Part shown: piece after piece, positions 1-64,000 of the stretch
Layout of the letters: each line of letters opens with the position of its first letter
How positions within the stretch are numbered: position 1 is the stretch's first letter
DNA from: Eledone cirrhosa
Lineage: Eukaryota
Assembly (NCBI GenBank): GCA_964016885.1
Contig: OZ024743.1
Coordinates: forward strand, 326,492,001-326,556,000
Direction: 5' to 3'
Length of the DNA: 64,000 nucleotides
The notes under the pieces: model-generated
Told to the model about the DNA's origin: nothing
The model's input: the letters and a program-made list of their open reading frames with translations, nothing else
Databases searched by the model: none
Position numbers and translations under genes: made by a program

Positions 1-585
1 ACCCGATGCGGTTTGTCCATGTCCACATTGGCACATTCGGGTGATCCAGTCGATACCTGTCAGACAGTTCAAAACGTCTGAGCAGGTTGGTGAGGCTCTT
101 GCACCCTCATCCCCTATCCACTAGCCCCACACATCCCAGCGAGCATCCAAGATACCGTTCCAGTCGCCCACTAACACTAAAAAGCGGGACGTTCCAAGAA
201 AGGTCTCTAGACATCTGAAGAAATCTGGCCGTCCTGCCCCTGTTGGGGCGTAGACGGCTACTAGCCTGAAAGCATTGCCTTCGCTGCCGGTCACGTCCAG
301 CACCACCGACTTACCTTCTGGGGGTAGGAAGATGGCCCGTATCGCGAGATCCAAGCCTCTCCGAAAAAGGACGGCAACCCCTCCCCCCGATCCTGGACGG
401 CTGGGAGATGCGTATACATCGTAGCCGCCGAAGATCGGGGCGAAGGCTTGTGCTTCGGAGATTCTGGTTTCACTGATGGCCACCACATCTATGTTTAGTG
501 ACCTGAGGTCGTTGAGCAGGTGACCCTGCTTCCAAGATGACCCCAGGCCACGTGCATTTATACTTCCTATTCTGAGTACGGCCAT
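1..585 (-). pseudogene. LINE ORF2 APE endonuclease N-terminus, premature stop at 121-123
   Basis: MAVLRIGSINARGL...ISETR...VYAPTG...LVGDWN; nearly collinear with the ORFs at 4955 and 9742. Confidence 0.88.
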
Positions 586-617
586 GTTGGATGAGAAACG
601 GGGCAAGTAAGAAAGGG

Positions 618-2600
618 TCACTTACCTTGATCGTGTGGTGAAGGGACAGTAGAACTGTCACTTTCGCTGGTCATGCGTGTTTCCAAGAGGATGTCAGTGT
701 ATATCCTCTTGGTAACCGACCCTCTGAAGTCTCCAACGACGTTGGGGAATTTTTGCTTTAAAGGTTTGTACTGTTCTATTGAGATTTCGATTATGCTTAT
801 GTTTGTCGGGAGAGTTCTTGGTGTTGGTGGGGTGTAGTAGTTTTTTTCTGTGATGTCTGTGTGCTGCTTTATATATTGTATGAGTTCTTTTTTTGCCATG
901 TTTATGGCTGTGTACTTTTTGTGGGGAGGGGTGTTGCTGTTTTCTTCTTGTTGCTGTTTGGTGTGTGTGTGTCTTATTGTGTTTGCGTTGTTGGCGTTTT
1001 TGGTGATGCTGGTGGTGGTGTGGTTGTCGATGTCAGTGGTGCTTGTGGTGGTGATGGTGGTGGTGTTGCTGCAAGTTTCCTTGCTGCCTTTACCCCTCTT
1101 TGTATGCCTTCGCTTTTGGAGGGTGAATCTAAGGGTATTTTTCTTTTTTGTTTTTTTTTGTGGCAGACCGTTTGCCACTTCACTCCCGCCTCAAACTCCA
1201 TGTCGGATTCCGTGGCGTCTGGAAGGGGTATGTGCTCCACGGTTGTTGGTGGTGGTAGTGGAGCCCTCTTCGGCAATTTTGTTGCTGGTGTAGCTACTTC
1301 AAATGTAGCTATTGGTGTTGCCGCCACTGATGATGCTGCTTTAGTTGTCCGTGGCCTTGGTACGGGTGCTACGGACGTTGCCCTCCTACTCACCGTGGAA
1401 GGGGTTTCTGCGTTTGTTGCCTGCTCTGCTCTTGGTAGCAGCGGACCAGGTATTGGAAGGAGAGGGGCCTCCTTCTTCGCTGTCTTCTGCGGGCAAAAGG
1501 CCCTGAGGTGACCCTTCGACCCACAGAGATAACATTTTGGCCGTCTTCCTTCTACGCTTATAGGGAGTTGGAGTCCTTCCTCGATGTCTATGATATCGGG
1601 GATAGCGTCGATACATTCCTGGTCAGTTTGTATATGCATTTGCATGCCTATACCTGACCAGTTCTCTCTCCCTATTTTTTCTACTTGCAGCATGGTCGTC
1701 CTGTTCTCGATTCCAGCAAGGACAGACGCGGCCAGCCAAGGTATTGGCACGTCGGGTGGGACCTGGGTCACTTTGACCCTCACAATTGTCTGCCCGCAGT
1801 AGGAGGGCACCAAGACTATCTCCTCACTCTTTAGGGTTTCCAAAGAGTGAGACTTTGCTTCCTGGGGGGTGGCGAAAAGTACGTCTACTGTGGCGTACTT
1901 TCTGCCTCGGGTGATGTGGGTTTTGCGTGCCCAGACGCACCCCAAGGGCTTTTGGATTTGAGCCTCCGTGGCTCTCTCCACCCGATGTAAGATTTTGCTT
2001 CCGGTGCGGTAAGTCACCGTCCGTAGCTGCTGGTCCTTGAAAAAATCGGGTGGAGGTTTCAGGGAGACTCTATTGGCGCTTCTTGTCACCATGGCCCTTG
2101 CGACTGCCATCTCCTCCTCTGTGACTAACACTGTCTCGATATTTCGGGCGACACCTGCAAAAGAAATGGTCCCTTTTTCAGCAGCACCACTATTGCTGCC
2201 GCTATTGGTCTTACTGGTGGTGCTGAGATCGCTATTACAGATATCGATGTCATTGTTGTTGTTTTCGTTGGTACAGTTGTTGGTGTTGTTGTTGTTGTTT
2301 TCGTTGATACTGTTGCTGTTGTTACTGTTATTGTGGCTGTTGTTATTATTGTTGTTTTTGTTGATACTGTTCCTACTATTATTGTTGTTGTGGCTGTTGT
2401 TATTGTCATTGTTATTGTCGTTCTCGACCTTACCGCTGTTATTTTTGTTATTGTCATTCTCGACTTTACCGCTGTTATTTTTGTTGTTGCTGTTGTTATT
2501 GATGGTGTTGTTGTTGGTGTTGTTGTTGGTGTTGTTTGTGTTAGAAATATTTGTTAATTTTAAATCTGTAACAATCTTCTTTTCCTTTGTAATATTTTCG
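618..2600 (-). pseudogene. LINE ORF1 (nucleic-acid-binding protein, CCHC knuckle), frameshifted in an A-run near 1150
   Basis: ORFs 974..2710 and 618..1178 overlap; CX2CX4HX4C motif; similar to ORF1 of copies B and C. Confidence 0.8.
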
Positions 2601-2609
2601 TTTATATTT

Positions 2610-2657
2610 ACCCCCCACCCCAAAAAAAAATTTCTGGCCTTGTGCTTATAGTAGATA

Positions 2658-2700
<43 letters not shown>
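2610..2700 (+). mobile_element. 3' fragment of SINE family 1 with expanded (ATT)n tail
   Basis: tttctggccttgtgcttatagtagatatc-(att)n matches the SINE 3' end ctggccttgtgcctaaagtagaaacaattat seen elsewhere in the window. Confidence 0.65.
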
Positions 2701-2935
2701 GGACGCACATGTGTGAAGACAGTACAAATCTGCGGGGGGAAAGGTTCGTAACTTTAAGCTGTTTTAAAGTGTCATTTTTAATATTTTCTTGTCGTTAACG
2801 AAACTTAAGGTACACATCTTGGTTTCAAGAGGGGGATACCTCTCAATATTCGGGCTTTAAGCCCGAATATTCAGAGTTATTTTTAAAAAACTTCGAAAAA
2901 AATCGCTTTTCCACCAAAAATAAAAAAATAAAAAA

Positions 2936-4926
2936 ATGGAAATGTTCGACCTTGAAACGGTAAACAACGTTCAGGTCAAAAGTTTAAAAGCAGCCACTGT
3001 AGATTTCACCACGAATACGACGACTACAGTCATGCCTGTCATCCACTCTACTGAATGTGAAGGCAAAACTCAAAAGCTACCATCACAACCTTCTGTGATA
3101 GCAGCAGTATCATCTGAAAACGACATCACCACCACCACCACCGCCACCACCACCACCACAACAACAACAACTCAGAGCAATAATGACAATAACACCGACA
3201 GCTTCAATGTAAACACGGATGGCGGTGGCAACAGCATCAACAAACAAAACAACAACAACAACAACACCAATAACAACAGCAAGAATGACAACATCAACAA
3301 CAAGAGCATCAGAAGCACCACATTTGCTGCAGCAGCAGCAAAAACAAAGCGCTTATTGGATATTGATATTGATATTAGCGATAAAGACGAACAGTTGGCC
3401 CAGGCGTGGAGGCTAATTAAACGGGAGAAGTCCTGGGCAAACCTGACCATCCCGGACGGGGCAATAGCGGCCATGCAAAGGAGGACGGTGTACTTTCGAT
3501 GCATTTCGGTGCAGACACGAAAAGTGGAACTTGCCAGCCAAGCAGAGGTCGAGGCTGCTTTGGAGTACATCGGAAGTAACATAGAGTATAAAGCAAGACA
3601 CAAACAGTTCGGTAGCTACTCTTCAAAACCGAGGCCCTCGCTATTAAGCACTCGGTGACCCCCTGCAGAATGGAACGCATTATCATGCATCCGTCCTACA
3701 AGGGTAAAAGGACAGTAAAGGTGCGCATTCCCAGCATCCCACCAGGAATGAACATATGGTGGCTGCTGGGATGCGTAATCGAGGAGGGGACAGACACTAC
3801 CCTCCTGGATATCAAAAGGACAGAGAGAGAGGACTGGTCCGGAATGGATTTGGAGATTCTTCTCCAAATGAAACCGGGGGACATGAACAACATCCCGGAT
3901 TTTGCCCGCCTGCAGGACGGGACAACAATCCAACTAATCACTGACAGAAGAAGGCCACGCTGCTTCGTCTGCGGGGAAGCAACACATCTGCAAGCCTTCT
4001 GCCCTCAGCGCAAAAATGCAGGGGGTCGCAAACCTCCTTTGTTGCCAACGCCAGTGTCAGCGCGGAAAGCTGCACCACCACCACCACCAAAAACAACACC
4101 AAGACACGGACACCAACATCAAAAACAGCCGGATCACCACCAACACCAAAACCAATCCAAGGGGAAAACGAGGAAAGCTCTCCCACTCCCCCCCCCCCCC
4201 CAATTATACACATAGACAAAACAATAAACGCACATACAGACACAGAGACACTCACAGCCACAGACCCTTTGTTTTTCCAGCAGCGAAGATGAAGGAAAAT
4301 CCAAAAGTGCAAAAAAAAAAACAGACAAAACTCACCAAAAAAAAAAGCCCCAACAAAACACAAAAACATACACAACAAAAAATACAGACACCACTAACAC
4401 AAACACTTCCCCAATAACATCACCACCAACAGCAACATCGACCCCCCCCCCCAATCCCCGAAACGCAAACAGCCTAAACAAACACAAGTACAAATAAACA
4501 TACAAATACCTGAAATTGCAGACACCACACCTACAACAAACACAGACATACCCGAAACAACACCACCAAAACCATCACCACCACAGTCACCAAAACGAAA
4601 ACAAATAAAACCACACCAACAAAATGTTAAAAACTTCGTGCTTGTCAGAAGGGCCAACGATAAACTGATGGCCCTCTTAGCACGAAGCGAGGACATTGAA
4701 ACAGAGGGGGGATTTTTGAAATGAGCACATATTGCGTGCCAGAAGATTTGCTTCTGGTCCGAATGTCACTCGTTCCTTCAAAGAAATTCGAGAGAGCTTT
4801 CCTCAAGATGTGGGAACCCCGAGTGTGAAACCCACATCGAGACTTTTAAAGGCGTTCCCAAAAGAAGCCCCACCAACCATGGAGGTCGAACCACCCGACC
4901 TTCACAAGACCCCGGGAGGTAAGTAA
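2936..4926 (+). pseudogene. LINE B ORF1, frameshifted
   Basis: ORF pieces 2936..3658, 3655..4215 (CFVCGEATHLQAFC knuckle) and 4732..4926. Confidence 0.8.
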
Positions 4927-4954
4927 ACCTTCCCTCTCTCTCTAGCTTACCAAC

Positions 4955-7900
4955 ATGGCCATATTAAGAGTAGGAAGTTTAAATGTTCGCGGCCTGGGGT
5001 CAACCTGGAAGCAGGGTTGCCTGCTCAACGACCTCAGATCGCTGGAAATGGATGTGATTGCCGTCAGCGAGACCAGAATTTCCGACACGCGCGCACTAGC
5101 CCCCATTTTCGACGACTATCAGATCTTCGCATCTGTTAGCAGGCCGGGAATGGGGGATGGGGTGACAGTGCTGTTTAGGAAAGAACTGGATCTCGATGTA
5201 AGGTCGATCTTCCGGGACCCGGACGGTAAGTTGGTGGTCTTGGATGTGAGCAATAGCGAAGGTGGTGCCTTTAGACTGCTGGCCGTCTACGCCCCTACAG
5301 GGGCCGGACAACCGGACTTCTTTAGGCGCCTGGAGACCTTTCTTGGTACGTCTCGCCCTTTACTGTTAGCGGGGGACAGGAATGGCATCTTAAACGCACG
5401 CTGGGATTGTGTGGGAGTAGCCTATAGGATCGGGGGGTGCAAAAGCCTCAAGCACCTACTCAGCCAGTTCCAACTGTCTGACAGGTATCGACTATATTTC
5501 CCCAATGTGCCAGTATGGACATGGACCAACCGAATGGGGTCATCTAGATCGTATATAGACAGGATCTTCATTAGGAAAATAGATGGAAATAGTGTAGGCT
5601 GCCCACTTTTTAAAACGGTCGCCTATTCAGATCACAAATTTGTGATCTGTACAGTTGACCTAGATAAAATGCGTAGGTTAGGACCTGGTTACTGGAAGCT
5701 GAACATGTCATTTCCGGCACGTAAGGCTTACAGGGACCGAAACAACAATTTAGTTAAGCAAAAGTTGACAGGGGGGATCATCAACAACAGATGGTGGGGA
5801 GCTCTCAAAAGAGAGATTAGAGTAACTTCGATAGAGTTCAGCAAAGAACTAGCGTTAGAGAAAAATAGAAAGGAGGGGGAGCTGGTAGATAAGTTAGACG
5901 AGGCTATTTGTAGTGGCATTGCTGCTGACGTGCTAGCGGCGAGAATGGCATTAGACCATTTCTTCAATGCGAAACACGAAAGTTGCATTGTCAGAGCTAA
6001 GGCGCGTGCGCTGAGAAACGAGGGAACCAAAGCTGTTCGATGGGCCCGCGTGGCGGAGGCACAGCGTGGTAATAAAATCACAATTCGGTCTTTTGTGAAC
6101 CGAGGCGGAAACGAGATAAGCGATTCCAAGCGGGTGTGTGAGGCCTTTCGCCAGCACTTTGCTCGGTTGTTCGGGGAAGTGGCGAGTCAGAGAGAGTAGC
6201 GGATTTCAGTCCCTACCTTGACGGCTTGCCGCGCATCTCGACGGTCGACGCTGAGCGCTGCGAAAGGCCGATTACCTCAGCCGAAATTCAGGACGCCCTT
6301 GTCGGCTACATGAGGCGCAAGTCACCCGGTTTGGATGGCCTACCCTACGAGCTTTACGTAAATATGCCAGACTTGTTCTCCGATCCCCTCGAAGCACTCT
6401 ACTGCAACTGGCAGCAGAATGGGAGTATTCCCAGTTCTGTGATAAGGAAAGACGAGAACAAGAGGGATACATTAGACAACTTCAGGCCCATAAGTCTGCT
6501 CAACACAGAGTTTAAGATTTTGGCCAAGGTGTTAGCAAAGAGATTGGCGCTTGTCGTCGAGGAATTGGTTGGAGAGGCGCAAACTTGCGCAATCCCAGCC
6601 AGGTCCATACACGACTATCTCCACCTCATGCGATACATCATAGAGAGGGTAGGATGTAAATCTGGCTTCGGTGGGGCATTCGATAGGGTCGACCATCGGT
6701 ATCTGGAGTTTGTCCTCAAGGCAGCTGGCTTCGGCCCTGTCTTCAGAAGCTGGATCGCTGCAATGCACAGCGGCACACGCTCGGTGGTCAAGGTTAATGG
6801 CCACCTCTGGGAACCATTTCGACTCTCCCGATCGGTCCGTCAAGGATGCCCTCTCTCTTCCCTTCTGTACGTATTGACTCTCGAGCCTTTACTGCGGAAG
6901 CTGGAGCTGTTGCAGGGCATCCCGCTCGAACCGTGACGTAGAAAGGCCGTGTCGGCTTATGCGGACGACATCACCGTGATGGTGTCGAACACCTCAGAAA
7001 TAGAGGTGGTCGGCACCTTATTGAAGGAATATGAAAGGTTGACAGGAGCCAAACTTAACCCGGAAAAGTCGGTGGGCTTGCAGCTCGGAACCTGGAGAGG
7101 CAAGCCCATGCCGTCCAACAGCGTTGTGGGGCGCTGGACGGACGGACTGGTAAAGTTGCTCGGGGTTTGGTTCGGACCAGACCTCCAGGTGGAAAAGAAT
7201 TAGGACGAAGTAACGAGCAGAGTAGCCAGTCTCACCCAAAAATGGGCTGGGAGGAAGCTATCACTGAAAGGTCGCGCGGATGTGGCGAATGCGTACATCG
7301 CGTCCGTCATCTACTACCACCTGACTGTCGTGCCTTGCCCCCGTCCGCGCCTCGTCAAGTTGGAACGGCTCCTCTTCAAATTCTTGTGGAGGGACAAGTT
7401 CCGTTGGTGAGGCGGTCCATCTGCTGCCAGCACCCGCTACGCGGAGGGCTGGGCATGCCGTGGCTAATGATGCGCAGACATGCGTTGAGGCTGCGACATC
7501 TCCAGATATTCTGCCTCAACGGTGAACAGGTGTGGTCGCCGTTTATCAGACGGGTCTTTCCGCAGCTCATTTCTTTGACTGAGCTGCAGTCCTGGGTCAA
7601 GAAGAGACTGAGACTGGGTGACTGGCACCTGGAATGTTGCCAGGCACTCACTGCCCTCTACCAAGCGGGCAATGCGATCAGTGGAACTTCCACTCTCGAG
7701 TTCTATAGAGGATTAGTGGTGGGCAAGTGTGATGACGCACTCGGAGAAGCTTTGGGCCTCGACGAAGTCGAACTGACCAGTCTGTACCGGAGGAGTTTTG
7801 AGCCGGGGACGATGGACAATTTCCAGAAATCCCTCGCTTGGCCGTGCTACCGGGGGGCACTGCCGGTTCGGGATAAACTCTACAGGCGCGGAAGTGCTGT

Positions 7901-8323
7901 CAGACGGACCTGCCCAAGATGCGCACAGAACGACGAAACCGTTCTGCACGCACTTGTCCAATGTCCGTGCATTGATTTGTGGAGTTATGTCGAACAGCTA
8001 CTGTCGCATGTGGAACGAATCCGGCTATCGGCCGAGTCCATAGTGAAGATCGACCCGCCGCCTTCCTTAGGTCAGGAAGAGCAGGAAATTTTCCTCTGTC
8101 TGGTGGCAGTTGCGAAAGAGGTTATATGGTGGACCAGGTTGAAAGGACTGAAGACAGACACTTTTTATTCGGCCAATCCCTCATCAACTTCTTTAAGTTT
8201 CACCTGGAAAGGAGGGTGAGGGTGGAGAGAGAAGTGCTGCCCCCCAGTACATTTGCTAAAAGGTGGATGAATGTGGCGAGAATGGCCCGTGTGAATGGGC
8301 CTACTCTGACCATGCGCCTATAG
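4955..8323 (+). pseudogene. LINE B ORF2 (APE endonuclease, reverse transcriptase, C-terminal CCHC)
   Basis: APE motifs; RT motifs KSPGLDGL, NFRPISLLN, AFDRVDH, VRQGCPLS, AYADD; CPRC..ETVLHALVQC. Broken by several stops and frameshifts. Confidence 0.92.
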
Positions 8324-8589
8324 GCTAGCTAACTTGACGAGAGGGGTGCTCTCCCTGGGCGCAGGGTGGTTCAGGATTGGAGGAGTACCCGAGTCACCCC
8401 AGGGTCGTCCACCCCCTATCGGGGTATTTATTTTGTTATATTTATGCATAGTTTATTTTATATTTTTATATCTTCATTGTTAAATTAGTCTTGCCATTGT
8501 GCACTTTTACTCGGCCTTATTGTAAACCCCCACTGTCCCTGTCTTTGTATTGTCCCCTACATGTCGGCCCTTGTGGCTAATAAATGAAA

Positions 8590-8633
<44 letters not shown>

Positions 8634-8837
8634 GGCGACCTACGTAGTAAATCGTATTATCGTGAGCTCCGCAAAGGTTTGTTATTTTCAGTTGTTTAAA
8701 ATTGCCATTTATGGAAAAAAAATTTGTTAACTGTATATAAGTACACATACATTGTTTTCTGAAAAGGACACTTAAAAATTTTGGGGGCCTTGAGCCCAAA
8801 TTTTAAACTTTTATAATTATCAAGCAAAAATTTTCCT

Positions 8838-9707
8838 TTGAAAAAAATCCTGGACGACTCAGGGTCACACCTTCCACACAAACTAAAACCTCACACCGAC
8901 ACCACCATTGTAAATATTACTACGTTTGCCAACATTAAAAATATAAGCAGTAGCAATATTTTAAATTTGTCTCATGCAGACATTCATTTCCCGCCATTAC
9001 CAATGACTGCAGGTGTTGAAGCCGCCACCCCCACCACCGCCACAGTGACAACAGAAACAAAAGAAATAAATAAATTATCTTGTGATATCGAAATGGATTC
9101 ACCCAAAATGAACTCTTCCACACCGAACACCACTGACGCCACCACCACCACAACTGAAACTAAAATTAACAATAACAAAAATAACGATAACAACAACAGC
9201 AACAACAACAATGAGTAGCAAAAAAGTGCGAAGCAATCCAGGTAACTCAGGAGGAATTAGAAGGAGCCAAAAGAATGGTAAAGAAAGATGGGTACAGGGT
9301 CAGCCCCCCCCCCTAATAAAACGGAGCATCAGCGCCTATGCACCGTATCTTATCGAACGATTAACATAAAATCGCGCCGAGTGGAACGGGCATCCGAGTC
9401 CCAAATCCAAAAAGCTTTGGGACAAGTGTGGGCAAAAAAAACCCACATCAGACGTGGGCAGAAATATGGAACCGTGGACGTGATGTTTGGAACACCACAG
9501 GAGGCCAGAGAACACTCCATGACCCCATTAAGAAGTGACGACGTCACACTCGTCCCAAGCTATTGTGGCCAGAGACTCGTGAAAATCAGGGTGACCCACG
9601 TTCCACAAACACTCTCCAGGAGGATTTATAAGGACATCCTTCCTGAGGAGGCCAGAAGCAGTGAAAAGGATGGGCAAACCATCCTTCCTCTACGAGAAGT
9701 AAGGTAA
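8838..9707 (+). pseudogene. LINE C ORF1 with an internal deletion removing the zinc knuckle
   Basis: RRVERASESQIQKALGQVWAKKTHI aligns to copy A; the sequence then jumps from VTHVP straight to the C-terminal RRIYKDIL segment. Confidence 0.75.
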
Positions 9708-9741
9708 GTGGTCTTTCCCATCTTTTCCACTCCATTTCAAC

Positions 9742-12700
9742 ATGACCTCACTCAGAATAGGCAGCATAAATGCGCGTGGCTTGGGGTCGTCATGGAAGCA
9801 GGGCCACCTGCTCAACGACCTCAGGTCACTAAACATAGATGTAGTGGCCATCAGCGAGACCAGAATCTCCGAAGCACGGGCCTTCTCACCGATCTTCGGC
9901 GGCTACGATGTGTACGTATCTCCCAGCCGTCCTGGATCGGGGGGAGGAGTTGCTGTTCTTTTTCGGAGAGGTTTGGATCTCGCCATACGGTCCATCTTCC
10001 TGGACCCAGAGGGTAAGTTGGTGGTGCTGGACGTGACCAGAGGAGACGGGCAACCTTTCAGGCTAGTGGCCGTCTATGCCCCGACAGGAGCAGGGCGGCC
10101 TGATTTCTTCCGGCGTCTGGAGACCTTTCTTGGAACGTCCCGCTCTTTAGTGTTAGTGGGCGACTGAAACGGGATCTTAAATGCACGCTGGGACTATGTG
10201 GGATTAGCGGATAGGGGAAAAGGGTGCAAGAGCCTCACCAACCTTCTCAGGCGTTTTGAACTGTCTGACAGGTACCGATTGGATTTCCCGAATGTGCCAA
10301 TATGGACTTGGACAAATCGAATAGGGTCATCCAGATCATATCTAGATAGAGTATTTTGTAGGGAAATAGATAGGTCTAGCATAGGCTGTCGACAATTCAA
10401 GATAGTCAGCTACACGGACCACAAATTCGTGATCTGTGTGCTTGACTTAGTTAGGCTTCATAGACGAGGACTCGGCTACTGGAAGCTAAACGCGTCTTTA
10501 CCAGCGCGCAAGCCTACAGAGACCGGATTAGCTGGCGTTGACGGGGGCCATCGTCAACAACAAGTGATGGTTTGCTCTGAAAAGAGCGATTAGAATAGAG
10601 TCCATTAGGTTTAGTAAGGCTTTAGCAATAGAGAAAAATAGAGCAGAGGGAGAACTAGTTAGAAAATTAGACGAGGCGCTTAGCAAAGGTATCGCGACCG
10701 ACGTACTTGCGGCGAAATTGGCCCTTGACCAATTCTTCAATGCAAAGCACGAAGGCTGCGTTGTCAGAGCTAGGGTGCGAGCTCTCAGACACGAGGGGAC
10801 GAAAGCCGTTCAATGGGCCCGAGTATCGGAGGCGCGTCGTGGCAACAAAGCCACGATCCGGTCTGTGGTGGACCACGACGGGCGCATGCTACTCGATCCC
10901 GGGCAAATATGTGAAGCTTTTCAGCGACACTTCGCACAGCTGTTCGGGGGCAGCGGTTGGACACATCGAGGGATGGACTTTAGTGTCTACCTCGACGTAC
11001 TGCCGCGGCTCTCGGCCACAGAGGCGGAGTGTTGCGAAAAGCCGATAACAGCCGCTGAAGCACGGGAGGCAATGACTGGTTGCACAAGGGGTAAATCGCC
11101 TGGTTTGGATGGTCTGCCCTATGAAATTTACGTACAGACTTGTAGATAATATAGATAATTTCAGGCCCATAACTCTGCTATACACAGAGTTCAAGATTTT
11201 GGCCAAGGTGCTAGCAAAGAGGTTGGTGCTTGTCGTTGGTGGTCTGGTGGGAGAAGCGCAGACATGCGCCATTCCCGACAGATCCATCAACGACAACCTC
11301 CACCTCATGCGATACATCGTAGAGAGGGTAGCTAGGGAACCTGGCACGGGTGGGTCCTTGATCAATTTAGATCAGTCGAAAGCTTTCGATAGGGTCGACC
11401 ATCGTTGCCTAGCGGCAGTCCAGAGGGCGGCTGGCTTTGGGCCCGTCTTCAGAGGCTGGATCGCTGCCATGCACAGCGACATCTGCTCTGTAGTGAGAGT
11501 GAACGGTCACCTTTCAGAACCGTTCAACATCATGCGCTCGGTCCGCCAAGGATGTCCCCTCTCGTCCCTCTTGTACGTATTGACTCTCGAGCCATTACTG
11601 CACAAACTAGAGACATTGAGGGGGGTCCCGCGCGAACTAGGATGCGGAAGATCCGTGTCAGCATATGCGGACGATGTCACCGTAGTGGTGTCGAACGCCA
11701 AACACATCGAGGCGATCGGCACTACACTAAGAGAATACGAAGCGGTGACAGGAGCAATGATCAACCAGGAAAGTCAGTGGGCCTGCAGCTCGGCACCTAG
11801 AGAGGCAGGTCCATGCCGTCCAACAGCGTCGTCGGGCGCTGGACGGACGGACGGACCGGTTAAATTGCTAGGGGTCTGGTTCGGTCCGTAACTCCAGACG
11901 GACAAAAACTGGGACGAGGTGACGATTAGGGTGGCTTCTCTCGCCCAGAAATGGGCCGAGAGGAAGCTATCCCTGGTCAGGCGGTCCATCTGCTGTCAAC
12001 ACCCGCTACGTGGAGGGCTGGGCATGCCTTGGCTGATGATGCGCAGACACGCGCTCAGGCTACGACATCTCCACCTCTTCCTCGACGGAGATCAGGTGTG
12101 GTCGCCGTTTGCTACACACGTTTTTCCCCAGCTCGTCTCCTTGACGGAGCTGCAGTCCTGGGTCAAGCGAAGACCGAGAGGGAGCGCTTGGAGACTGGAA
12201 TGTCTTCAGGCGCTCACAGCCCTCGACCAATCGGGCAATGTGATCGGTGGAAACTCCACCTTGGCGTTCTATAGGGGATTAGTGGAGGGGAAGAGCGACG
12301 ACGTACTTGGAGAAACTCTAGGCGTCGACGAAAATCAACTAGCCAATCTCTTCGGAAGGACTTTCGGGCCGGGGCCTATGGACAACTTCAAGAAATCCCT
12401 GGCCTGGCAGTGCTACCGAGGAGCTTTGCCAGTTCGGGATAAACTCTACAGGCATGGAGGTGCCGTCAGCCGGGCATGTCCGAGATGCGCGCAGGGCGAT
12501 GAAACCGTCCTGCACGCACTCGTCCAGTGTCCGAGCATTGCTGACTTGTGGGTTTATGTCGAACACCTGCTGTCACGTGTAGGACGGATCCAGCTATCAG
12601 CTGAGTCCATCGTGAGGATTGCCCCGCCCCCTTCCTTTAGCCGGGAAGGGCAGGCAGTTTTTATCTGTCTGGTGGCCATGGCGAAAGAGATAGTATGGTG

Positions 12701-12893
12701 GACACGTTTGAAAGGGCTGAAGACGAGCACTTACCTCTTCGGTGATGCCCTGATTAACTTTTTCAAATTTCATTTGAAAAGGAAAATCAGGGTAGAGAGG
12801 GAAGTGCTCTCTTCCCAGCATTTTGTTGAAAGATGTGTGAGAGAAGCAAGTATGGCCCGAATGAATGGGCCTTCTCTGAGTATGTGTCTGTAA
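9742..12893 (+). pseudogene. LINE C ORF2 (APE-RT-CCHC), fragmented
   Basis: APE motifs; LDQSKAFDRVDH, RQGCPLS, AYADD; CPRC..ETVLHALVQC. Confidence 0.92.
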
Positions 12894-13142
12894 ATTAAAG
12901 GTGGAAAACTGGGAGAGGGCACTTGCCCTGGTGGTCAGGGCCACTGTGGTCTTTTAATGGGCTTTCTCCACAGATGTCCCTCGGAAGTCTCCCCCCCCCC
13001 CCCTATTGGGGAATTTTTCTTTGTTATTTTATTTCAACCTCTGTTTTTTTACACGCAGAAATGCCCATTTGTACCGTCCTGTATTGTCCTGTACTGTCCT
13101 TAATGTCTACTTTATGTAAACCCTTGTGGTTAATAAAGAAAA

Positions 13143-13182
<40 letters not shown>

Positions 13183-13224
13183 ACCTCCTCCACATAATCA
13201 ATATAATCCCTGTCGTCCTCTTCT

Positions 13225-13441
13225 TTCTCATCATCATCATCAACCTGGTCATCCACTCCTGCCTTTCCCCACCACCTCTTCCTCAATCTCCTCATCATCA
13301 TTATCGTCGCCGTCGTTGTCGTCGTCATCGTCGTCATCATCATCATCATCATCATCACATCATCATCATCCTTATCATCATCATCATCATCATCTTCATC
13401 ATTATCATCATTATCATCATCGCCGTCGTCATCGTCGTCGT
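13225..13441. repeat. Degenerate (CAT/CGT)n trinucleotide repeat
   Basis: Visible catcatcat / cgtcgtcat tract. Confidence 0.85.
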
Positions 13442-13475
13442 ATAAAATGTATAAAAACTATTATTCAAGTATTTT

Positions 13476-13653
13476 AATAATTGTTTCTACTTTAGGCACA
13501 AGGCCAGCAAATACCCAGTGCATTACTGGTACTTTATTTTATCGACCCCGTAAGGATGAAAGGCAAAGTCAACCTCGGCGGGATTTGAACTCAGATCGTA
13601 AAGGGACGTAACTATGCTGGAAAGCATGGCGTCCGACCCACTGCCAATCCACC
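13476..13653 (-). mobile_element. tRNA-derived SINE family 1
   Basis: Reverse complement of the copy at 22208; B box gagttcaaatcc, core gcctttcatccttacggggtcgataaaataaagtaccag. Confidence 0.9.
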
Positions 13654-13690
13654 ATGATGATTTTATGTATGTATTATGTGCGTGTGTATG

Positions 13691-13739
<49 letters not shown>

Positions 13740-13746
<7 letters not shown>

Positions 13747-13984
13747 CCTCACCACAGGACACTTCTCCATCCATCCACTCCATACCATGGAAAATATCCA
13801 CCATCTCTTCTCACACTCGATGGAACTACCTCAGGAACTTACCCATGAACATACACTCACTTTCTTTTTTCGCACCACGCCACCTACATCCACGCTACAT
13901 ATAAACACAAACACACACGTGCGTACCCCCACTTATATTCACTCTCAACCTCCGGAATCCAGAACATGGAACCTCGTCCTTCTT

Positions 13985-14019
<35 letters not shown>

Positions 14020-14362
14020 ACACCTATACACACACACAAACAGCACCTTCAGCCTTCCCTGCTTCGACCCCCCCCCCCACGCCTCCCTCGCCCAACTTCA
14101 CCCGTCACCACCCTTACACGCCTCACACCCTTCCACCACTTGCTCATCTTATTGTTAATTCTTATGTTTATTTAACGTTTATTTTTATTTTTATTTTTAT
14201 TTGTTCTCCTTCCCCTTTTTTTCTAAATGTATTTCCACACACCTCGGAACTCTCTTCCTGAAGAAGGGCTTATGCCCGAAACGCCGTGTCCCCCATCTCA
14301 AAAGCGTGAACCTAATAAACCATTATTTGTCTGCCTCTCTGTTTTGTTCCCGTATAAATTTG

Positions 14363-14365
<3 letters not shown>
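13740..14365 (+). mobile_element. Non-coding Penelope-like 3'/pLTR fragment with a minimal hammerhead motif, between (TA)n tracts
   Basis: CTGAAGA-a-GGGC-ttat-GCCC-GAAA at about 14258. Shares catggaacctcgt and aagcgt(g/t)aacctaata with 54850-55540(-), and the latter motif with 44947-45657. Confidence 0.6.
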
Positions 14366-14413
<48 letters not shown>

Positions 14414-14517
14414 CACAGACACACACACACATATATATATATATTTAAGAAGAAATTAAAAGATGGTTAAAAAAGTTCTATGTATTTTATTATGCGCATT
14501 TCAAAAACAAATATCAT

Positions 14518-14598
<81 letters not shown>

Positions 14599-14636
14599 AG
14601 AAAATTGTAGTTTACTTGAAGCATTGCGTAGTTAGG

Positions 14637-16475
14637 TATAAACGTTTTGAGTTAGAAGGCCAGGACAATGCAGGTATGGATATAGAATATAAATATAAAT
14701 GCAAAAGATATTGCTGACAATTAGTCTTTTACCTTAAATTTATTTGAATATTCTTAATTTTCGAGATAATATCTCTTCTTCGGAGGGAAGTAAAGGGGTT
14801 AATCCAGTGTTCTAATTAGCTTGCCAAGTCATGCTGACAGGAAATAGTAAAGAAACTCCATTCTATTTCTAATGTCAAAGAGTGAAGGTTAGGTGGATAA
14901 AGGGTTGTCTCCCTTTAAAAAGGTTTGGCCATGTATGTCTAAGTGTGTGTGGGAGAATATGTGAAGGTGTAAGCATGCGTGTGTGTGTGAGTGTGAGAGG
15001 ACATGTTTATATGTAAATGTGGGCGCATGTTTATATGTAAATGTGGGGGCATGTTATAACTGGTCTATGTGTGTGTGTGTGTGAGAGAGAATAAGTGAAG
15101 GTGTAAGCGTGCGTGTGTGTGTGTGTGTGTGTGAGATGGTACGCGGAGGTGTAAGTGTAGGGCTAGGTGCTCTATCATGTTTAAAATTGGGTGTTGAGTT
15201 CTAGTCTGTTTTTGATTGGTGGTTGTGTTTTGTCTATAATAAGTGCTTCTTTAATTCTAAGATTGCCGAGGTTTCTTTCCTTAGCTTCTATCCTAACTGT
15301 TATGTTTGTGTCGGTGTTTTTGCATTTCACTAGGTGTTTCTTAAATGAGGAAGCGTTAGTGTTGAGGTGTTCTTTTATTCTAATATGAAGTGGTCTGGTG
15401 GTGTTACCTATATAGAAATTGTTGCATTTATCGCACTCTAATCTGTATACGACGTAAGCCTGGTGGCATAGGTCTGTGTCGTTGATGGGGCAGTTGGCTA
15501 GCCTGCAGCGGCTGTCGTGTCTGGAGGAGTGTCATTTGGTTAGCTGTCCGCGTAGAGAAGGACCTGAGTTGGCCAGTTGGATATCTAGTCCCTCTCGTCT
15601 GATAGCTCTGCGGATGGCTGTTGTTGTTTCGTCACTGAAGTGTGGGAGCTTCAGGAAGCAGGTATTAGTGCCTCGGGTGTGGTGTCCTCTGTTGTTTCTG
15701 GCACGGATCGCGGTGGATGTCGGGTATCCGTTCAGTTTAAGTACTTCCAGGAAATGTGTGGTGTGTGTGTCCCGGTCTCTTGCGTCGGTGCATTTGTTCT
15801 GGATACGTGCCAGTTCGTTCCTTATGTATCCGAAGTTAGCGCTGACTGGGAGGCTGATCTGAAATGTACGAACAGGTCCCTGCTGGCGGCTTTTTTATAG
15901 AAGCAGGTGTGGATGTCGCCATCCTCTGTTACCCTGAGCTGGAAGTCCAGTAGGGATAGGGATCCGCGGTCATCGGGGTGTTCCATGCTGAACTTTATAT
16001 TGGCGTCCATGCTGGAGAATGTCATGTATATCCGCTTCTTCACGGGATGATGTAAGGATGAATATGTCATCTACATATCGGGTGAAGAAGGTATAGGAAT
16101 GGCAGGTGTTGAGGGCTCGGCATTCCAGCTGGTTCATATAAACCATTCTTATATGAACCAGCTGGAATACCATTCCTATACCTTCTTCACCCGATATGTA
16201 GATGACATAGAAGCTAAGAAAAGAAACCTCGGCAATCTTTGACATTAGAAATAGAATGGAATTTATTTACTATTTCCTGTCAGCATGACTTGGCAAGCTA
16301 ATTAGAACACTGGATTAACCCCTTTACTTCCCTCCGAAGAAGAGATATCTCGAAAATTAAGGATATTCAAATAAATTTAAGGTAAAAGACTAATTGTCAG
16401 CAATATCTTTTGCATTTATATTTATATTCTATATCCATACCTGCATTGTTCTGGCCTTCTAGGTTCAAACGTTTA

Positions 16476-16476
<1 letters not shown>
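14637..16476 (-). mobile_element. Penelope-like element, 5'-truncated, with inverted terminal pLTR-like repeats
   Basis: Minus-strand RT C-terminus (FTRYVDD) and GIY-YIG, near identical to 23420-24300(+). About 14640-14880 is the reverse complement of about 16236-16475. Confidence 0.88.
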
Positions 16477-17980
<1,504 letters not shown>

Positions 17981-19831
17981 TATGCACCTATGTCTTTTGC
18001 TCCCTGAATCTAACTACGCAGAATAATAAAAATTCCCTTGGTAGTCAAAAAGACGAAGCTGTTTGGTCAATGACGTTGCTTACACGGAACTATAAAAGAA
18101 GTGTGCGGCACTATCCTCTGTTGATTCCTAAAAGGGGAATTTACCAAACTGTCTTCTTTTGTTCCAGCTTCAGAAAAACTGACAGGTTTTAGTGAGACAG
18201 TTAGCTATTGTAAGAACTTCGTCATACAAAAGTGATTGTATAAACAAAATGGCCGACAATTTTCTATAAGATTTTTATTTTTGTCTATCTCTATAGATCC
18301 TATTTTGCATTTTATATTTCGTTCGTTCCACAATTTGTATATCTATCAGATTTAGCAATATAGTTGTTATTTCTGTGCTACATATTTACTCTTCTCTTTT
18401 ATATATAACGGTCTTAAAATTCTTTACTAAACAGAAAATACTGTCCGACAATGATGCAGTCTTCAAACACACACACACATGTGTGTTTTTATTTGTGTGT
18501 ATGTACATACATATATGTGTGTACGCGTGTGTGTGTATGCGAATGTGTGCTTGCGAATTCACGTTTGTTTTATATGTATGCATGTATGTATGAATGGATG
18601 TATGGATGTATGTATATATAGATGGTTGCATGTGCGTATGTGTATGTATATATATATATTCGTGACGTGTATGTGTTCGGCCACTTTGACTATTCAAAAT
18701 AGGCTCACACCCATAAGTCTGTTTTATAATAACATCCTTCAGATGATGTCTGAGAATTATTTGTGTGTTAAAAAGTGCGGTGGATTCTCAGTATCGGTAG
18801 TGCTTCGGACAACATGCTTTGCGGCATAGAGTTGCGTCAGAGAGCAGAGAGCCGAAACTAATACTTCAAAGCATTCTATCCGATGTTCTAACAACTCTGC
18901 CAATTCGCCATCTTAATATGAGTATGAAGATTTTAAAATGAGCAGTTGTGTATCGAAAACCAGGCCTGTTTCAGTCAGTTTGGTATTAAAAGGAACATAT
19001 GGAACCTCATTTGAAGCAATGAAAACATAAATTCTTATGGAGAAAGACAATGTGTTCGATATTAGTTCTACGATTTAGAGGCTCATAGAACTCACCAACT
19101 CGCTGTAATTATTATATCGGTCATGTAGAAAGTGAACAAATACGACTTAAAGATAAAATAAATTTATTAATGCTGAATAGGATTAATGCCGAATTTATTA
19201 ATACATTATAATAGGAATCCATCAGTTAATGGTGTTGTTGTTGTTGTGGTTGTTGCTGTTGGTACTTCTGTTACTGTTATTGTAGTTGTTGTCTAGCTTC
19301 AGGTCAACCTTAATTCAGCAGATCTATGGTTGAAGTCCTTCCTGCTGAGAATAACTTGTCTTTATTTTGTGACTACATTATCTAATGTGCTTATATTATC
19401 CTATGTGTCTTCATTATTCAGTATTTCTTCTTTAAGAACATAAGGCATAATTTCATGAAGATACCTTTATTAATTGTTGTAGATCGAGCCACCGTGTAAA
19501 GGTTCTCGCGTTAAATCGGGAGTTGTTCGTGAAAGGTAGCATAGTAACATAAGAAAATACTTTTGTTTTTGTTTATATTTTAGTGTGGGGTGTCATTGGA
19601 TGCGACTTTTTCTTATACATTAGTGAGAAGAAGGAAAACATTAAGTATGACCATTACATGACCCCCCCCCCCACCACCACCACCACCATCGCAGACCAAT
19701 GACAGCAAGAAAAAACGTGAAGTGGAGGGATCTGGAGGTGTGGGCCGAATATTGAAACAGATTGAACATCACTAAAGACATAAATGAACCAGGTTGTGTG
19801 TGTTTGGTTCTAATTTTGTCGTTGTAGTTGC

Positions 19832-20220
19832 TGGTTGGCCGAAGGGTTAAGGTACGCTCTTCAAAATCATTAGGCTTTGGGTTCGATCTAACTGTGTGGC
19901 ATCTTAGGCATGTGTCAATTACCATAGCCTCGGGTCTACCCATACCTTGAGATGGAAATTTGCTAGACGGCATTTGTTTGAAAGCTCGCCAGGTAAGCTG
20001 TTCTTGTGATTCAAAGAGCATACCTTGTCACATAGTGTGTGATGAATCTCCTTTAGAATCACATTAAAGGTACATGTGTCTGTGGAATACTCAACCCCTA
20101 ATACATTCATTTCATGTGCAGGCTGATCCATTGATCGAACAACTGAAGCGCTCATCGTCGAAACCGACGAAAGTCCATCGATCGATACCGTTTGTCGGGC
20201 TGAAAGCGAGTGAAACATAC
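19832..20220 (+). mobile_element. tRNA-derived SINE family 2 (CORE-like), diverged
   Basis: A box ttggccgaagggttaagg, B box ggttcgatct, ggcatcttaggcatgtgtc core; the body matches the minus-strand copies at 47-52 kb. Confidence 0.7.
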
Positions 20221-20914
20221 ATCAAATTTACAATTCCGTTGCTTCCAAAAGCAGTAAATTGTTCCTTTGTTGTGTTGATAAGGTGTAGCCAATGAATACG
20301 GTCAAGTTAATCAGAGGTGAGCCTTTCTAAACTAGTGACACTTATACAGCCGCCAAAACCTAACCCTGGGGTCAATATCCGCAAGAAACGGGGGACAGGT
20401 AGGTAAACAAGTGATCTTTAGTGTAAACACTTGTAACAGAGAAACCTATATTAAATGAATACAAGAGAATGTTATTGGTGTTAATTTAGCAGCTCGACAG
20501 CCTGTATAAAGAAGTCTAATCACCAAAGGCTTTCATTCCATAACCATTTGGTGGAAGACGGTATAGGAATGCATTATCGAATATATCATTCTATTTTTCA
20601 AGTATATTTGGCTATTAATTCTAGCATATCCATTATCAACCGCATACTCGCTCACACGGCGTTGGGTTTGTTAAATCTACCACATTGACAATAAAATATC
20701 TAGAATATGGATACCTATCTCTGCTAGTGAGTGAACATGAAACATCGAACTCTCAGCAGTCAATCAACAACATAATCCACGTCGCCACATGTATGTAACC
20801 TCCATCGGTTCCGAAAACAAACGTTCCAGCTCTTTGACAAAAGGAACTGCCTGACCTCGAAATTAACGTAATTCCCATGGAAATTCAGCGAGTGTAAACT
20901 ACAGGTACAAATCA

Positions 20915-21060
20915 GTTTTGACAGCTGAGTAGACAGAGCAACGTGATTTAATGTGAACTAGAGTAATGTGTCTTGCTCATGGACACAGTGCACCTCCGGG
21001 AATCGAAATCATAATCATTCAATCACAAGGTGAACACCTCAACCCCAAAGCTACGTGCAT
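20915..21060 (-). mobile_element. Degraded SINE fragment
   Basis: gcaacgtga...tgtcttgctcatggacacag...gggaatcgaa resembles a reversed tRNA head plus core; a similar piece lies at about 42155-42190. Confidence 0.45.
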
Positions 21061-21551
21061 ACAATACCCTCAAATGCATTTTAAACCATCTCTAAACGTA
21101 ATAGACTCGCCCGACCACAGGTTCTGGTCATTGTGCTCATGGAAAATTATTTTTTTTTAGTATTTCTGTTGAAGAGGTAAAGCGGTGGTAACTATTAGCT
21201 TCATCACGTGGTCAACAATAAACCATATGATAATGTGAGGGAGACTGAATTATGAGATTAGTGTGGGTGGAAAATTAGATCGATACATATCACTTCTCGC
21301 CATTTCCATGTCAGCTAGTTATAAAAGTGATTACGTTTAAATGTGTCTGTCTGTGCGTGGGGTGTGCGTGGGGGTGCATGTGAGGAATGGTGCGTGTGAG
21401 GGGTGGGGTTCGTCTGTGTGTGTGTTTGACTGCATATCATTGCGGGGGAGAGGGGGATTTATGTTCAAATCGAATGTTATATTTCTGAATGTTGGGCATC
21501 CCGCAGGATTTTGTGTGTGTGTGTGTGTGTGATATCACATTCAGTGTGATA

Positions 21552-21590
<39 letters not shown>

Positions 21591-21672
21591 CATATATATA
21601 TATAAGCTTCCTTGGTAAGGTGGTGGGTTTTTAAACATCTTGTGGGACGAAAAACAAAAGGTAGATAGATGC

Positions 21673-21780
<108 letters not shown>

Positions 21781-21819
21781 GTGTGTGCATGTATAGGCAT
21801 GTATGCATATATGTGATGT

Positions 21820-21915
21820 GTTCTATTCCCAAGGAAGACGATCCCTCAGAACCTACCAACTATCGTAATATTGAACTTACGTCTAGTATCTCAACCATTA
21901 AAACTGACGTTCTCT

Positions 21916-21978
<63 letters not shown>

Positions 21979-22060
21979 TCTCTCTCTCTTTCTCTTTCTC
22001 TCTCCTTAATAACCAACAATATGGCTTCCATAAAACAAGAAGTACCGTTGACTTAATCTA
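21820..22060 (+). pseudogene. Degraded LINE RT fragment (CR1/Jockey-like) interrupted by (CT)n
   Basis: IPKEDDPSEPTNYRNIELTSSIS ... LLNNQQYGFHKTRST resemble the P-K..D....NYRPI.LTS and QYGF...RST motifs. Confidence 0.55.
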
Positions 22061-22102
22061 ATATATATTTCACCAGTATGCTCTTGCCTTTGAGCAGGCT
22101 TG

Positions 22103-22458
22103 TCAACTTTCCCAGTCCGTCGTGTAGATCTCCCATTCAGTTTGGGGTGGGTGAGACATGTCTTCTCTAGCGAAAATGGGTTTAGCTTTCATTATGTAAA
22201 ATCTCCCGGTGGATTGGCAGTATCAGTAGAGGGTCGGACGCCATGCTTTCCAGCATAGTTACGTCCCTTTACGATCTGAGTTCAAATCCCGCCGAGGTTG
22301 ACTTTGCCTTTCATCCTTACGGGGTCGATAAAATAAAGTACCAGTAATACACTGGGTAATTGCTGGCCTTGTGCCTAAAGTAGAAACAATTATGTAAAAT
22401 CTCCCCATTTTGCATCATTTCTCCCCGTTTTGGGGCACTTTTTTTCATGGCAAGTCTG
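22103..22458. mobile_element. Putative hAT-type MITE relic hosting a SINE
   Basis: Imperfect TIRs caggcttgtca / tggcaagtctg. Confidence 0.4.
22208..22389 (+). mobile_element. SINE family 1, full length, with TSD attatgtaaaatctccc
   Basis: A box tggcagtatcagtag, B box gagttcaaatcc; direct repeat on both flanks. Confidence 0.92.
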
Positions 22459-22734
22459 CTTTGAGAAATTGTGTGAAAGCAATATTGTTGTCTACGACCT
22501 CTGGTTGAAATTTTCGCAATTCGAGCTTAAAATGAATTTCTATAGTAAATGAAAGGAAATTTGACTAGAAATAGTTAAACCAGTGGAAATGGAAGTAGAT
22601 GAAAACTATTTTAGAAGAGAAGAAAGAAATAACATATTGAACCAGTTAAATAAACAAGATCATCTATAAACAGTTTATATATAGTTGCATTTGTGTTCGT
22701 GTGTAGGTGTGCGTATAGAAAACAATTATCACTG

Positions 22735-22787
<53 letters not shown>

Positions 22788-22789
<2 letters not shown>

Positions 22790-24310
22790 ACAACCTAGCC
22801 TTTGAACACCTAAGAGTCAATGAATTATACACAGAGATCCCGGACATGACTGCAGCCCAGATCGAAAAACAGACCAACTCCATCTGGTTCGATATCTGTA
22901 GGAGAAGACAACTCCCAAATAAAGTTAAGCTCAACTACACCACTAGAAATAGCAGACTGCCCACTTTCTACCACCTCATCAAGACCCACAAGAATAGTAC
23001 TAAGACGCAAATAAGACCCATCGTCTCTAGCATAGAAGGACCCCTATACAAAATTTCCTGGCTCCTCTCCCAGGTCCTCAAGCCTCTACTCTCCACCTTT
23101 CCCGGGCATGTCAGTAGCTCCGACGAAGTTATACGTAGACTACACCAACTCCAGCCAGAACAACTTAAACTAAATAAATACGCCTTTAGCCTCGACGTTG
23201 TCTCCCTCTACACTACAGTCCCCGCTCATCCAGCTGTCGATTTATTGACGAACTGCGTGGTCGCAGAGGACATCCACTGCTACGGCCTCCACCCGACGGA
23301 CATACACCAGCTTTTGTCCTTCACAGTAAACAACACGTACTTCACCTTCCACCACCACACATACAGACAGACAACAGGATTACCCATGGGATCCAGCCTA
23401 TCGGGCCTGCTGGCAATCACCTACATGAACCAGCTAGAATGCCGAGCCCTCAACACCTGCCATTCCTATACCTTCTTCACCCGATATGTAGATGACATAC
23501 TCATCCTTACATCATCCCGTGAGGAGGCAGATAAAATATACACAACATTCTCCAGCATGGACGCCAGTATAAAGTTCAGCATGGAACACCCCGATGACCG
23601 CGGATCCCTATCCCTACTGGACTTCCAACTCAGGGTAACAGAGGAAGGCAACATCCACACCTGCTTCTATAAAAAAGCCGCCAGCAGGGACCTGTTCGTA
23701 CATTTCAGATCGGCCCTCCCACTCGGTGCTAAGTTCGGATACATAAGGAACGAACTGGCACGTATCAAGAACAAATGCACCGACGCCAGAGACCGAGACA
23801 CACACACCACACATTTCCTGGAAGTACTCAAACTGAACGGATACACGACATCCACCACAAACCGTGCCAGAAAGAACAGAGGACACCACACCCGAGGCAC
23901 TAATACTTGCTTCCTGAAGCTCCCACACTTCAGTGAAGAAACAACAACAGCCATCCGCAGAGCTATCAGACGAGAGGGACTAGATATCCAACTGGCCCAT
24001 CAACGACACAGACCTATGCCACCAGGCTTACGTCGTATACAGACTAGAGTGTGACAAATGCAACAACTTCTACGTAGGTAGCACCACCAGACCACTCCAC
24101 ATAAGAATAAAAGAACACCTCAATACTAACGCTTCCTCATTTAAGAAACACCTAGTTAAATGCAAAAACACCGACAAAACCATAACAGTTAGGATAGAAA
24201 CTAAGGAAAGCAACCTCGGCAATCTTAGAATTAAGGAAGCACTAATTATAGATAAAACACAACCACCAATCAATAATAGACTAGAACTCAACACCCAATT
24301 TATAACCTGA
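22788..24310 (+). pseudogene. PLE polyprotein, frameshifted by a deletion at about 23997 between RT and GIY-YIG
   Basis: ORF 22693..24054 plus a GIY-YIG frame downstream; the deleted linker is retained in the copy at 15490-15575. Confidence 0.88.
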
Positions 24311-24869
24311 TAGAGCTTCTAGCCCCATATTTACACACATCCCACACACACTCACGCACTCACGCGCACACACACACACGCTTACACCTCCACTTATTCT
24401 CTCTCACACATACACACACAAAACCAGTTCCAACACCAGATAACACCTATCCCCCACATTTACGAATAGACATATCTTCTCACACTCACACACACACACT
24501 CACATACTTACACCTTCATGCATTCTCCCACACACTTAAACAGGCATGTATAAAAAAAATAAATAAATAAATTTAAAAAAAAACCCTTTTAAAGGGAGAC
24601 AACTCTTTATCCACCTAATTTTAACTCTTTGACATTAGAGATAGAACAGATACTCTATACCATTTCCTGTCAGCATGACTTGGCAAGCTATTTAGAACAC
24701 TGGTTTGAGAACTTTACTTCCCTCTGAAGAAGAGATATTATCTCGAAAATGAAGGACATTTAAATAAATCTAAGGTAAAAGACTAATTGTCAACAATATC
24801 TTTTGCATTTACATTCTTTATTCTATGTCTATACCTGCATTGTTTTGGCTTTATTATACATATACAAAC

Positions 24870-24873
<4 letters not shown>
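22788..24873 (+). mobile_element. Penelope-like element (RT + GIY-YIG), 5'-truncated, inserted in (TA)n
   Basis: RT motifs LPTFYHLIKTHK, IRPIVS, SLDVVSLYT, GLPMGSSLS, RYVDD; GIY-YIG AYVVYRLEC..CNNFYVGSTTRPLHIRIKEH...IKEALII...IN; pLTR with hammerhead core. Confidence 0.93.
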
Positions 24874-24934
<61 letters not shown>

Positions 24935-24938
<4 letters not shown>

Positions 24939-25073
24939 GTCCAGAATTAGCCGTCGAAACGGCTTGAGCTCAGCTGTCGGGGTCTTACTGGTTCCTATTA
25001 CCCACTCTACTACCCTAAGTATTGAGTACTTTGGTGCGTTATGGTCCACCTGGTTCCTTACCACATTTCCTTC

Positions 25074-25078
<5 letters not shown>
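24935..25078 (+). repeat. Short repeat family carrying the 3' half of a hammerhead (also 43050-43235, 44581-44915)
   Basis: ttagccgtcGAAACGGCTtgagctcAGC(C/T)GTCggggtc ... ttccttaccacatttcct. Confidence 0.7.
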
Positions 25079-25137
<59 letters not shown>

Positions 25138-25239
25138 TCTTTACACACGGCACTAGACAAGATTGTTCCTTCATCATACACTCTCATCCGGGAACAGTTC
25201 TGTATGGCGCCAGTTCGTGATTTGAACTCGGGAATTTTA

Positions 25240-25641
25240 TAGACATATCTTCTCACACTCACTCACACACACTCACATACTTACACCTTCATGCATTCTC
25301 CCACACACTTAAACAGGCATGTATAAAAAAACAAAAAAATAAAATAAAAAAACCTTTTAAAGGGAGACTACTCTTTATCCACCTAATTTTAACTCCTTGA
25401 CATTAGAGATAGAACAGATACTCTATACCTTTTCCTGTCAGCATGACTTGGCAAGCTATTTAGAACACTGGTTTGAGAACTTTACTTCCCTCTGAAGAAG
25501 AGATATTATCTCGAAAATTAAGGACATTTAAATAAATCTAAGGTAAAAGACTAATTGTCAACAATATCTTTTGCATTTGCATTCTTTATTCTATGTCCAT
25601 ACCTGCATTGTTTTGGCTTTATTATACATATACAAACGTTT
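25240..25641 (+). repeat. Second direct copy of the PLE pLTR / 3' region
   Basis: Near identical to about 24466-24873; includes CTGAAGA..GAAA at about 25492. Confidence 0.88.
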
Positions 25642-25936
25642 ATATATATATATATATATATATATCTTTACACACGGCACTAGACAAGATTGTTTCTTCA
25701 TCATACACTCTCATCCGGGAACAGTTCTGTATGGCGCCAGTTCGTGATTTGAACTCGGGAATTTTATATTCTCCGAGTGCGAAGAACCCTCTGACAAAAG
25801 TCTTCTTCTCAATGGGTTTCCGCATGGATTATCCATTTATTTTGAGACTTGAAACCGCGCGGTAAGGGTAATTATAGCAGGTACAGTGAACTTTTTAAAA
25901 TTTATTTTAAAACTTTTTCTTATTTGCTAAACCTTC

Positions 25937-26130
25937 ATGCTAAACCTTGATTGGGAACCCCTACATGGACACACTAGAAGAGGAAGACCAAGGTTAACAT
26001 ATGTTGATGCCCTAAGGACAGACACTGGTCTGTTGGAGATGCAGGATATGGCAGCGATAATGAGGGACAGAGACCGCTGGAGAGAACTCGTCCATGGATC
26101 TCGGGAATTTTACCCGCCTTAGATAGATAT
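25937..26130 (+). mobile_element. 3' fragment of an RTE-like LINE
   Basis: WEPLHGHTRRGRPRLTYVD...DTGL...MRDRDRWRELV, followed by a tagataga tail. Confidence 0.7.
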
Positions 26131-26160
26131 ATATATTTATAAATATTTATATATATATAT

Positions 26161-27073
26161 TTCCTTCCTTGCTCACATTCCAACCAGGTTTGATGGTCTT
26201 TATTCTCTCTCGTTCACAATTTCACCGAATTTTAATTCATAGAAATTTGGGACTTGACTCCTTCTTCCTCACTTTTCGTTGCTTCACCATCTTTGTTTGT
26301 TTACACTCGTGTCCCCTTTATTTACGTGTCCCAACGACTTTTTTTAGCCGTTGCTCGCACCAACCGGAGGTATATGGTCTTTAAAGCGATGAAATACCAA
26401 TGATGGTTGGAAGATCACTGATGAAGGACTAACTTTATTCATATGTAACCCATTAGCAACCCCGCAGCACGTTTATTCTCATATTTACACATATTTTTTT
26501 CCCCGCTGTTACCCGTCTATTTCGTTCTTACTGCTTCCTCTTTCTCTGTATCTTTACCCTCTCTAGCAGTCACTTTCTCTGTTAGCCTCTTCCTCACCCT
26601 TCACTCACTCATTCTCTGTTACTACCTCTCCTCCTCCTCCTTCTTCTTCCCGTTTGACCTGTGCGTAATTATTTTCTTTCGCACCCTCGGTCTGGCAGGT
26701 CGCTTTTTTTCTCTCTTTCGTCTACGATTTCACAGAACTTACGTTCACCGAATTCACAGACTAGATCCCTTCTTCCTCCCGTTAGACCTGTACGGAATTC
26801 CTTCCTTGCTCACATTCCAACCAGGTTTGATGGTCTTTATTCTCTCTCGTTCACGATTTCACCGAATTTAAATTCATAGAAATTTGGGACTTGACTCCTT
26901 CTTCCTCACTTTTCGTTGCTTCACCATCTTTGTTTGTTTACACTCGTGTCCCCTTTATTTACGTGTCCCAACGACTTTTTTAGCCGTTGTTCACACCAAC
27001 CGGAGGTATATGGTCTTTAAAGCGATGAAATACCAATGATGGTTGGAAGATCACTGATGAAGGACTAACTTTA

Positions 27074-27080
<7 letters not shown>
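26161..27080 (+). repeat. Interspersed repeat family with an internal ~280 bp direct duplication (26161-26445 vs 26798-27080)
   Basis: Reverse copy at 42543-43040; diverged reverse relatives at 27115-27620, 53150-53610 and 53670-54060; bordered by (TA)n. Confidence 0.8.
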
Positions 27081-27116
<36 letters not shown>

Positions 27117-27624
27117 AACAAGGTTAGAGGAATACTGTGTGGTTGCACATGGGTCACATATTATAAAATTAGTCCCTCATCAGTGATTTGCCAACCATCA
27201 TTGGTATTTCATCGCATTAAAAATCAGATTCCTCAGGTTGGTGCGAGCAATAACTAAAATAAGCTATTGGGACAAGCGAGTCGCGTAAAGCGAGTGAGAC
27301 AAGTAAACAACATAGAAGGATAAAAGCAAACCGAAGATAGGAAAAAAACAAGCAACATGGTTATCCGTTCAGTATAAGCTGGGTGAATTTCATGAGCGGT
27401 CAGAAAAACAGACCGTACGCCGTGAATGAGGTGTGAGAAAGAAGGAACCCCACTACTAACGAACGGGAGGAAGTGAGAAGGGGAGAAACAGAGAGTGAGT
27501 GGAATTGCGAGGAAGAGGTCAGTCGAGAGAAAGTGTAACTGACAGAGGGGGCGAGAGAAGGTAAGAGAAACAGAGAGAACGGGGGAGCAGTAAGAGAGAA
27601 AGAGAGAAACAGATAATCGCAGTC

Positions 27625-27655
<31 letters not shown>

Positions 27656-27789
27656 GTGAGGTTTTTTTTTTTTTTTTTTTTTTTTACAAAATGAAAAATA
27701 ACCGAGGTGTCCTACACGAGTGAAAGTATAAAGAAAAAGAGATGAAATCGAAAATGCAACTGAAGTCTTATTTTTTTTTTTAAATATAT

Positions 27790-28361
27790 ATATTTATTTG
27801 GTTCCTTTACCGGTTTCGCAGTTCTTCTGCTTTTCAAAAGGTGAGTTGAGATGGAGGGTCTGTGGTTTTTCTCACATCTGGTTGGTCTCTGAATGTTACT
27901 TGTTTTATATGGAAAAAGTGGCTCGAAATTCCAGGTTTTTCGAGAAGTAATTTGATTGGTTTGTCAATAATTATAATAAATTTCGCGCCAGTTCGCGTTA
28001 CAATAGTTCTTCAAATAAGAGAGGGGGTGGGGGGTTGTCACAGGTTGTTTTTTCATATATGAGTGTTTGAATTTCTTTTTACTTGAAAAAAGGAGGCTCA
28101 CGAAGGCTTTTTTTTGGTTGGTTATAAATGAAATTTGGCTGTCACGTGAACAAGTTTTTATTACATTTTTGCGCCCTTATTTGGAAAACTATTCTGTAGT
28201 CTTTATAGTGAATGTTATGACAATGGAGAGATAGTGGTCAAGAGAAAAGGGATTGGGAGAAATGTTCTGGTTCAGTGAATATGGCCAGCTCGCTGTGGTG
28301 TCAGAGTTCAGATTTTCTATTGAGACTGAAGATATGTATGTTTATTTGTGTGCTTGTGTGT

Positions 28362-28403
<42 letters not shown>

Positions 28404-28646
28404 TGGAAGATGATTCTATTAGTAGAGATGGGGGAGGGAGTTGTGTGTGTGTGTATATGGGTGTTATGTGTGTGCGAGTATGTTAAGATGGAGAGAATAT
28501 ATATTTTGTGTGTGTGTGTATATATATGTGTGTAGGAAAGTGGTTCTATTAGTAGAAATGGGGAGGGAGTTGTAGGTGTGGGGGTTGTTATGTGTGTGTA
28601 TGGGTGTTATGTGTGTGGGAGTATGGTTAGCATGTTATGATGAAGA

Positions 28647-28685
<39 letters not shown>

Positions 28686-29920
28686 GTGTATGTGTGTGTG
28701 TAGGAAAGTGATTCCTTTAGTAGGAATATTTTTGAATGAACATATTTTCCTTACTTTTTCGTGTTTGCTGTTGTATTGCCAGTGCAAACGTATGTTAAGG
28801 TTTATTTAGTTCGGGTTTTTATTTTCTAAAGTAGAAGGTGTTATGTGTGTGTGTGTATGTCATATTGTGTGACCTCTTCAGTGACTGGGGATTCTTTTCT
28901 TTGTTTTTGTGCCTCTCCTTTGTTCTGTCCTACGCCATCTTGTTTCTGTATGTGTGTTGTGTGCTCAGTCTGTGCATGCGCCACATCCGGGTGTCTGTGT
29001 GTGTTTATATTCGTTTATTTATTTGTTTATTTATATGTTACAGGCTGGTTGTTTGTTCTATGTGCGTGTGTGTTTTCATTTTGTCCTTAATTGTAAGTTG
29101 TGATGTTGCTGTTCCACTCATGTTTTCTATTTAATTTTGCTTGTAATTCTTTTATGTTTATTGCCTCTGTGATTTGTCTAAACATTGCGTCTTTTCTGTG
29201 TGTAGATTCTATTTTTATTTCTATGTTCTTTAATTTACCCTTATGTTCTATTTTAGCATGTTGGTAGAGTACAGATGATTCTTTACTATCTTGAAGGTCT
29301 CGCCAGTGTTCATTTATCCGTTCCCCTACACTACGAGCTGTCTCACCTATGTACACTATATTTTTGTCTCTACATTGTCCTTCAGTACATCTTATGCTAT
29401 ATACTACATTTCTAGTTTTACAGTTAATATGGGGGTTTAATTTACAGGTTATACATTTCTTATCTATACAAGGGGTCTTTGAAAAGGGTATGTCTTGCTA
29501 ATAAGTGTTTTTATGGAAGTACCTGGTCTTTCTACTATCTTAATATTGAGTTTATGTTTATCTAGGGCCCTTCTAAATTTGTAAGCTAATTCACCTCTAG
29601 GGGTTGTATCGATGAACATTACACTCTGGTATTTATTGCTATCATACCACGAGTTTATTCTATTAGCCTTATTCCTAGTTCTTTCTATTCTATTCCAAAA
29701 TTTGCTTTTATACAAGTGGCAGGTCCCATTTATGTCATTATTTCCCATTTTTTCCCATTTGGTTCTGGCTCCTCTATACACTCTGATTTTATCTCTCTGA
29801 TTGTAACCATAGAACTGCATACGGTGGATGAAGTGTTGTATGTGTCTCTCTAGTTCTTCGGGGTTGCACATGCGGGACACATTTCTCATCACCCGTACCA
29901 AATCATAAGAAATGCGCAAC
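27790..29920 (-). mobile_element. Second Penelope-like family, 5'-truncated (RT C-terminus, GIY-YIG, 3' region with decayed hammerhead)
   Basis: ORFs 29464..29919 and 29087..29356: YIGETARSVGERINEH...RQITEAINI...LNRKHEWN. Confidence 0.8.
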
Positions 29921-30149
29921 CGGTAAAAACTTAAAACTAAAACTGAATACTAACTAATACCTATTACTAATTTATACTTATTCCTAATTAAACTATGTAT
30001 TATTAATATATATCATTACGGGATCGATAAAATAAAGTACCAGTAATACACTGAGTAATTGCTGGCCTTGTGCCTAAAGTAGAAACAATTATTAATATAT
30101 ATCATGTTTAACTAGAGTTATTACAAGCGTTGCCTTAAAAAAATATTAA

Positions 30150-30589
30150 ACTAGACCTGAAAAATGCGCAAGCTCAAAAGAGTCACAGAAAATAAACCTT
30201 CAAAAGTGTTGGACTAGAGTTGTTGCTCAAAAATATTGTAATCATTATCTATCGTACACTCTGCGGCATCCTGTTATAAAAAAGAGACTCATAACGAACT
30301 CAAGACGACACGATAATTATTTAAGTGAATTTATAATATAGAATTCGGCTTAAGTGCATTTCGTATTAATCATTACTAAACATCTAATATGAGATATTGA
30401 ACATTAGCTTAAATAATTATATTGTCGTCTTGAGTTCGTTATGAGTCTCTTTTTTATAAAAGGATGCCACAGAGTGTACGATAGATAATGATTACAATAT
30501 TTTTGAGCAACAACTCTAGTCCCACACTTTTGAAGGTTTATTATAACATTCTGTGGCTCTTTTGAGCTTGCGCATTTTTCAGGTCTAGT
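30150..30589. repeat. Fold-back / MITE-like inverted repeat, arms about 175 bp
   Basis: 30150-30325 is the reverse complement of 30408-30589 (actagacctgaaaaatgcgcaagc... / ...gcttgcgcatttttcaggtctagt). Confidence 0.88.
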
Positions 30590-30708
30590 ATATATATGTG
30601 TGTGTGTGGCTATATATATACATATATATATATATGTGTTTGTGTGTGCGTGTGTGGCTATATATATACACATATATATATGGCTATATATATACATATA
30701 TATATGCA

Positions 30709-30739
<31 letters not shown>

Positions 30740-30811
30740 ATATATATGTATATATATATATACATATATATATACATATATATATATATACATATATATA
30801 TACATATATGT

Positions 30812-30891
<80 letters not shown>

Positions 30892-30903
30892 TATATATAT
30901 ATA

Positions 30904-31898
<995 letters not shown>

Positions 31899-32567
31899 AT
31901 AATAATAAATTTGAAGGCTAAAATCCAAAGAGGGCTCGATAAGGATAAATATATATTTACATACCGAAAATGTTGACACTGTTATATGTAATTTTTGTTA
32001 AAGATTACATTTAAGAGAATATTCAACAGTCTATATTTTTCTTTCACGGGCCTAGTAAATCCTTTAATTTTGTTTTCATAAAATTCAGAATTTTAGTAAT
32101 GTAACACATTTAAAAAATTTAGAAAATTTAGAAAATTAATATAAATAACCATCAACTTTTAAAAACTTAAAATTTTGTTTCTTCACCCTAAAATAACATA
32201 AATTAAATATTTTGAAACTTAACCGCTAAGTCATTATGGGGAAAAAAATGTTTGCATAAATTACTCCCCTTTATCTCTCCCTCTCTTTAATTATCTATCG
32301 GTTGCCTTCATAAACTGTGATAAAATTATATTTCCAGAGACGTCTTCCTCTATAATCTTAATTTGTAGTATCCCACATTTTAAAATCTCTGTTACATTAA
32401 ATCTCTGTTACATTAAAGCAACATTTTCCTTACTCATACCTTCTCTATTGAATCTATTACGTTTTCGCATTTTCTCATTATTAGGGTATAAATGTTGAGT
32501 TTTCTCATAGGTTAATCACTACCTTGATTAAATATTAACCATTTAACATCTTAGGGTATGTCATGTA

Positions 32568-32632
32568 TCATTATATTTTGTCTGATGAGGACGGACTGTT
32601 GTACCTCTGAAATATGTATAATAAAATGTAAT
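32568..32632 (+). ncRNA. Minimal type I hammerhead ribozyme-like motif (weak stem II)
   Basis: ttatattttgt-CTGATGA-ggacgg...cctct-GAAA-tat-GTA-taataaaatgtaa; homologous to 57145-57215(-). Confidence 0.5.
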
Positions 32633-32765
32633 TGACCAAAAGAACATCTATTTTATAAATATTTGTATTTTAATATTAATAACTCTGGAAAATATTTTCT
32701 CTAGAGTGCTTCCAATCTACTGTAAAACTTATTCTTTGATGTACTCATTGAATCTTGTTTAACTC

Positions 32766-32863
<98 letters not shown>

Positions 32864-32934
32864 TTAAACTTTAATCTGTTATTTTAATAAATATACTATA
32901 TATATATATACAAATACTATATATATATATATAC

Positions 32935-32966
<32 letters not shown>

Positions 32967-33124
32967 CACTGGTACTCTCTTTTGTTGACTCCGTGGAGAG
33001 CCATAACTCTATGCTGTAAAGCAATTATAGTAATACTGGACTGTAATACGATCGGCTTCAACTATACAAACTCTTGAAAGTCAACAGTTGACATAATCTT
33101 GTAATCTTGTATCAGTAAAGACGG

Positions 33125-33195
<71 letters not shown>

Positions 33196-33313
33196 TGTGA
33201 GTAGAGTAGCGTGTGTGTGTGTTTGTTGTATGTATGAGTGTTCCTGTGTGCGCGCATATGTATGCGTGTGTGTGTGTCGTACGTATAAGTGTCAATAAGT
33301 GATTTTTTTTTTT

Positions 33314-37697
<4,384 letters not shown>

Positions 37698-38471
37698 GTA
37701 TATATATACAATGGCAAATGTATGTATACATGTATACACGTTAAAGAGATAAGATACGTAAAAATAATCACAAATCATCAACTTACATATCTAAAGTTTG
37801 TAAGTATGGGTTGGGCGGTTATGAAACCAAGTATAGGAAGTGTTATTTTATCATTATATGAATTGCTATTTTATCAGAGAGATTTTTAAAAAAATAAAAA
37901 CGTCTATTCCATTGTGATAAAGTGTGTTCCATTAGAATCCGTTTCGTTCCCATTAAGAAAACGAAAACAACCAAAGAGTATAAGAGTGACGTCACTATTT
38001 CCACTGCAAACAAAATGAGACGGGAAAAGAAAACACCTCTCGTCCATAAACTAATGTAGTTAGCGTCGTCTAGATAAGTAATTATGTTCGAAGTATTTAG
38101 AGAACATCAGTTAAGGCATGTTTTCTTTATAGGAATGCATACGGAATACATTATAAATAACTGCCATCTCTCATCATGTAAAATATATGTATTTAATTAT
38201 CCATTTCGTATTGAGTTCTATATCGGATAATGTACGCTAATAAATTATACACAACTACAATATTACGGTATTCGCTCACACACACAGACACACACACACA
38301 CACACACATACACACACATACACACATACACACACACATACATGCATACACATACACATTCATATATATATATACACACACATGCACACAAATATATATA
38401 TATACATACATATATATATACATATATATGTATATATATATGTATATATATAAATACATATATATACATAT

Positions 38472-39386
38472 ATATGTACACGTACATACATATATGTATA
38501 CAGACGTACAGTAGTATGTATATATATATACATAGATGCACACATATATATATGTACGTATGGATTCACCGAACATTTATTATAATGCTCGGTGTGTTTG
38601 TAAACAAACATCCCGTATTAAGCCGTAGTGTCCAGCAACCATCGCTGCTCGTTTGTTCAACACTGACAAAGGAACGCTGTACTAGTTTCAAGCTTATTAG
38701 CTATCGTCAGCAACGTATACCTTCCTGCCAGATTGTTGAACGTATATACTTACCTTATGCATATTAACGGCTGAGTAACCCAATTTGCATATCGAGTGGG
38801 TTAATCGGCCGGGTGCACCGAAAACGATAAACGGAAAAAATGAAACGAAATTTCATTTCCCACTCTTAGTACGGCTGTTACTTAAATATAAGTATGTACA
38901 CGTACATACATATATGTATACAGACGTACAGTAGTATGTATATATATATACATACATGCACACATATATATATGTACGTATGGATTCACCGAACATTTAT
39001 TATAATGCTCGGTGTGTTTGTAAACAAACATCCCGTATTAAGCCGTAGTGTCCAGCAACCATCGTTGCTCGTTTGTTCAACACTGACAAAGGAACGCTGT
39101 AGTAGTTTCAAGCTTATTAGCTATCGTCAGTGTTGAACAAACGAGCAACGATGGTTGCTGGACACTACGGCTTAATACGGGATGTTTGTTTACAAACACA
39201 CCGAGCATTATAATAAATGTTCGCTGAATCCATACGTACATATATATATGTGTGCATGTATATATATATATATATACATACTACTGTACATCTGTATACA
39301 TATATGTATGTACGTGTACATACTTATATTTAAGTAACAGCCGTACTAAGAGTGGGAAATGAAATTTCGTTTCATTTTTTTCCGTT
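38472..39386. repeat. Direct duplication plus long fold-back inversion
   Basis: 38472-38710 is repeated at 38892-39130; about 38830-39087 is inverted at about 39126-39386. Confidence 0.9.
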
Positions 39387-39759
39387 CATCACATATATTT
39401 TTAATTATCAATCACATATATTTTTATTGTTTGACTCGAATTACTTGGTCGTTTGTTTTGGTTGTGCGGATGATCTGTTTAACCATCATCTCAGTGTGTT
39501 TGGCCCTTAACGTATGTTGTAGCTCTGATTCACATGAATCATCGAGCGCTTGCCACACATATCGGACGTTGATTTTCGTTAATTCCTGAGCTGAAATACG
39601 ATTCTCGCTAATTTATATTTATATATATATATATATGTATATATGAATTTATGTGTGTATGGATGTGTATGTGTGTAGGGATGTGTATGTGTGTATATAT
39701 ATATATGATTGTGTGTGTGAGTGTGGTGTGTATGTGTTTGTGGTGTGTATGTATTTGTC

Positions 39760-39836
<77 letters not shown>

Positions 39837-40130
39837 TGAAATTGTAGACACCAAGACCATTTTTGCAGGCCTCACCAATGAATACCTATTGTTTGCGTGG
39901 AATAAATGAACCTTAAGAATTAGGAGTGCCTTTCAGTGTGCTCATGTTTGTCTATAGGTACTTAGTGTGAATTCTTTTCTGCCTTTGTATCCCTATTTTT
40001 CTCTAAACATAGTTTTTAAAGAATCCCCTTTCTTTAAATCCATTAACCAATAACCGACTTCCACCCATCCCAATCACCACCCTCTCTGCCACCAGAGAAT
40101 GTATAAATGCCACCATATTACATTGACAGT

Positions 40131-40182
40131 CGGCTTCCTGATGATTTCTCCCAAATGAAAAAGTTCTAGTCCTGTAGAAGCC
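40131..40182 (+). ncRNA. Decayed type I hammerhead motif
   Basis: ggcttc-CTGATGA-...-GAAA-...-GTA-gaagcc; perfect 6-bp stem I, eroded stems II and III. Confidence 0.5.
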
Positions 40183-40187
40183 ATTTC

Positions 40188-40236
<49 letters not shown>

Positions 40237-41360
40237 AAGACGAAGTTCTCTGTATGTGTGTGTATGTGTGTGTGGACAATTTTTAATGAGGGCTCATATA
40301 TTCTAAACCATTCAAGCGATTTCTTCTCCTTGCACAAAACCTGTACATGATCTACAAACGCTTTCAAAAATCGATATTGGGGCCTTTGGAGACATTAAAA
40401 AAGTTTCGTTATTTGTGTCAATTTTCGTGATTAAGTAAGACAAGAGTTATCTTTCGTAATTCGGCTCATTCGGATTTTAATTTACTCTTTGTACTTGAAA
40501 CAAAAGGTACGCCTCCATGAGACTAACAATATCATTTTGTATATTTCACAACCAACAATTTCTAACAGATTACTAAGTTAAGTTATAGATTTGACATTGT
40601 ATAATTAAAATAATTTAAATAAATAAAAATTAAAAATTAAAATTAAAATTTAAAATCGAAAATCCTAAATCAAATATCAGAAATTATAAATTAAAAAATT
40701 AAAAAATTAAAAAATTAACAATTAGAAATTTAAAAAATTTTCAAGTGAGAATAACTTTCGGCAGGATAAATACGCGGAAACAAAAACAAAGATAAACCCC
40801 TATTTTCCTGCACCAATCGCATTTGAACAGAAGCCCCCTCAATTCAATCTATACGTGGACAAATTGACAATCATATGGATCATTTTGCATATATGTACTC
40901 TATGTGTTTTTGCATTTATTCATTATTGGTTCTTTTCGTTTGTGTACTTTATATGTTTGTTTTTTTTGGTTTTGTTCCATGTGATGGAAATTATGGAAAT
41001 TATGGTCAGTTGTACTGTCCATGCTTGGTGAGAGGTAGTATTATGACCTGTAAATACTAACACTCTCCCATCTCCACTGGCTTTCGGCTGACTGCCACAG
41101 ACGGGATGGGTAGCAGTAAACTATGGTACAGGCCTGAATGGGTCATTGTTTGGCTGAGAGGGTGAACTGACTAAGCGAATTTCGTTGAAATCTGCCGTAG
41201 CTAATGGTCAACTTCCTTTGGACATGCGCCTGCGCAGACCGGTGGGGGTGAATTGGTACTCACAGGGGAACGGATGAAGAACCCAAAAGCACACACTTCA
41301 TCCGTTCCCATGTCGATTCAATTCGGATTGCCTCGGAAACATAACCTTATTATGTAACAA

Positions 41361-41434
41361 GCTGTCTGACGATGTCGCGACACTGGCACACAGATCAGTG
41401 TGGCCAGTGTCGTCATTGAAATATATATCACAGC
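41361..41434 (+). ncRNA. Type I hammerhead ribozyme with long stem II and palindromic minimal stem III
   Basis: gctgt-CTGACGA-[cgacactggc..gccagtgtcg]-GAAA-tatat-ATC-acagc. Confidence 0.75.
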
Positions 41435-41896
41435 ATTATTATTAAAAGACTTGAACATCTGAAACTACTTCGCTGTTCCTTATTCGATATTTACTCCATC
41501 ACTCCTATGTGGAATAAGCACGTTGAGTGCTTGAATTGAATTGCATCAATGTTTACCCTAAGTATATATATATATTAGTTGAATGTTCAAGAAAGTAGTA
41601 GTTCCATAGTCTTTATTGAAAGAAGCATGTATTCTCCATTACCAGTAGATGTATGCACGGCCTTCAAATACTAGTCATCAGTCATGATTAAATCCGTAAC
41701 GTCATGCACGGTGCCTACTTCCAATGTTTAGATGCTGCAAAATTATAAAAGCCGGCTGTCAGGGAAGTGCATATTGTCCTTTTTCAGACAGACCGCGATA
41801 CTTATACGTAAAGAAATTTATATAAAATATATATAATGTGAGATATATAATGTCCTAGCTAGAATGGATGGAATAGGTAAGGAATGGGGAAATACA

Positions 41897-41970
<74 letters not shown>

Positions 41971-42248
41971 CTCTCACTATAGATATATATACACACACAC
42001 ACAACCTCGGTTACTCAACATTTTATTATATATATATATATTTTTTTTAAGGTCGATCGACTTTCGTCAAATCGGACCGAGGAAACAATGTTTCCTTCCA
42101 TTGGTCTTTCCAGTTGCTAATACTATCTATCGGTCGCAACTCCAGGTAGAAGGAGCAACGTGAAATAAAGTGTCTTGCTCAAGGACATAACGCCACGAAA
42201 TTTAGTAGATAAATTATATAATATTCATTCATTATTTATTCAAAGTAA

Positions 42249-42430
42249 GTGGATTGGCAGTATCGGTAGAGAGTCGGACTCCATGCTTTGAAGCATAGAG
42301 TTATGTCCCTTTATGATCTGAGTTCAAATCCCGCCGAGGTTAACTTTGCCTTTCATCCTTACAGGGTCGATAAAATAAAGTACCAGTAATGTACTGGCTA
42401 ATTGCTGGCCTTGTGCCTAAAATAGAAACA
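42249..42430 (+). mobile_element. SINE family 1 with TSD attatttattcaaagtaa
   Basis: Full head, core and tail; 18-bp direct repeat on the flanks. Confidence 0.92.
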
Positions 42431-42512
42431 ATTATTTATTCAAAGTAATCCAACTTATTTTACTAATGGGATAAAAAATTATAAACCGTACGCAGTCCCG
42501 CGCTCCTCCCTT

Positions 42513-42542
<30 letters not shown>

Positions 42543-42547
<5 letters not shown>

Positions 42548-43040
42548 TAAAGTTAGTCCTTCATCAGTGATCTTCCAACCATCATTGGTATTTCATCGCT
42601 TTAAAGACCATATACCTCCGGTTGGTGCGAGCAACGGCTAAAAAAAGTCGTTGGGACACGTAAATAAAGGGGACACGAGAGTGTAAACAAAGATGGTGAA
42701 GTAACGAAAAGTGAGGAAGAAAGAGTCAAATCCCAAATTTCCATGAATATAACTTCGGTGAAATCGTGAACGAGAGAGAATAAAGACCATCAAACCTGGT
42801 TGGAATGTGAGCAAGGAAGGAATTCCGTACAGGTCTAACGGGAGGAAGAAGGGATCTAGTCTGTGAATTCGGTGAACATAAGTTCTGTGAAATCGTAGAC
42901 GAGAGAGAGAAAAAAAGCGAACCTGCCTGACCAAGGGTGCGAAAGAAAAGAATTACGCACAGGTCAAACGGGAAGAAGGAGGAGGAGGAGGAGAGGTAGT
43001 AACAGAGAGTGAGTGAAGGGTGAGGAAGAGGCTAACAGAG
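42543..43040 (-). repeat. Copy of the 26161-27080 repeat family
   Basis: Reverse complement of about 26575-27080. Confidence 0.85.
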
Positions 43041-43246
43041 AGAATATTTATATAACGAAGGAGGTGTGGTAAGGAACCAGATGGACCATAACGCACCAGA
43101 GTACTCAATACTTAGGGTAGTAGAGTGGGTAATAGGAAAATGTTTAACCCCGACGGCAGAGCTCGACCCGTTTCGACGGCTATTTCTGTCCAGAAATAGC
43201 CGTCGAAATGGCTTGAGCTCTGCTGTCGGGATTAAACATTTTCATA

Positions 43247-43363
<117 letters not shown>

Positions 43364-44358
43364 TGCATATATCCCTTTATTAATTTGTTATTTGTTTTCT
43401 CTTCCCTTCACTTTATCACCTTATATTATTTTTAAGTTGAGATTGGTTATAACACAAACACATTTTATTTGATTATCTTATTCTTTTATTCTTTTACCAT
43501 CTTGTTCCTAATACCAATCTATCCAACATATTTCTGACCTTGAGATTGGTTATAGCACACACACACTTTATCTTACTTTATTTGAATCTTCATTTTATTT
43601 TTCACTTCTTCATATTCATTTTCATTACTGTTTCATCAATTTTTCATTTATTCTTTATTCTCTATTTATTATTTATTTTCTGTTTTCTTCATTTTATTGC
43701 CTTATATTTCTTCATATACATGGAAGAACCCCCCCCCCCCCACCACCACCACGGGAGATGGTTGCAGTAGGGATGAAAAACACACACACAGATACTTCTA
43801 AATTGTCAGCAGCAGCAAGACATAAGCTGACCACAACACCAACAACACTACCAAAATAAGGGTAGAGGTCAGATGTACTTAACAATAACAAATACAAACA
43901 CTACAGGGAGCCTCACCCCAGAAAGATTTTCTATAGACTTCGGACTGAGGAATGCTCTCAAAACTGACCAATGGGAAGTTTGACATTTTTTTGTTATTTT
44001 GTTCCTTTACCATCTTATTCCTTCTACCACTTTATCAATTTTTTTTAGCTAACTCCAACAATAACAACACTACCAACACAAGAATTGAGGTCAGATGTAC
44101 CTAACAATAACAAGAACAACAACTACAGATTGGCTTACCTCAGAACGAATTTCTATAGACTTTTGAATGAGGAATGTTCTAACAACTGACCAATGAGAGG
44201 AGAAGAGGCCCTTTGACACTGAAATTCGTTTGTTTGAATTCATATGATTCCAGTTCCTCAGTGAAATAACAACCCAACCAGGAACTGGGCATATCAGAGT
44301 ATTGACAAAGTTATACACCTCAACAACATATGTACTTATCTATACCACACTAATTCGG

Positions 44359-44413
44359 ACTGCCTGAAGAGGTCACAGCCAAAGATGGCTGTCACCGAAA
44401 TATATATAGCAGT
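44359..44413 (+). ncRNA. Type I hammerhead ribozyme, intact core
   Basis: actgc-CTGAAGA-GGTcACAGCC-aaagat-GGCTGTcACC-GAAA-tatat-ATA-gcagt; stems I and II pair, stem III is a self-complementary ATATAT. Confidence 0.85.
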
Positions 44414-44910
44414 AATAAACGAAGCTAAATTTTAAACATTTGACTTATTTATTTTATTTTATTTTACATTACTCCGGAGTAACCAAACCAACCTGCGCAC
44501 TTCGTCGAGTGTTCCAATCTGCATACTGAGGTGTTGGTATACAACCAACATATACTCAAAAAAAAAATATATATATATATAGGAACGAGTAGGACCCCGA
44601 CGGCTGAGCTCAAGCCGTTTCGACGGCTAATTCTGGACTAAATGAAAATTTTTCATTTAGTCCAGAACTTTACCTTCCAGTGTTCCACCACCATATATAT
44701 ATATATATAGGAACGAGTAGAACCCCGACGGCTGAGCTCAAGCCGTTTCGATGGCTAATTCTGGATTAAATTTAGTCCAGAATTAGCCGTCGAAACGGCT
44801 TGAGCTCAGCCGTCGGGGTCCTACTCGTTCCTATTACCCACTCTACTACCCTAAGTATTGAGTACTTTGGTGCGTTATGGTCCACCTGGTTCCTTACCAC
44901 ATTTCCTCCG

Positions 44911-44946
<36 letters not shown>

Positions 44947-44949
<3 letters not shown>

Positions 44950-45657
44950 GTGTCCTTTTACATCATGGATCACAGGCCTCGCGCACCAGGACAAAGTCTG
45001 ATTCACAGCCTTGGGTCCTATTCCCCTCTTGGACTCAACTCACCTCCCCAATTTCTCTAATACCCCGTCCATTATCACACCCCTAGATTACTATCCCTTT
45101 CTCTTGATCATTAACATCTCTTACAACTAATACATGCCGACTATATATGCTCACTCCACTTTTCCCTTCACTGCTCTATATACACACATACACACCCTTA
45201 TATTAACTTACTTTTGCTCATAGCTTCGTACTTACATGCACACACACTCTTTTACTCACATATACACATACATTTCTTCTTAGCTTCGTACGGACGTATA
45301 ATAACAGACACACACATGCTTACGCACGTGCACAAGAATAGCTCTTTTTACAAAACGTTTTTTTTTTTTGCATTTCAGGTAGACGCGCTCCATCATCCAC
45401 TTTTCTAAAAAATAATCATACACAAAACGCCAGCACCAACAGTTTCGCAAGAGATGTCAACATGAATGGACCTGTTATTTTTATCTAAAGACATTTTTTC
45501 CTATTCCAACCCACCCGTCCCCTTAATCTATTTTATTTCTCATTCTTTCTTCTGATGAAGGACTAGCGTCCGAAACGCTAAGACCCTCTTCCTGATATAT
45601 CAAGCGTTAACCTAATATATCCCTTCCATTGTGTTGTTATTTCTGTTTACCTTTTAC
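44947..45657 (+). mobile_element. Non-coding PLE-type 3' fragment with minimal hammerhead motif
   Basis: CTGATGA-a-GGAC-tagc-GTCC-GAAA at about 45552; shared downstream aagcgttaacctaata; (TA)n on both sides. Confidence 0.6.
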
Positions 45658-45684
45658 ATATATATATATATATATACATATATT

Positions 45685-46034
45685 GGCGATTCGCAGACCG
45701 AAAGAATACGATCGCGGATACAAGCGGCCGAAATGGGGTTCCTCTGGGGTGTCTTTGGAGTAAGGTTACTCGATAGAGAACGTAGCTCGGAGATCAGAGA
45801 GTCACTCCAGGTAGAGCCGCTACTTCTCCGAATTGAGAGATCACAGCTCCGATACTATGGGCATGTGGTTAGAGTGTCTCAGGAAAGAATCCATGAGCTT
45901 GGCTGGTCACGCTTGGGGATCCAACCGGATCAATTGGAGATGGTTGCTTCTGACAAGACCTGCTGGAGGGATTGTTTGAGGACTCTACCCCAACGACCCT
46001 CTCAAGAGTAAGTGGGCGAAGAAGAAGAAGAAGA
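45685..46034 (+). mobile_element. 3' fragment of an RTE-like LINE with (GAA)n tail
   Basis: RSRIQAAEMGFL...DRERSSEIRESLQVEPLLLRIERSQLRYYGHV. Confidence 0.8.
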
Positions 46035-46045
46035 ATGTATATATT

Positions 46046-46084
<39 letters not shown>

Positions 46085-46388
46085 TATGCACATATATATA
46101 TATATCTGTATGGGAATGTTCTGCAGGAAAAAGGTGGCAGAGTTTGGGTTTTCTTCCTGGCTGCCTGAAGAGCAATTCGCTGAAACTTAGAGGTGACTGC
46201 CACCTTTTTTTTTTCTCACGAGAAATAATTCTGACTCTCTGTTCACACGTCTCGAGAACTCGTTCTGTTATTGTTTCTACGTTTTAAGTACACTAGTATT
46301 TAAAAGACGTATGTGTAGGTACGTGGGTGTGTGGGTACATACACATATATACATATAACTATTGCTAGTACTATGTGTTTAGTATTAT

Positions 46389-47142
46389 ATCGGTGGAGGG
46401 TTGGACATGCTTTCCAGCTAATTATGTAACTTTGCCTTTCATCCTTACGGGGTCGATAAAATAAAGTACCAGTAATGTACTGGGTAATTGCTGGCCTTGT
46501 GCCAAAAGTAGAAACAATTATTTATGGTGGATTGGCAGTATCGGTAGAGGGTCTGACACCATGCTTTGACGCATAGAGTTACGGCCCTTGTCATTCTGAG
46601 TTCAAATCTCGCGGAGGTTAACTTTGCTTTTCATCCTTACGGGGTCGATAAAATAAAGTACCAGTAATACACTGGGATAATTACTGGCCTTGTGCCAAAA
46701 GTAGAAACAATTATTTATGGATTGACATAAGGACAGTGGATTGGCAGTATTGGTAGAGGGTTGGACGCCATGCTTTGCAGCATAGAGTTACAGCCCTTTA
46801 TGATCTGAGTTCAAATCCCGCCGAGATTAAGTTTGCCTTTCATTCTTACAGGGTCGGTAAAATAAAGTACCAGTAACGCACTGGGGTCGATTTAATCGAC
46901 TTTCCCATCCTCCCAAATTGCTGGCCTTGTGCCTATATAAGAAACCATTATTTATGGATGGTCAGTATCGGTCGAGACTTGGACGTTATGCTTTGCAGCA
47001 AAAAGTTTCGCCCCTTTACGGTCTGAGTTCAAATCCCGCCGAGGTTAACTTTGCCTTTCATCCTTACGGGGTCGATAAAATTAAGCACCAGTAATGTACT
47101 GGGGAAATTGTTGGCCTTGTAGCAAAAGTTGAAACAATTATT
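46389..47142 (+). mobile_element. Head-to-tail cluster of four SINE family 1 copies
   Basis: Copies at about 46389, 46526, 46736 and 46956, each ending gaaac(a/c)attatt. Confidence 0.9.
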
Positions 47143-47267
47143 TGTTAGTCTTGTGGACGCAATCAGAAATGTTTTTTACTTTTCTATACAAGCTATTCAA
47201 TACTAAATAAATACTTCATAATTACTACATTCTTTCTATTACTACACTAGCTTTTCTCATTGGAATG

Positions 47268-47965
47268 GACCTCCGTTGGTTTCAACGATGAGTGTTCCAG
47301 TTATTCTATCAATGGAACAGCCTACTCGTGAATTGATGTGGAAGTAGTTGAATATTCCACAGACACGCGTAGTCTTAACGTAATTCTCGGGAAGATTCAG
47401 CGTGACAGTGTGTGACAATGCTGACCCTTTGAAAAGGTTAGTTATCTTATAATATTATTCAACTTTTCAAAATTAATTGATACATATAGGCACTGTATTT
47501 CTGTAGAAATACAGTGCCTATATGTATAGATTTCTGTAGAAATATGACAACAAAAGGCTTAAATCCCGAATCTCAAATATATCGCGTGAAGACGATGAGA
47601 TGGACACTGTTTGAATGTCTAGACGACCAAACTTGAATTCCTGGGATAATCACCTACACGCCCCTTACCATCGGAACAGCTTGCTTATGAAATTAACGTG
47701 TAAGTAGCTGAGCAGTCTACAGACATTAATAAAATTCTCAAGAAGGTTCAGTGTGATACAGAGTATAACAAGGCTGGCCTTTTGAAATGCAGGCACAGTC
47801 CATCCGACGGGCTTCCAAACAGCTTCCGTCTACCCAATTTCCCTCACTAGACATGGATAGATCTGAGGCTATGATAAATGACACTTATTCAAGATGCCAC
47901 GCTGTGGGATCGAACACGAGACAAAATGATTATGAAGCGAACTCGTGAACCATTCGACCATGCTA
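47268..47965 (-). mobile_element. SINE family 2 copies and fragments
   Basis: tRNA-like head at about 47900-47962 (tggtcgaatggtt...gttcgatcc); body ccacagacac..ttaacgtaattctc. Confidence 0.7.
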
Positions 47966-49609
47966 TGTCCATAGACAGAATATAGTGTAGGCACAAATAA
48001 GAGGAAATTTCTTACAAGAGTGGCGACGAAAACAGTTGTGCTGTGATTCCCATTTCCATGATAGCTGTTTGATGTTTTCAATGCACTAAACGATTCCATC
48101 CATTTGAGATATTGTGAAGATAGGCACATTCTTAGTGTTGATATTGTGTCTGTCAACTGAATAGATTAGCAGTACGACTGGTTTGAAGGGTTGTTAGAGA
48201 GGAATTAATGCAATGAACAACGAGATTTTCAATATAATTTGAAATTCTGAATTGATCCGGGCATATAGTGAGAACGGTTGAACGAGCAATAAACCAACAC
48301 AGCACTTACTTGAAGAATTGTTAAACTTTATTTCAATATCTTTTCAGTGTTTTTCAATACACCTTTCAAATTACGGTGCACGACCGATTAGAAAAAGATT
48401 ATCGCTGATGATTAACGTAAATAGACAACAGAAATTTACTAAGTTAGAAATTATTGCTGATAGTCTTATCGGGATAATGTGCATTTAATGCATCGTATAA
48501 AGATAATTTCATCTTGAAATCCTCCAAGCAATAACTAGTAATACGAACAAAGCAAGCAGAAGTTGGCTTACATGCTGTCCAAATCTGCGATATCTGCTTG
48601 TAAAGTGATATTGAATTGTTTTTTAAAAATGTGCTTACTTTTAAATCTAATTACAAAGTTTCACTAAAACTGACCTAAATCACAAAATATTTTTTTCTAG
48701 GAAACAAATTGCCCATTTTCCGCGCGTAGCTTGCTATGAAAGTGTCTTGGTGTCTTCACCAGCTGATAGTGATGTCTAAGGTTTAAAGTGTGCTGTGACG
48801 TCCATTGCTATAACCAAGTTAACTTACAGGAAACTTTCTTTTTGCTCAACAAAAATGTATCGTCCAAAATTTATAACATGTCTTATAACCCATTGGATCA
48901 TACATATGACTATCTGACCTTATTGTCTTATAGCGTATTTCGGGTTAGTCAATTTGACGAAGCTCATCTCTCTCCCAGTTACATCCATGATAGGAGTTCA
49001 ACAAATCACGAGAATCTAACAATGCAATCGTTAATTTTGCAGTGTTGCCTCTGTTTTAGTTTAAGTCTGTTCTAAGCCGGAGACTCATCAGGCCGGTGCT
49101 TATCCCTGGTTAACCTTGGCGTTAAGCGACTGGGAGTACAAAACCTTCCCTGGATAGGAGGCCTGTCTATCGCAGTTGCCTCTGCTTACGTGGAACATAT
49201 TTAGGGTTATGTGGAATAGGCCGTAAAGCGCCGGTTGCTGTTGGTCACAATTATAATACTCATCACCCTTACAGTATTTTCACCTTACTTAATGAGATAA
49301 ATTATTATCCTACCTTGCTGTACTTGTTGTAAAGTTAGGTCGACCCAACCGTTAAATAACACGGTCACAAATACTACTTGGTCTTTGAGACAGGGTAGAT
49401 GAAAACCACCAATCTTTCACTTATTTGTCCGGTAGCTTATCGATGTGGCCATCTGCGCTTTTAATATAAATGTTTTGAAATCGATATATTGATTAGCATA
49501 GTAACTCATGTCAATTAGTCCACCATGGAATGATTTCTAGATATTCGGATGGCTTATATGACTCCTACGTATTCGAAAATATCGCAGACATAAAAGAGAC
49601 AACATCAAC

Positions 49610-49611
49610 GG

Positions 49612-49649
<38 letters not shown>

Positions 49650-49717
49650 GCAGCAGCAACAGCAGCAGTAGTAGCAGTAGCAGCAGCAGCAGCAGTAGTA
49701 GTAGTAGCAGCAGCAGC

Positions 49718-49774
<57 letters not shown>

Positions 49775-49799
49775 GGTGGTGGTGGTGGTGGTGGTGGTG

Positions 49800-49844
<45 letters not shown>

Positions 49845-49845
49845 T
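49610..49845. repeat. Compound trinucleotide repeat (CAG/CAA)-(TAG)-(TGG)-(TAG)
   Basis: Direct inspection. Confidence 0.95.
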
Positions 49846-50336
49846 GGAGACACACATTGGAGACTAGTATAGTAACGGTTGAGGAATAAATATATTTCAG
49901 TAAGTATTCAGAAATGAAGATATTGTAACATAATCTCCGATTAAGTGATCAGGTCTCACTCTGCATACAAGATTTTACAGCCATGTGTAAGGTGAGCCCG
50001 ACATAAACAAAAAGAGCTGTCAAGCGTAAACCATTGGATGTTACAAGGACTCAAATAACAGTACATCCTCACAGCAGTTCAGAAGAGATCGAAGGAACTT
50101 AGCAGCTCGTAAATAGAAAACAAATATATATGTATATTTATTATTATAATTATGCCTTATATGTCGTATGTGTGACTGAAATATTCCAGTCGTATTAACA
50201 TTAGCAACTACTGCACAATACAGCCAATGATGGCAGACTTTAAGTGGCCACAGGACCTGCTAGAAATAGCAGTCATCTCCTTCAAATCAAAGTCTGTCTT
50301 AGGAAGGTTATATTACATAATGTAGTCTTAGATATA

Positions 50337-50521
50337 ATTGTTTCTACTTTTGGCACAAGGCCAGCAATTATCCAGTGCATTACTGGTACTTTATTTTATC
50401 GACCCCGTAAGGATGAAAGGCAAAGTCAACCTCGGCGGGATTTGAACTCAGATCGTAAAGGGACGTAACTATGCTGGAAAGCACGGCGTCCGACCCTCTA
50501 TCGACACTGCCAATCCACCGC
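50337..50521 (-). mobile_element. SINE family 1 with flanking direct repeat gtcttagatataat
   Basis: Full-length reverse copy; the flanking repeat reads attatatctaagac on the element strand. Confidence 0.9.
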
Positions 50522-50629
50522 CCTTAGATAGTCTTAGATATAATATGTCTGAAAATATGACTGGAAACGCTTTTCGTTATTGGCCAGGGCTGAGATTAAT
50601 CAACAACTACCACACAATGAATGATTGAA

Positions 50630-50910
50630 TGAACCTCTGACGAAAGTTCCAGTTGTTCTGCCAACGAAACAGCCTGCTTATAAAATGAACGTGCAAGTGG
50701 CTGAGCATTCCACAGACCCGTATGCTATTAACATAATTCACGGGGGAATTCAGCGTCACAGTGTATAAGAAAGCTAGCCTTTTGAATAACAGACACAGTT
50801 CATCCAACGGGCTTCCAAACAATTTCCATCTAGACAATTTCACTCAGAAGGCATGGGTTGACCTGATACTGTGATAAATGTCATTTGTCGTCCAAGATGC
50901 CACACTGTGA
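50630..50910 (-). mobile_element. SINE family 2 copy (further pieces at 51680-51830 and 52123-52310)
   Basis: aacagcctgct..aacgtgcaagtggctgagcattccacagac body is shared among the copies. Confidence 0.7.
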
Positions 50911-51417
50911 TACTACACAATATTTGCGAGACAATGTCGACCTTTGGTATTATAAGGTAAAGGACTACCTACGCCACAGAAATACAGTGAGATCTTGGAT
51001 ATCTATATATTCTATTTGTCGTTATTGTTGTTGTTCTTTAGCCTTACTCAGACCTTATCAAATATGCTCTTGACTTCATCATTTATTTCTAGGGCTATAT
51101 TATATAGTCCAATGACAGTGTAATATATTACCCAATAATCACTGAGAGATGTCCTCAGTAATGAAATAATTTCACTAAATAAATATAAACATTTTAGAAG
51201 TAATACAAATGCCAGCAGTTGATTTAAAGTACGTTTTTAGATTTTCAAAATTTACATCCAGCAACATTTTATTTATTTATGCTTATTTTATTTGGATTTT
51301 TTTACTTTAGTCTATATCAGTGATTTATAAATGTATTTTACGAACAATCCCCACCACCCTAAATTTAATACGACATTAATTGAGACACGAATTGTGTTAG
51401 AAAGAGAAATTGTTCAT

Positions 51418-51585
51418 ATAATTGTTTCTAACAAGGCCATCAATTTGGCGAGAGGTATAAGTTGATTACAATGACCCCAGTGCTTGACTTGTACTTTATT
51501 TTATCGAATCCGGAAGGATGAAAGGCAAATACGACCTCGGCAAAGCATTTGTCCAACACTCTAACGACACTGCAAATCAACCACC
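51418..51585 (-). mobile_element. Diverged SINE family 1 relative
   Basis: gtactttattttatcga..ggaaggatgaaaggcaaa..gacctcggc core. Confidence 0.7.
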
Positions 51586-51842
51586 CTTGTTTCTTTGAGC
51601 AAGACACTTTATTTCACGCTGTTCCTGTTCACTCGGCTGATTATTATCGTACCTTTAATTCAAAGAGCCGACCTTAGCTTACCATGTGTCACGCTGAATT
51701 CTTCTAACTATGTTAAGAGTACACGTACCAGTGGAATGCTCAGCCACTTGTGTGTTAACTTCACAAGCAGGCTGTTGCATTGATCGAATAAACCGGAACA
51801 CTCATCATCGTAATCGACCGAGGTCCCTCACCACGCAACAGA

Positions 51843-52035
51843 AACTACACACGTTACAATTAGACTACACAAAACACACATGTGAGTTACAATTACACAC
51901 GTTAGAGTTACACTACTGAAAACACACATGTGAGTTAAAACTACACACGTTAGATTTACACAATAAAAACACACATGTGAGTTAAAACTACACACGTTGG
52001 AGTTAGACTACACAAAACATACATGTGTGTTAAAT
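51843..52035. repeat. Minisatellite, about four units of roughly 40-50 bp
   Basis: aaactacacacgttag..ttacac..aaaacacacatgtgagtt repeated. Confidence 0.8.
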
Positions 52036-52588
52036 TCTTAGACATGAGCCCAGTACAGCGTCAATTACGATTAATGGAGAATCAACTATTTGGTTCCGGA
52101 CTTCATATTGAGTGGAATAGAATAGACCTCCATCGGTTTCGACGATGAGTGTTCCATCCTACTCACGAAATTAATGTGTAAGTGGCTGGGCATTCCACAG
52201 ACACGTGCAGCTTTAACGTAATTCTCGGGTAGATTCAACATGACTGAATGTGTGACAAAGTAAACCCTTTGAATTACATGTACAGTCCATTCCACAGACT
52301 TCCAAACAGTTTTATTTAAATAAATAAATAAAATAAAAATGGTGTAGATATTACAATACAATGGGAGGAAACATAATAATAGCACTGATAATGTCACAGG
52401 TGATGACGAAAGAACTTTGATAGACTATATATATATATATATTTATATCAATATTTTTAACCGTTGGTCAAACAATGAGAAACATTGATTGCCAGACAAA
52501 TTAACTATGGAGATATAAAAGATAGAGAAGTGAAAACCAATCCAAATCAAACAGTGAATGTGTTTTATTATTATTTCTGGGAATAGAG

Positions 52589-52797
52589 CGGTGGATTGGC
52601 AGTATCGGTAGAGTCGGACACCATGCTTTACAGCATAGAGTTACGGTCCTTTACGGTCTGAGTTCAAATCCCGCCGAGGTTAACTTTGCCTTTCATCCTT
52701 ACGGGGTCGATAAAATAAAGCACCAGTAACGTACTGGGTCGATTTAATCGACTTTCCCCAAATTACTGGCCTTGTGCCTATACTTGAAATCATTATT
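52589..52797 (+). mobile_element. SINE family 1 (long variant with gtcgatttaatcgac hairpin)
   Basis: Head, core and 3' end ggccttgtgcctatacttgaaatcattatt. Confidence 0.9.
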
Positions 52798-52816
52798 CAA
52801 TATGACCCTCCCCAAA

Positions 52817-52861
<45 letters not shown>

Positions 52862-52868
<7 letters not shown>

Positions 52869-53074
52869 ATACTTTGGGAGGGTCATGTTGCCAATAAGAA
52901 ACACACGCACCAGTTGCTTTCACTCCAATTTATTATAAATTAAGAAATCTTTAAAAAAAATAAAAATAAATTTTTTTTTTATTTTTATTTCTTAATTTAT
53001 AATAAATTGGAGTGAAAGCAACTGGTGCGTGTGTTTCTTATTGGCAACATGACCCTCCCAAAGTATAACAATAT
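52862..53074. repeat. Fold-back inverted repeat, arms about 85 bp
   Basis: tattgttatactttgggagggtcatg... / ...catgaccctcccaaagtataacaata. Confidence 0.92.
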
Positions 53075-53610
53075 CGGTTTCAACACACGTTTTCAGATAA
53101 AGAATCTTGCTAAACAAATTCAGAAACGAAATATATATATATATATGAAAAATATGGGTGAGAAGAATACTGCTGGTTGCACATGGATAACATGTTATAA
53201 AATGAGTCCCTCATCAGTGATTTACCAAACGATCATGGGTATTTCATCGCATTAAAAATCATATACCTCACGTTGGAGCGATAATAACTAAAATAAGTTA
53301 TTAGGACAATAGAAATGCGTAAAGCGAGTGAGACAAGTAAACAACACAGGGGGAAGCTAACCGAAGATGGAAATAAACACAAGCAACATAGTTATTCTTT
53401 CAGCATAAGCTGTGTTAATATATGCGCGAGTCAGAAACAGACCTTTCGCTAGTGAATCCGGTGTTAGAAAGAAGGAAAACCGTTTTCACAGCGAACGGGA
53501 GGAAGAAAGAAGGGGAGAAACAGGGACTGAGTGAATGGGAGTGCGAGGAAGAGGTCAGTAGAGAGAAAGTGTTAACTGACATGGCAGAGGGGACGAAAGA
53601 AAGTAAGAGA

Positions 53611-53665
<55 letters not shown>

Positions 53666-54058
53666 AAATATAGAGAAAAATACTGCAGGTAGCACATGGA
53701 TAACATGTAATAAAATGAGTCCCTCATCAGTGATTTGCCGAAGATCATAGATATTTCATTGCATTAAAAATCATATATCTCACGTCGGTGCAATAATAAC
53801 CAAAATAAGTTATTAGGACAATTAAAACCAGTGAAGCGAGTGAGACAGGAGAACAACAGAGTAAAGCTAACCAGGGGAAAGAAACAAGCTTCAAAAATTA
53901 TTCTGTTTAGCATAAGCTAGGTGAATATATGAGCGCTTTGAGAATAGACCCGACACGAGCGAAGGCTATGAGCGGAGAGAGAAAAATAGCGTTCGTGGTG
54001 TACAGGATGAAATGAAGAGAAGAGAGAGAAAAACAGTGAGTGAGTGAAAGTGTGAGGA

Positions 54059-54107
<49 letters not shown>

Positions 54108-54664
54108 AAGTTTTAAATATGTCTTCCTGCTAGGTACGGGTATGTTCTTTGTAGAAATATTCAGATGTTGTTTCTGCATGTTTTATATAAGACAATAGAG
54201 TGCTCAACCGATTATTACTTTTATGATTTTAATAACCTCTGTCATTTTCGTTCTACTAATTCATTTACATTATTCTTAACTCCGAAGCCGAGAATTATTC
54301 GGTTTCCTAAATAGAATATTAGTCTATGACTCCTTTTATACCATAAACGTGGTTTTGTCTTTGCGTGTAATTGTTCTCATCGCTTCACATAACGACGTAT
54401 TATCTACGCTTTTTTCCGTTCGTTGCCAAGGAACGTCTTCACGAACTAAAGTATCGTCTTCCTTTGGTTGCAACGGTTTTCGAAAGATTTACTTCTGCGT
54501 TCACAGATTGATTTTTTTAGTTTCAGAAGATCGCGTTAAGGGTGAAAGCAGCGATTCTTTGCTTAAACTTTAATCTGTTATTTTAACAAATATTTTCTGT
54601 AGGGTTCTTATATATTTTATATATATTTATCCTTATCGAGCCCTCTTTGGATTTTAGTCTTCGC

Positions 54665-54812
<148 letters not shown>

Positions 54813-54849
54813 ATGTATGTATGTGTATATATATATATATATATATATA

Positions 54850-55700
54850 AGTAAAAAACAATAACAAAGAGTGCAGTACGAACAGTCTTGGTATTAGGTT
54901 AACGCTTGAGAGTGGGGGTGGGGACGACGGTTCGGGCATAAGCCCTTCATCAGGAGAAAAATGGGGAGGAAAAGAGTTCCGAGGTTGTGAGGGGGTGTGG
55001 TGGAAAGACATTAAAGGGGGGGTTAAAAGGAAGGGGAAAAAATGTGAAAATGAAAACAATTGGTGAAAGGTGTGAGGCGTGTAGAGGTGGTGGGTGGATT
55101 GAGGGGGGCGTCCTAGCGGGGAGGGCGGAAGGTGGTGTGTGTGTGTATGTGTGTAGGTGTACGTGTGTGTGTGTGTGTATGTGTGGATGTGAGTGTGAGA
55201 GTTTGGGGAAGAACGAGGTTCCATGCTCGGGTAATAGGAAAACCAGTGTCTACATGAGATGGGGTGTAAGTCAGTGTGTGTGTGCGTGTGGATGGAGAGG
55301 GGTCGGAGGAGAGGGGGCGTGCGGATTATGGATGCTGAGTAGGTGTATGTGAGGATACGCACGTGTGTGTGTTTGTGTGTGCTGTGGATACGTGGGAATG
55401 TATGGTTGCGTGTGTACAAAAAAGGTGTAAGCGTTTGTGTGTGTTCCTGAATGTTTTCCCGGTGAGTGTGTGGTCGGATGGTGAAAAATCCCGGATGATA
55501 TCGGGTAGAGTCCAGAGAGAGTGACCAGCGGTGTAGGATCCGTGGAATTGGTGAAGAGGAAGTAGAAAGTTGTGGGGCGCGCGCAACAGGAAGTGGTCAA
55601 GAAAGTCAAGGCAGGGGTGGAGAAGGCAGAGCGAAGGATGCGAGAGAGAGAGGGGGGAGATAGCAGTCAAGAGGGTAAGTGACAGACAGGCGAGTGGTAT
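54850..55700 (-). mobile_element. Non-coding PLE-type fragment (family of 13740-14365) with a variant hammerhead core
   Basis: Minus strand CTGATGA-a-GGGC-ttat-GCCC-GAAC-cgtc at about 54925-54953. Confidence 0.6.
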
Positions 55701-55743
55701 TTGGCAGGTGTATATGTATGTACATACTTATATATATGTATGC

Positions 55744-55806
<63 letters not shown>

Positions 55807-55812
55807 AACGAG

Positions 55813-56880
55813 TAGGTTGTGTTCACGGAGTTGCCAGTTCTTGTTGGCGAGCGTGGTCACAAAACGGTGATCAGGATGTTTAATTGAGAATCGATGACGG
55901 TACCAGCGGCACATCCTTTAAATCTCGCTGGTACCGTCATCGATTCTCAATTAAACATCCTGATCACCGTTTTGTGACCACGCTCGCCAACAAGACCTGG
56001 CAACTCCGTGAACGCAACCAACAGTTCACCTTGAAATGGGATATACTTTCCAGCGCAAGTGCATATCGGAGTGGATTGAAGTACTGCAGGTTATGTAACC
56101 TTGAACTCTTTTACATCTTAAAATCCAAAAATAAATTACTAAATGATAGAATCGAACGATCATTATAGTGCAACAACAAACTGAAGGCTAAATTCTCTCA
56201 CTATAAAATAACTTAACATTCGAACCCGTAACTATAACATTGCTTTCTAGCTAACCACTTTCTCTTCCCCCACACTACAAGACAATACCCTGCTTATCAC
56301 TATAAATGGGAACTTAGTGCAATTCGTAGATTACTACTATGAACCCAATGTTCACCCACCCCATAGCTTTCGTCTGTCCCCTCTCTATCTCTCCCTCTCT
56401 ATCCATTCCACTCTCTCCCTCTCGCCCTAGGTCTACCTCCCTCCCTCTCCACATCTATGAACCTGCCCTCTGGGGCAATAAATAATTCCAACCTTGACTA
56501 TCAACGCATCGCTTAAGGTGGTCGCTTTAAGAGTAACCAGTATAATAAAACCCCTACCACAACATTTTGATTAAGATATCTACAAACCACTCTCTCCCAT
56601 TTCTCCAACCCCTGCATATCTCTCTCTCTCTCTCTTCCTCTCCCCTTCTTTTCTCTCTTCCTTTCTACTCTATCTTCCCCAATAACCTCCCTTAAGGGTA
56701 TTTACATTGTACATTTTAACCATTCTGCTCTGACGATACAGTGGTCACAGCATTTGATAATTGCAAATAGTTATAAATTTGCACATAGCATAACTAGGCT
56801 GTATAACCACCGTGGAAACATTTGTAAGCACAGAATAAATTATCTTTTTATGATGTCTACCTGTTATTATTCATTCTTTA
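55813..56880 (+). mobile_element. Third Penelope-like family: GIY-YIG C-terminal fragment with 5' fold-back and 3' hammerhead
   Basis: [13 protein letters not shown]...TTLANKTWQL...LKWDIL...CRLCNLELFYIL...LLNDR; about 95-bp inverted copy at the 5' end. Confidence 0.75.
56723..56835 (+). ncRNA. Type I hammerhead ribozyme with greatly extended stem II
   Basis: tgct-CTGACGA-tacagtggtcacagc...gctgtataaccaccgtg-GAAA-cattt-GTA-agca. Confidence 0.7.
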
Positions 56881-57144
56881 TATATATACATATATATTTA
56901 TTAAAATAACAGATTAAAGTTTAATCAAAGAATCGCTGCGTTCACCCAAAAGCAGCGATCCTTTGCTTAAACTTTAATCTGTTATTTTAATAAATATTTG
57001 CTCTACGGTTCTTATATATTTGATATATATTTATCCTTATCGAGCCCTCTTTGGATTTTAGTCTTCAAATTTATTATTATTACTATATATATATATATAT
57101 ATACAATATATTAACAAATGTAAACTATATTTATAAAACCATAT

Positions 57145-57215
57145 TTATTTCATTATACATATTTCAAGGACACCAAAGCAAATTATGGTGCGCTTTCATC
57201 AGATAAAATATAATA
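57145..57215 (-). ncRNA. Minimal type I hammerhead ribozyme-like motif
   Basis: Minus strand: CTGATGA-aagcgcacca-loop-tggtgtcctt-GAAA-tat-GTA. Confidence 0.65.
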
Positions 57216-57580
57216 TAGATCAGTTTTATAAACAAAAGTGCTTTATATCAGTTATAAAAATATTTGCTCGTTGTATCCCAACAAATTAAATATAACTTCT
57301 ACATATATATATATATATATTTATATTTATTAAAATAACAAATTAAAGCAAAGAATCGCTGCTTTCACCCTTAACGGGATCTTCTGAAACTAACAAAGTC
57401 AATCTGTAAACGCAGAAGTGAATATTTCAAAAAAGGTTGCAACCGGAGGAAGACAGAAAAACGATACTTTGGTCCGTGGAAACGTTCCCTGGCAAAGAAT
57501 GGGAAAAAACGAATATAATACGTCATTATTTGGAGCGGTGAAAAACAATTACACGCAAAGACAAAACCACGTTTATGGTA

Positions 57581-60500
57581 TTTAGCAAATGTATTGGTAC
57601 GTGATGGGGCCCACCCACAGCCCCGGTGGACAGAATGGAGAAGGCGTTTCCCTGGAGGACGACAAGGGTGACGCGCCGGAAAAGCCACTCCAACTCGCGG
57701 GGCTCACACCTGCGGCTGGCCAGCTCAGCACCTATGGTGGTGAGTAAGGAGGTAGCCCTGGGGCCGAGGACACCAGAAGTTTCCACTGCCAGGAGACGAC
57801 CGCAAACCTGTCGGAGAGCGACCGGTATTTGAGGAGTTTGGCCCCCTCAGCCCGACGTGCAGCAGAACCTGGGTCAGTCGCAGACTGCACCAGGTTGCGG
57901 CTGCAGAAAGTGTCGGTGCAAGTGGCATCCCAGACGAGGGGTTTACCACCGCGGAACGGGAAGATGGTCATGCCATCTGGCCTTTTGCCGTCCCCTCGAT
58001 CCAGCCCCACCGGCTCGAGCTGGGAAGGGAAGCCTGCAGCGTCCAAGCCATGCTTAATGACCTCGTTGAGGGCAGTATGGCGTGGAATGCGGCCGACACT
58101 GTGGCGACAGGAAAGCGGGTGGAGGCCGAAAGAGTCCACGTTGAACCGCAGCGACATTGGTGAGGCTGGCAGATCCGGAGGCCGAGCCTCAAGGAAACGC
58201 CGATTCGCAGGCTATGGTTGTCTAGCTGCGTGCCAGCGGAGAAGGAGGGCAGGGCATGGAGCCAGGCACCACTGTGGGGTTTGGAGGCCGCACGAAAACA
58301 AGCAAGACGGTGCTGGCCGAGCTGGCGCGTGAGCCTGTCTGAGGCCAGGCTGCACTGGATGGCATCCCAAGTGCGTTGGGGGGAGTTGACGTCAACAGGG
58401 GGAGAAGGAGGAGGGACGTCTACTGGGCTAAGTCCCAGCCGGTCCCACGTCTCACAGCCGGCCTCACGTTCTCTGAACACAGAGGGCTCTGTTGTGTTTT
58501 GAAGAACCCTGCTGGCGAGGACGCGGCACGAGGTTACCGACGAAAGATACGCCGGCAAAGCTAGTGAGATCGGGGACCGGAGGCCTAGGCCGCCATACCT
58601 GACCGGTAAAGTGGCCTGTTGCCACCCTATGTCGTCAAACTTGACGTTGCATATCCCCTCGGCTGCTGCTTGGATACAAGTATCTAGGTCAGCGAGGAGA
58701 GATGTCTGGGTGTAGCATGGAGCACTGCGGAGTGTATAGAGGAGCTTCGGCATGGCGAAGCAGTTCCTCAGCAGAAAGAGAGCTGGGTGGCTGTCAATCA
58801 AGCCCAGTCGGCTCGTGAGAGTCTGGAGCTGTTGAAGCCTGGACCTGATGGTGGAGCGGATGGCCGGCGGGTGGATCGGTGACCCGAGGATGAGAACATC
58901 CTCTTTGGGGGTCACCTGAACCTGGCGGAGAATGGACCGCACGTCCAAGACAGAGGCTGCAAAGCTCGCAGCATCGAGGCTGACGTTCACCACCTCCGAC
59001 TTGGCCGAGTTGACCAGGAGGCCGATTCCCGCCAGGGCAGGAATCACCGATTGAAGGTCTTGGCAGACCGTCCGTACAGGCCCGCCCAACGTAGCATCAT
59101 CCAGATACCAAACGTTGAGAGGAGAGGGGCCGTGATACTCCGGGCGATGTGGTCAATACCAAGGGCGAACAGGAGGGGTCCCAAAGGGTCGCCCTGTTGG
59201 ACCCCAGTAGCCGAGGGTATGACCGTATCAGCAGCTAGGATCATGCTCGGGGCTCCATATGATAGGTAGGCCAGCGGGTAGGTAGAGGGGGCTCGGCTGA
59301 GGCAGGCCTCGAGCAGATGATCCCGGCGTAAAGAGTTAAAGGCATTCCTCATGTCAAGCTTGACAATGAGGTGCCTGGAGTCCCTGGATGCCGGTACCGA
59401 TGGGCAGCTGCTGAAGAACTGCTTGATTGCATGAAAGGCTCCCTCACAGCCACCGGACACGCCGACACCCAGTTGCACCGGACTAAACTCCTCACCCAGT
59501 TCGTGACTTGCAGATCACCTTGGCAGCCAGCCTCCGGAAGACATTACCCACAGCAATGGGGCGTATGCCACCCTCTTTCTTCCTGAGAGCGGTGAGGCTG
59601 GCCGAAAAAAAGAGGCCTCGGGCGTAAGGGTCGAGGGTACCATGGATGAGCCTATTGGTGAGCGCCACAATTGCACTCAGAAGGCGGCGCCCGGCCTCAG
59701 CGGAGAGGGGAGATGTCAACTCCTTGAGGTGGCCTGGTCGGAGACCATCAACAGCTCCGCGGCTCCTAGCTGGGAAGGACCTGATGGCGGACATGATATC
59801 TGCATCAGTAGCCACAAGGAGCAAGTGGGGGTCGGGTGAGGGTATGGGTCTGAGATCAGTGGGTGGATCAGGGTCTTTGAGCCGCAGAGCAGCCAGCATC
59901 TCCTCGGTGGGTTGGAGGACAGTGTCCTCTGAGGCAACAACAACTCTGACTGCTGCCGAGACATCACCCATGATAAGCTTTGCGTTTACCTGGTCTCGCA
60001 AACGCTTGGCGCTGGCCTCGGGGGTGGAGGATAGGGGGTACCTGAGGGTGGTGTGTGGGGCGTCCCTGGGCACGCTTAGAATAGGCGCTCGCTCAAATGA
60101 CGAGACATTGGCCTTGACGAAGGCTGCTGTTGACCGGCCGCCCCGGTCAGCGCCAGAGCTGGGGAGGCCGAGGGCGAGTGGGGCGAAATAGAACAGCCGC
60201 TCCCAGTCACTGGCTCGATTGGAGTCCAGGGCGATCTCAATCAAGGGCATCGGCTACCGGCACCCGTGCCGCTCTCGGGATCCTGAGTGGGATCTTCCGG
60301 AGCCGCCTGAGCCGAGCGATGTTGACCAGCGAGACTCGGGCGTCAGGCAATCTCGCTGTCCCATCTGGTGGTGTGCCAGACGGCCGTGGCTGGGAAGATG
60401 TGGGTAAGAGGCAGCTCCTGCACCTCCACGCTGCGAGAGCATTGGAAGCTCGACGAGTCAAGCCAGCGCAGGTGAGGTAGTGGTGGAAGCAGCCGCACCC

Positions 60501-60860
60501 CAAACAGTTCCGGCCTCTCTTCCGTTTGTTAGTGGTGCCGCAAGTGCTGCAGGTGTCGATTTAGAGGGGTGGGGTGGGGCGTGGGGCCGAGGACTGGGGC
60601 ACCGAGCGGCATCAGGGTGGGTATCTGGTGTGTGTGGGTGGAAGGGAAAGTGCTGGTAAGACGGCAGCATAGCTCACCTATATATATGGAGGTGCCAGAA
60701 AACGAGAGGTAAAAGGGGCTGCATGGAGGGGGAGACACAGAAAGGTAGAATGGCAGTAAATGAATGAGTGAATGGATGGATGTACACAAAAAATGGGGAG
60801 GGGGGTGAAACAAGGGGTTGTTCCCAGCGGAAAGACCCAGAGTTCAGCACGCACACATGC
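57581..60860 (-). mobile_element. CRE-like non-LTR retrotransposon with restriction-like endonuclease, frameshifted
   Basis: RT: GIRPIAVG, QLGVG..GGCE, KLDMRNAFNS, GVQQGDPLGPLLF, VWYLDD. CCHC: CRCG..DSFGLHPLSC. RLE: RH..LN, KRPDG, LVWD, AE..K..KY. Confidence 0.88.
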
Positions 60861-61171
60861 GAGCAGTTTGTCATAGACGATATTCTCAATGGACGCGCTT
60901 ACAATATTTGAATATAACTGAACGGTTGTGTCATTTAATTTGAAAAGTGGAGCAAAGTAATAGGAAAATAGTGAATTTGGAGTGTCAATCCCTTGTGATT
61001 TTTTTTTTTTTTTTTCAATACCGGACTTACAGTTTTCGAGATTTATACTCATTTTTTTTTTTTTTTCCTTCAAAAGGATGGAGGCGTTTTATCTCCTCAT
61101 GAAACTGACATTACTTAATGTTGTTCGTCATCTATGGCTTATTCATATGTATTATTTCATAATTAATAAGG

Positions 61172-61447
61172 GCGGTGGATTGGCAGTATCGGTAGAGGGT
61201 CGGACGCCATGCTTTCCAGCATAGTTACGTCCCTTTACGATCTGAGTTCAAATCCCGCCGAGGTTGACTTTGCCTTTCATCCTTATGGGGTCGATAAAAT
61301 AAAGTACCAGTAATGCACTGGGTAATTGCTGGCCTTGTGCCTAAAGTAGAAACAATTATTTCATAACTCTTACGGGGTCGATAAAATAAAGTACCAGTAA
61401 TGCACTGGGTAATTGCTGGCCTTGTGTCTAACGTAGAAACAATTATT
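61172..61447 (+). mobile_element. SINE family 1 plus a duplicated 3' half
   Basis: Full copy 61172-61360 and a repeat of its 3' part at 61369-61447; attatttcataa on both flanks. Confidence 0.9.
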
Positions 61448-62079
61448 TCGTAACTCTATAGAACTATTAGAATGTTTGTGCAGTGTTCTGTGTCCAGCCA
61501 GGTTTGTATAACAGGTAAGAAAAATGATGATTCGGTGACGGTTTCTTCTGATAGGAGCCTCTTCCACGTCGGAAGATCGAAGTGTGTTTTCTTGTCTTCT
61601 TCAATACTTTCATAAACGGCTGTTTTAGTTAAGGGTGAAAGCAGCGATTCTTTGCTTAAACTTTAATCTGTTCTTATAATATATTTCCCGCTTCGTCCTC
61701 GAGGATGGACCCTAATTTTGATAATCAAAAATTTGAAAAAAAATAATAATCAACCTTCGACCTCCAGGACGCATGGTATAAAAGAAGTTGTAGACTAATA
61801 TTCTATTAGGTGGTTCATAGAGACGCTCTCTGGCAATGAACGGAAAAAAACGAAGATAATACGTCATATGTGTAGCGGGGAGAACAATTACACGCAAAGA
61901 CAAAACCACGTAAATGGTATAACTGAAGTCGTAGACTAAAATTCTAACTAGGAAACCGAATGATTCTTGGCTTTAATAAATATTTGCTCTACGGTTCTTA
62001 TATATTTGATATATATTTATCCTTATCGAGCCCTCTTTGGATTTTAGTCTTCAAATTTATTATTATTACTATATATATT

Positions 62080-62166
<87 letters not shown>

Positions 62167-62170
<4 letters not shown>

Positions 62171-62296
62171 GTAAAATTCCGTTATAATTCCATTATAAAG
62201 AATTTTTCGTTACAACGATTTTCGTTTTACCGTTATAACGAAAATCGTTGTAACGAAAAATTCTTTATAATGGTATTATAACGGAATTTTACCTCT
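62167..62296. repeat. Near-perfect palindrome, arms about 60 bp
   Basis: agaggtaaaattccgttata...cgattttcgtt / aacgaaaatcg...tataacggaattttacctct. Confidence 0.9.
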
Positions 62297-62705
62297 GTGT
62301 GAGTGTGTGTGTTTCACTGTATATATGAAAGAGAGGGAGTGAGAGAGAAAGAGAGACAGAGATATGTAAAATCCCAATCGCGGCGCCAGGCAGTTTCGGC
62401 TAGTGTGTTCAGCAAGCCTTTTCAAGGGTGTAGTGATATTTGTAGGGTGTGAAAAATAGGTCACTAGTTTTGATAGTGTTTTGGTTGAATTTTTCTAGTA
62501 GTAAACTGGTCTGGTGGAGAAGTGGGATTGGGGAAAGAATGGTAAGTGTATCTGGACATGCAAGGGGTCAGGAGAAGGAAGTAGTGTGAGTGGGGGTTGG
62601 GGGGATTAGTAGGTATGAAGGAATACGAAGAGAAGGAGCATACTGATCATAGGAATAAGGGGTGGAGGGGTGAGGGATAAGACTGTTTATTGACAGGGTT
62701 TAGAT

Positions 62706-63003
62706 CAGTGGTTCCCAACCTTTTGTGCCCCATGCCCCACCTCAACATCTCAAACATTTGTATGCCTCACTTTGATATAAAAACAGCGATGATCAACTAC
62801 AAAGTCTAAACAAATTGGTGTATGGGTGATGTCAGATGCACAATAACATGTGTGGAGGAGGTGAGACAGGAGTTTCCGACGGTAATTTGTTCCAAAGTTG
62901 CCTTGGTGTAAAGGTAATAGGGTAAAATCTGAAGTTGGCTCACATTAACACCATTTTAAAATTGCTCCCCTGTGGGGCGTGCGCCCTACGTTGGAAATCA
63001 CCG
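62706..63003. mobile_element. hAT (Charlie-like) MITE
   Basis: TIRs cagtggttcccaac / gttggaaatcaccg; imperfect 8-bp flanks gtttagat / gttttgaa. Confidence 0.65.
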
Positions 63004-63424
63004 GTTTTGAAGCTGATGGGCTATTTGTAAGTAAAGAATAGAATTAAAAATAAAAAGTGGGTTATATAAAAGTAAATGAGCAAATGGTTAAATAAATTAG
63101 TAAATAGGATCAAATAAGATCAAGTAAAGTATAAGGGTTTAAAAAACGGTAGAGTAGATAGTATGGGTTGGTAACCATTGATGAAGTGTATGTATTATGT
63201 GTATGCATATTACATACACACAAGTATACTGGGGAGTTTTAGAAGGTTTTACATAGAAATGCCGGAATAAATGAATCAGTTATTACTTTAATGGAAAGGG
63301 TGGGGTGAGGTAATCATTTAGAGAGTAAATAAATGAGTAATTGGAAAGAATAGGTAAAGTATGCACACACAGGCACAAGCATGTTCATACATGCACACAT
63401 CCATACCCGTGTGTACACATACAC

Positions 63425-63830
63425 ATGATGGCTACAACTCGATATCGAGTAATGCCATCACTTGATACTTAAGCATGATCATCACGGATGTGGTTTTTTA
63501 GTCCAGCTAGGGACTTGCCTATGGCCAGCAATACCATGCATCGCAATAAATGTCACATATCAAGCGATGCCTGTGCTTGAAGCTTTTTAAGTGAGGAAAG
63601 TCTTTGAACGGGACCAATCCCACTCTCTGAATATCAAATGAAGAACTGGTCAACATCATTAGATGCAAATGAAGTCGCAGGTTTTATATCAGAGTGACCT
63701 TCTCCTAGAGAGATGTTTTAATGAAAACTGGGGTCTCTCGCTCCACAAAAAAACCCATTATTGGATGGCCGTTGACGCTCCTGAGTTCCTCTGCCCTTTG
63801 ACGGTTTTTTTTTCATCCCGCAGGGTGTCC
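63425..63830 (-). mobile_element. Non-autonomous bipartite RTE derivative (5'UTR joined to 3' terminus), diverged
   Basis: ctaggagaagg, gatataaaacctgcg, cagagagtgggattgg, ctttcctcactt and gcacaggcat match the RTE 5'UTR at 33410-33590; ends actcgatatcgag..gccatcat. Confidence 0.75.
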
Positions 63831-63854
63831 AAGATTACATACATACGTACATAC

Positions 63855-64000
63855 ATGATGATGATGGCTGCCCCCTTGTTATCGAGTGTGGCCATTGCAT
63901 GATATACCATTATTAATAATTATTAATTAATTCTATCGTGCAATGCCTGTGCATGAAGATATTTTTTAAAGTGAAGAAAGACTGTGCACTGAGCCAACCC
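63855..64000 (-). mobile_element. Non-autonomous bipartite RTE derivative, close to the RTE at 33.3 kb (runs off the window)
   Basis: ttggctcagtgcacagtcttt..gcacaggcattgcacga..ttaataattattaata is joined directly to gcaatggccacactcgataacaagggggcagccatcatcat. Confidence 0.85.

Follow-up and report, generated by a model that had tools for sequence, protein, structure and literature searches.

Which enzyme moves an abundant SINE of the octopod Eledone cirrhosa, and what does it read in the SINE RNA? The question is raised by a 64,000-nt stretch of the 3.0-Gb genome (G000:C4:326492001-326556000; hereafter "the window", meaning the whole stretch analyzed), in which copies of the SINE lie beside LINEs of a Tx1-like family. 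The sequence-only reading of the window had proposed that the SINE shares its 3' terminus with these LINEs and is mobilized by an L1/Tx1-clade element through this tail. From the comparisons described here, the SINE is very probably mobilized by the Tx1-like family. The two have a common terminus and a common insertion footprint, LINE copies with unbroken ORF2 are present, and each element is found nested in the tail of the other. We further propose, with a probability of about 0.65, that the SINE is copied in trans by a Tx1-like ORF2 protein that would recognize the shared tail, beyond the AUU repeat.

Layout of the locus

LINE B (2701..8591, plus strand) is a Tx1-like element of near full length with broken frames, in which an ORF1 region (2924-4215, plus strand) is followed by ORF2 pieces (4946-8219, plus strand) covering the endonuclease, RT, and zf-RVT. 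Its 3' terminal motif, the segment in common with the SINE, occupies 8566..8591 on the plus strand, starts GGCCCTTGTG, and contains a 4-bp stem flanking a CTTGT loop, AATAAA, and GAAA. All strings quoted in the sequence-only reading are present in the window, but the start given there for this tail, 8563, is 3 nt early. An (ATT)14 tail follows at 8592..8633 (plus strand), and LINE C (8634..13143, plus strand), also Tx1-like, broken, and with an internal deletion, starts immediately 3' of it. LINE C ends in a terminal motif at 13119-13143 (stem AACC/GGTT), followed at 13144-13181 by its (ATT)n tail, and the two span 13119..13181 on the plus strand. The 5' part of LINE A, a third Tx1-like element, lies on the minus strand at 1..2560, with an approximate boundary; its 3' end is beyond the window (locus L189) and has the same terminal motif and (ATT)n tail. 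The 3' fragment of a SINE, carrying an (ATT)n array (2629..2700, plus strand), abuts the 5' end of LINE B, which thus sits in a SINE tail.

The other SINEs on the plus strand are a short form at 22208..22388 with a 17-bp duplication starting with ATTAT (22191-22207 and 22389-22405), a 5'-truncated copy at 30012..30091 and a copy at 42249..42434 (each with an 18-bp duplication, ATTAT start), four copies head to tail at 46427..47140 (46427-46520, 46526-46713, 46727-46950, which is a long form, and 46955-47140), a long form at 52583..52795, and a copy with a tandem 3' half (87-nt period) at 61165..61445. The minus strand has SINEs at 13478..13653 and 50335..50526, the latter with a 16-bp duplication starting with ATTAT, and an older, truncated copy at 51431..51541. 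CCTTGTG cores of the SINE are located at 22367, 46925, and 52770. The full pattern proposed earlier for the shared terminus (CCTTGTG-N2-TA-N4-6-GAAA-N2-ATTAT) was found 10 times in the window, in 2 LINEs and 8 SINEs, although the TA after N2 is not constant; the common forms have GGCCAA in the LINEs and GCCAA in the SINEs.

The Tx1-like LINE family

Domains for endonuclease (PF03372), RT (PF00078), and zf-RVT (PF13966) are present in LINEs B and C in broken frames. Elements of the Tx1 clade have an ORF1 with a CCHC knuckle, and the ORF1 region of LINE B contains a zinc knuckle of the form CX2CX4HX4C (3961..4002, plus strand), which was read from the translation and has no Pfam match. A relative, P0001, which is ~70-75% identical to A/B/C, scored 174 bits against human L1 ORF2p and at most 88 bits against R2. 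Its scores against fish proteins were 288-305 bits, and three of these proteins are named TX1 by their sources, these being automatic names. In an RT tree of 34 rows, the family and the fish TX1-named proteins were split from RTE, CR1, and Dong at 99/99, and the octopod elements branched together with unnamed relatives as the sister group of the fish proteins named TX1. A homologue from Argonauta is 66% identical to the RT of LINE C. By these sequence similarities the family is placed in the L1 group, and we call it Tx1-like because the tree held no L1-proper row; the ESM Atlas returned no clade name for it.

Two exact LINE-tail patterns gave 2,851 and 11,721 genome matches, i.e., at least 14,500, while their reversed controls gave 0. 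Sequence upstream of the first pattern was related to B or C at 30 of 30 loci (at four loci the relation covered just the last 24-32 nt), and ORF2 similarity lay within 1.5 kb of the second pattern at 25 of 30 loci. ORF2 was free of stop codons in 50 of 50 scored genome matches. Among the first 20 of these 50 unbroken copies, all had (ATT)6-22 against the 5' end and 19 had the tail motif; the minimum 5' array, 18 bp, fits the duplication length reported below. The (ATT)n arrays hosting Tx1 copies often belong to the tails of SINEs or of further Tx1 copies, and insertion into such tails leads to tandem stacks such as B-C. Tx1 tails at 5-6 kb spacing on one strand were seen on G000:C1 (for example, at 37102971-37212467 and 441098534-441134911) and at 2701-13181 of the window, and these same-strand series are tandem stacks from insertion into each other's ATT tails.

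Several further features of the family were noted. Tx1 insertions of only 25-35 nt occur at L053, L058, L066, L080, L224, L246, L254, L255, L257, L268, L271, and L272; they end just upstream of the hairpin proposed below, where truncation is possibly preferred. Inserts in the range of 25-50 nt were seen as well, some of them inside SINE tails (L224, L244). Dong/R4-like (AAT)n tails in the opposite orientation often adjoin Tx1 copies and SINEs (L003, L004, L008, L018, L029, L109, L189). A metagenome scan yielded 56 distant relatives (best segment 21-56%, mostly below 35%), none with the motif at its 3' end, and these therefore carry no information on the direction of tail transfer. One such relative, L352, has a poly(A) end followed by apparent U2 snRNA sequence, as in Keno elements.

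The SINE

The SINE is ~185-225 nt long, non-coding, and dispersed, with 5'-truncated copies, duplications, and a simple-repeat end; it does not contain AATAAA. Its exact 32-nt tail has 110,142 genome matches, and the 112 merged matches in 790 kb of evenly spaced stretches extrapolate to ~400,000 copies. We infer that it is a Pol III transcript with a tRNA-like head, in which motifs resembling boxes A and B were seen by eye. ARAGORN found 0 tRNA genes within the window, and Rfam gave no tRNA match at window positions 61100-61500. Median divergence was 7.1% for the short form and 12.1% for the long form, and 3.4-6.4% for the Tx1 subfamilies. The comparison of ages suggested by the sequence-only reading thus gave overlapping divergences, but the SINE is somewhat more diverged, and the Tx1 sample is biased young, as its copies were picked by exact motif. 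SINE 3' halves also occur as tandem arrays at L139:3749-4300 and at 61282-61457 of the window (58-nt and 87-nt periods). A search with the SINE motif gave no match in the portions covered of paper supplements, including those of PMC5804259 and the 2026 Octopus vulgaris annotation.

The shared 3' terminus

We constructed a profile of the SINE tail from the 22 nt preceding ATTAT, leaving out the ATT repeat itself; its rows were the 95 of 120 tailed SINE matches (790 kb) having ATTAT 22 nt after CCTTGTG. The background consisted of 3,352 other ATTAT-preceding sites, from which SINE matches and Tx1 tails had been removed, together with 300 shuffles. LINE B scored 15.0 bits and LINE C 13.5 bits, and these scores were reached by 2 of the 3,352 background sites, both of which look, by eye, like old SINE tails, and by none of the 300 shuffles. 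The claimed sharing of a 3' terminus between the SINE and the Tx1-like LINEs was thereby confirmed. The tail of LINE A, which was taken from outside the window without motif selection, scored 8.6 bits (5/3,352 sites and 0/300 shuffles as high). Altogether 10 of 11 Tx1 tails passed the profile, a count that includes eight further tails (7 passing) that were chosen by motif and are thus partly circular; the single miss, L219, had its anchor placed 2 nt early.

The same profile was applied to 12 non-Tx1 termini (4 CR1, 2 RTE, 2 Dong/R4-like, 2 Ingi/I-like, 1 Hero-like, and 1 Penelope; clade labels were assigned here from domains, tails, and the tree). None passed, and the best reached 0.9 bits (102/3,352). 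No clade better than Tx1 thus appeared among the 12 sampled termini, and the shuffles were beaten; these LINE 3' ends are a sample, and for two CR1/R1-like groups no clear 3' end was obtained. When the profile was widened to 30 or 36 nt, the score was little raised or was lowered, which limits the common segment to ~22-25 nt. The likeness between SINE and LINE ends ~25 nt upstream of the repeat, and the spacing to the ATT tail is identical in the two.

Some candidates were rejected on these data. The motif is not a duplicated target in place of LINE sequence, because genome-wide it terminates unrelated insertions, and it is unlike the 5' flank of LINE B. The CR1 family with an (ATT)n tail was rejected as a partner on its tail score of -12.1 bits and its footprint (1/23; see below), and RTE because its tails carry other terminal repeats and show no match.

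Insertion footprint

A duplication was regarded as informative when it had at least 10 bp and was not a simple repeat. Informative duplications with a start at ATTAT, in phase with the tail, were found in 36 of 115 SINE copies (median 16 bp). Of 36 truncated Tx1 copies, a set picked for short tails, 13 had one (median 17 bp, which includes a few bases of 5' microhomology), but only 1 of 23 truncated copies of the CR1 with an (ATT)n tail did. Fisher's p was 0.68 for SINE versus Tx1, and 0.008 and 0.005 for these two against CR1. The remaining 79 SINEs and 23 Tx1 copies had no informative ATTAT duplication; 11 of these SINEs had a duplication starting elsewhere, 3 of the 11 being tandem arrays. 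In unselected Tx1 copies the duplication is hidden in (ATT)n, and some duplications are apparently 6-12 bp. For RTE, no copy among the 7 that were truly truncated reached 10 informative bp of duplication; this sample is thin, 16 of 23 seemingly truncated copies being other short elements with an RTE tail. The base preceding the duplication was C or T in 13 of 13 Tx1 copies (C 7, T 6) and in 26 of 36 SINEs, and in 91% of 36 in a broader set from which tail-nested SINEs were left out. The SINE and the Tx1-like family thus share a footprint, a C or T followed by an ATTAT-initial duplication of 16-17 bp, which the ATT-tailed CR1 does not have.

The two elements also meet at individual sites. Copies of one repeat were hit at the same target site by a tiny Tx1 insert (L246) and by SINEs (window 42249, L118), and SINE sequence was found within 140 nt after 19 of 86 Tx1 tails versus 69 of 5,000 random positions. 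The Tx1 duplications at L066 and L224 include SINE sequence, which means that Tx1 moved after the SINEs there, and at L084 an apparent SINE lies inside a Tx1 tail. The footprint, a test beyond those suggested in the sequence-only reading, agrees with the earlier proposal in its first half, that an L1/Tx1 element mobilizes the SINE; the second half, that it does so through a shared tail, is a reading that the sequence suggests, from a shared part of only 22-25 nt.

Recognition of the tail and alternative explanations

Mammalian L1 requires only poly(A), and the Tx1-like family might move the SINE in a similarly relaxed way, an AUU-repeat end being sufficient and the 22-25 nt likeness being left over from the event that gave the SINE its ATT end. 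We consider this unlikely, at perhaps one chance in a handful or slightly better, and the evidence on it is divided. In its favor, the footprint identifies the enzyme and not the RNA feature that is read; against it, the same footprint is nearly absent from the ATT-tailed CR1, although a relaxed enzyme might be expected to copy part of the CR1 RNA. Also against it, the motif is better conserved among subfamilies than both the remaining UTR and ORF2: A, B, and C are 83-88% identical in the last 24 nt, whereas identity is 43-55% between -75 and -175 and 74-77% where ORF2 ends. This conservation in the LINE tail could instead serve AATAAA processing, a signal absent from the SINE. Further in favor of relaxed copying, the match is short, below the lengths in published pairs. 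In the crocodilian counterpart, SINEU, the tails are poly(A), and a LINE sharing the 3' end of SINEU-1 was not found (PMC4494074).

A putative hairpin bears on the same question. In a four-pair stem round CTTGT, both partners differ in 3 of the 4 pairs (GGCC/GGCY, AACC/GGTT, and, in the SINE, TGGC/GCCW), so that pairing is preserved across the LINE subfamilies and the SINE, which argues against relaxed copying. The covariation score was 0.42 versus 0.18 for shuffled rows (1/500 as high) and at most 0.25 when the stem was slid; the calculation used 14 related, hand-picked rows, ignored their relatedness, and took the structure from the same rows. Folding favors the relaxed alternative. SINE tails do not fold more stably than shuffles (z -0.17 to 0.27), LINE B has z 0.38, and only C and A reach about -2. 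In three Tx1 tails other than that of LINE B, the closing pair had a probability of 0.80-0.93; in LINE B it was 0.01, and in four whole SINEs 0.00-0.35. The fourth stem pair is intact in only 48 of 95 SINEs.

It is improbable that the true partner is another LINE, unsampled or extinct, from an older Tx1 lineage or another clade, through which the Tx1 tails would resemble the SINE. The restricted sample of 12 non-Tx1 termini, the two CR1/R1-like groups without a clear 3' end, and the somewhat greater divergence of SINE copies than of sampled Tx1 copies leave some room for it, as does a SINE stem that differs from those of all Tx1 subfamilies seen. However, an intermediate LINE tail, combining the SINE stem with AATAAA, was sought genome-wide and rejected, since all 5 matches to this pattern are inside SINE bodies. 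Among (ATT)3+ arrays in 854 kb, moreover, the clusters with CCTTGTG-motif ends are all SINE or Tx1, and neither CR1 (1/23) nor RTE (0/7) has the footprint. Chance likeness between two AT-rich ends, noticed afterwards, is very improbable: the motif is short and the pair was chosen post hoc, but the background and shuffle scores, the independently fetched tail of LINE A, and the independent agreement of the footprint all oppose it.

Proposed mechanism and its implications

Under the preferred reading, in which a Tx1-like ORF2 protein copies the SINE in trans and recognizes the shared tail, ORF2p would bind a short stem capped by a CUUGU loop, with an A-rich spacer 3' of the stem. Its endonuclease would nick the bottom strand at 5'-ATAAT/R-3', the AUUAU end of the RNA would pair with the freed primer, and the target duplication would come from a second nick at a distance of 14-18 bp. 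This series of steps is modeled on target-primed reverse transcription, which is well established. The SINE would need only ATTAT as a target, and the LINE would go mostly into longer (ATT)n arrays. The SINE tail would likely have originated as a very short, 5'-truncated Tx1 insertion, although the reverse direction is also compatible with the data.

More tentatively, and with slightly less than even odds in our estimate, an animal element of the L1 group (Tx1) may read a very small 3' signal, consisting of four stem pairs and a CUUGU loop located 16-17 nt before the AUU repeat, and in this way drive a SINE that is among the most abundant in an octopod genome. If so, stringent recognition would survive in the animal L1/Tx1 branch, and the SINE tail would have been gained from a truncated Tx1 insertion of 25-35 nt. 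This bears on a stated open question, whether the L1 group was ancestrally stringent and was relaxed later. The analysis also names a likely driver for a cephalopod SINE with at least 110,000 copies, and an element that targets (ATT)n and leaves fresh (ATT)n tails would account for the tandem stacks of LINEs and SINEs. Natural compensatory changes in the stem, together with copies having unbroken ORF2, make tail recognition experimentally testable.

Relation to known SINE/LINE pairs

A SINE driven by Tx1 and tail pairs of the L1 clade are both on record (PMC4494074; PMC3472496) and provide precedents for the present pairing. For SINEU of crocodilians, Tx1-Mar was inferred as the driver from target choice and overlapping ages (Kojima, 2015; PMC4494074). 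As described there, SINEU and Tx1-Mar resemble the present case in joining a SINE to a target-preferring Tx1 group, with tandem insertions around a duplication. In contrast, SINEU combines snRNA heads with poly(A) tails, and the present SINE a tRNA-like head with an (ATT)n tail; the 3' end of the latter is shared with a LINE, whereas no LINE was found to share that of SINEU-1 (PMC4494074). Kibi and Koshi, described in the same paper, are Tx1 elements that target the microsatellites (TC)n and (TTC)n; insertion into simple repeats is common to them and the present family, whose target is (ATT)n (PMC4494074).

In plants and algae, ZmSINE2 and ZmSINE3 pair with LINE1-1_ZM, and SINEX-3_CR with L1-1_CR (Ohshima, 2012, PMC3472496; Ohshima, 2013, PMC3747384). 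These pairs are like the present one in that a SINE and an L1-clade LINE have in common a 3' end that is conserved and a hairpin that covaries, but those of maize and Chlamydomonas share 50-80 nt, with 50-100 nt for plant and algal pairs, compared with 22-25 nt here (PMC3472496, PMC3747384). L1-clade tails make up 3 of the 58 SINE/LINE pairs listed in Table 1 of PMC3747384 (maize and Chlamydomonas), and that table has 0 Tx1 and 0 cephalopod pairs. The SINE partners named for molluscs, in the covered text of three reports, are of the CR1, L2, and Nimb types (PMC4758252, PMC4824008, PMC11481361). Stringent pairs of the CR1, L2, RTE, and Nimb/I types likewise combine a tRNA-like SINE with a LINE-matching tail and the same terminal repeat, but they belong to other clades and have longer shared tails (PMC4758252, PMC4824008, PMC11481361); bivalve pairs share 35-61 bp (PMC11481361).

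The term "Tx1" does not occur in the main text of PMC4824008 and PMC11481361. OR1 and OR2 (Ohshima & Okada, 1994) are tRNA-derived octopus SINEs, compared here by their description in PMC4758252 and PMC4824008. The 2026 Octopus vulgaris annotation reports recently active L1-Tx1 and SINE families, and the word "partner" is absent from its covered text. A Tx1 tail shared with a SINE was not found in the covered parts of this literature. The partnership would be of a known kind, and what is likely new is a tail shared with a Tx1 element.

Other mobile elements

A second short element was seen in a set of loci on another contig (L421-L450, G000:C1:149660-3473374). At 14 of 30 loci it has an RTE-like 3' end (~120-165 nt) with an (ATG)n tail, and the RTE end sits behind a common non-LINE upstream sequence; two further loci have a different common upstream sequence and a 39-nt RTE end. 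These RTE-tailed short elements are likely classical RTE-partnered SINEs, and the tail shared with RTE (~120 nt) is far longer than the 22-25 nt segment shared by the SINE and Tx1. An RTE-like LINE at 33300-37700 of the window has a 1,026-aa frame with endonuclease and RT; its C-terminal C2H2 zinc fingers are encoded in a second frame. The UTRs of this element contain (ATT)n arrays, which Tx1 copies target elsewhere. A young CR1 family (L176, L186, L187) has many open frames of 957 aa, an (ATT)n tail, and 4,671 exact tails, and its (ATT)n tails serve as Tx1 targets. A Penelope-like element at 22780-24330 of the window has an RT and, by eye, a GIY-YIG-like region. On the minus strand, positions 57560-60900 of the window hold an RT element without APE endonuclease, which likely has a C-terminal restriction-like domain (Hero/NeSL-like, by eye).

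Follow-up and report, generated by a model that had tools for sequence, protein, structure and literature searches.

Half-hammerhead palindromes of a Hydra-clade Penelope-like element in Eledone cirrhosa and their probable origin from run-off cDNAs

Repeat copies in the window and their parent element

The window is a 64,000-nt stretch of the Eledone cirrhosa genome (assembly GCA_964016885.1, contig OZ024743.1, positions 326,492,001 to 326,556,000), and all positions refer to it. As a first-pass annotation of the sequence had reported, four repeat copies in the window (24934-25075, 43055-43243, 44582-44667 and 44710-44911) carry the GAAA, stem III, GUC and stem I 3' strand of a hammerhead ribozyme, and inspection of the sequence confirmed that CUGANGA is absent from all four. 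The copies are 87-99% identical to the pseudo-LTR (pLTR) of the parent element L061 described below, and each is surrounded by (TA)n. Positions within the repeat take as +1 the A of TTAGTC/TCAGTC that lies 18 nt before GAAA (the preceding base is 0 in our script). Every arm of the repeat begins at X (+58) or at the tail end (+138), 80 nt apart; at both points TAT comes next in the element and (TA)n forms the host join.

At 44710-44911 a nearly perfect palindrome of about 60 bp carries an unpaired 80-nt extension. Its inverted X arm (44710-44771, minus strand) directly follows (TA)n and runs from +58 to about -4. The tail arm (44770-44911, plus strand), 95% identical to the pLTR of L061, extends from about -4 to +138 and ends in (TA)n. 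It contains the +1 A at 44774, the stem II 3' strand, GAAA at 44792-44795, stem III, a predicted cleavage site after C 44814, the stem I 3' strand, X at 44831 and the 80-nt tail at 44832-44911. The layout at 43055-43243 is the same on the opposite strand: a tail arm of a second subfamily ending at +5 (43055-43188, minus) and an X arm of the same insertion beginning at +2 (43188-43243, plus) overlap by 1 nt. In both copies the upstream part is the reverse complement of the downstream arm, as had been noticed.

For the copy at 44582-44667 the earlier description was confirmed in part. Compared with the native upstream sequence of long copies, 44582-44653 (minus) is indeed an inverted half-hammerhead arm, begun at X (+58) and running past +1 (44639) to about -14. 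The forward part, which had been described as a long hairpin, consists only of a 14-nt fold-back of the arm's own end (44654-44667, plus), followed by 25 nt from the 3' end of an unrelated (TA)n-ending repeat (44668-44692, plus). The fold-back would fit a filler made by local snap-back on 3 bp with a loop of 3 nt. A solo tail arm, about -4 to +138, lies between two (TA)n runs at 24934-25075 (plus), without an inverted arm. Furthermore, a 12-nt X-arm stub after (TA)n (55805-55816, minus) is joined to the fold-back of another Hydra-type element.

Two composite arrangements were observed in addition. The series at 44582-44911 (X arm, short fold-back, 25 nt, TA, palindrome) recurs in inverted orientation 129 kb away (L002, G000:C4). 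The two composites have substitutions in common, their flanks and centre differ, and the 25 nt at L002 are a duplicate of the flank beside them; one composite probably served as the source of the other. The stretch 55805-56830 is a two-family chimera that contains the 12-nt stub, the GIY-YIG end of the other Hydra-type element (34% amino acid identity to L061) and its 3' UTR, with a CTGACGA hammerhead-like motif at 56730-56819.

To judge by exact matches in the 3.0 Gb genome, whose other repeats look octopus-like, the hairpins are short insertions of a Penelope-type element present in tens of thousands of copies: a 35-mer over GAAA gave 10,076 matches and a tail 32-mer 33,439, with 0 for the reversed control of each. 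Long copies led to the parent L061, in which (TA)n, an inverted truncated copy, a partial tandem copy, the ORF, the 3' UTR, the last pLTR and (TA)n follow one another. The intact ORF of 719 amino acids encodes a reverse transcriptase (RT) with a C-terminal GIY-YIG endonuclease and contains RWR at 37, DKT at 117, YRDD at 348, CNCPDRSIC (CxCx5C) at 572, YIG at 606, CNLC (CxxC) at 670 and CKH (CxH) at 698. A Pfam scan of this ORF returned 0 families and a PDB sequence search no match. Look-alikes of the protein in the Atlas scored 0.97-0.99, with HTH_animal, GIY-YIG and RVT_1 shares. At L061:2936-4477 and 4879-7239 the element is apparently intact and young, with partial copies that are 97-99% identical, and it offers material for biochemistry; compared with the tandem copy, its 3' UTR carries a deletion.

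These features agree with the Hydra clade of Penelope-like elements (PLEs) as described by Craig et al. 2021 (PMC8557442), who also list an octopus representative, Hydra-1_Obim. Shared are the single short ORF in an element below about 3-4 kb, the C-terminal GIY-YIG, and the RWK-type, DKT and CxCx5C linker motifs with endonuclease CxxC and CxH (section 11 of that paper). Likewise shared are the (TA)n targets, the pLTRs with a partial tandem and an inverted 5'-truncated copy, and the one-ended tail. In our sample 98 of 100 tail ends reach TATA 9-15 nt from the anchor, 85 at the same base. The L061 protein tracks the published Hydra alignment motif by motif, as far as motifs and comparison by eye can tell, and by eye it belongs to a different family from Hydra-1_Obim. 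The tail is 80 nt here and 30-40 nt in the Hydra elements of PMC8557442. We therefore assign the repeats, from sequence, to the 3' pLTR of a Hydra-clade PLE that appears to be a new family within a known clade; the element type is already known and the ribozyme is a variant. Their reading as truncated retro-insertions carrying half a hammerhead was thus borne out.

Two other element types were considered. A Naiad PLE, our initial guess, requires an N-terminal GIY-YIG and was ruled out by domain order, the endonuclease of L061 being C-terminal. A non-LTR retrozyme requires head-to-tail units with whole hammerheads; the short copies are scattered, either solo or head-to-head, and have no 5' half.

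A variant hammerhead motif

In native long copies the motif reads ACCCC-TTGANAA-GNT-CGGCTA, a loop of about 38 nt, TAGCCG-TC-GAAA, stem III, GTC and GGGGT. Intact copies had been expected to read cccc-CTGANGA-gacggcta; what was found is cccc-TTGANAA-GNT-cggcta, with 4,133 matches against 8 for CTGANGA. The long hairpin ttctggactaaatgaaa..tttcatttagtccagaa, which had been taken for the stem II of the family, is not that stem: long copies show CGGCTA/TAGCCG around the loop of about 38 nt. From this comparison the long stem II is an inversion junction and not native to the family.

When positions 3, 7 and 8 were left free, 5,497 matches were obtained. A hand tally of the first 100 gave 80 U3-A8 pairs, 18 C3.A8, 2 U3.G8 and 0 C3-G8, and N7 was occupied by all four bases. 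Thus U3-A8 pairing prevails, yet a subfamily with the C3.A8 mismatch has been successful. Three helices surround (C/U)UGAN(G/A)A, GAAA and UH as in a type I hammerhead, and 93% of cells are paired in 11 copies. The minimum-energy fold of the L061 copy is a hammerhead (z 0.31), and copies of other subfamilies (L196 and L083) fold otherwise. Covariation was not significant: 3 pairs had double changes, a number that 79 of 500 shuffles also reached. An Rfam scan of the native motif gave no match at E 10, and an Rfam scan of the window found no hammerhead. In place of the canonical hammerhead reported for Hydra elements the core here is a variant; the canonical form is a reported feature and not diagnostic of the clade. 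The motif is hammerhead-shaped, then, with self-cleavage predicted, and its mismatch subfamily has spread anyway.

Hydra elements have canonical hammerheads (PMC8557442), that of Hydra-1_Obim with a ctgaaga core and an 8-nt loop II, in contrast to the U3-A8 core and the large loop II of this family, which includes a predicted start site. Closer in core are the minimal hammerheads of the Schistosoma Cercyon PLEs (Cervera and De la Pena 2014, PMC4209133), with U3-A8 for C3-G8 and a long helix II. Those lack a stable helix III, whereas the family described here has a helix III of 5-6 bp and a large loop II. The same paper describes motif pairs 100-700 bp apart on opposite strands. Older subfamilies in the Eledone genome (L196, L197, L114) have U3.G8 or other cores and a longer stem II (CAGCTAGAT/ATCTAGCTG), and lack the TATTTA box discussed below. 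This suggests that the core may have evolved in the order C3-G8, U3.G8, U3-A8, C3.A8.

Arm ends, junctions and the base before +1

Breakpoints were mapped at the first 100 occurrences of the tail pattern along contig C1, where 77 inverted arms could be scored. The usual insertion consists of one X arm and one tail arm, both of which stop at or just inside +1. The breakpoints are non-uniform, in line with the first-pass annotation: a single 13-nt window (-5 to +7) holds the ends of 58 of 100 tail arms. Another 32 end downstream, a class inflated by wrong automatic calls for the divergent L071, L080, L123 and L154. Two end in the next 13 nt upstream and one further up, so that together with 7 long arms only 10 pass the window. 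Inverted arms behave similarly, with 58 of 77 ending at -5 to +12, 3 upstream and 16 downstream. Run-off from an RNA end gives such a pattern, in which the upstream edge is hard and the downstream side trimmed.

The annotation had placed the cDNA stop in stem II, followed by snap-back and self-primed second-strand synthesis. In this account the cDNA stalls in or near stem II, or is made on an antisense template, folds back and copies itself into the second arm; the antisense version is the proposal of PMC3846280. The breakpoints do fall within the span of stem II and its loop, and both arms carry the same subfamily haplotype in 40 of 55 pairs (18% by chance), with a mixed look only in two or three (L112, L135, L136). 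The mostly shared haplotype leaves one RNA read twice as possible as two RNAs. Short fold-back fillers at 44654-44667, L002, L005 and L156 also look like snap-back products, and they are probably the only case that snap-back fits.

For whole arms, however, the geometry mostly does not fit. A self-primed product needs a tail arm longer than the X arm by a loop of at least 3 nt, which is true of only 18 of 77 junctions; in 31 it is the X arm that exceeds the other, and in 28 the lengths differ by no more than 2 nt. Where the difference is 10 nt or more, the X arm is the longer in 20 and the tail arm in 6. Post-insertion deletion could make lopsided arms in some cases. The account is also opposed by arms that do not overlap (L096, L113, L131, L160, L267) and by loci at which neither arm contains the other (L038, L054). 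Moreover, an RNA begun at +1 cannot form stem II.

The sequence upstream of the edge has promoter-like spacing. In long-copy rows TATT(T/C)A occurs at -29 to -31 in 42 of 46 and CCAAT at -87 to -92 in 25 of 46; the motifs were chosen after viewing the sequence and the rows are related and non-independent. TATTTA is a TATA variant. An internal promoter is known within the pLTR of the D. virilis element. A sister family (L166-L195, L214-L253) with a canonical CTGATGA core, a weak helix III and 15,048 tail matches served as a natural control. Its rows have TATAAATA at -30 in 7 of 8 and CCAA(T/C) at -84 in 6 of 8. At 70 loci of this family, inverted arms that keep the core end at +1 to +6, 5' of CUGAUGA, in 22 of 22. 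Its forward arms scored 0 to +6 in 27 of 31, though one of these 27 and three of the remaining 4 look by eye like long copies of other subfamilies. By these comparisons the sister family has the same promoter spacing at the stop, yet its edge lies 5' of the hammerhead core and outside stem II, which further opposes a self-priming stop in stem II.

Among contigs from four coded runs, summed depth in X1 rose about 18-fold across +1 and fell about 380-fold past the tail end, in agreement with the genome sample; contigs do not reveal RNA starts, such depth is not a copy number, X1 may be the window's own sample, and the run was excluded from independent support. A splice acceptor at TTTAG was considered for the edge and rejected, as the extra G described below precedes AG and there is no fixed upstream exon.

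A further mark of the edge is a non-native G. With native bases excluded, the base preceding +1 was G in 84 and A in 16 of the first 100 of 5,007 matches. For the sister family the first 100 of 1,906 matches had G in 75, A in 12 and T in 13. One base downstream, as a control, G was found in 13 of the first 100 of 6,294 matches. These are hand tallies (Fisher against the control, p 2e-25 for the family and 2e-19 for the sister family) in which about 30 of the 84 Gs possibly come from the partner arm and some loci are counted on both strands. In long copies G at -1 was seen in 0 of 46 rows. Both arms carry the G at 289 loci. Among the 50 of these listed, the spacer between the Gs is 0 nt in 2, 1 nt in 30, 2 nt in 14 and 5-6 nt in 4, and 6 of 6 fetched loci pair an X arm with a tail arm. 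The sister family has the same double-G junctions. When 20 loci were picked for non-palindromic context, their 22 G junctions comprised 14 X arms and 8 tail arms, 4 of them directly on host (TA)n.

An untemplated 5' G in L1 and SVA insertions has been ascribed to copying of the cap (PMC3287187), where it marks complete copying of the RNA. By analogy, the promoter spacing and the extra G would be marks of a capped RNA 5' end at the stop site, with +1 as the putative start and the cap as the putative source of the G. A C added by the RT at any run-off end would give the same G. Arms ending at -3 or -4 or further up (44710, about -4; 44582, -14) would need a second start or read-through, and a native T confounds the count at -4.

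The G bears directly on self-priming. Spacers of 0-2 nt between two Gs leave too little room for a hairpin primer, and post-insertion deletion could not make such joints. Solo arms with G against (TA)n likewise speak against self-priming, and an antisense template leaves a G at the sense promoter spacing unexplained. Taken with the arm lengths and the sister family, these junctions largely refute self-priming for whole arms, which we regard as very improbable; the stop that had been attributed to stem II would mark an RNA 5' end instead.

If the fixed RNA 5' end at which the arms ran off were no transcription start but a nuclease cut, a ribozyme product or a recapped end, the extra G could stem from a terminal-transferase C. 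About 11 of the 32 downstream tail ends do fall at +34 to +46, near the predicted hammerhead cut (+41/+42), although deletion between two AGCCGTC direct repeats could also yield ends near +41. The main edge is 41 nt from this cut, and TATA and CCAAT each keep their distance to the edge in two families whose ribozymes are placed differently relative to it. This origin is thus improbable. Trans-splicing fits poorly too, since no fixed leader precedes the AG at +1/+2.

The palindromes could also descend from a few master elements, MITE- or SINE-like, that copy themselves as a unit. A recurrent junction, ATTCTG|TCC, was found in 4 sample copies and at 43188, and the 44582-44911 composite recurs at L002 with other flanks. 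Against this, 70 distinct junctions were counted among the 77, and at least six subfamily haplotypes have palindromes of their own. The same two ends are furthermore found in solo arms and in head-to-head pairs of kilobase length: 13 of 15 long pairs have one X and one tail end, one has two X ends and one is unscored. We give hardly any credence to self-copying masters. A MITE or foldback DNA transposon was rejected as well: the ends are unequal (X versus tail), the centre differs in 70 of 77, and the parent encodes an RT.

One forward jump at +1 was seen among 149 junction queries. In the region L075:1320-1410 a tail arm from +1 is joined, in direct orientation, to 3' UTR about 680 nt upstream, and a template jump after run-off is possible there.

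A proposed head-to-head joining of two run-off cDNAs, and related systems

The origin of the inverted pLTRs of PLEs, and whether a sense or an antisense template is used, is left open in the relevant parts of PMC3846280, PMC8557442 and PMC11167929. The printed account of PLE junction palindromes, antisense-template self-priming, is flagged in PMC3846280 as needing experiments. For the family studied here we consider it likely that two separately primed cDNAs were each copied to the capped 5' end of the element's sense RNA by run-off, and that their ends were afterwards fused head to head. That both arms carry a cap-like G at the predicted start favours two such cDNAs over self-priming.

An internal Pol II promoter, composed of CCAAT at about -90, the TATA-like box at about -30 and the initiator-like TTAGTC/TCAGTC, would start the RNA at +1, inside hammerhead loop II. 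The element protein would nick both (TA)n strands and prime one cDNA each at X and at the tail end, close to the RNA 5' end. The cDNAs would run off after 58 and 138 nt, the cap sometimes being copied as an extra base, and their 3' ends would be fused by host end-joining, accompanied by small trims, microhomology or fillers. The 7 long arms among 100 may arise from priming in the 3' pLTR or on read-through RNA, or by a jump of a short cDNA. The position of +1 inside loop II would also account for the missing 5' half of the ribozyme, which lies upstream of +1: a transcript from the 5' pLTR would carry only the hammerhead 3' half, hence the half-hammerhead. The motif copy at the RNA 5' end would not cleave alone; the complete copy in the 3' pLTR could.

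A wider and rather doubtful extension is that PLE replication passes through a strong-stop step like that of retroviruses, with capped sense RNA as the template. A dimer might prime two opposite-strand cDNAs near the 5' end. Fused, these might give the mini-palindromes that form the bulk here; after a jump to the repeated +1 to +41 at the ribozyme-cut 3' end they might regenerate the pLTR and yield long and tandem copies. The promoter in loop II would split the hammerhead so that only the 3' copy cuts. Retroviral minus-strand strong-stop DNA is likewise a short run-off cDNA, primed close to the 5' end of a capped RNA with terminal repeats. Its primer is a tRNA, whereas here nicked target DNA would take that role and the product would mostly be integrated as is.

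In L1 twin priming two primers on opposite strands likewise lead to an inversion. There the inner primer site is variable and the two parts are free of overlap, whereas in this family both start sites are fixed and +1 to +58 is copied twice.

The protein of the Poseidon element PAc of Anolis nicks and extends both strands and was modelled as a dimer (Frangieh et al. 2024, PMC11167929), and its insertion in vitro did not need ribozyme activity. Like the family described here, PAc has two internal RT start sites bounding the tail, uses both strands and targets AT-rich DNA. Its start sites are non-homologous to the cut DNA, whereas both sites here precede TAT and are attached to (TA)n. Neither head-to-head joining nor run-off from the 5' end of the RNA is described for PAc in the relevant part of that paper. 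Earlier papers already describe inverted pLTRs, tails, (TA)n targets, Hydra elements in octopus and U3-A8 cores. Run-off at a start site and a cap-derived G in PLEs were unreported in the titles and abstract openings searched, mostly from outside subscription journals.

Scoring of the extra G is cheap in any PLE-rich genome and would map start sites without RNA data. The proposed joining could also explain where many thousands of perfect hairpins of 50-60 bp come from; if transcribed, these would be putative ADAR or small-RNA substrates.

Other repeats in the window were recorded alongside. At 45552-45576 lies a canonical minimal hammerhead (CTGATGA, stem II of 4-5 bp, GAAAC) followed by a (TA)n-ending tail, likely from another PLE family. 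Another (TA)n-ending family occurs at 27021-27217, with two copies face-to-face, and at 42520-42800; its arm stops just past CTGATGAAGGAC, and the RT start site seems to lie inside the hammerhead. Long perfect palindromes of other families lie beside simple repeats at 38960-39260, 52820-53070 and 62170-62290 and possibly represent the same kind of junction. A SINE-like repeat of 100-200 nt is dispersed over 22207-22403, 42231-42445, 46427-47144 (in tandem), 52571-52785 and 61173-61450.
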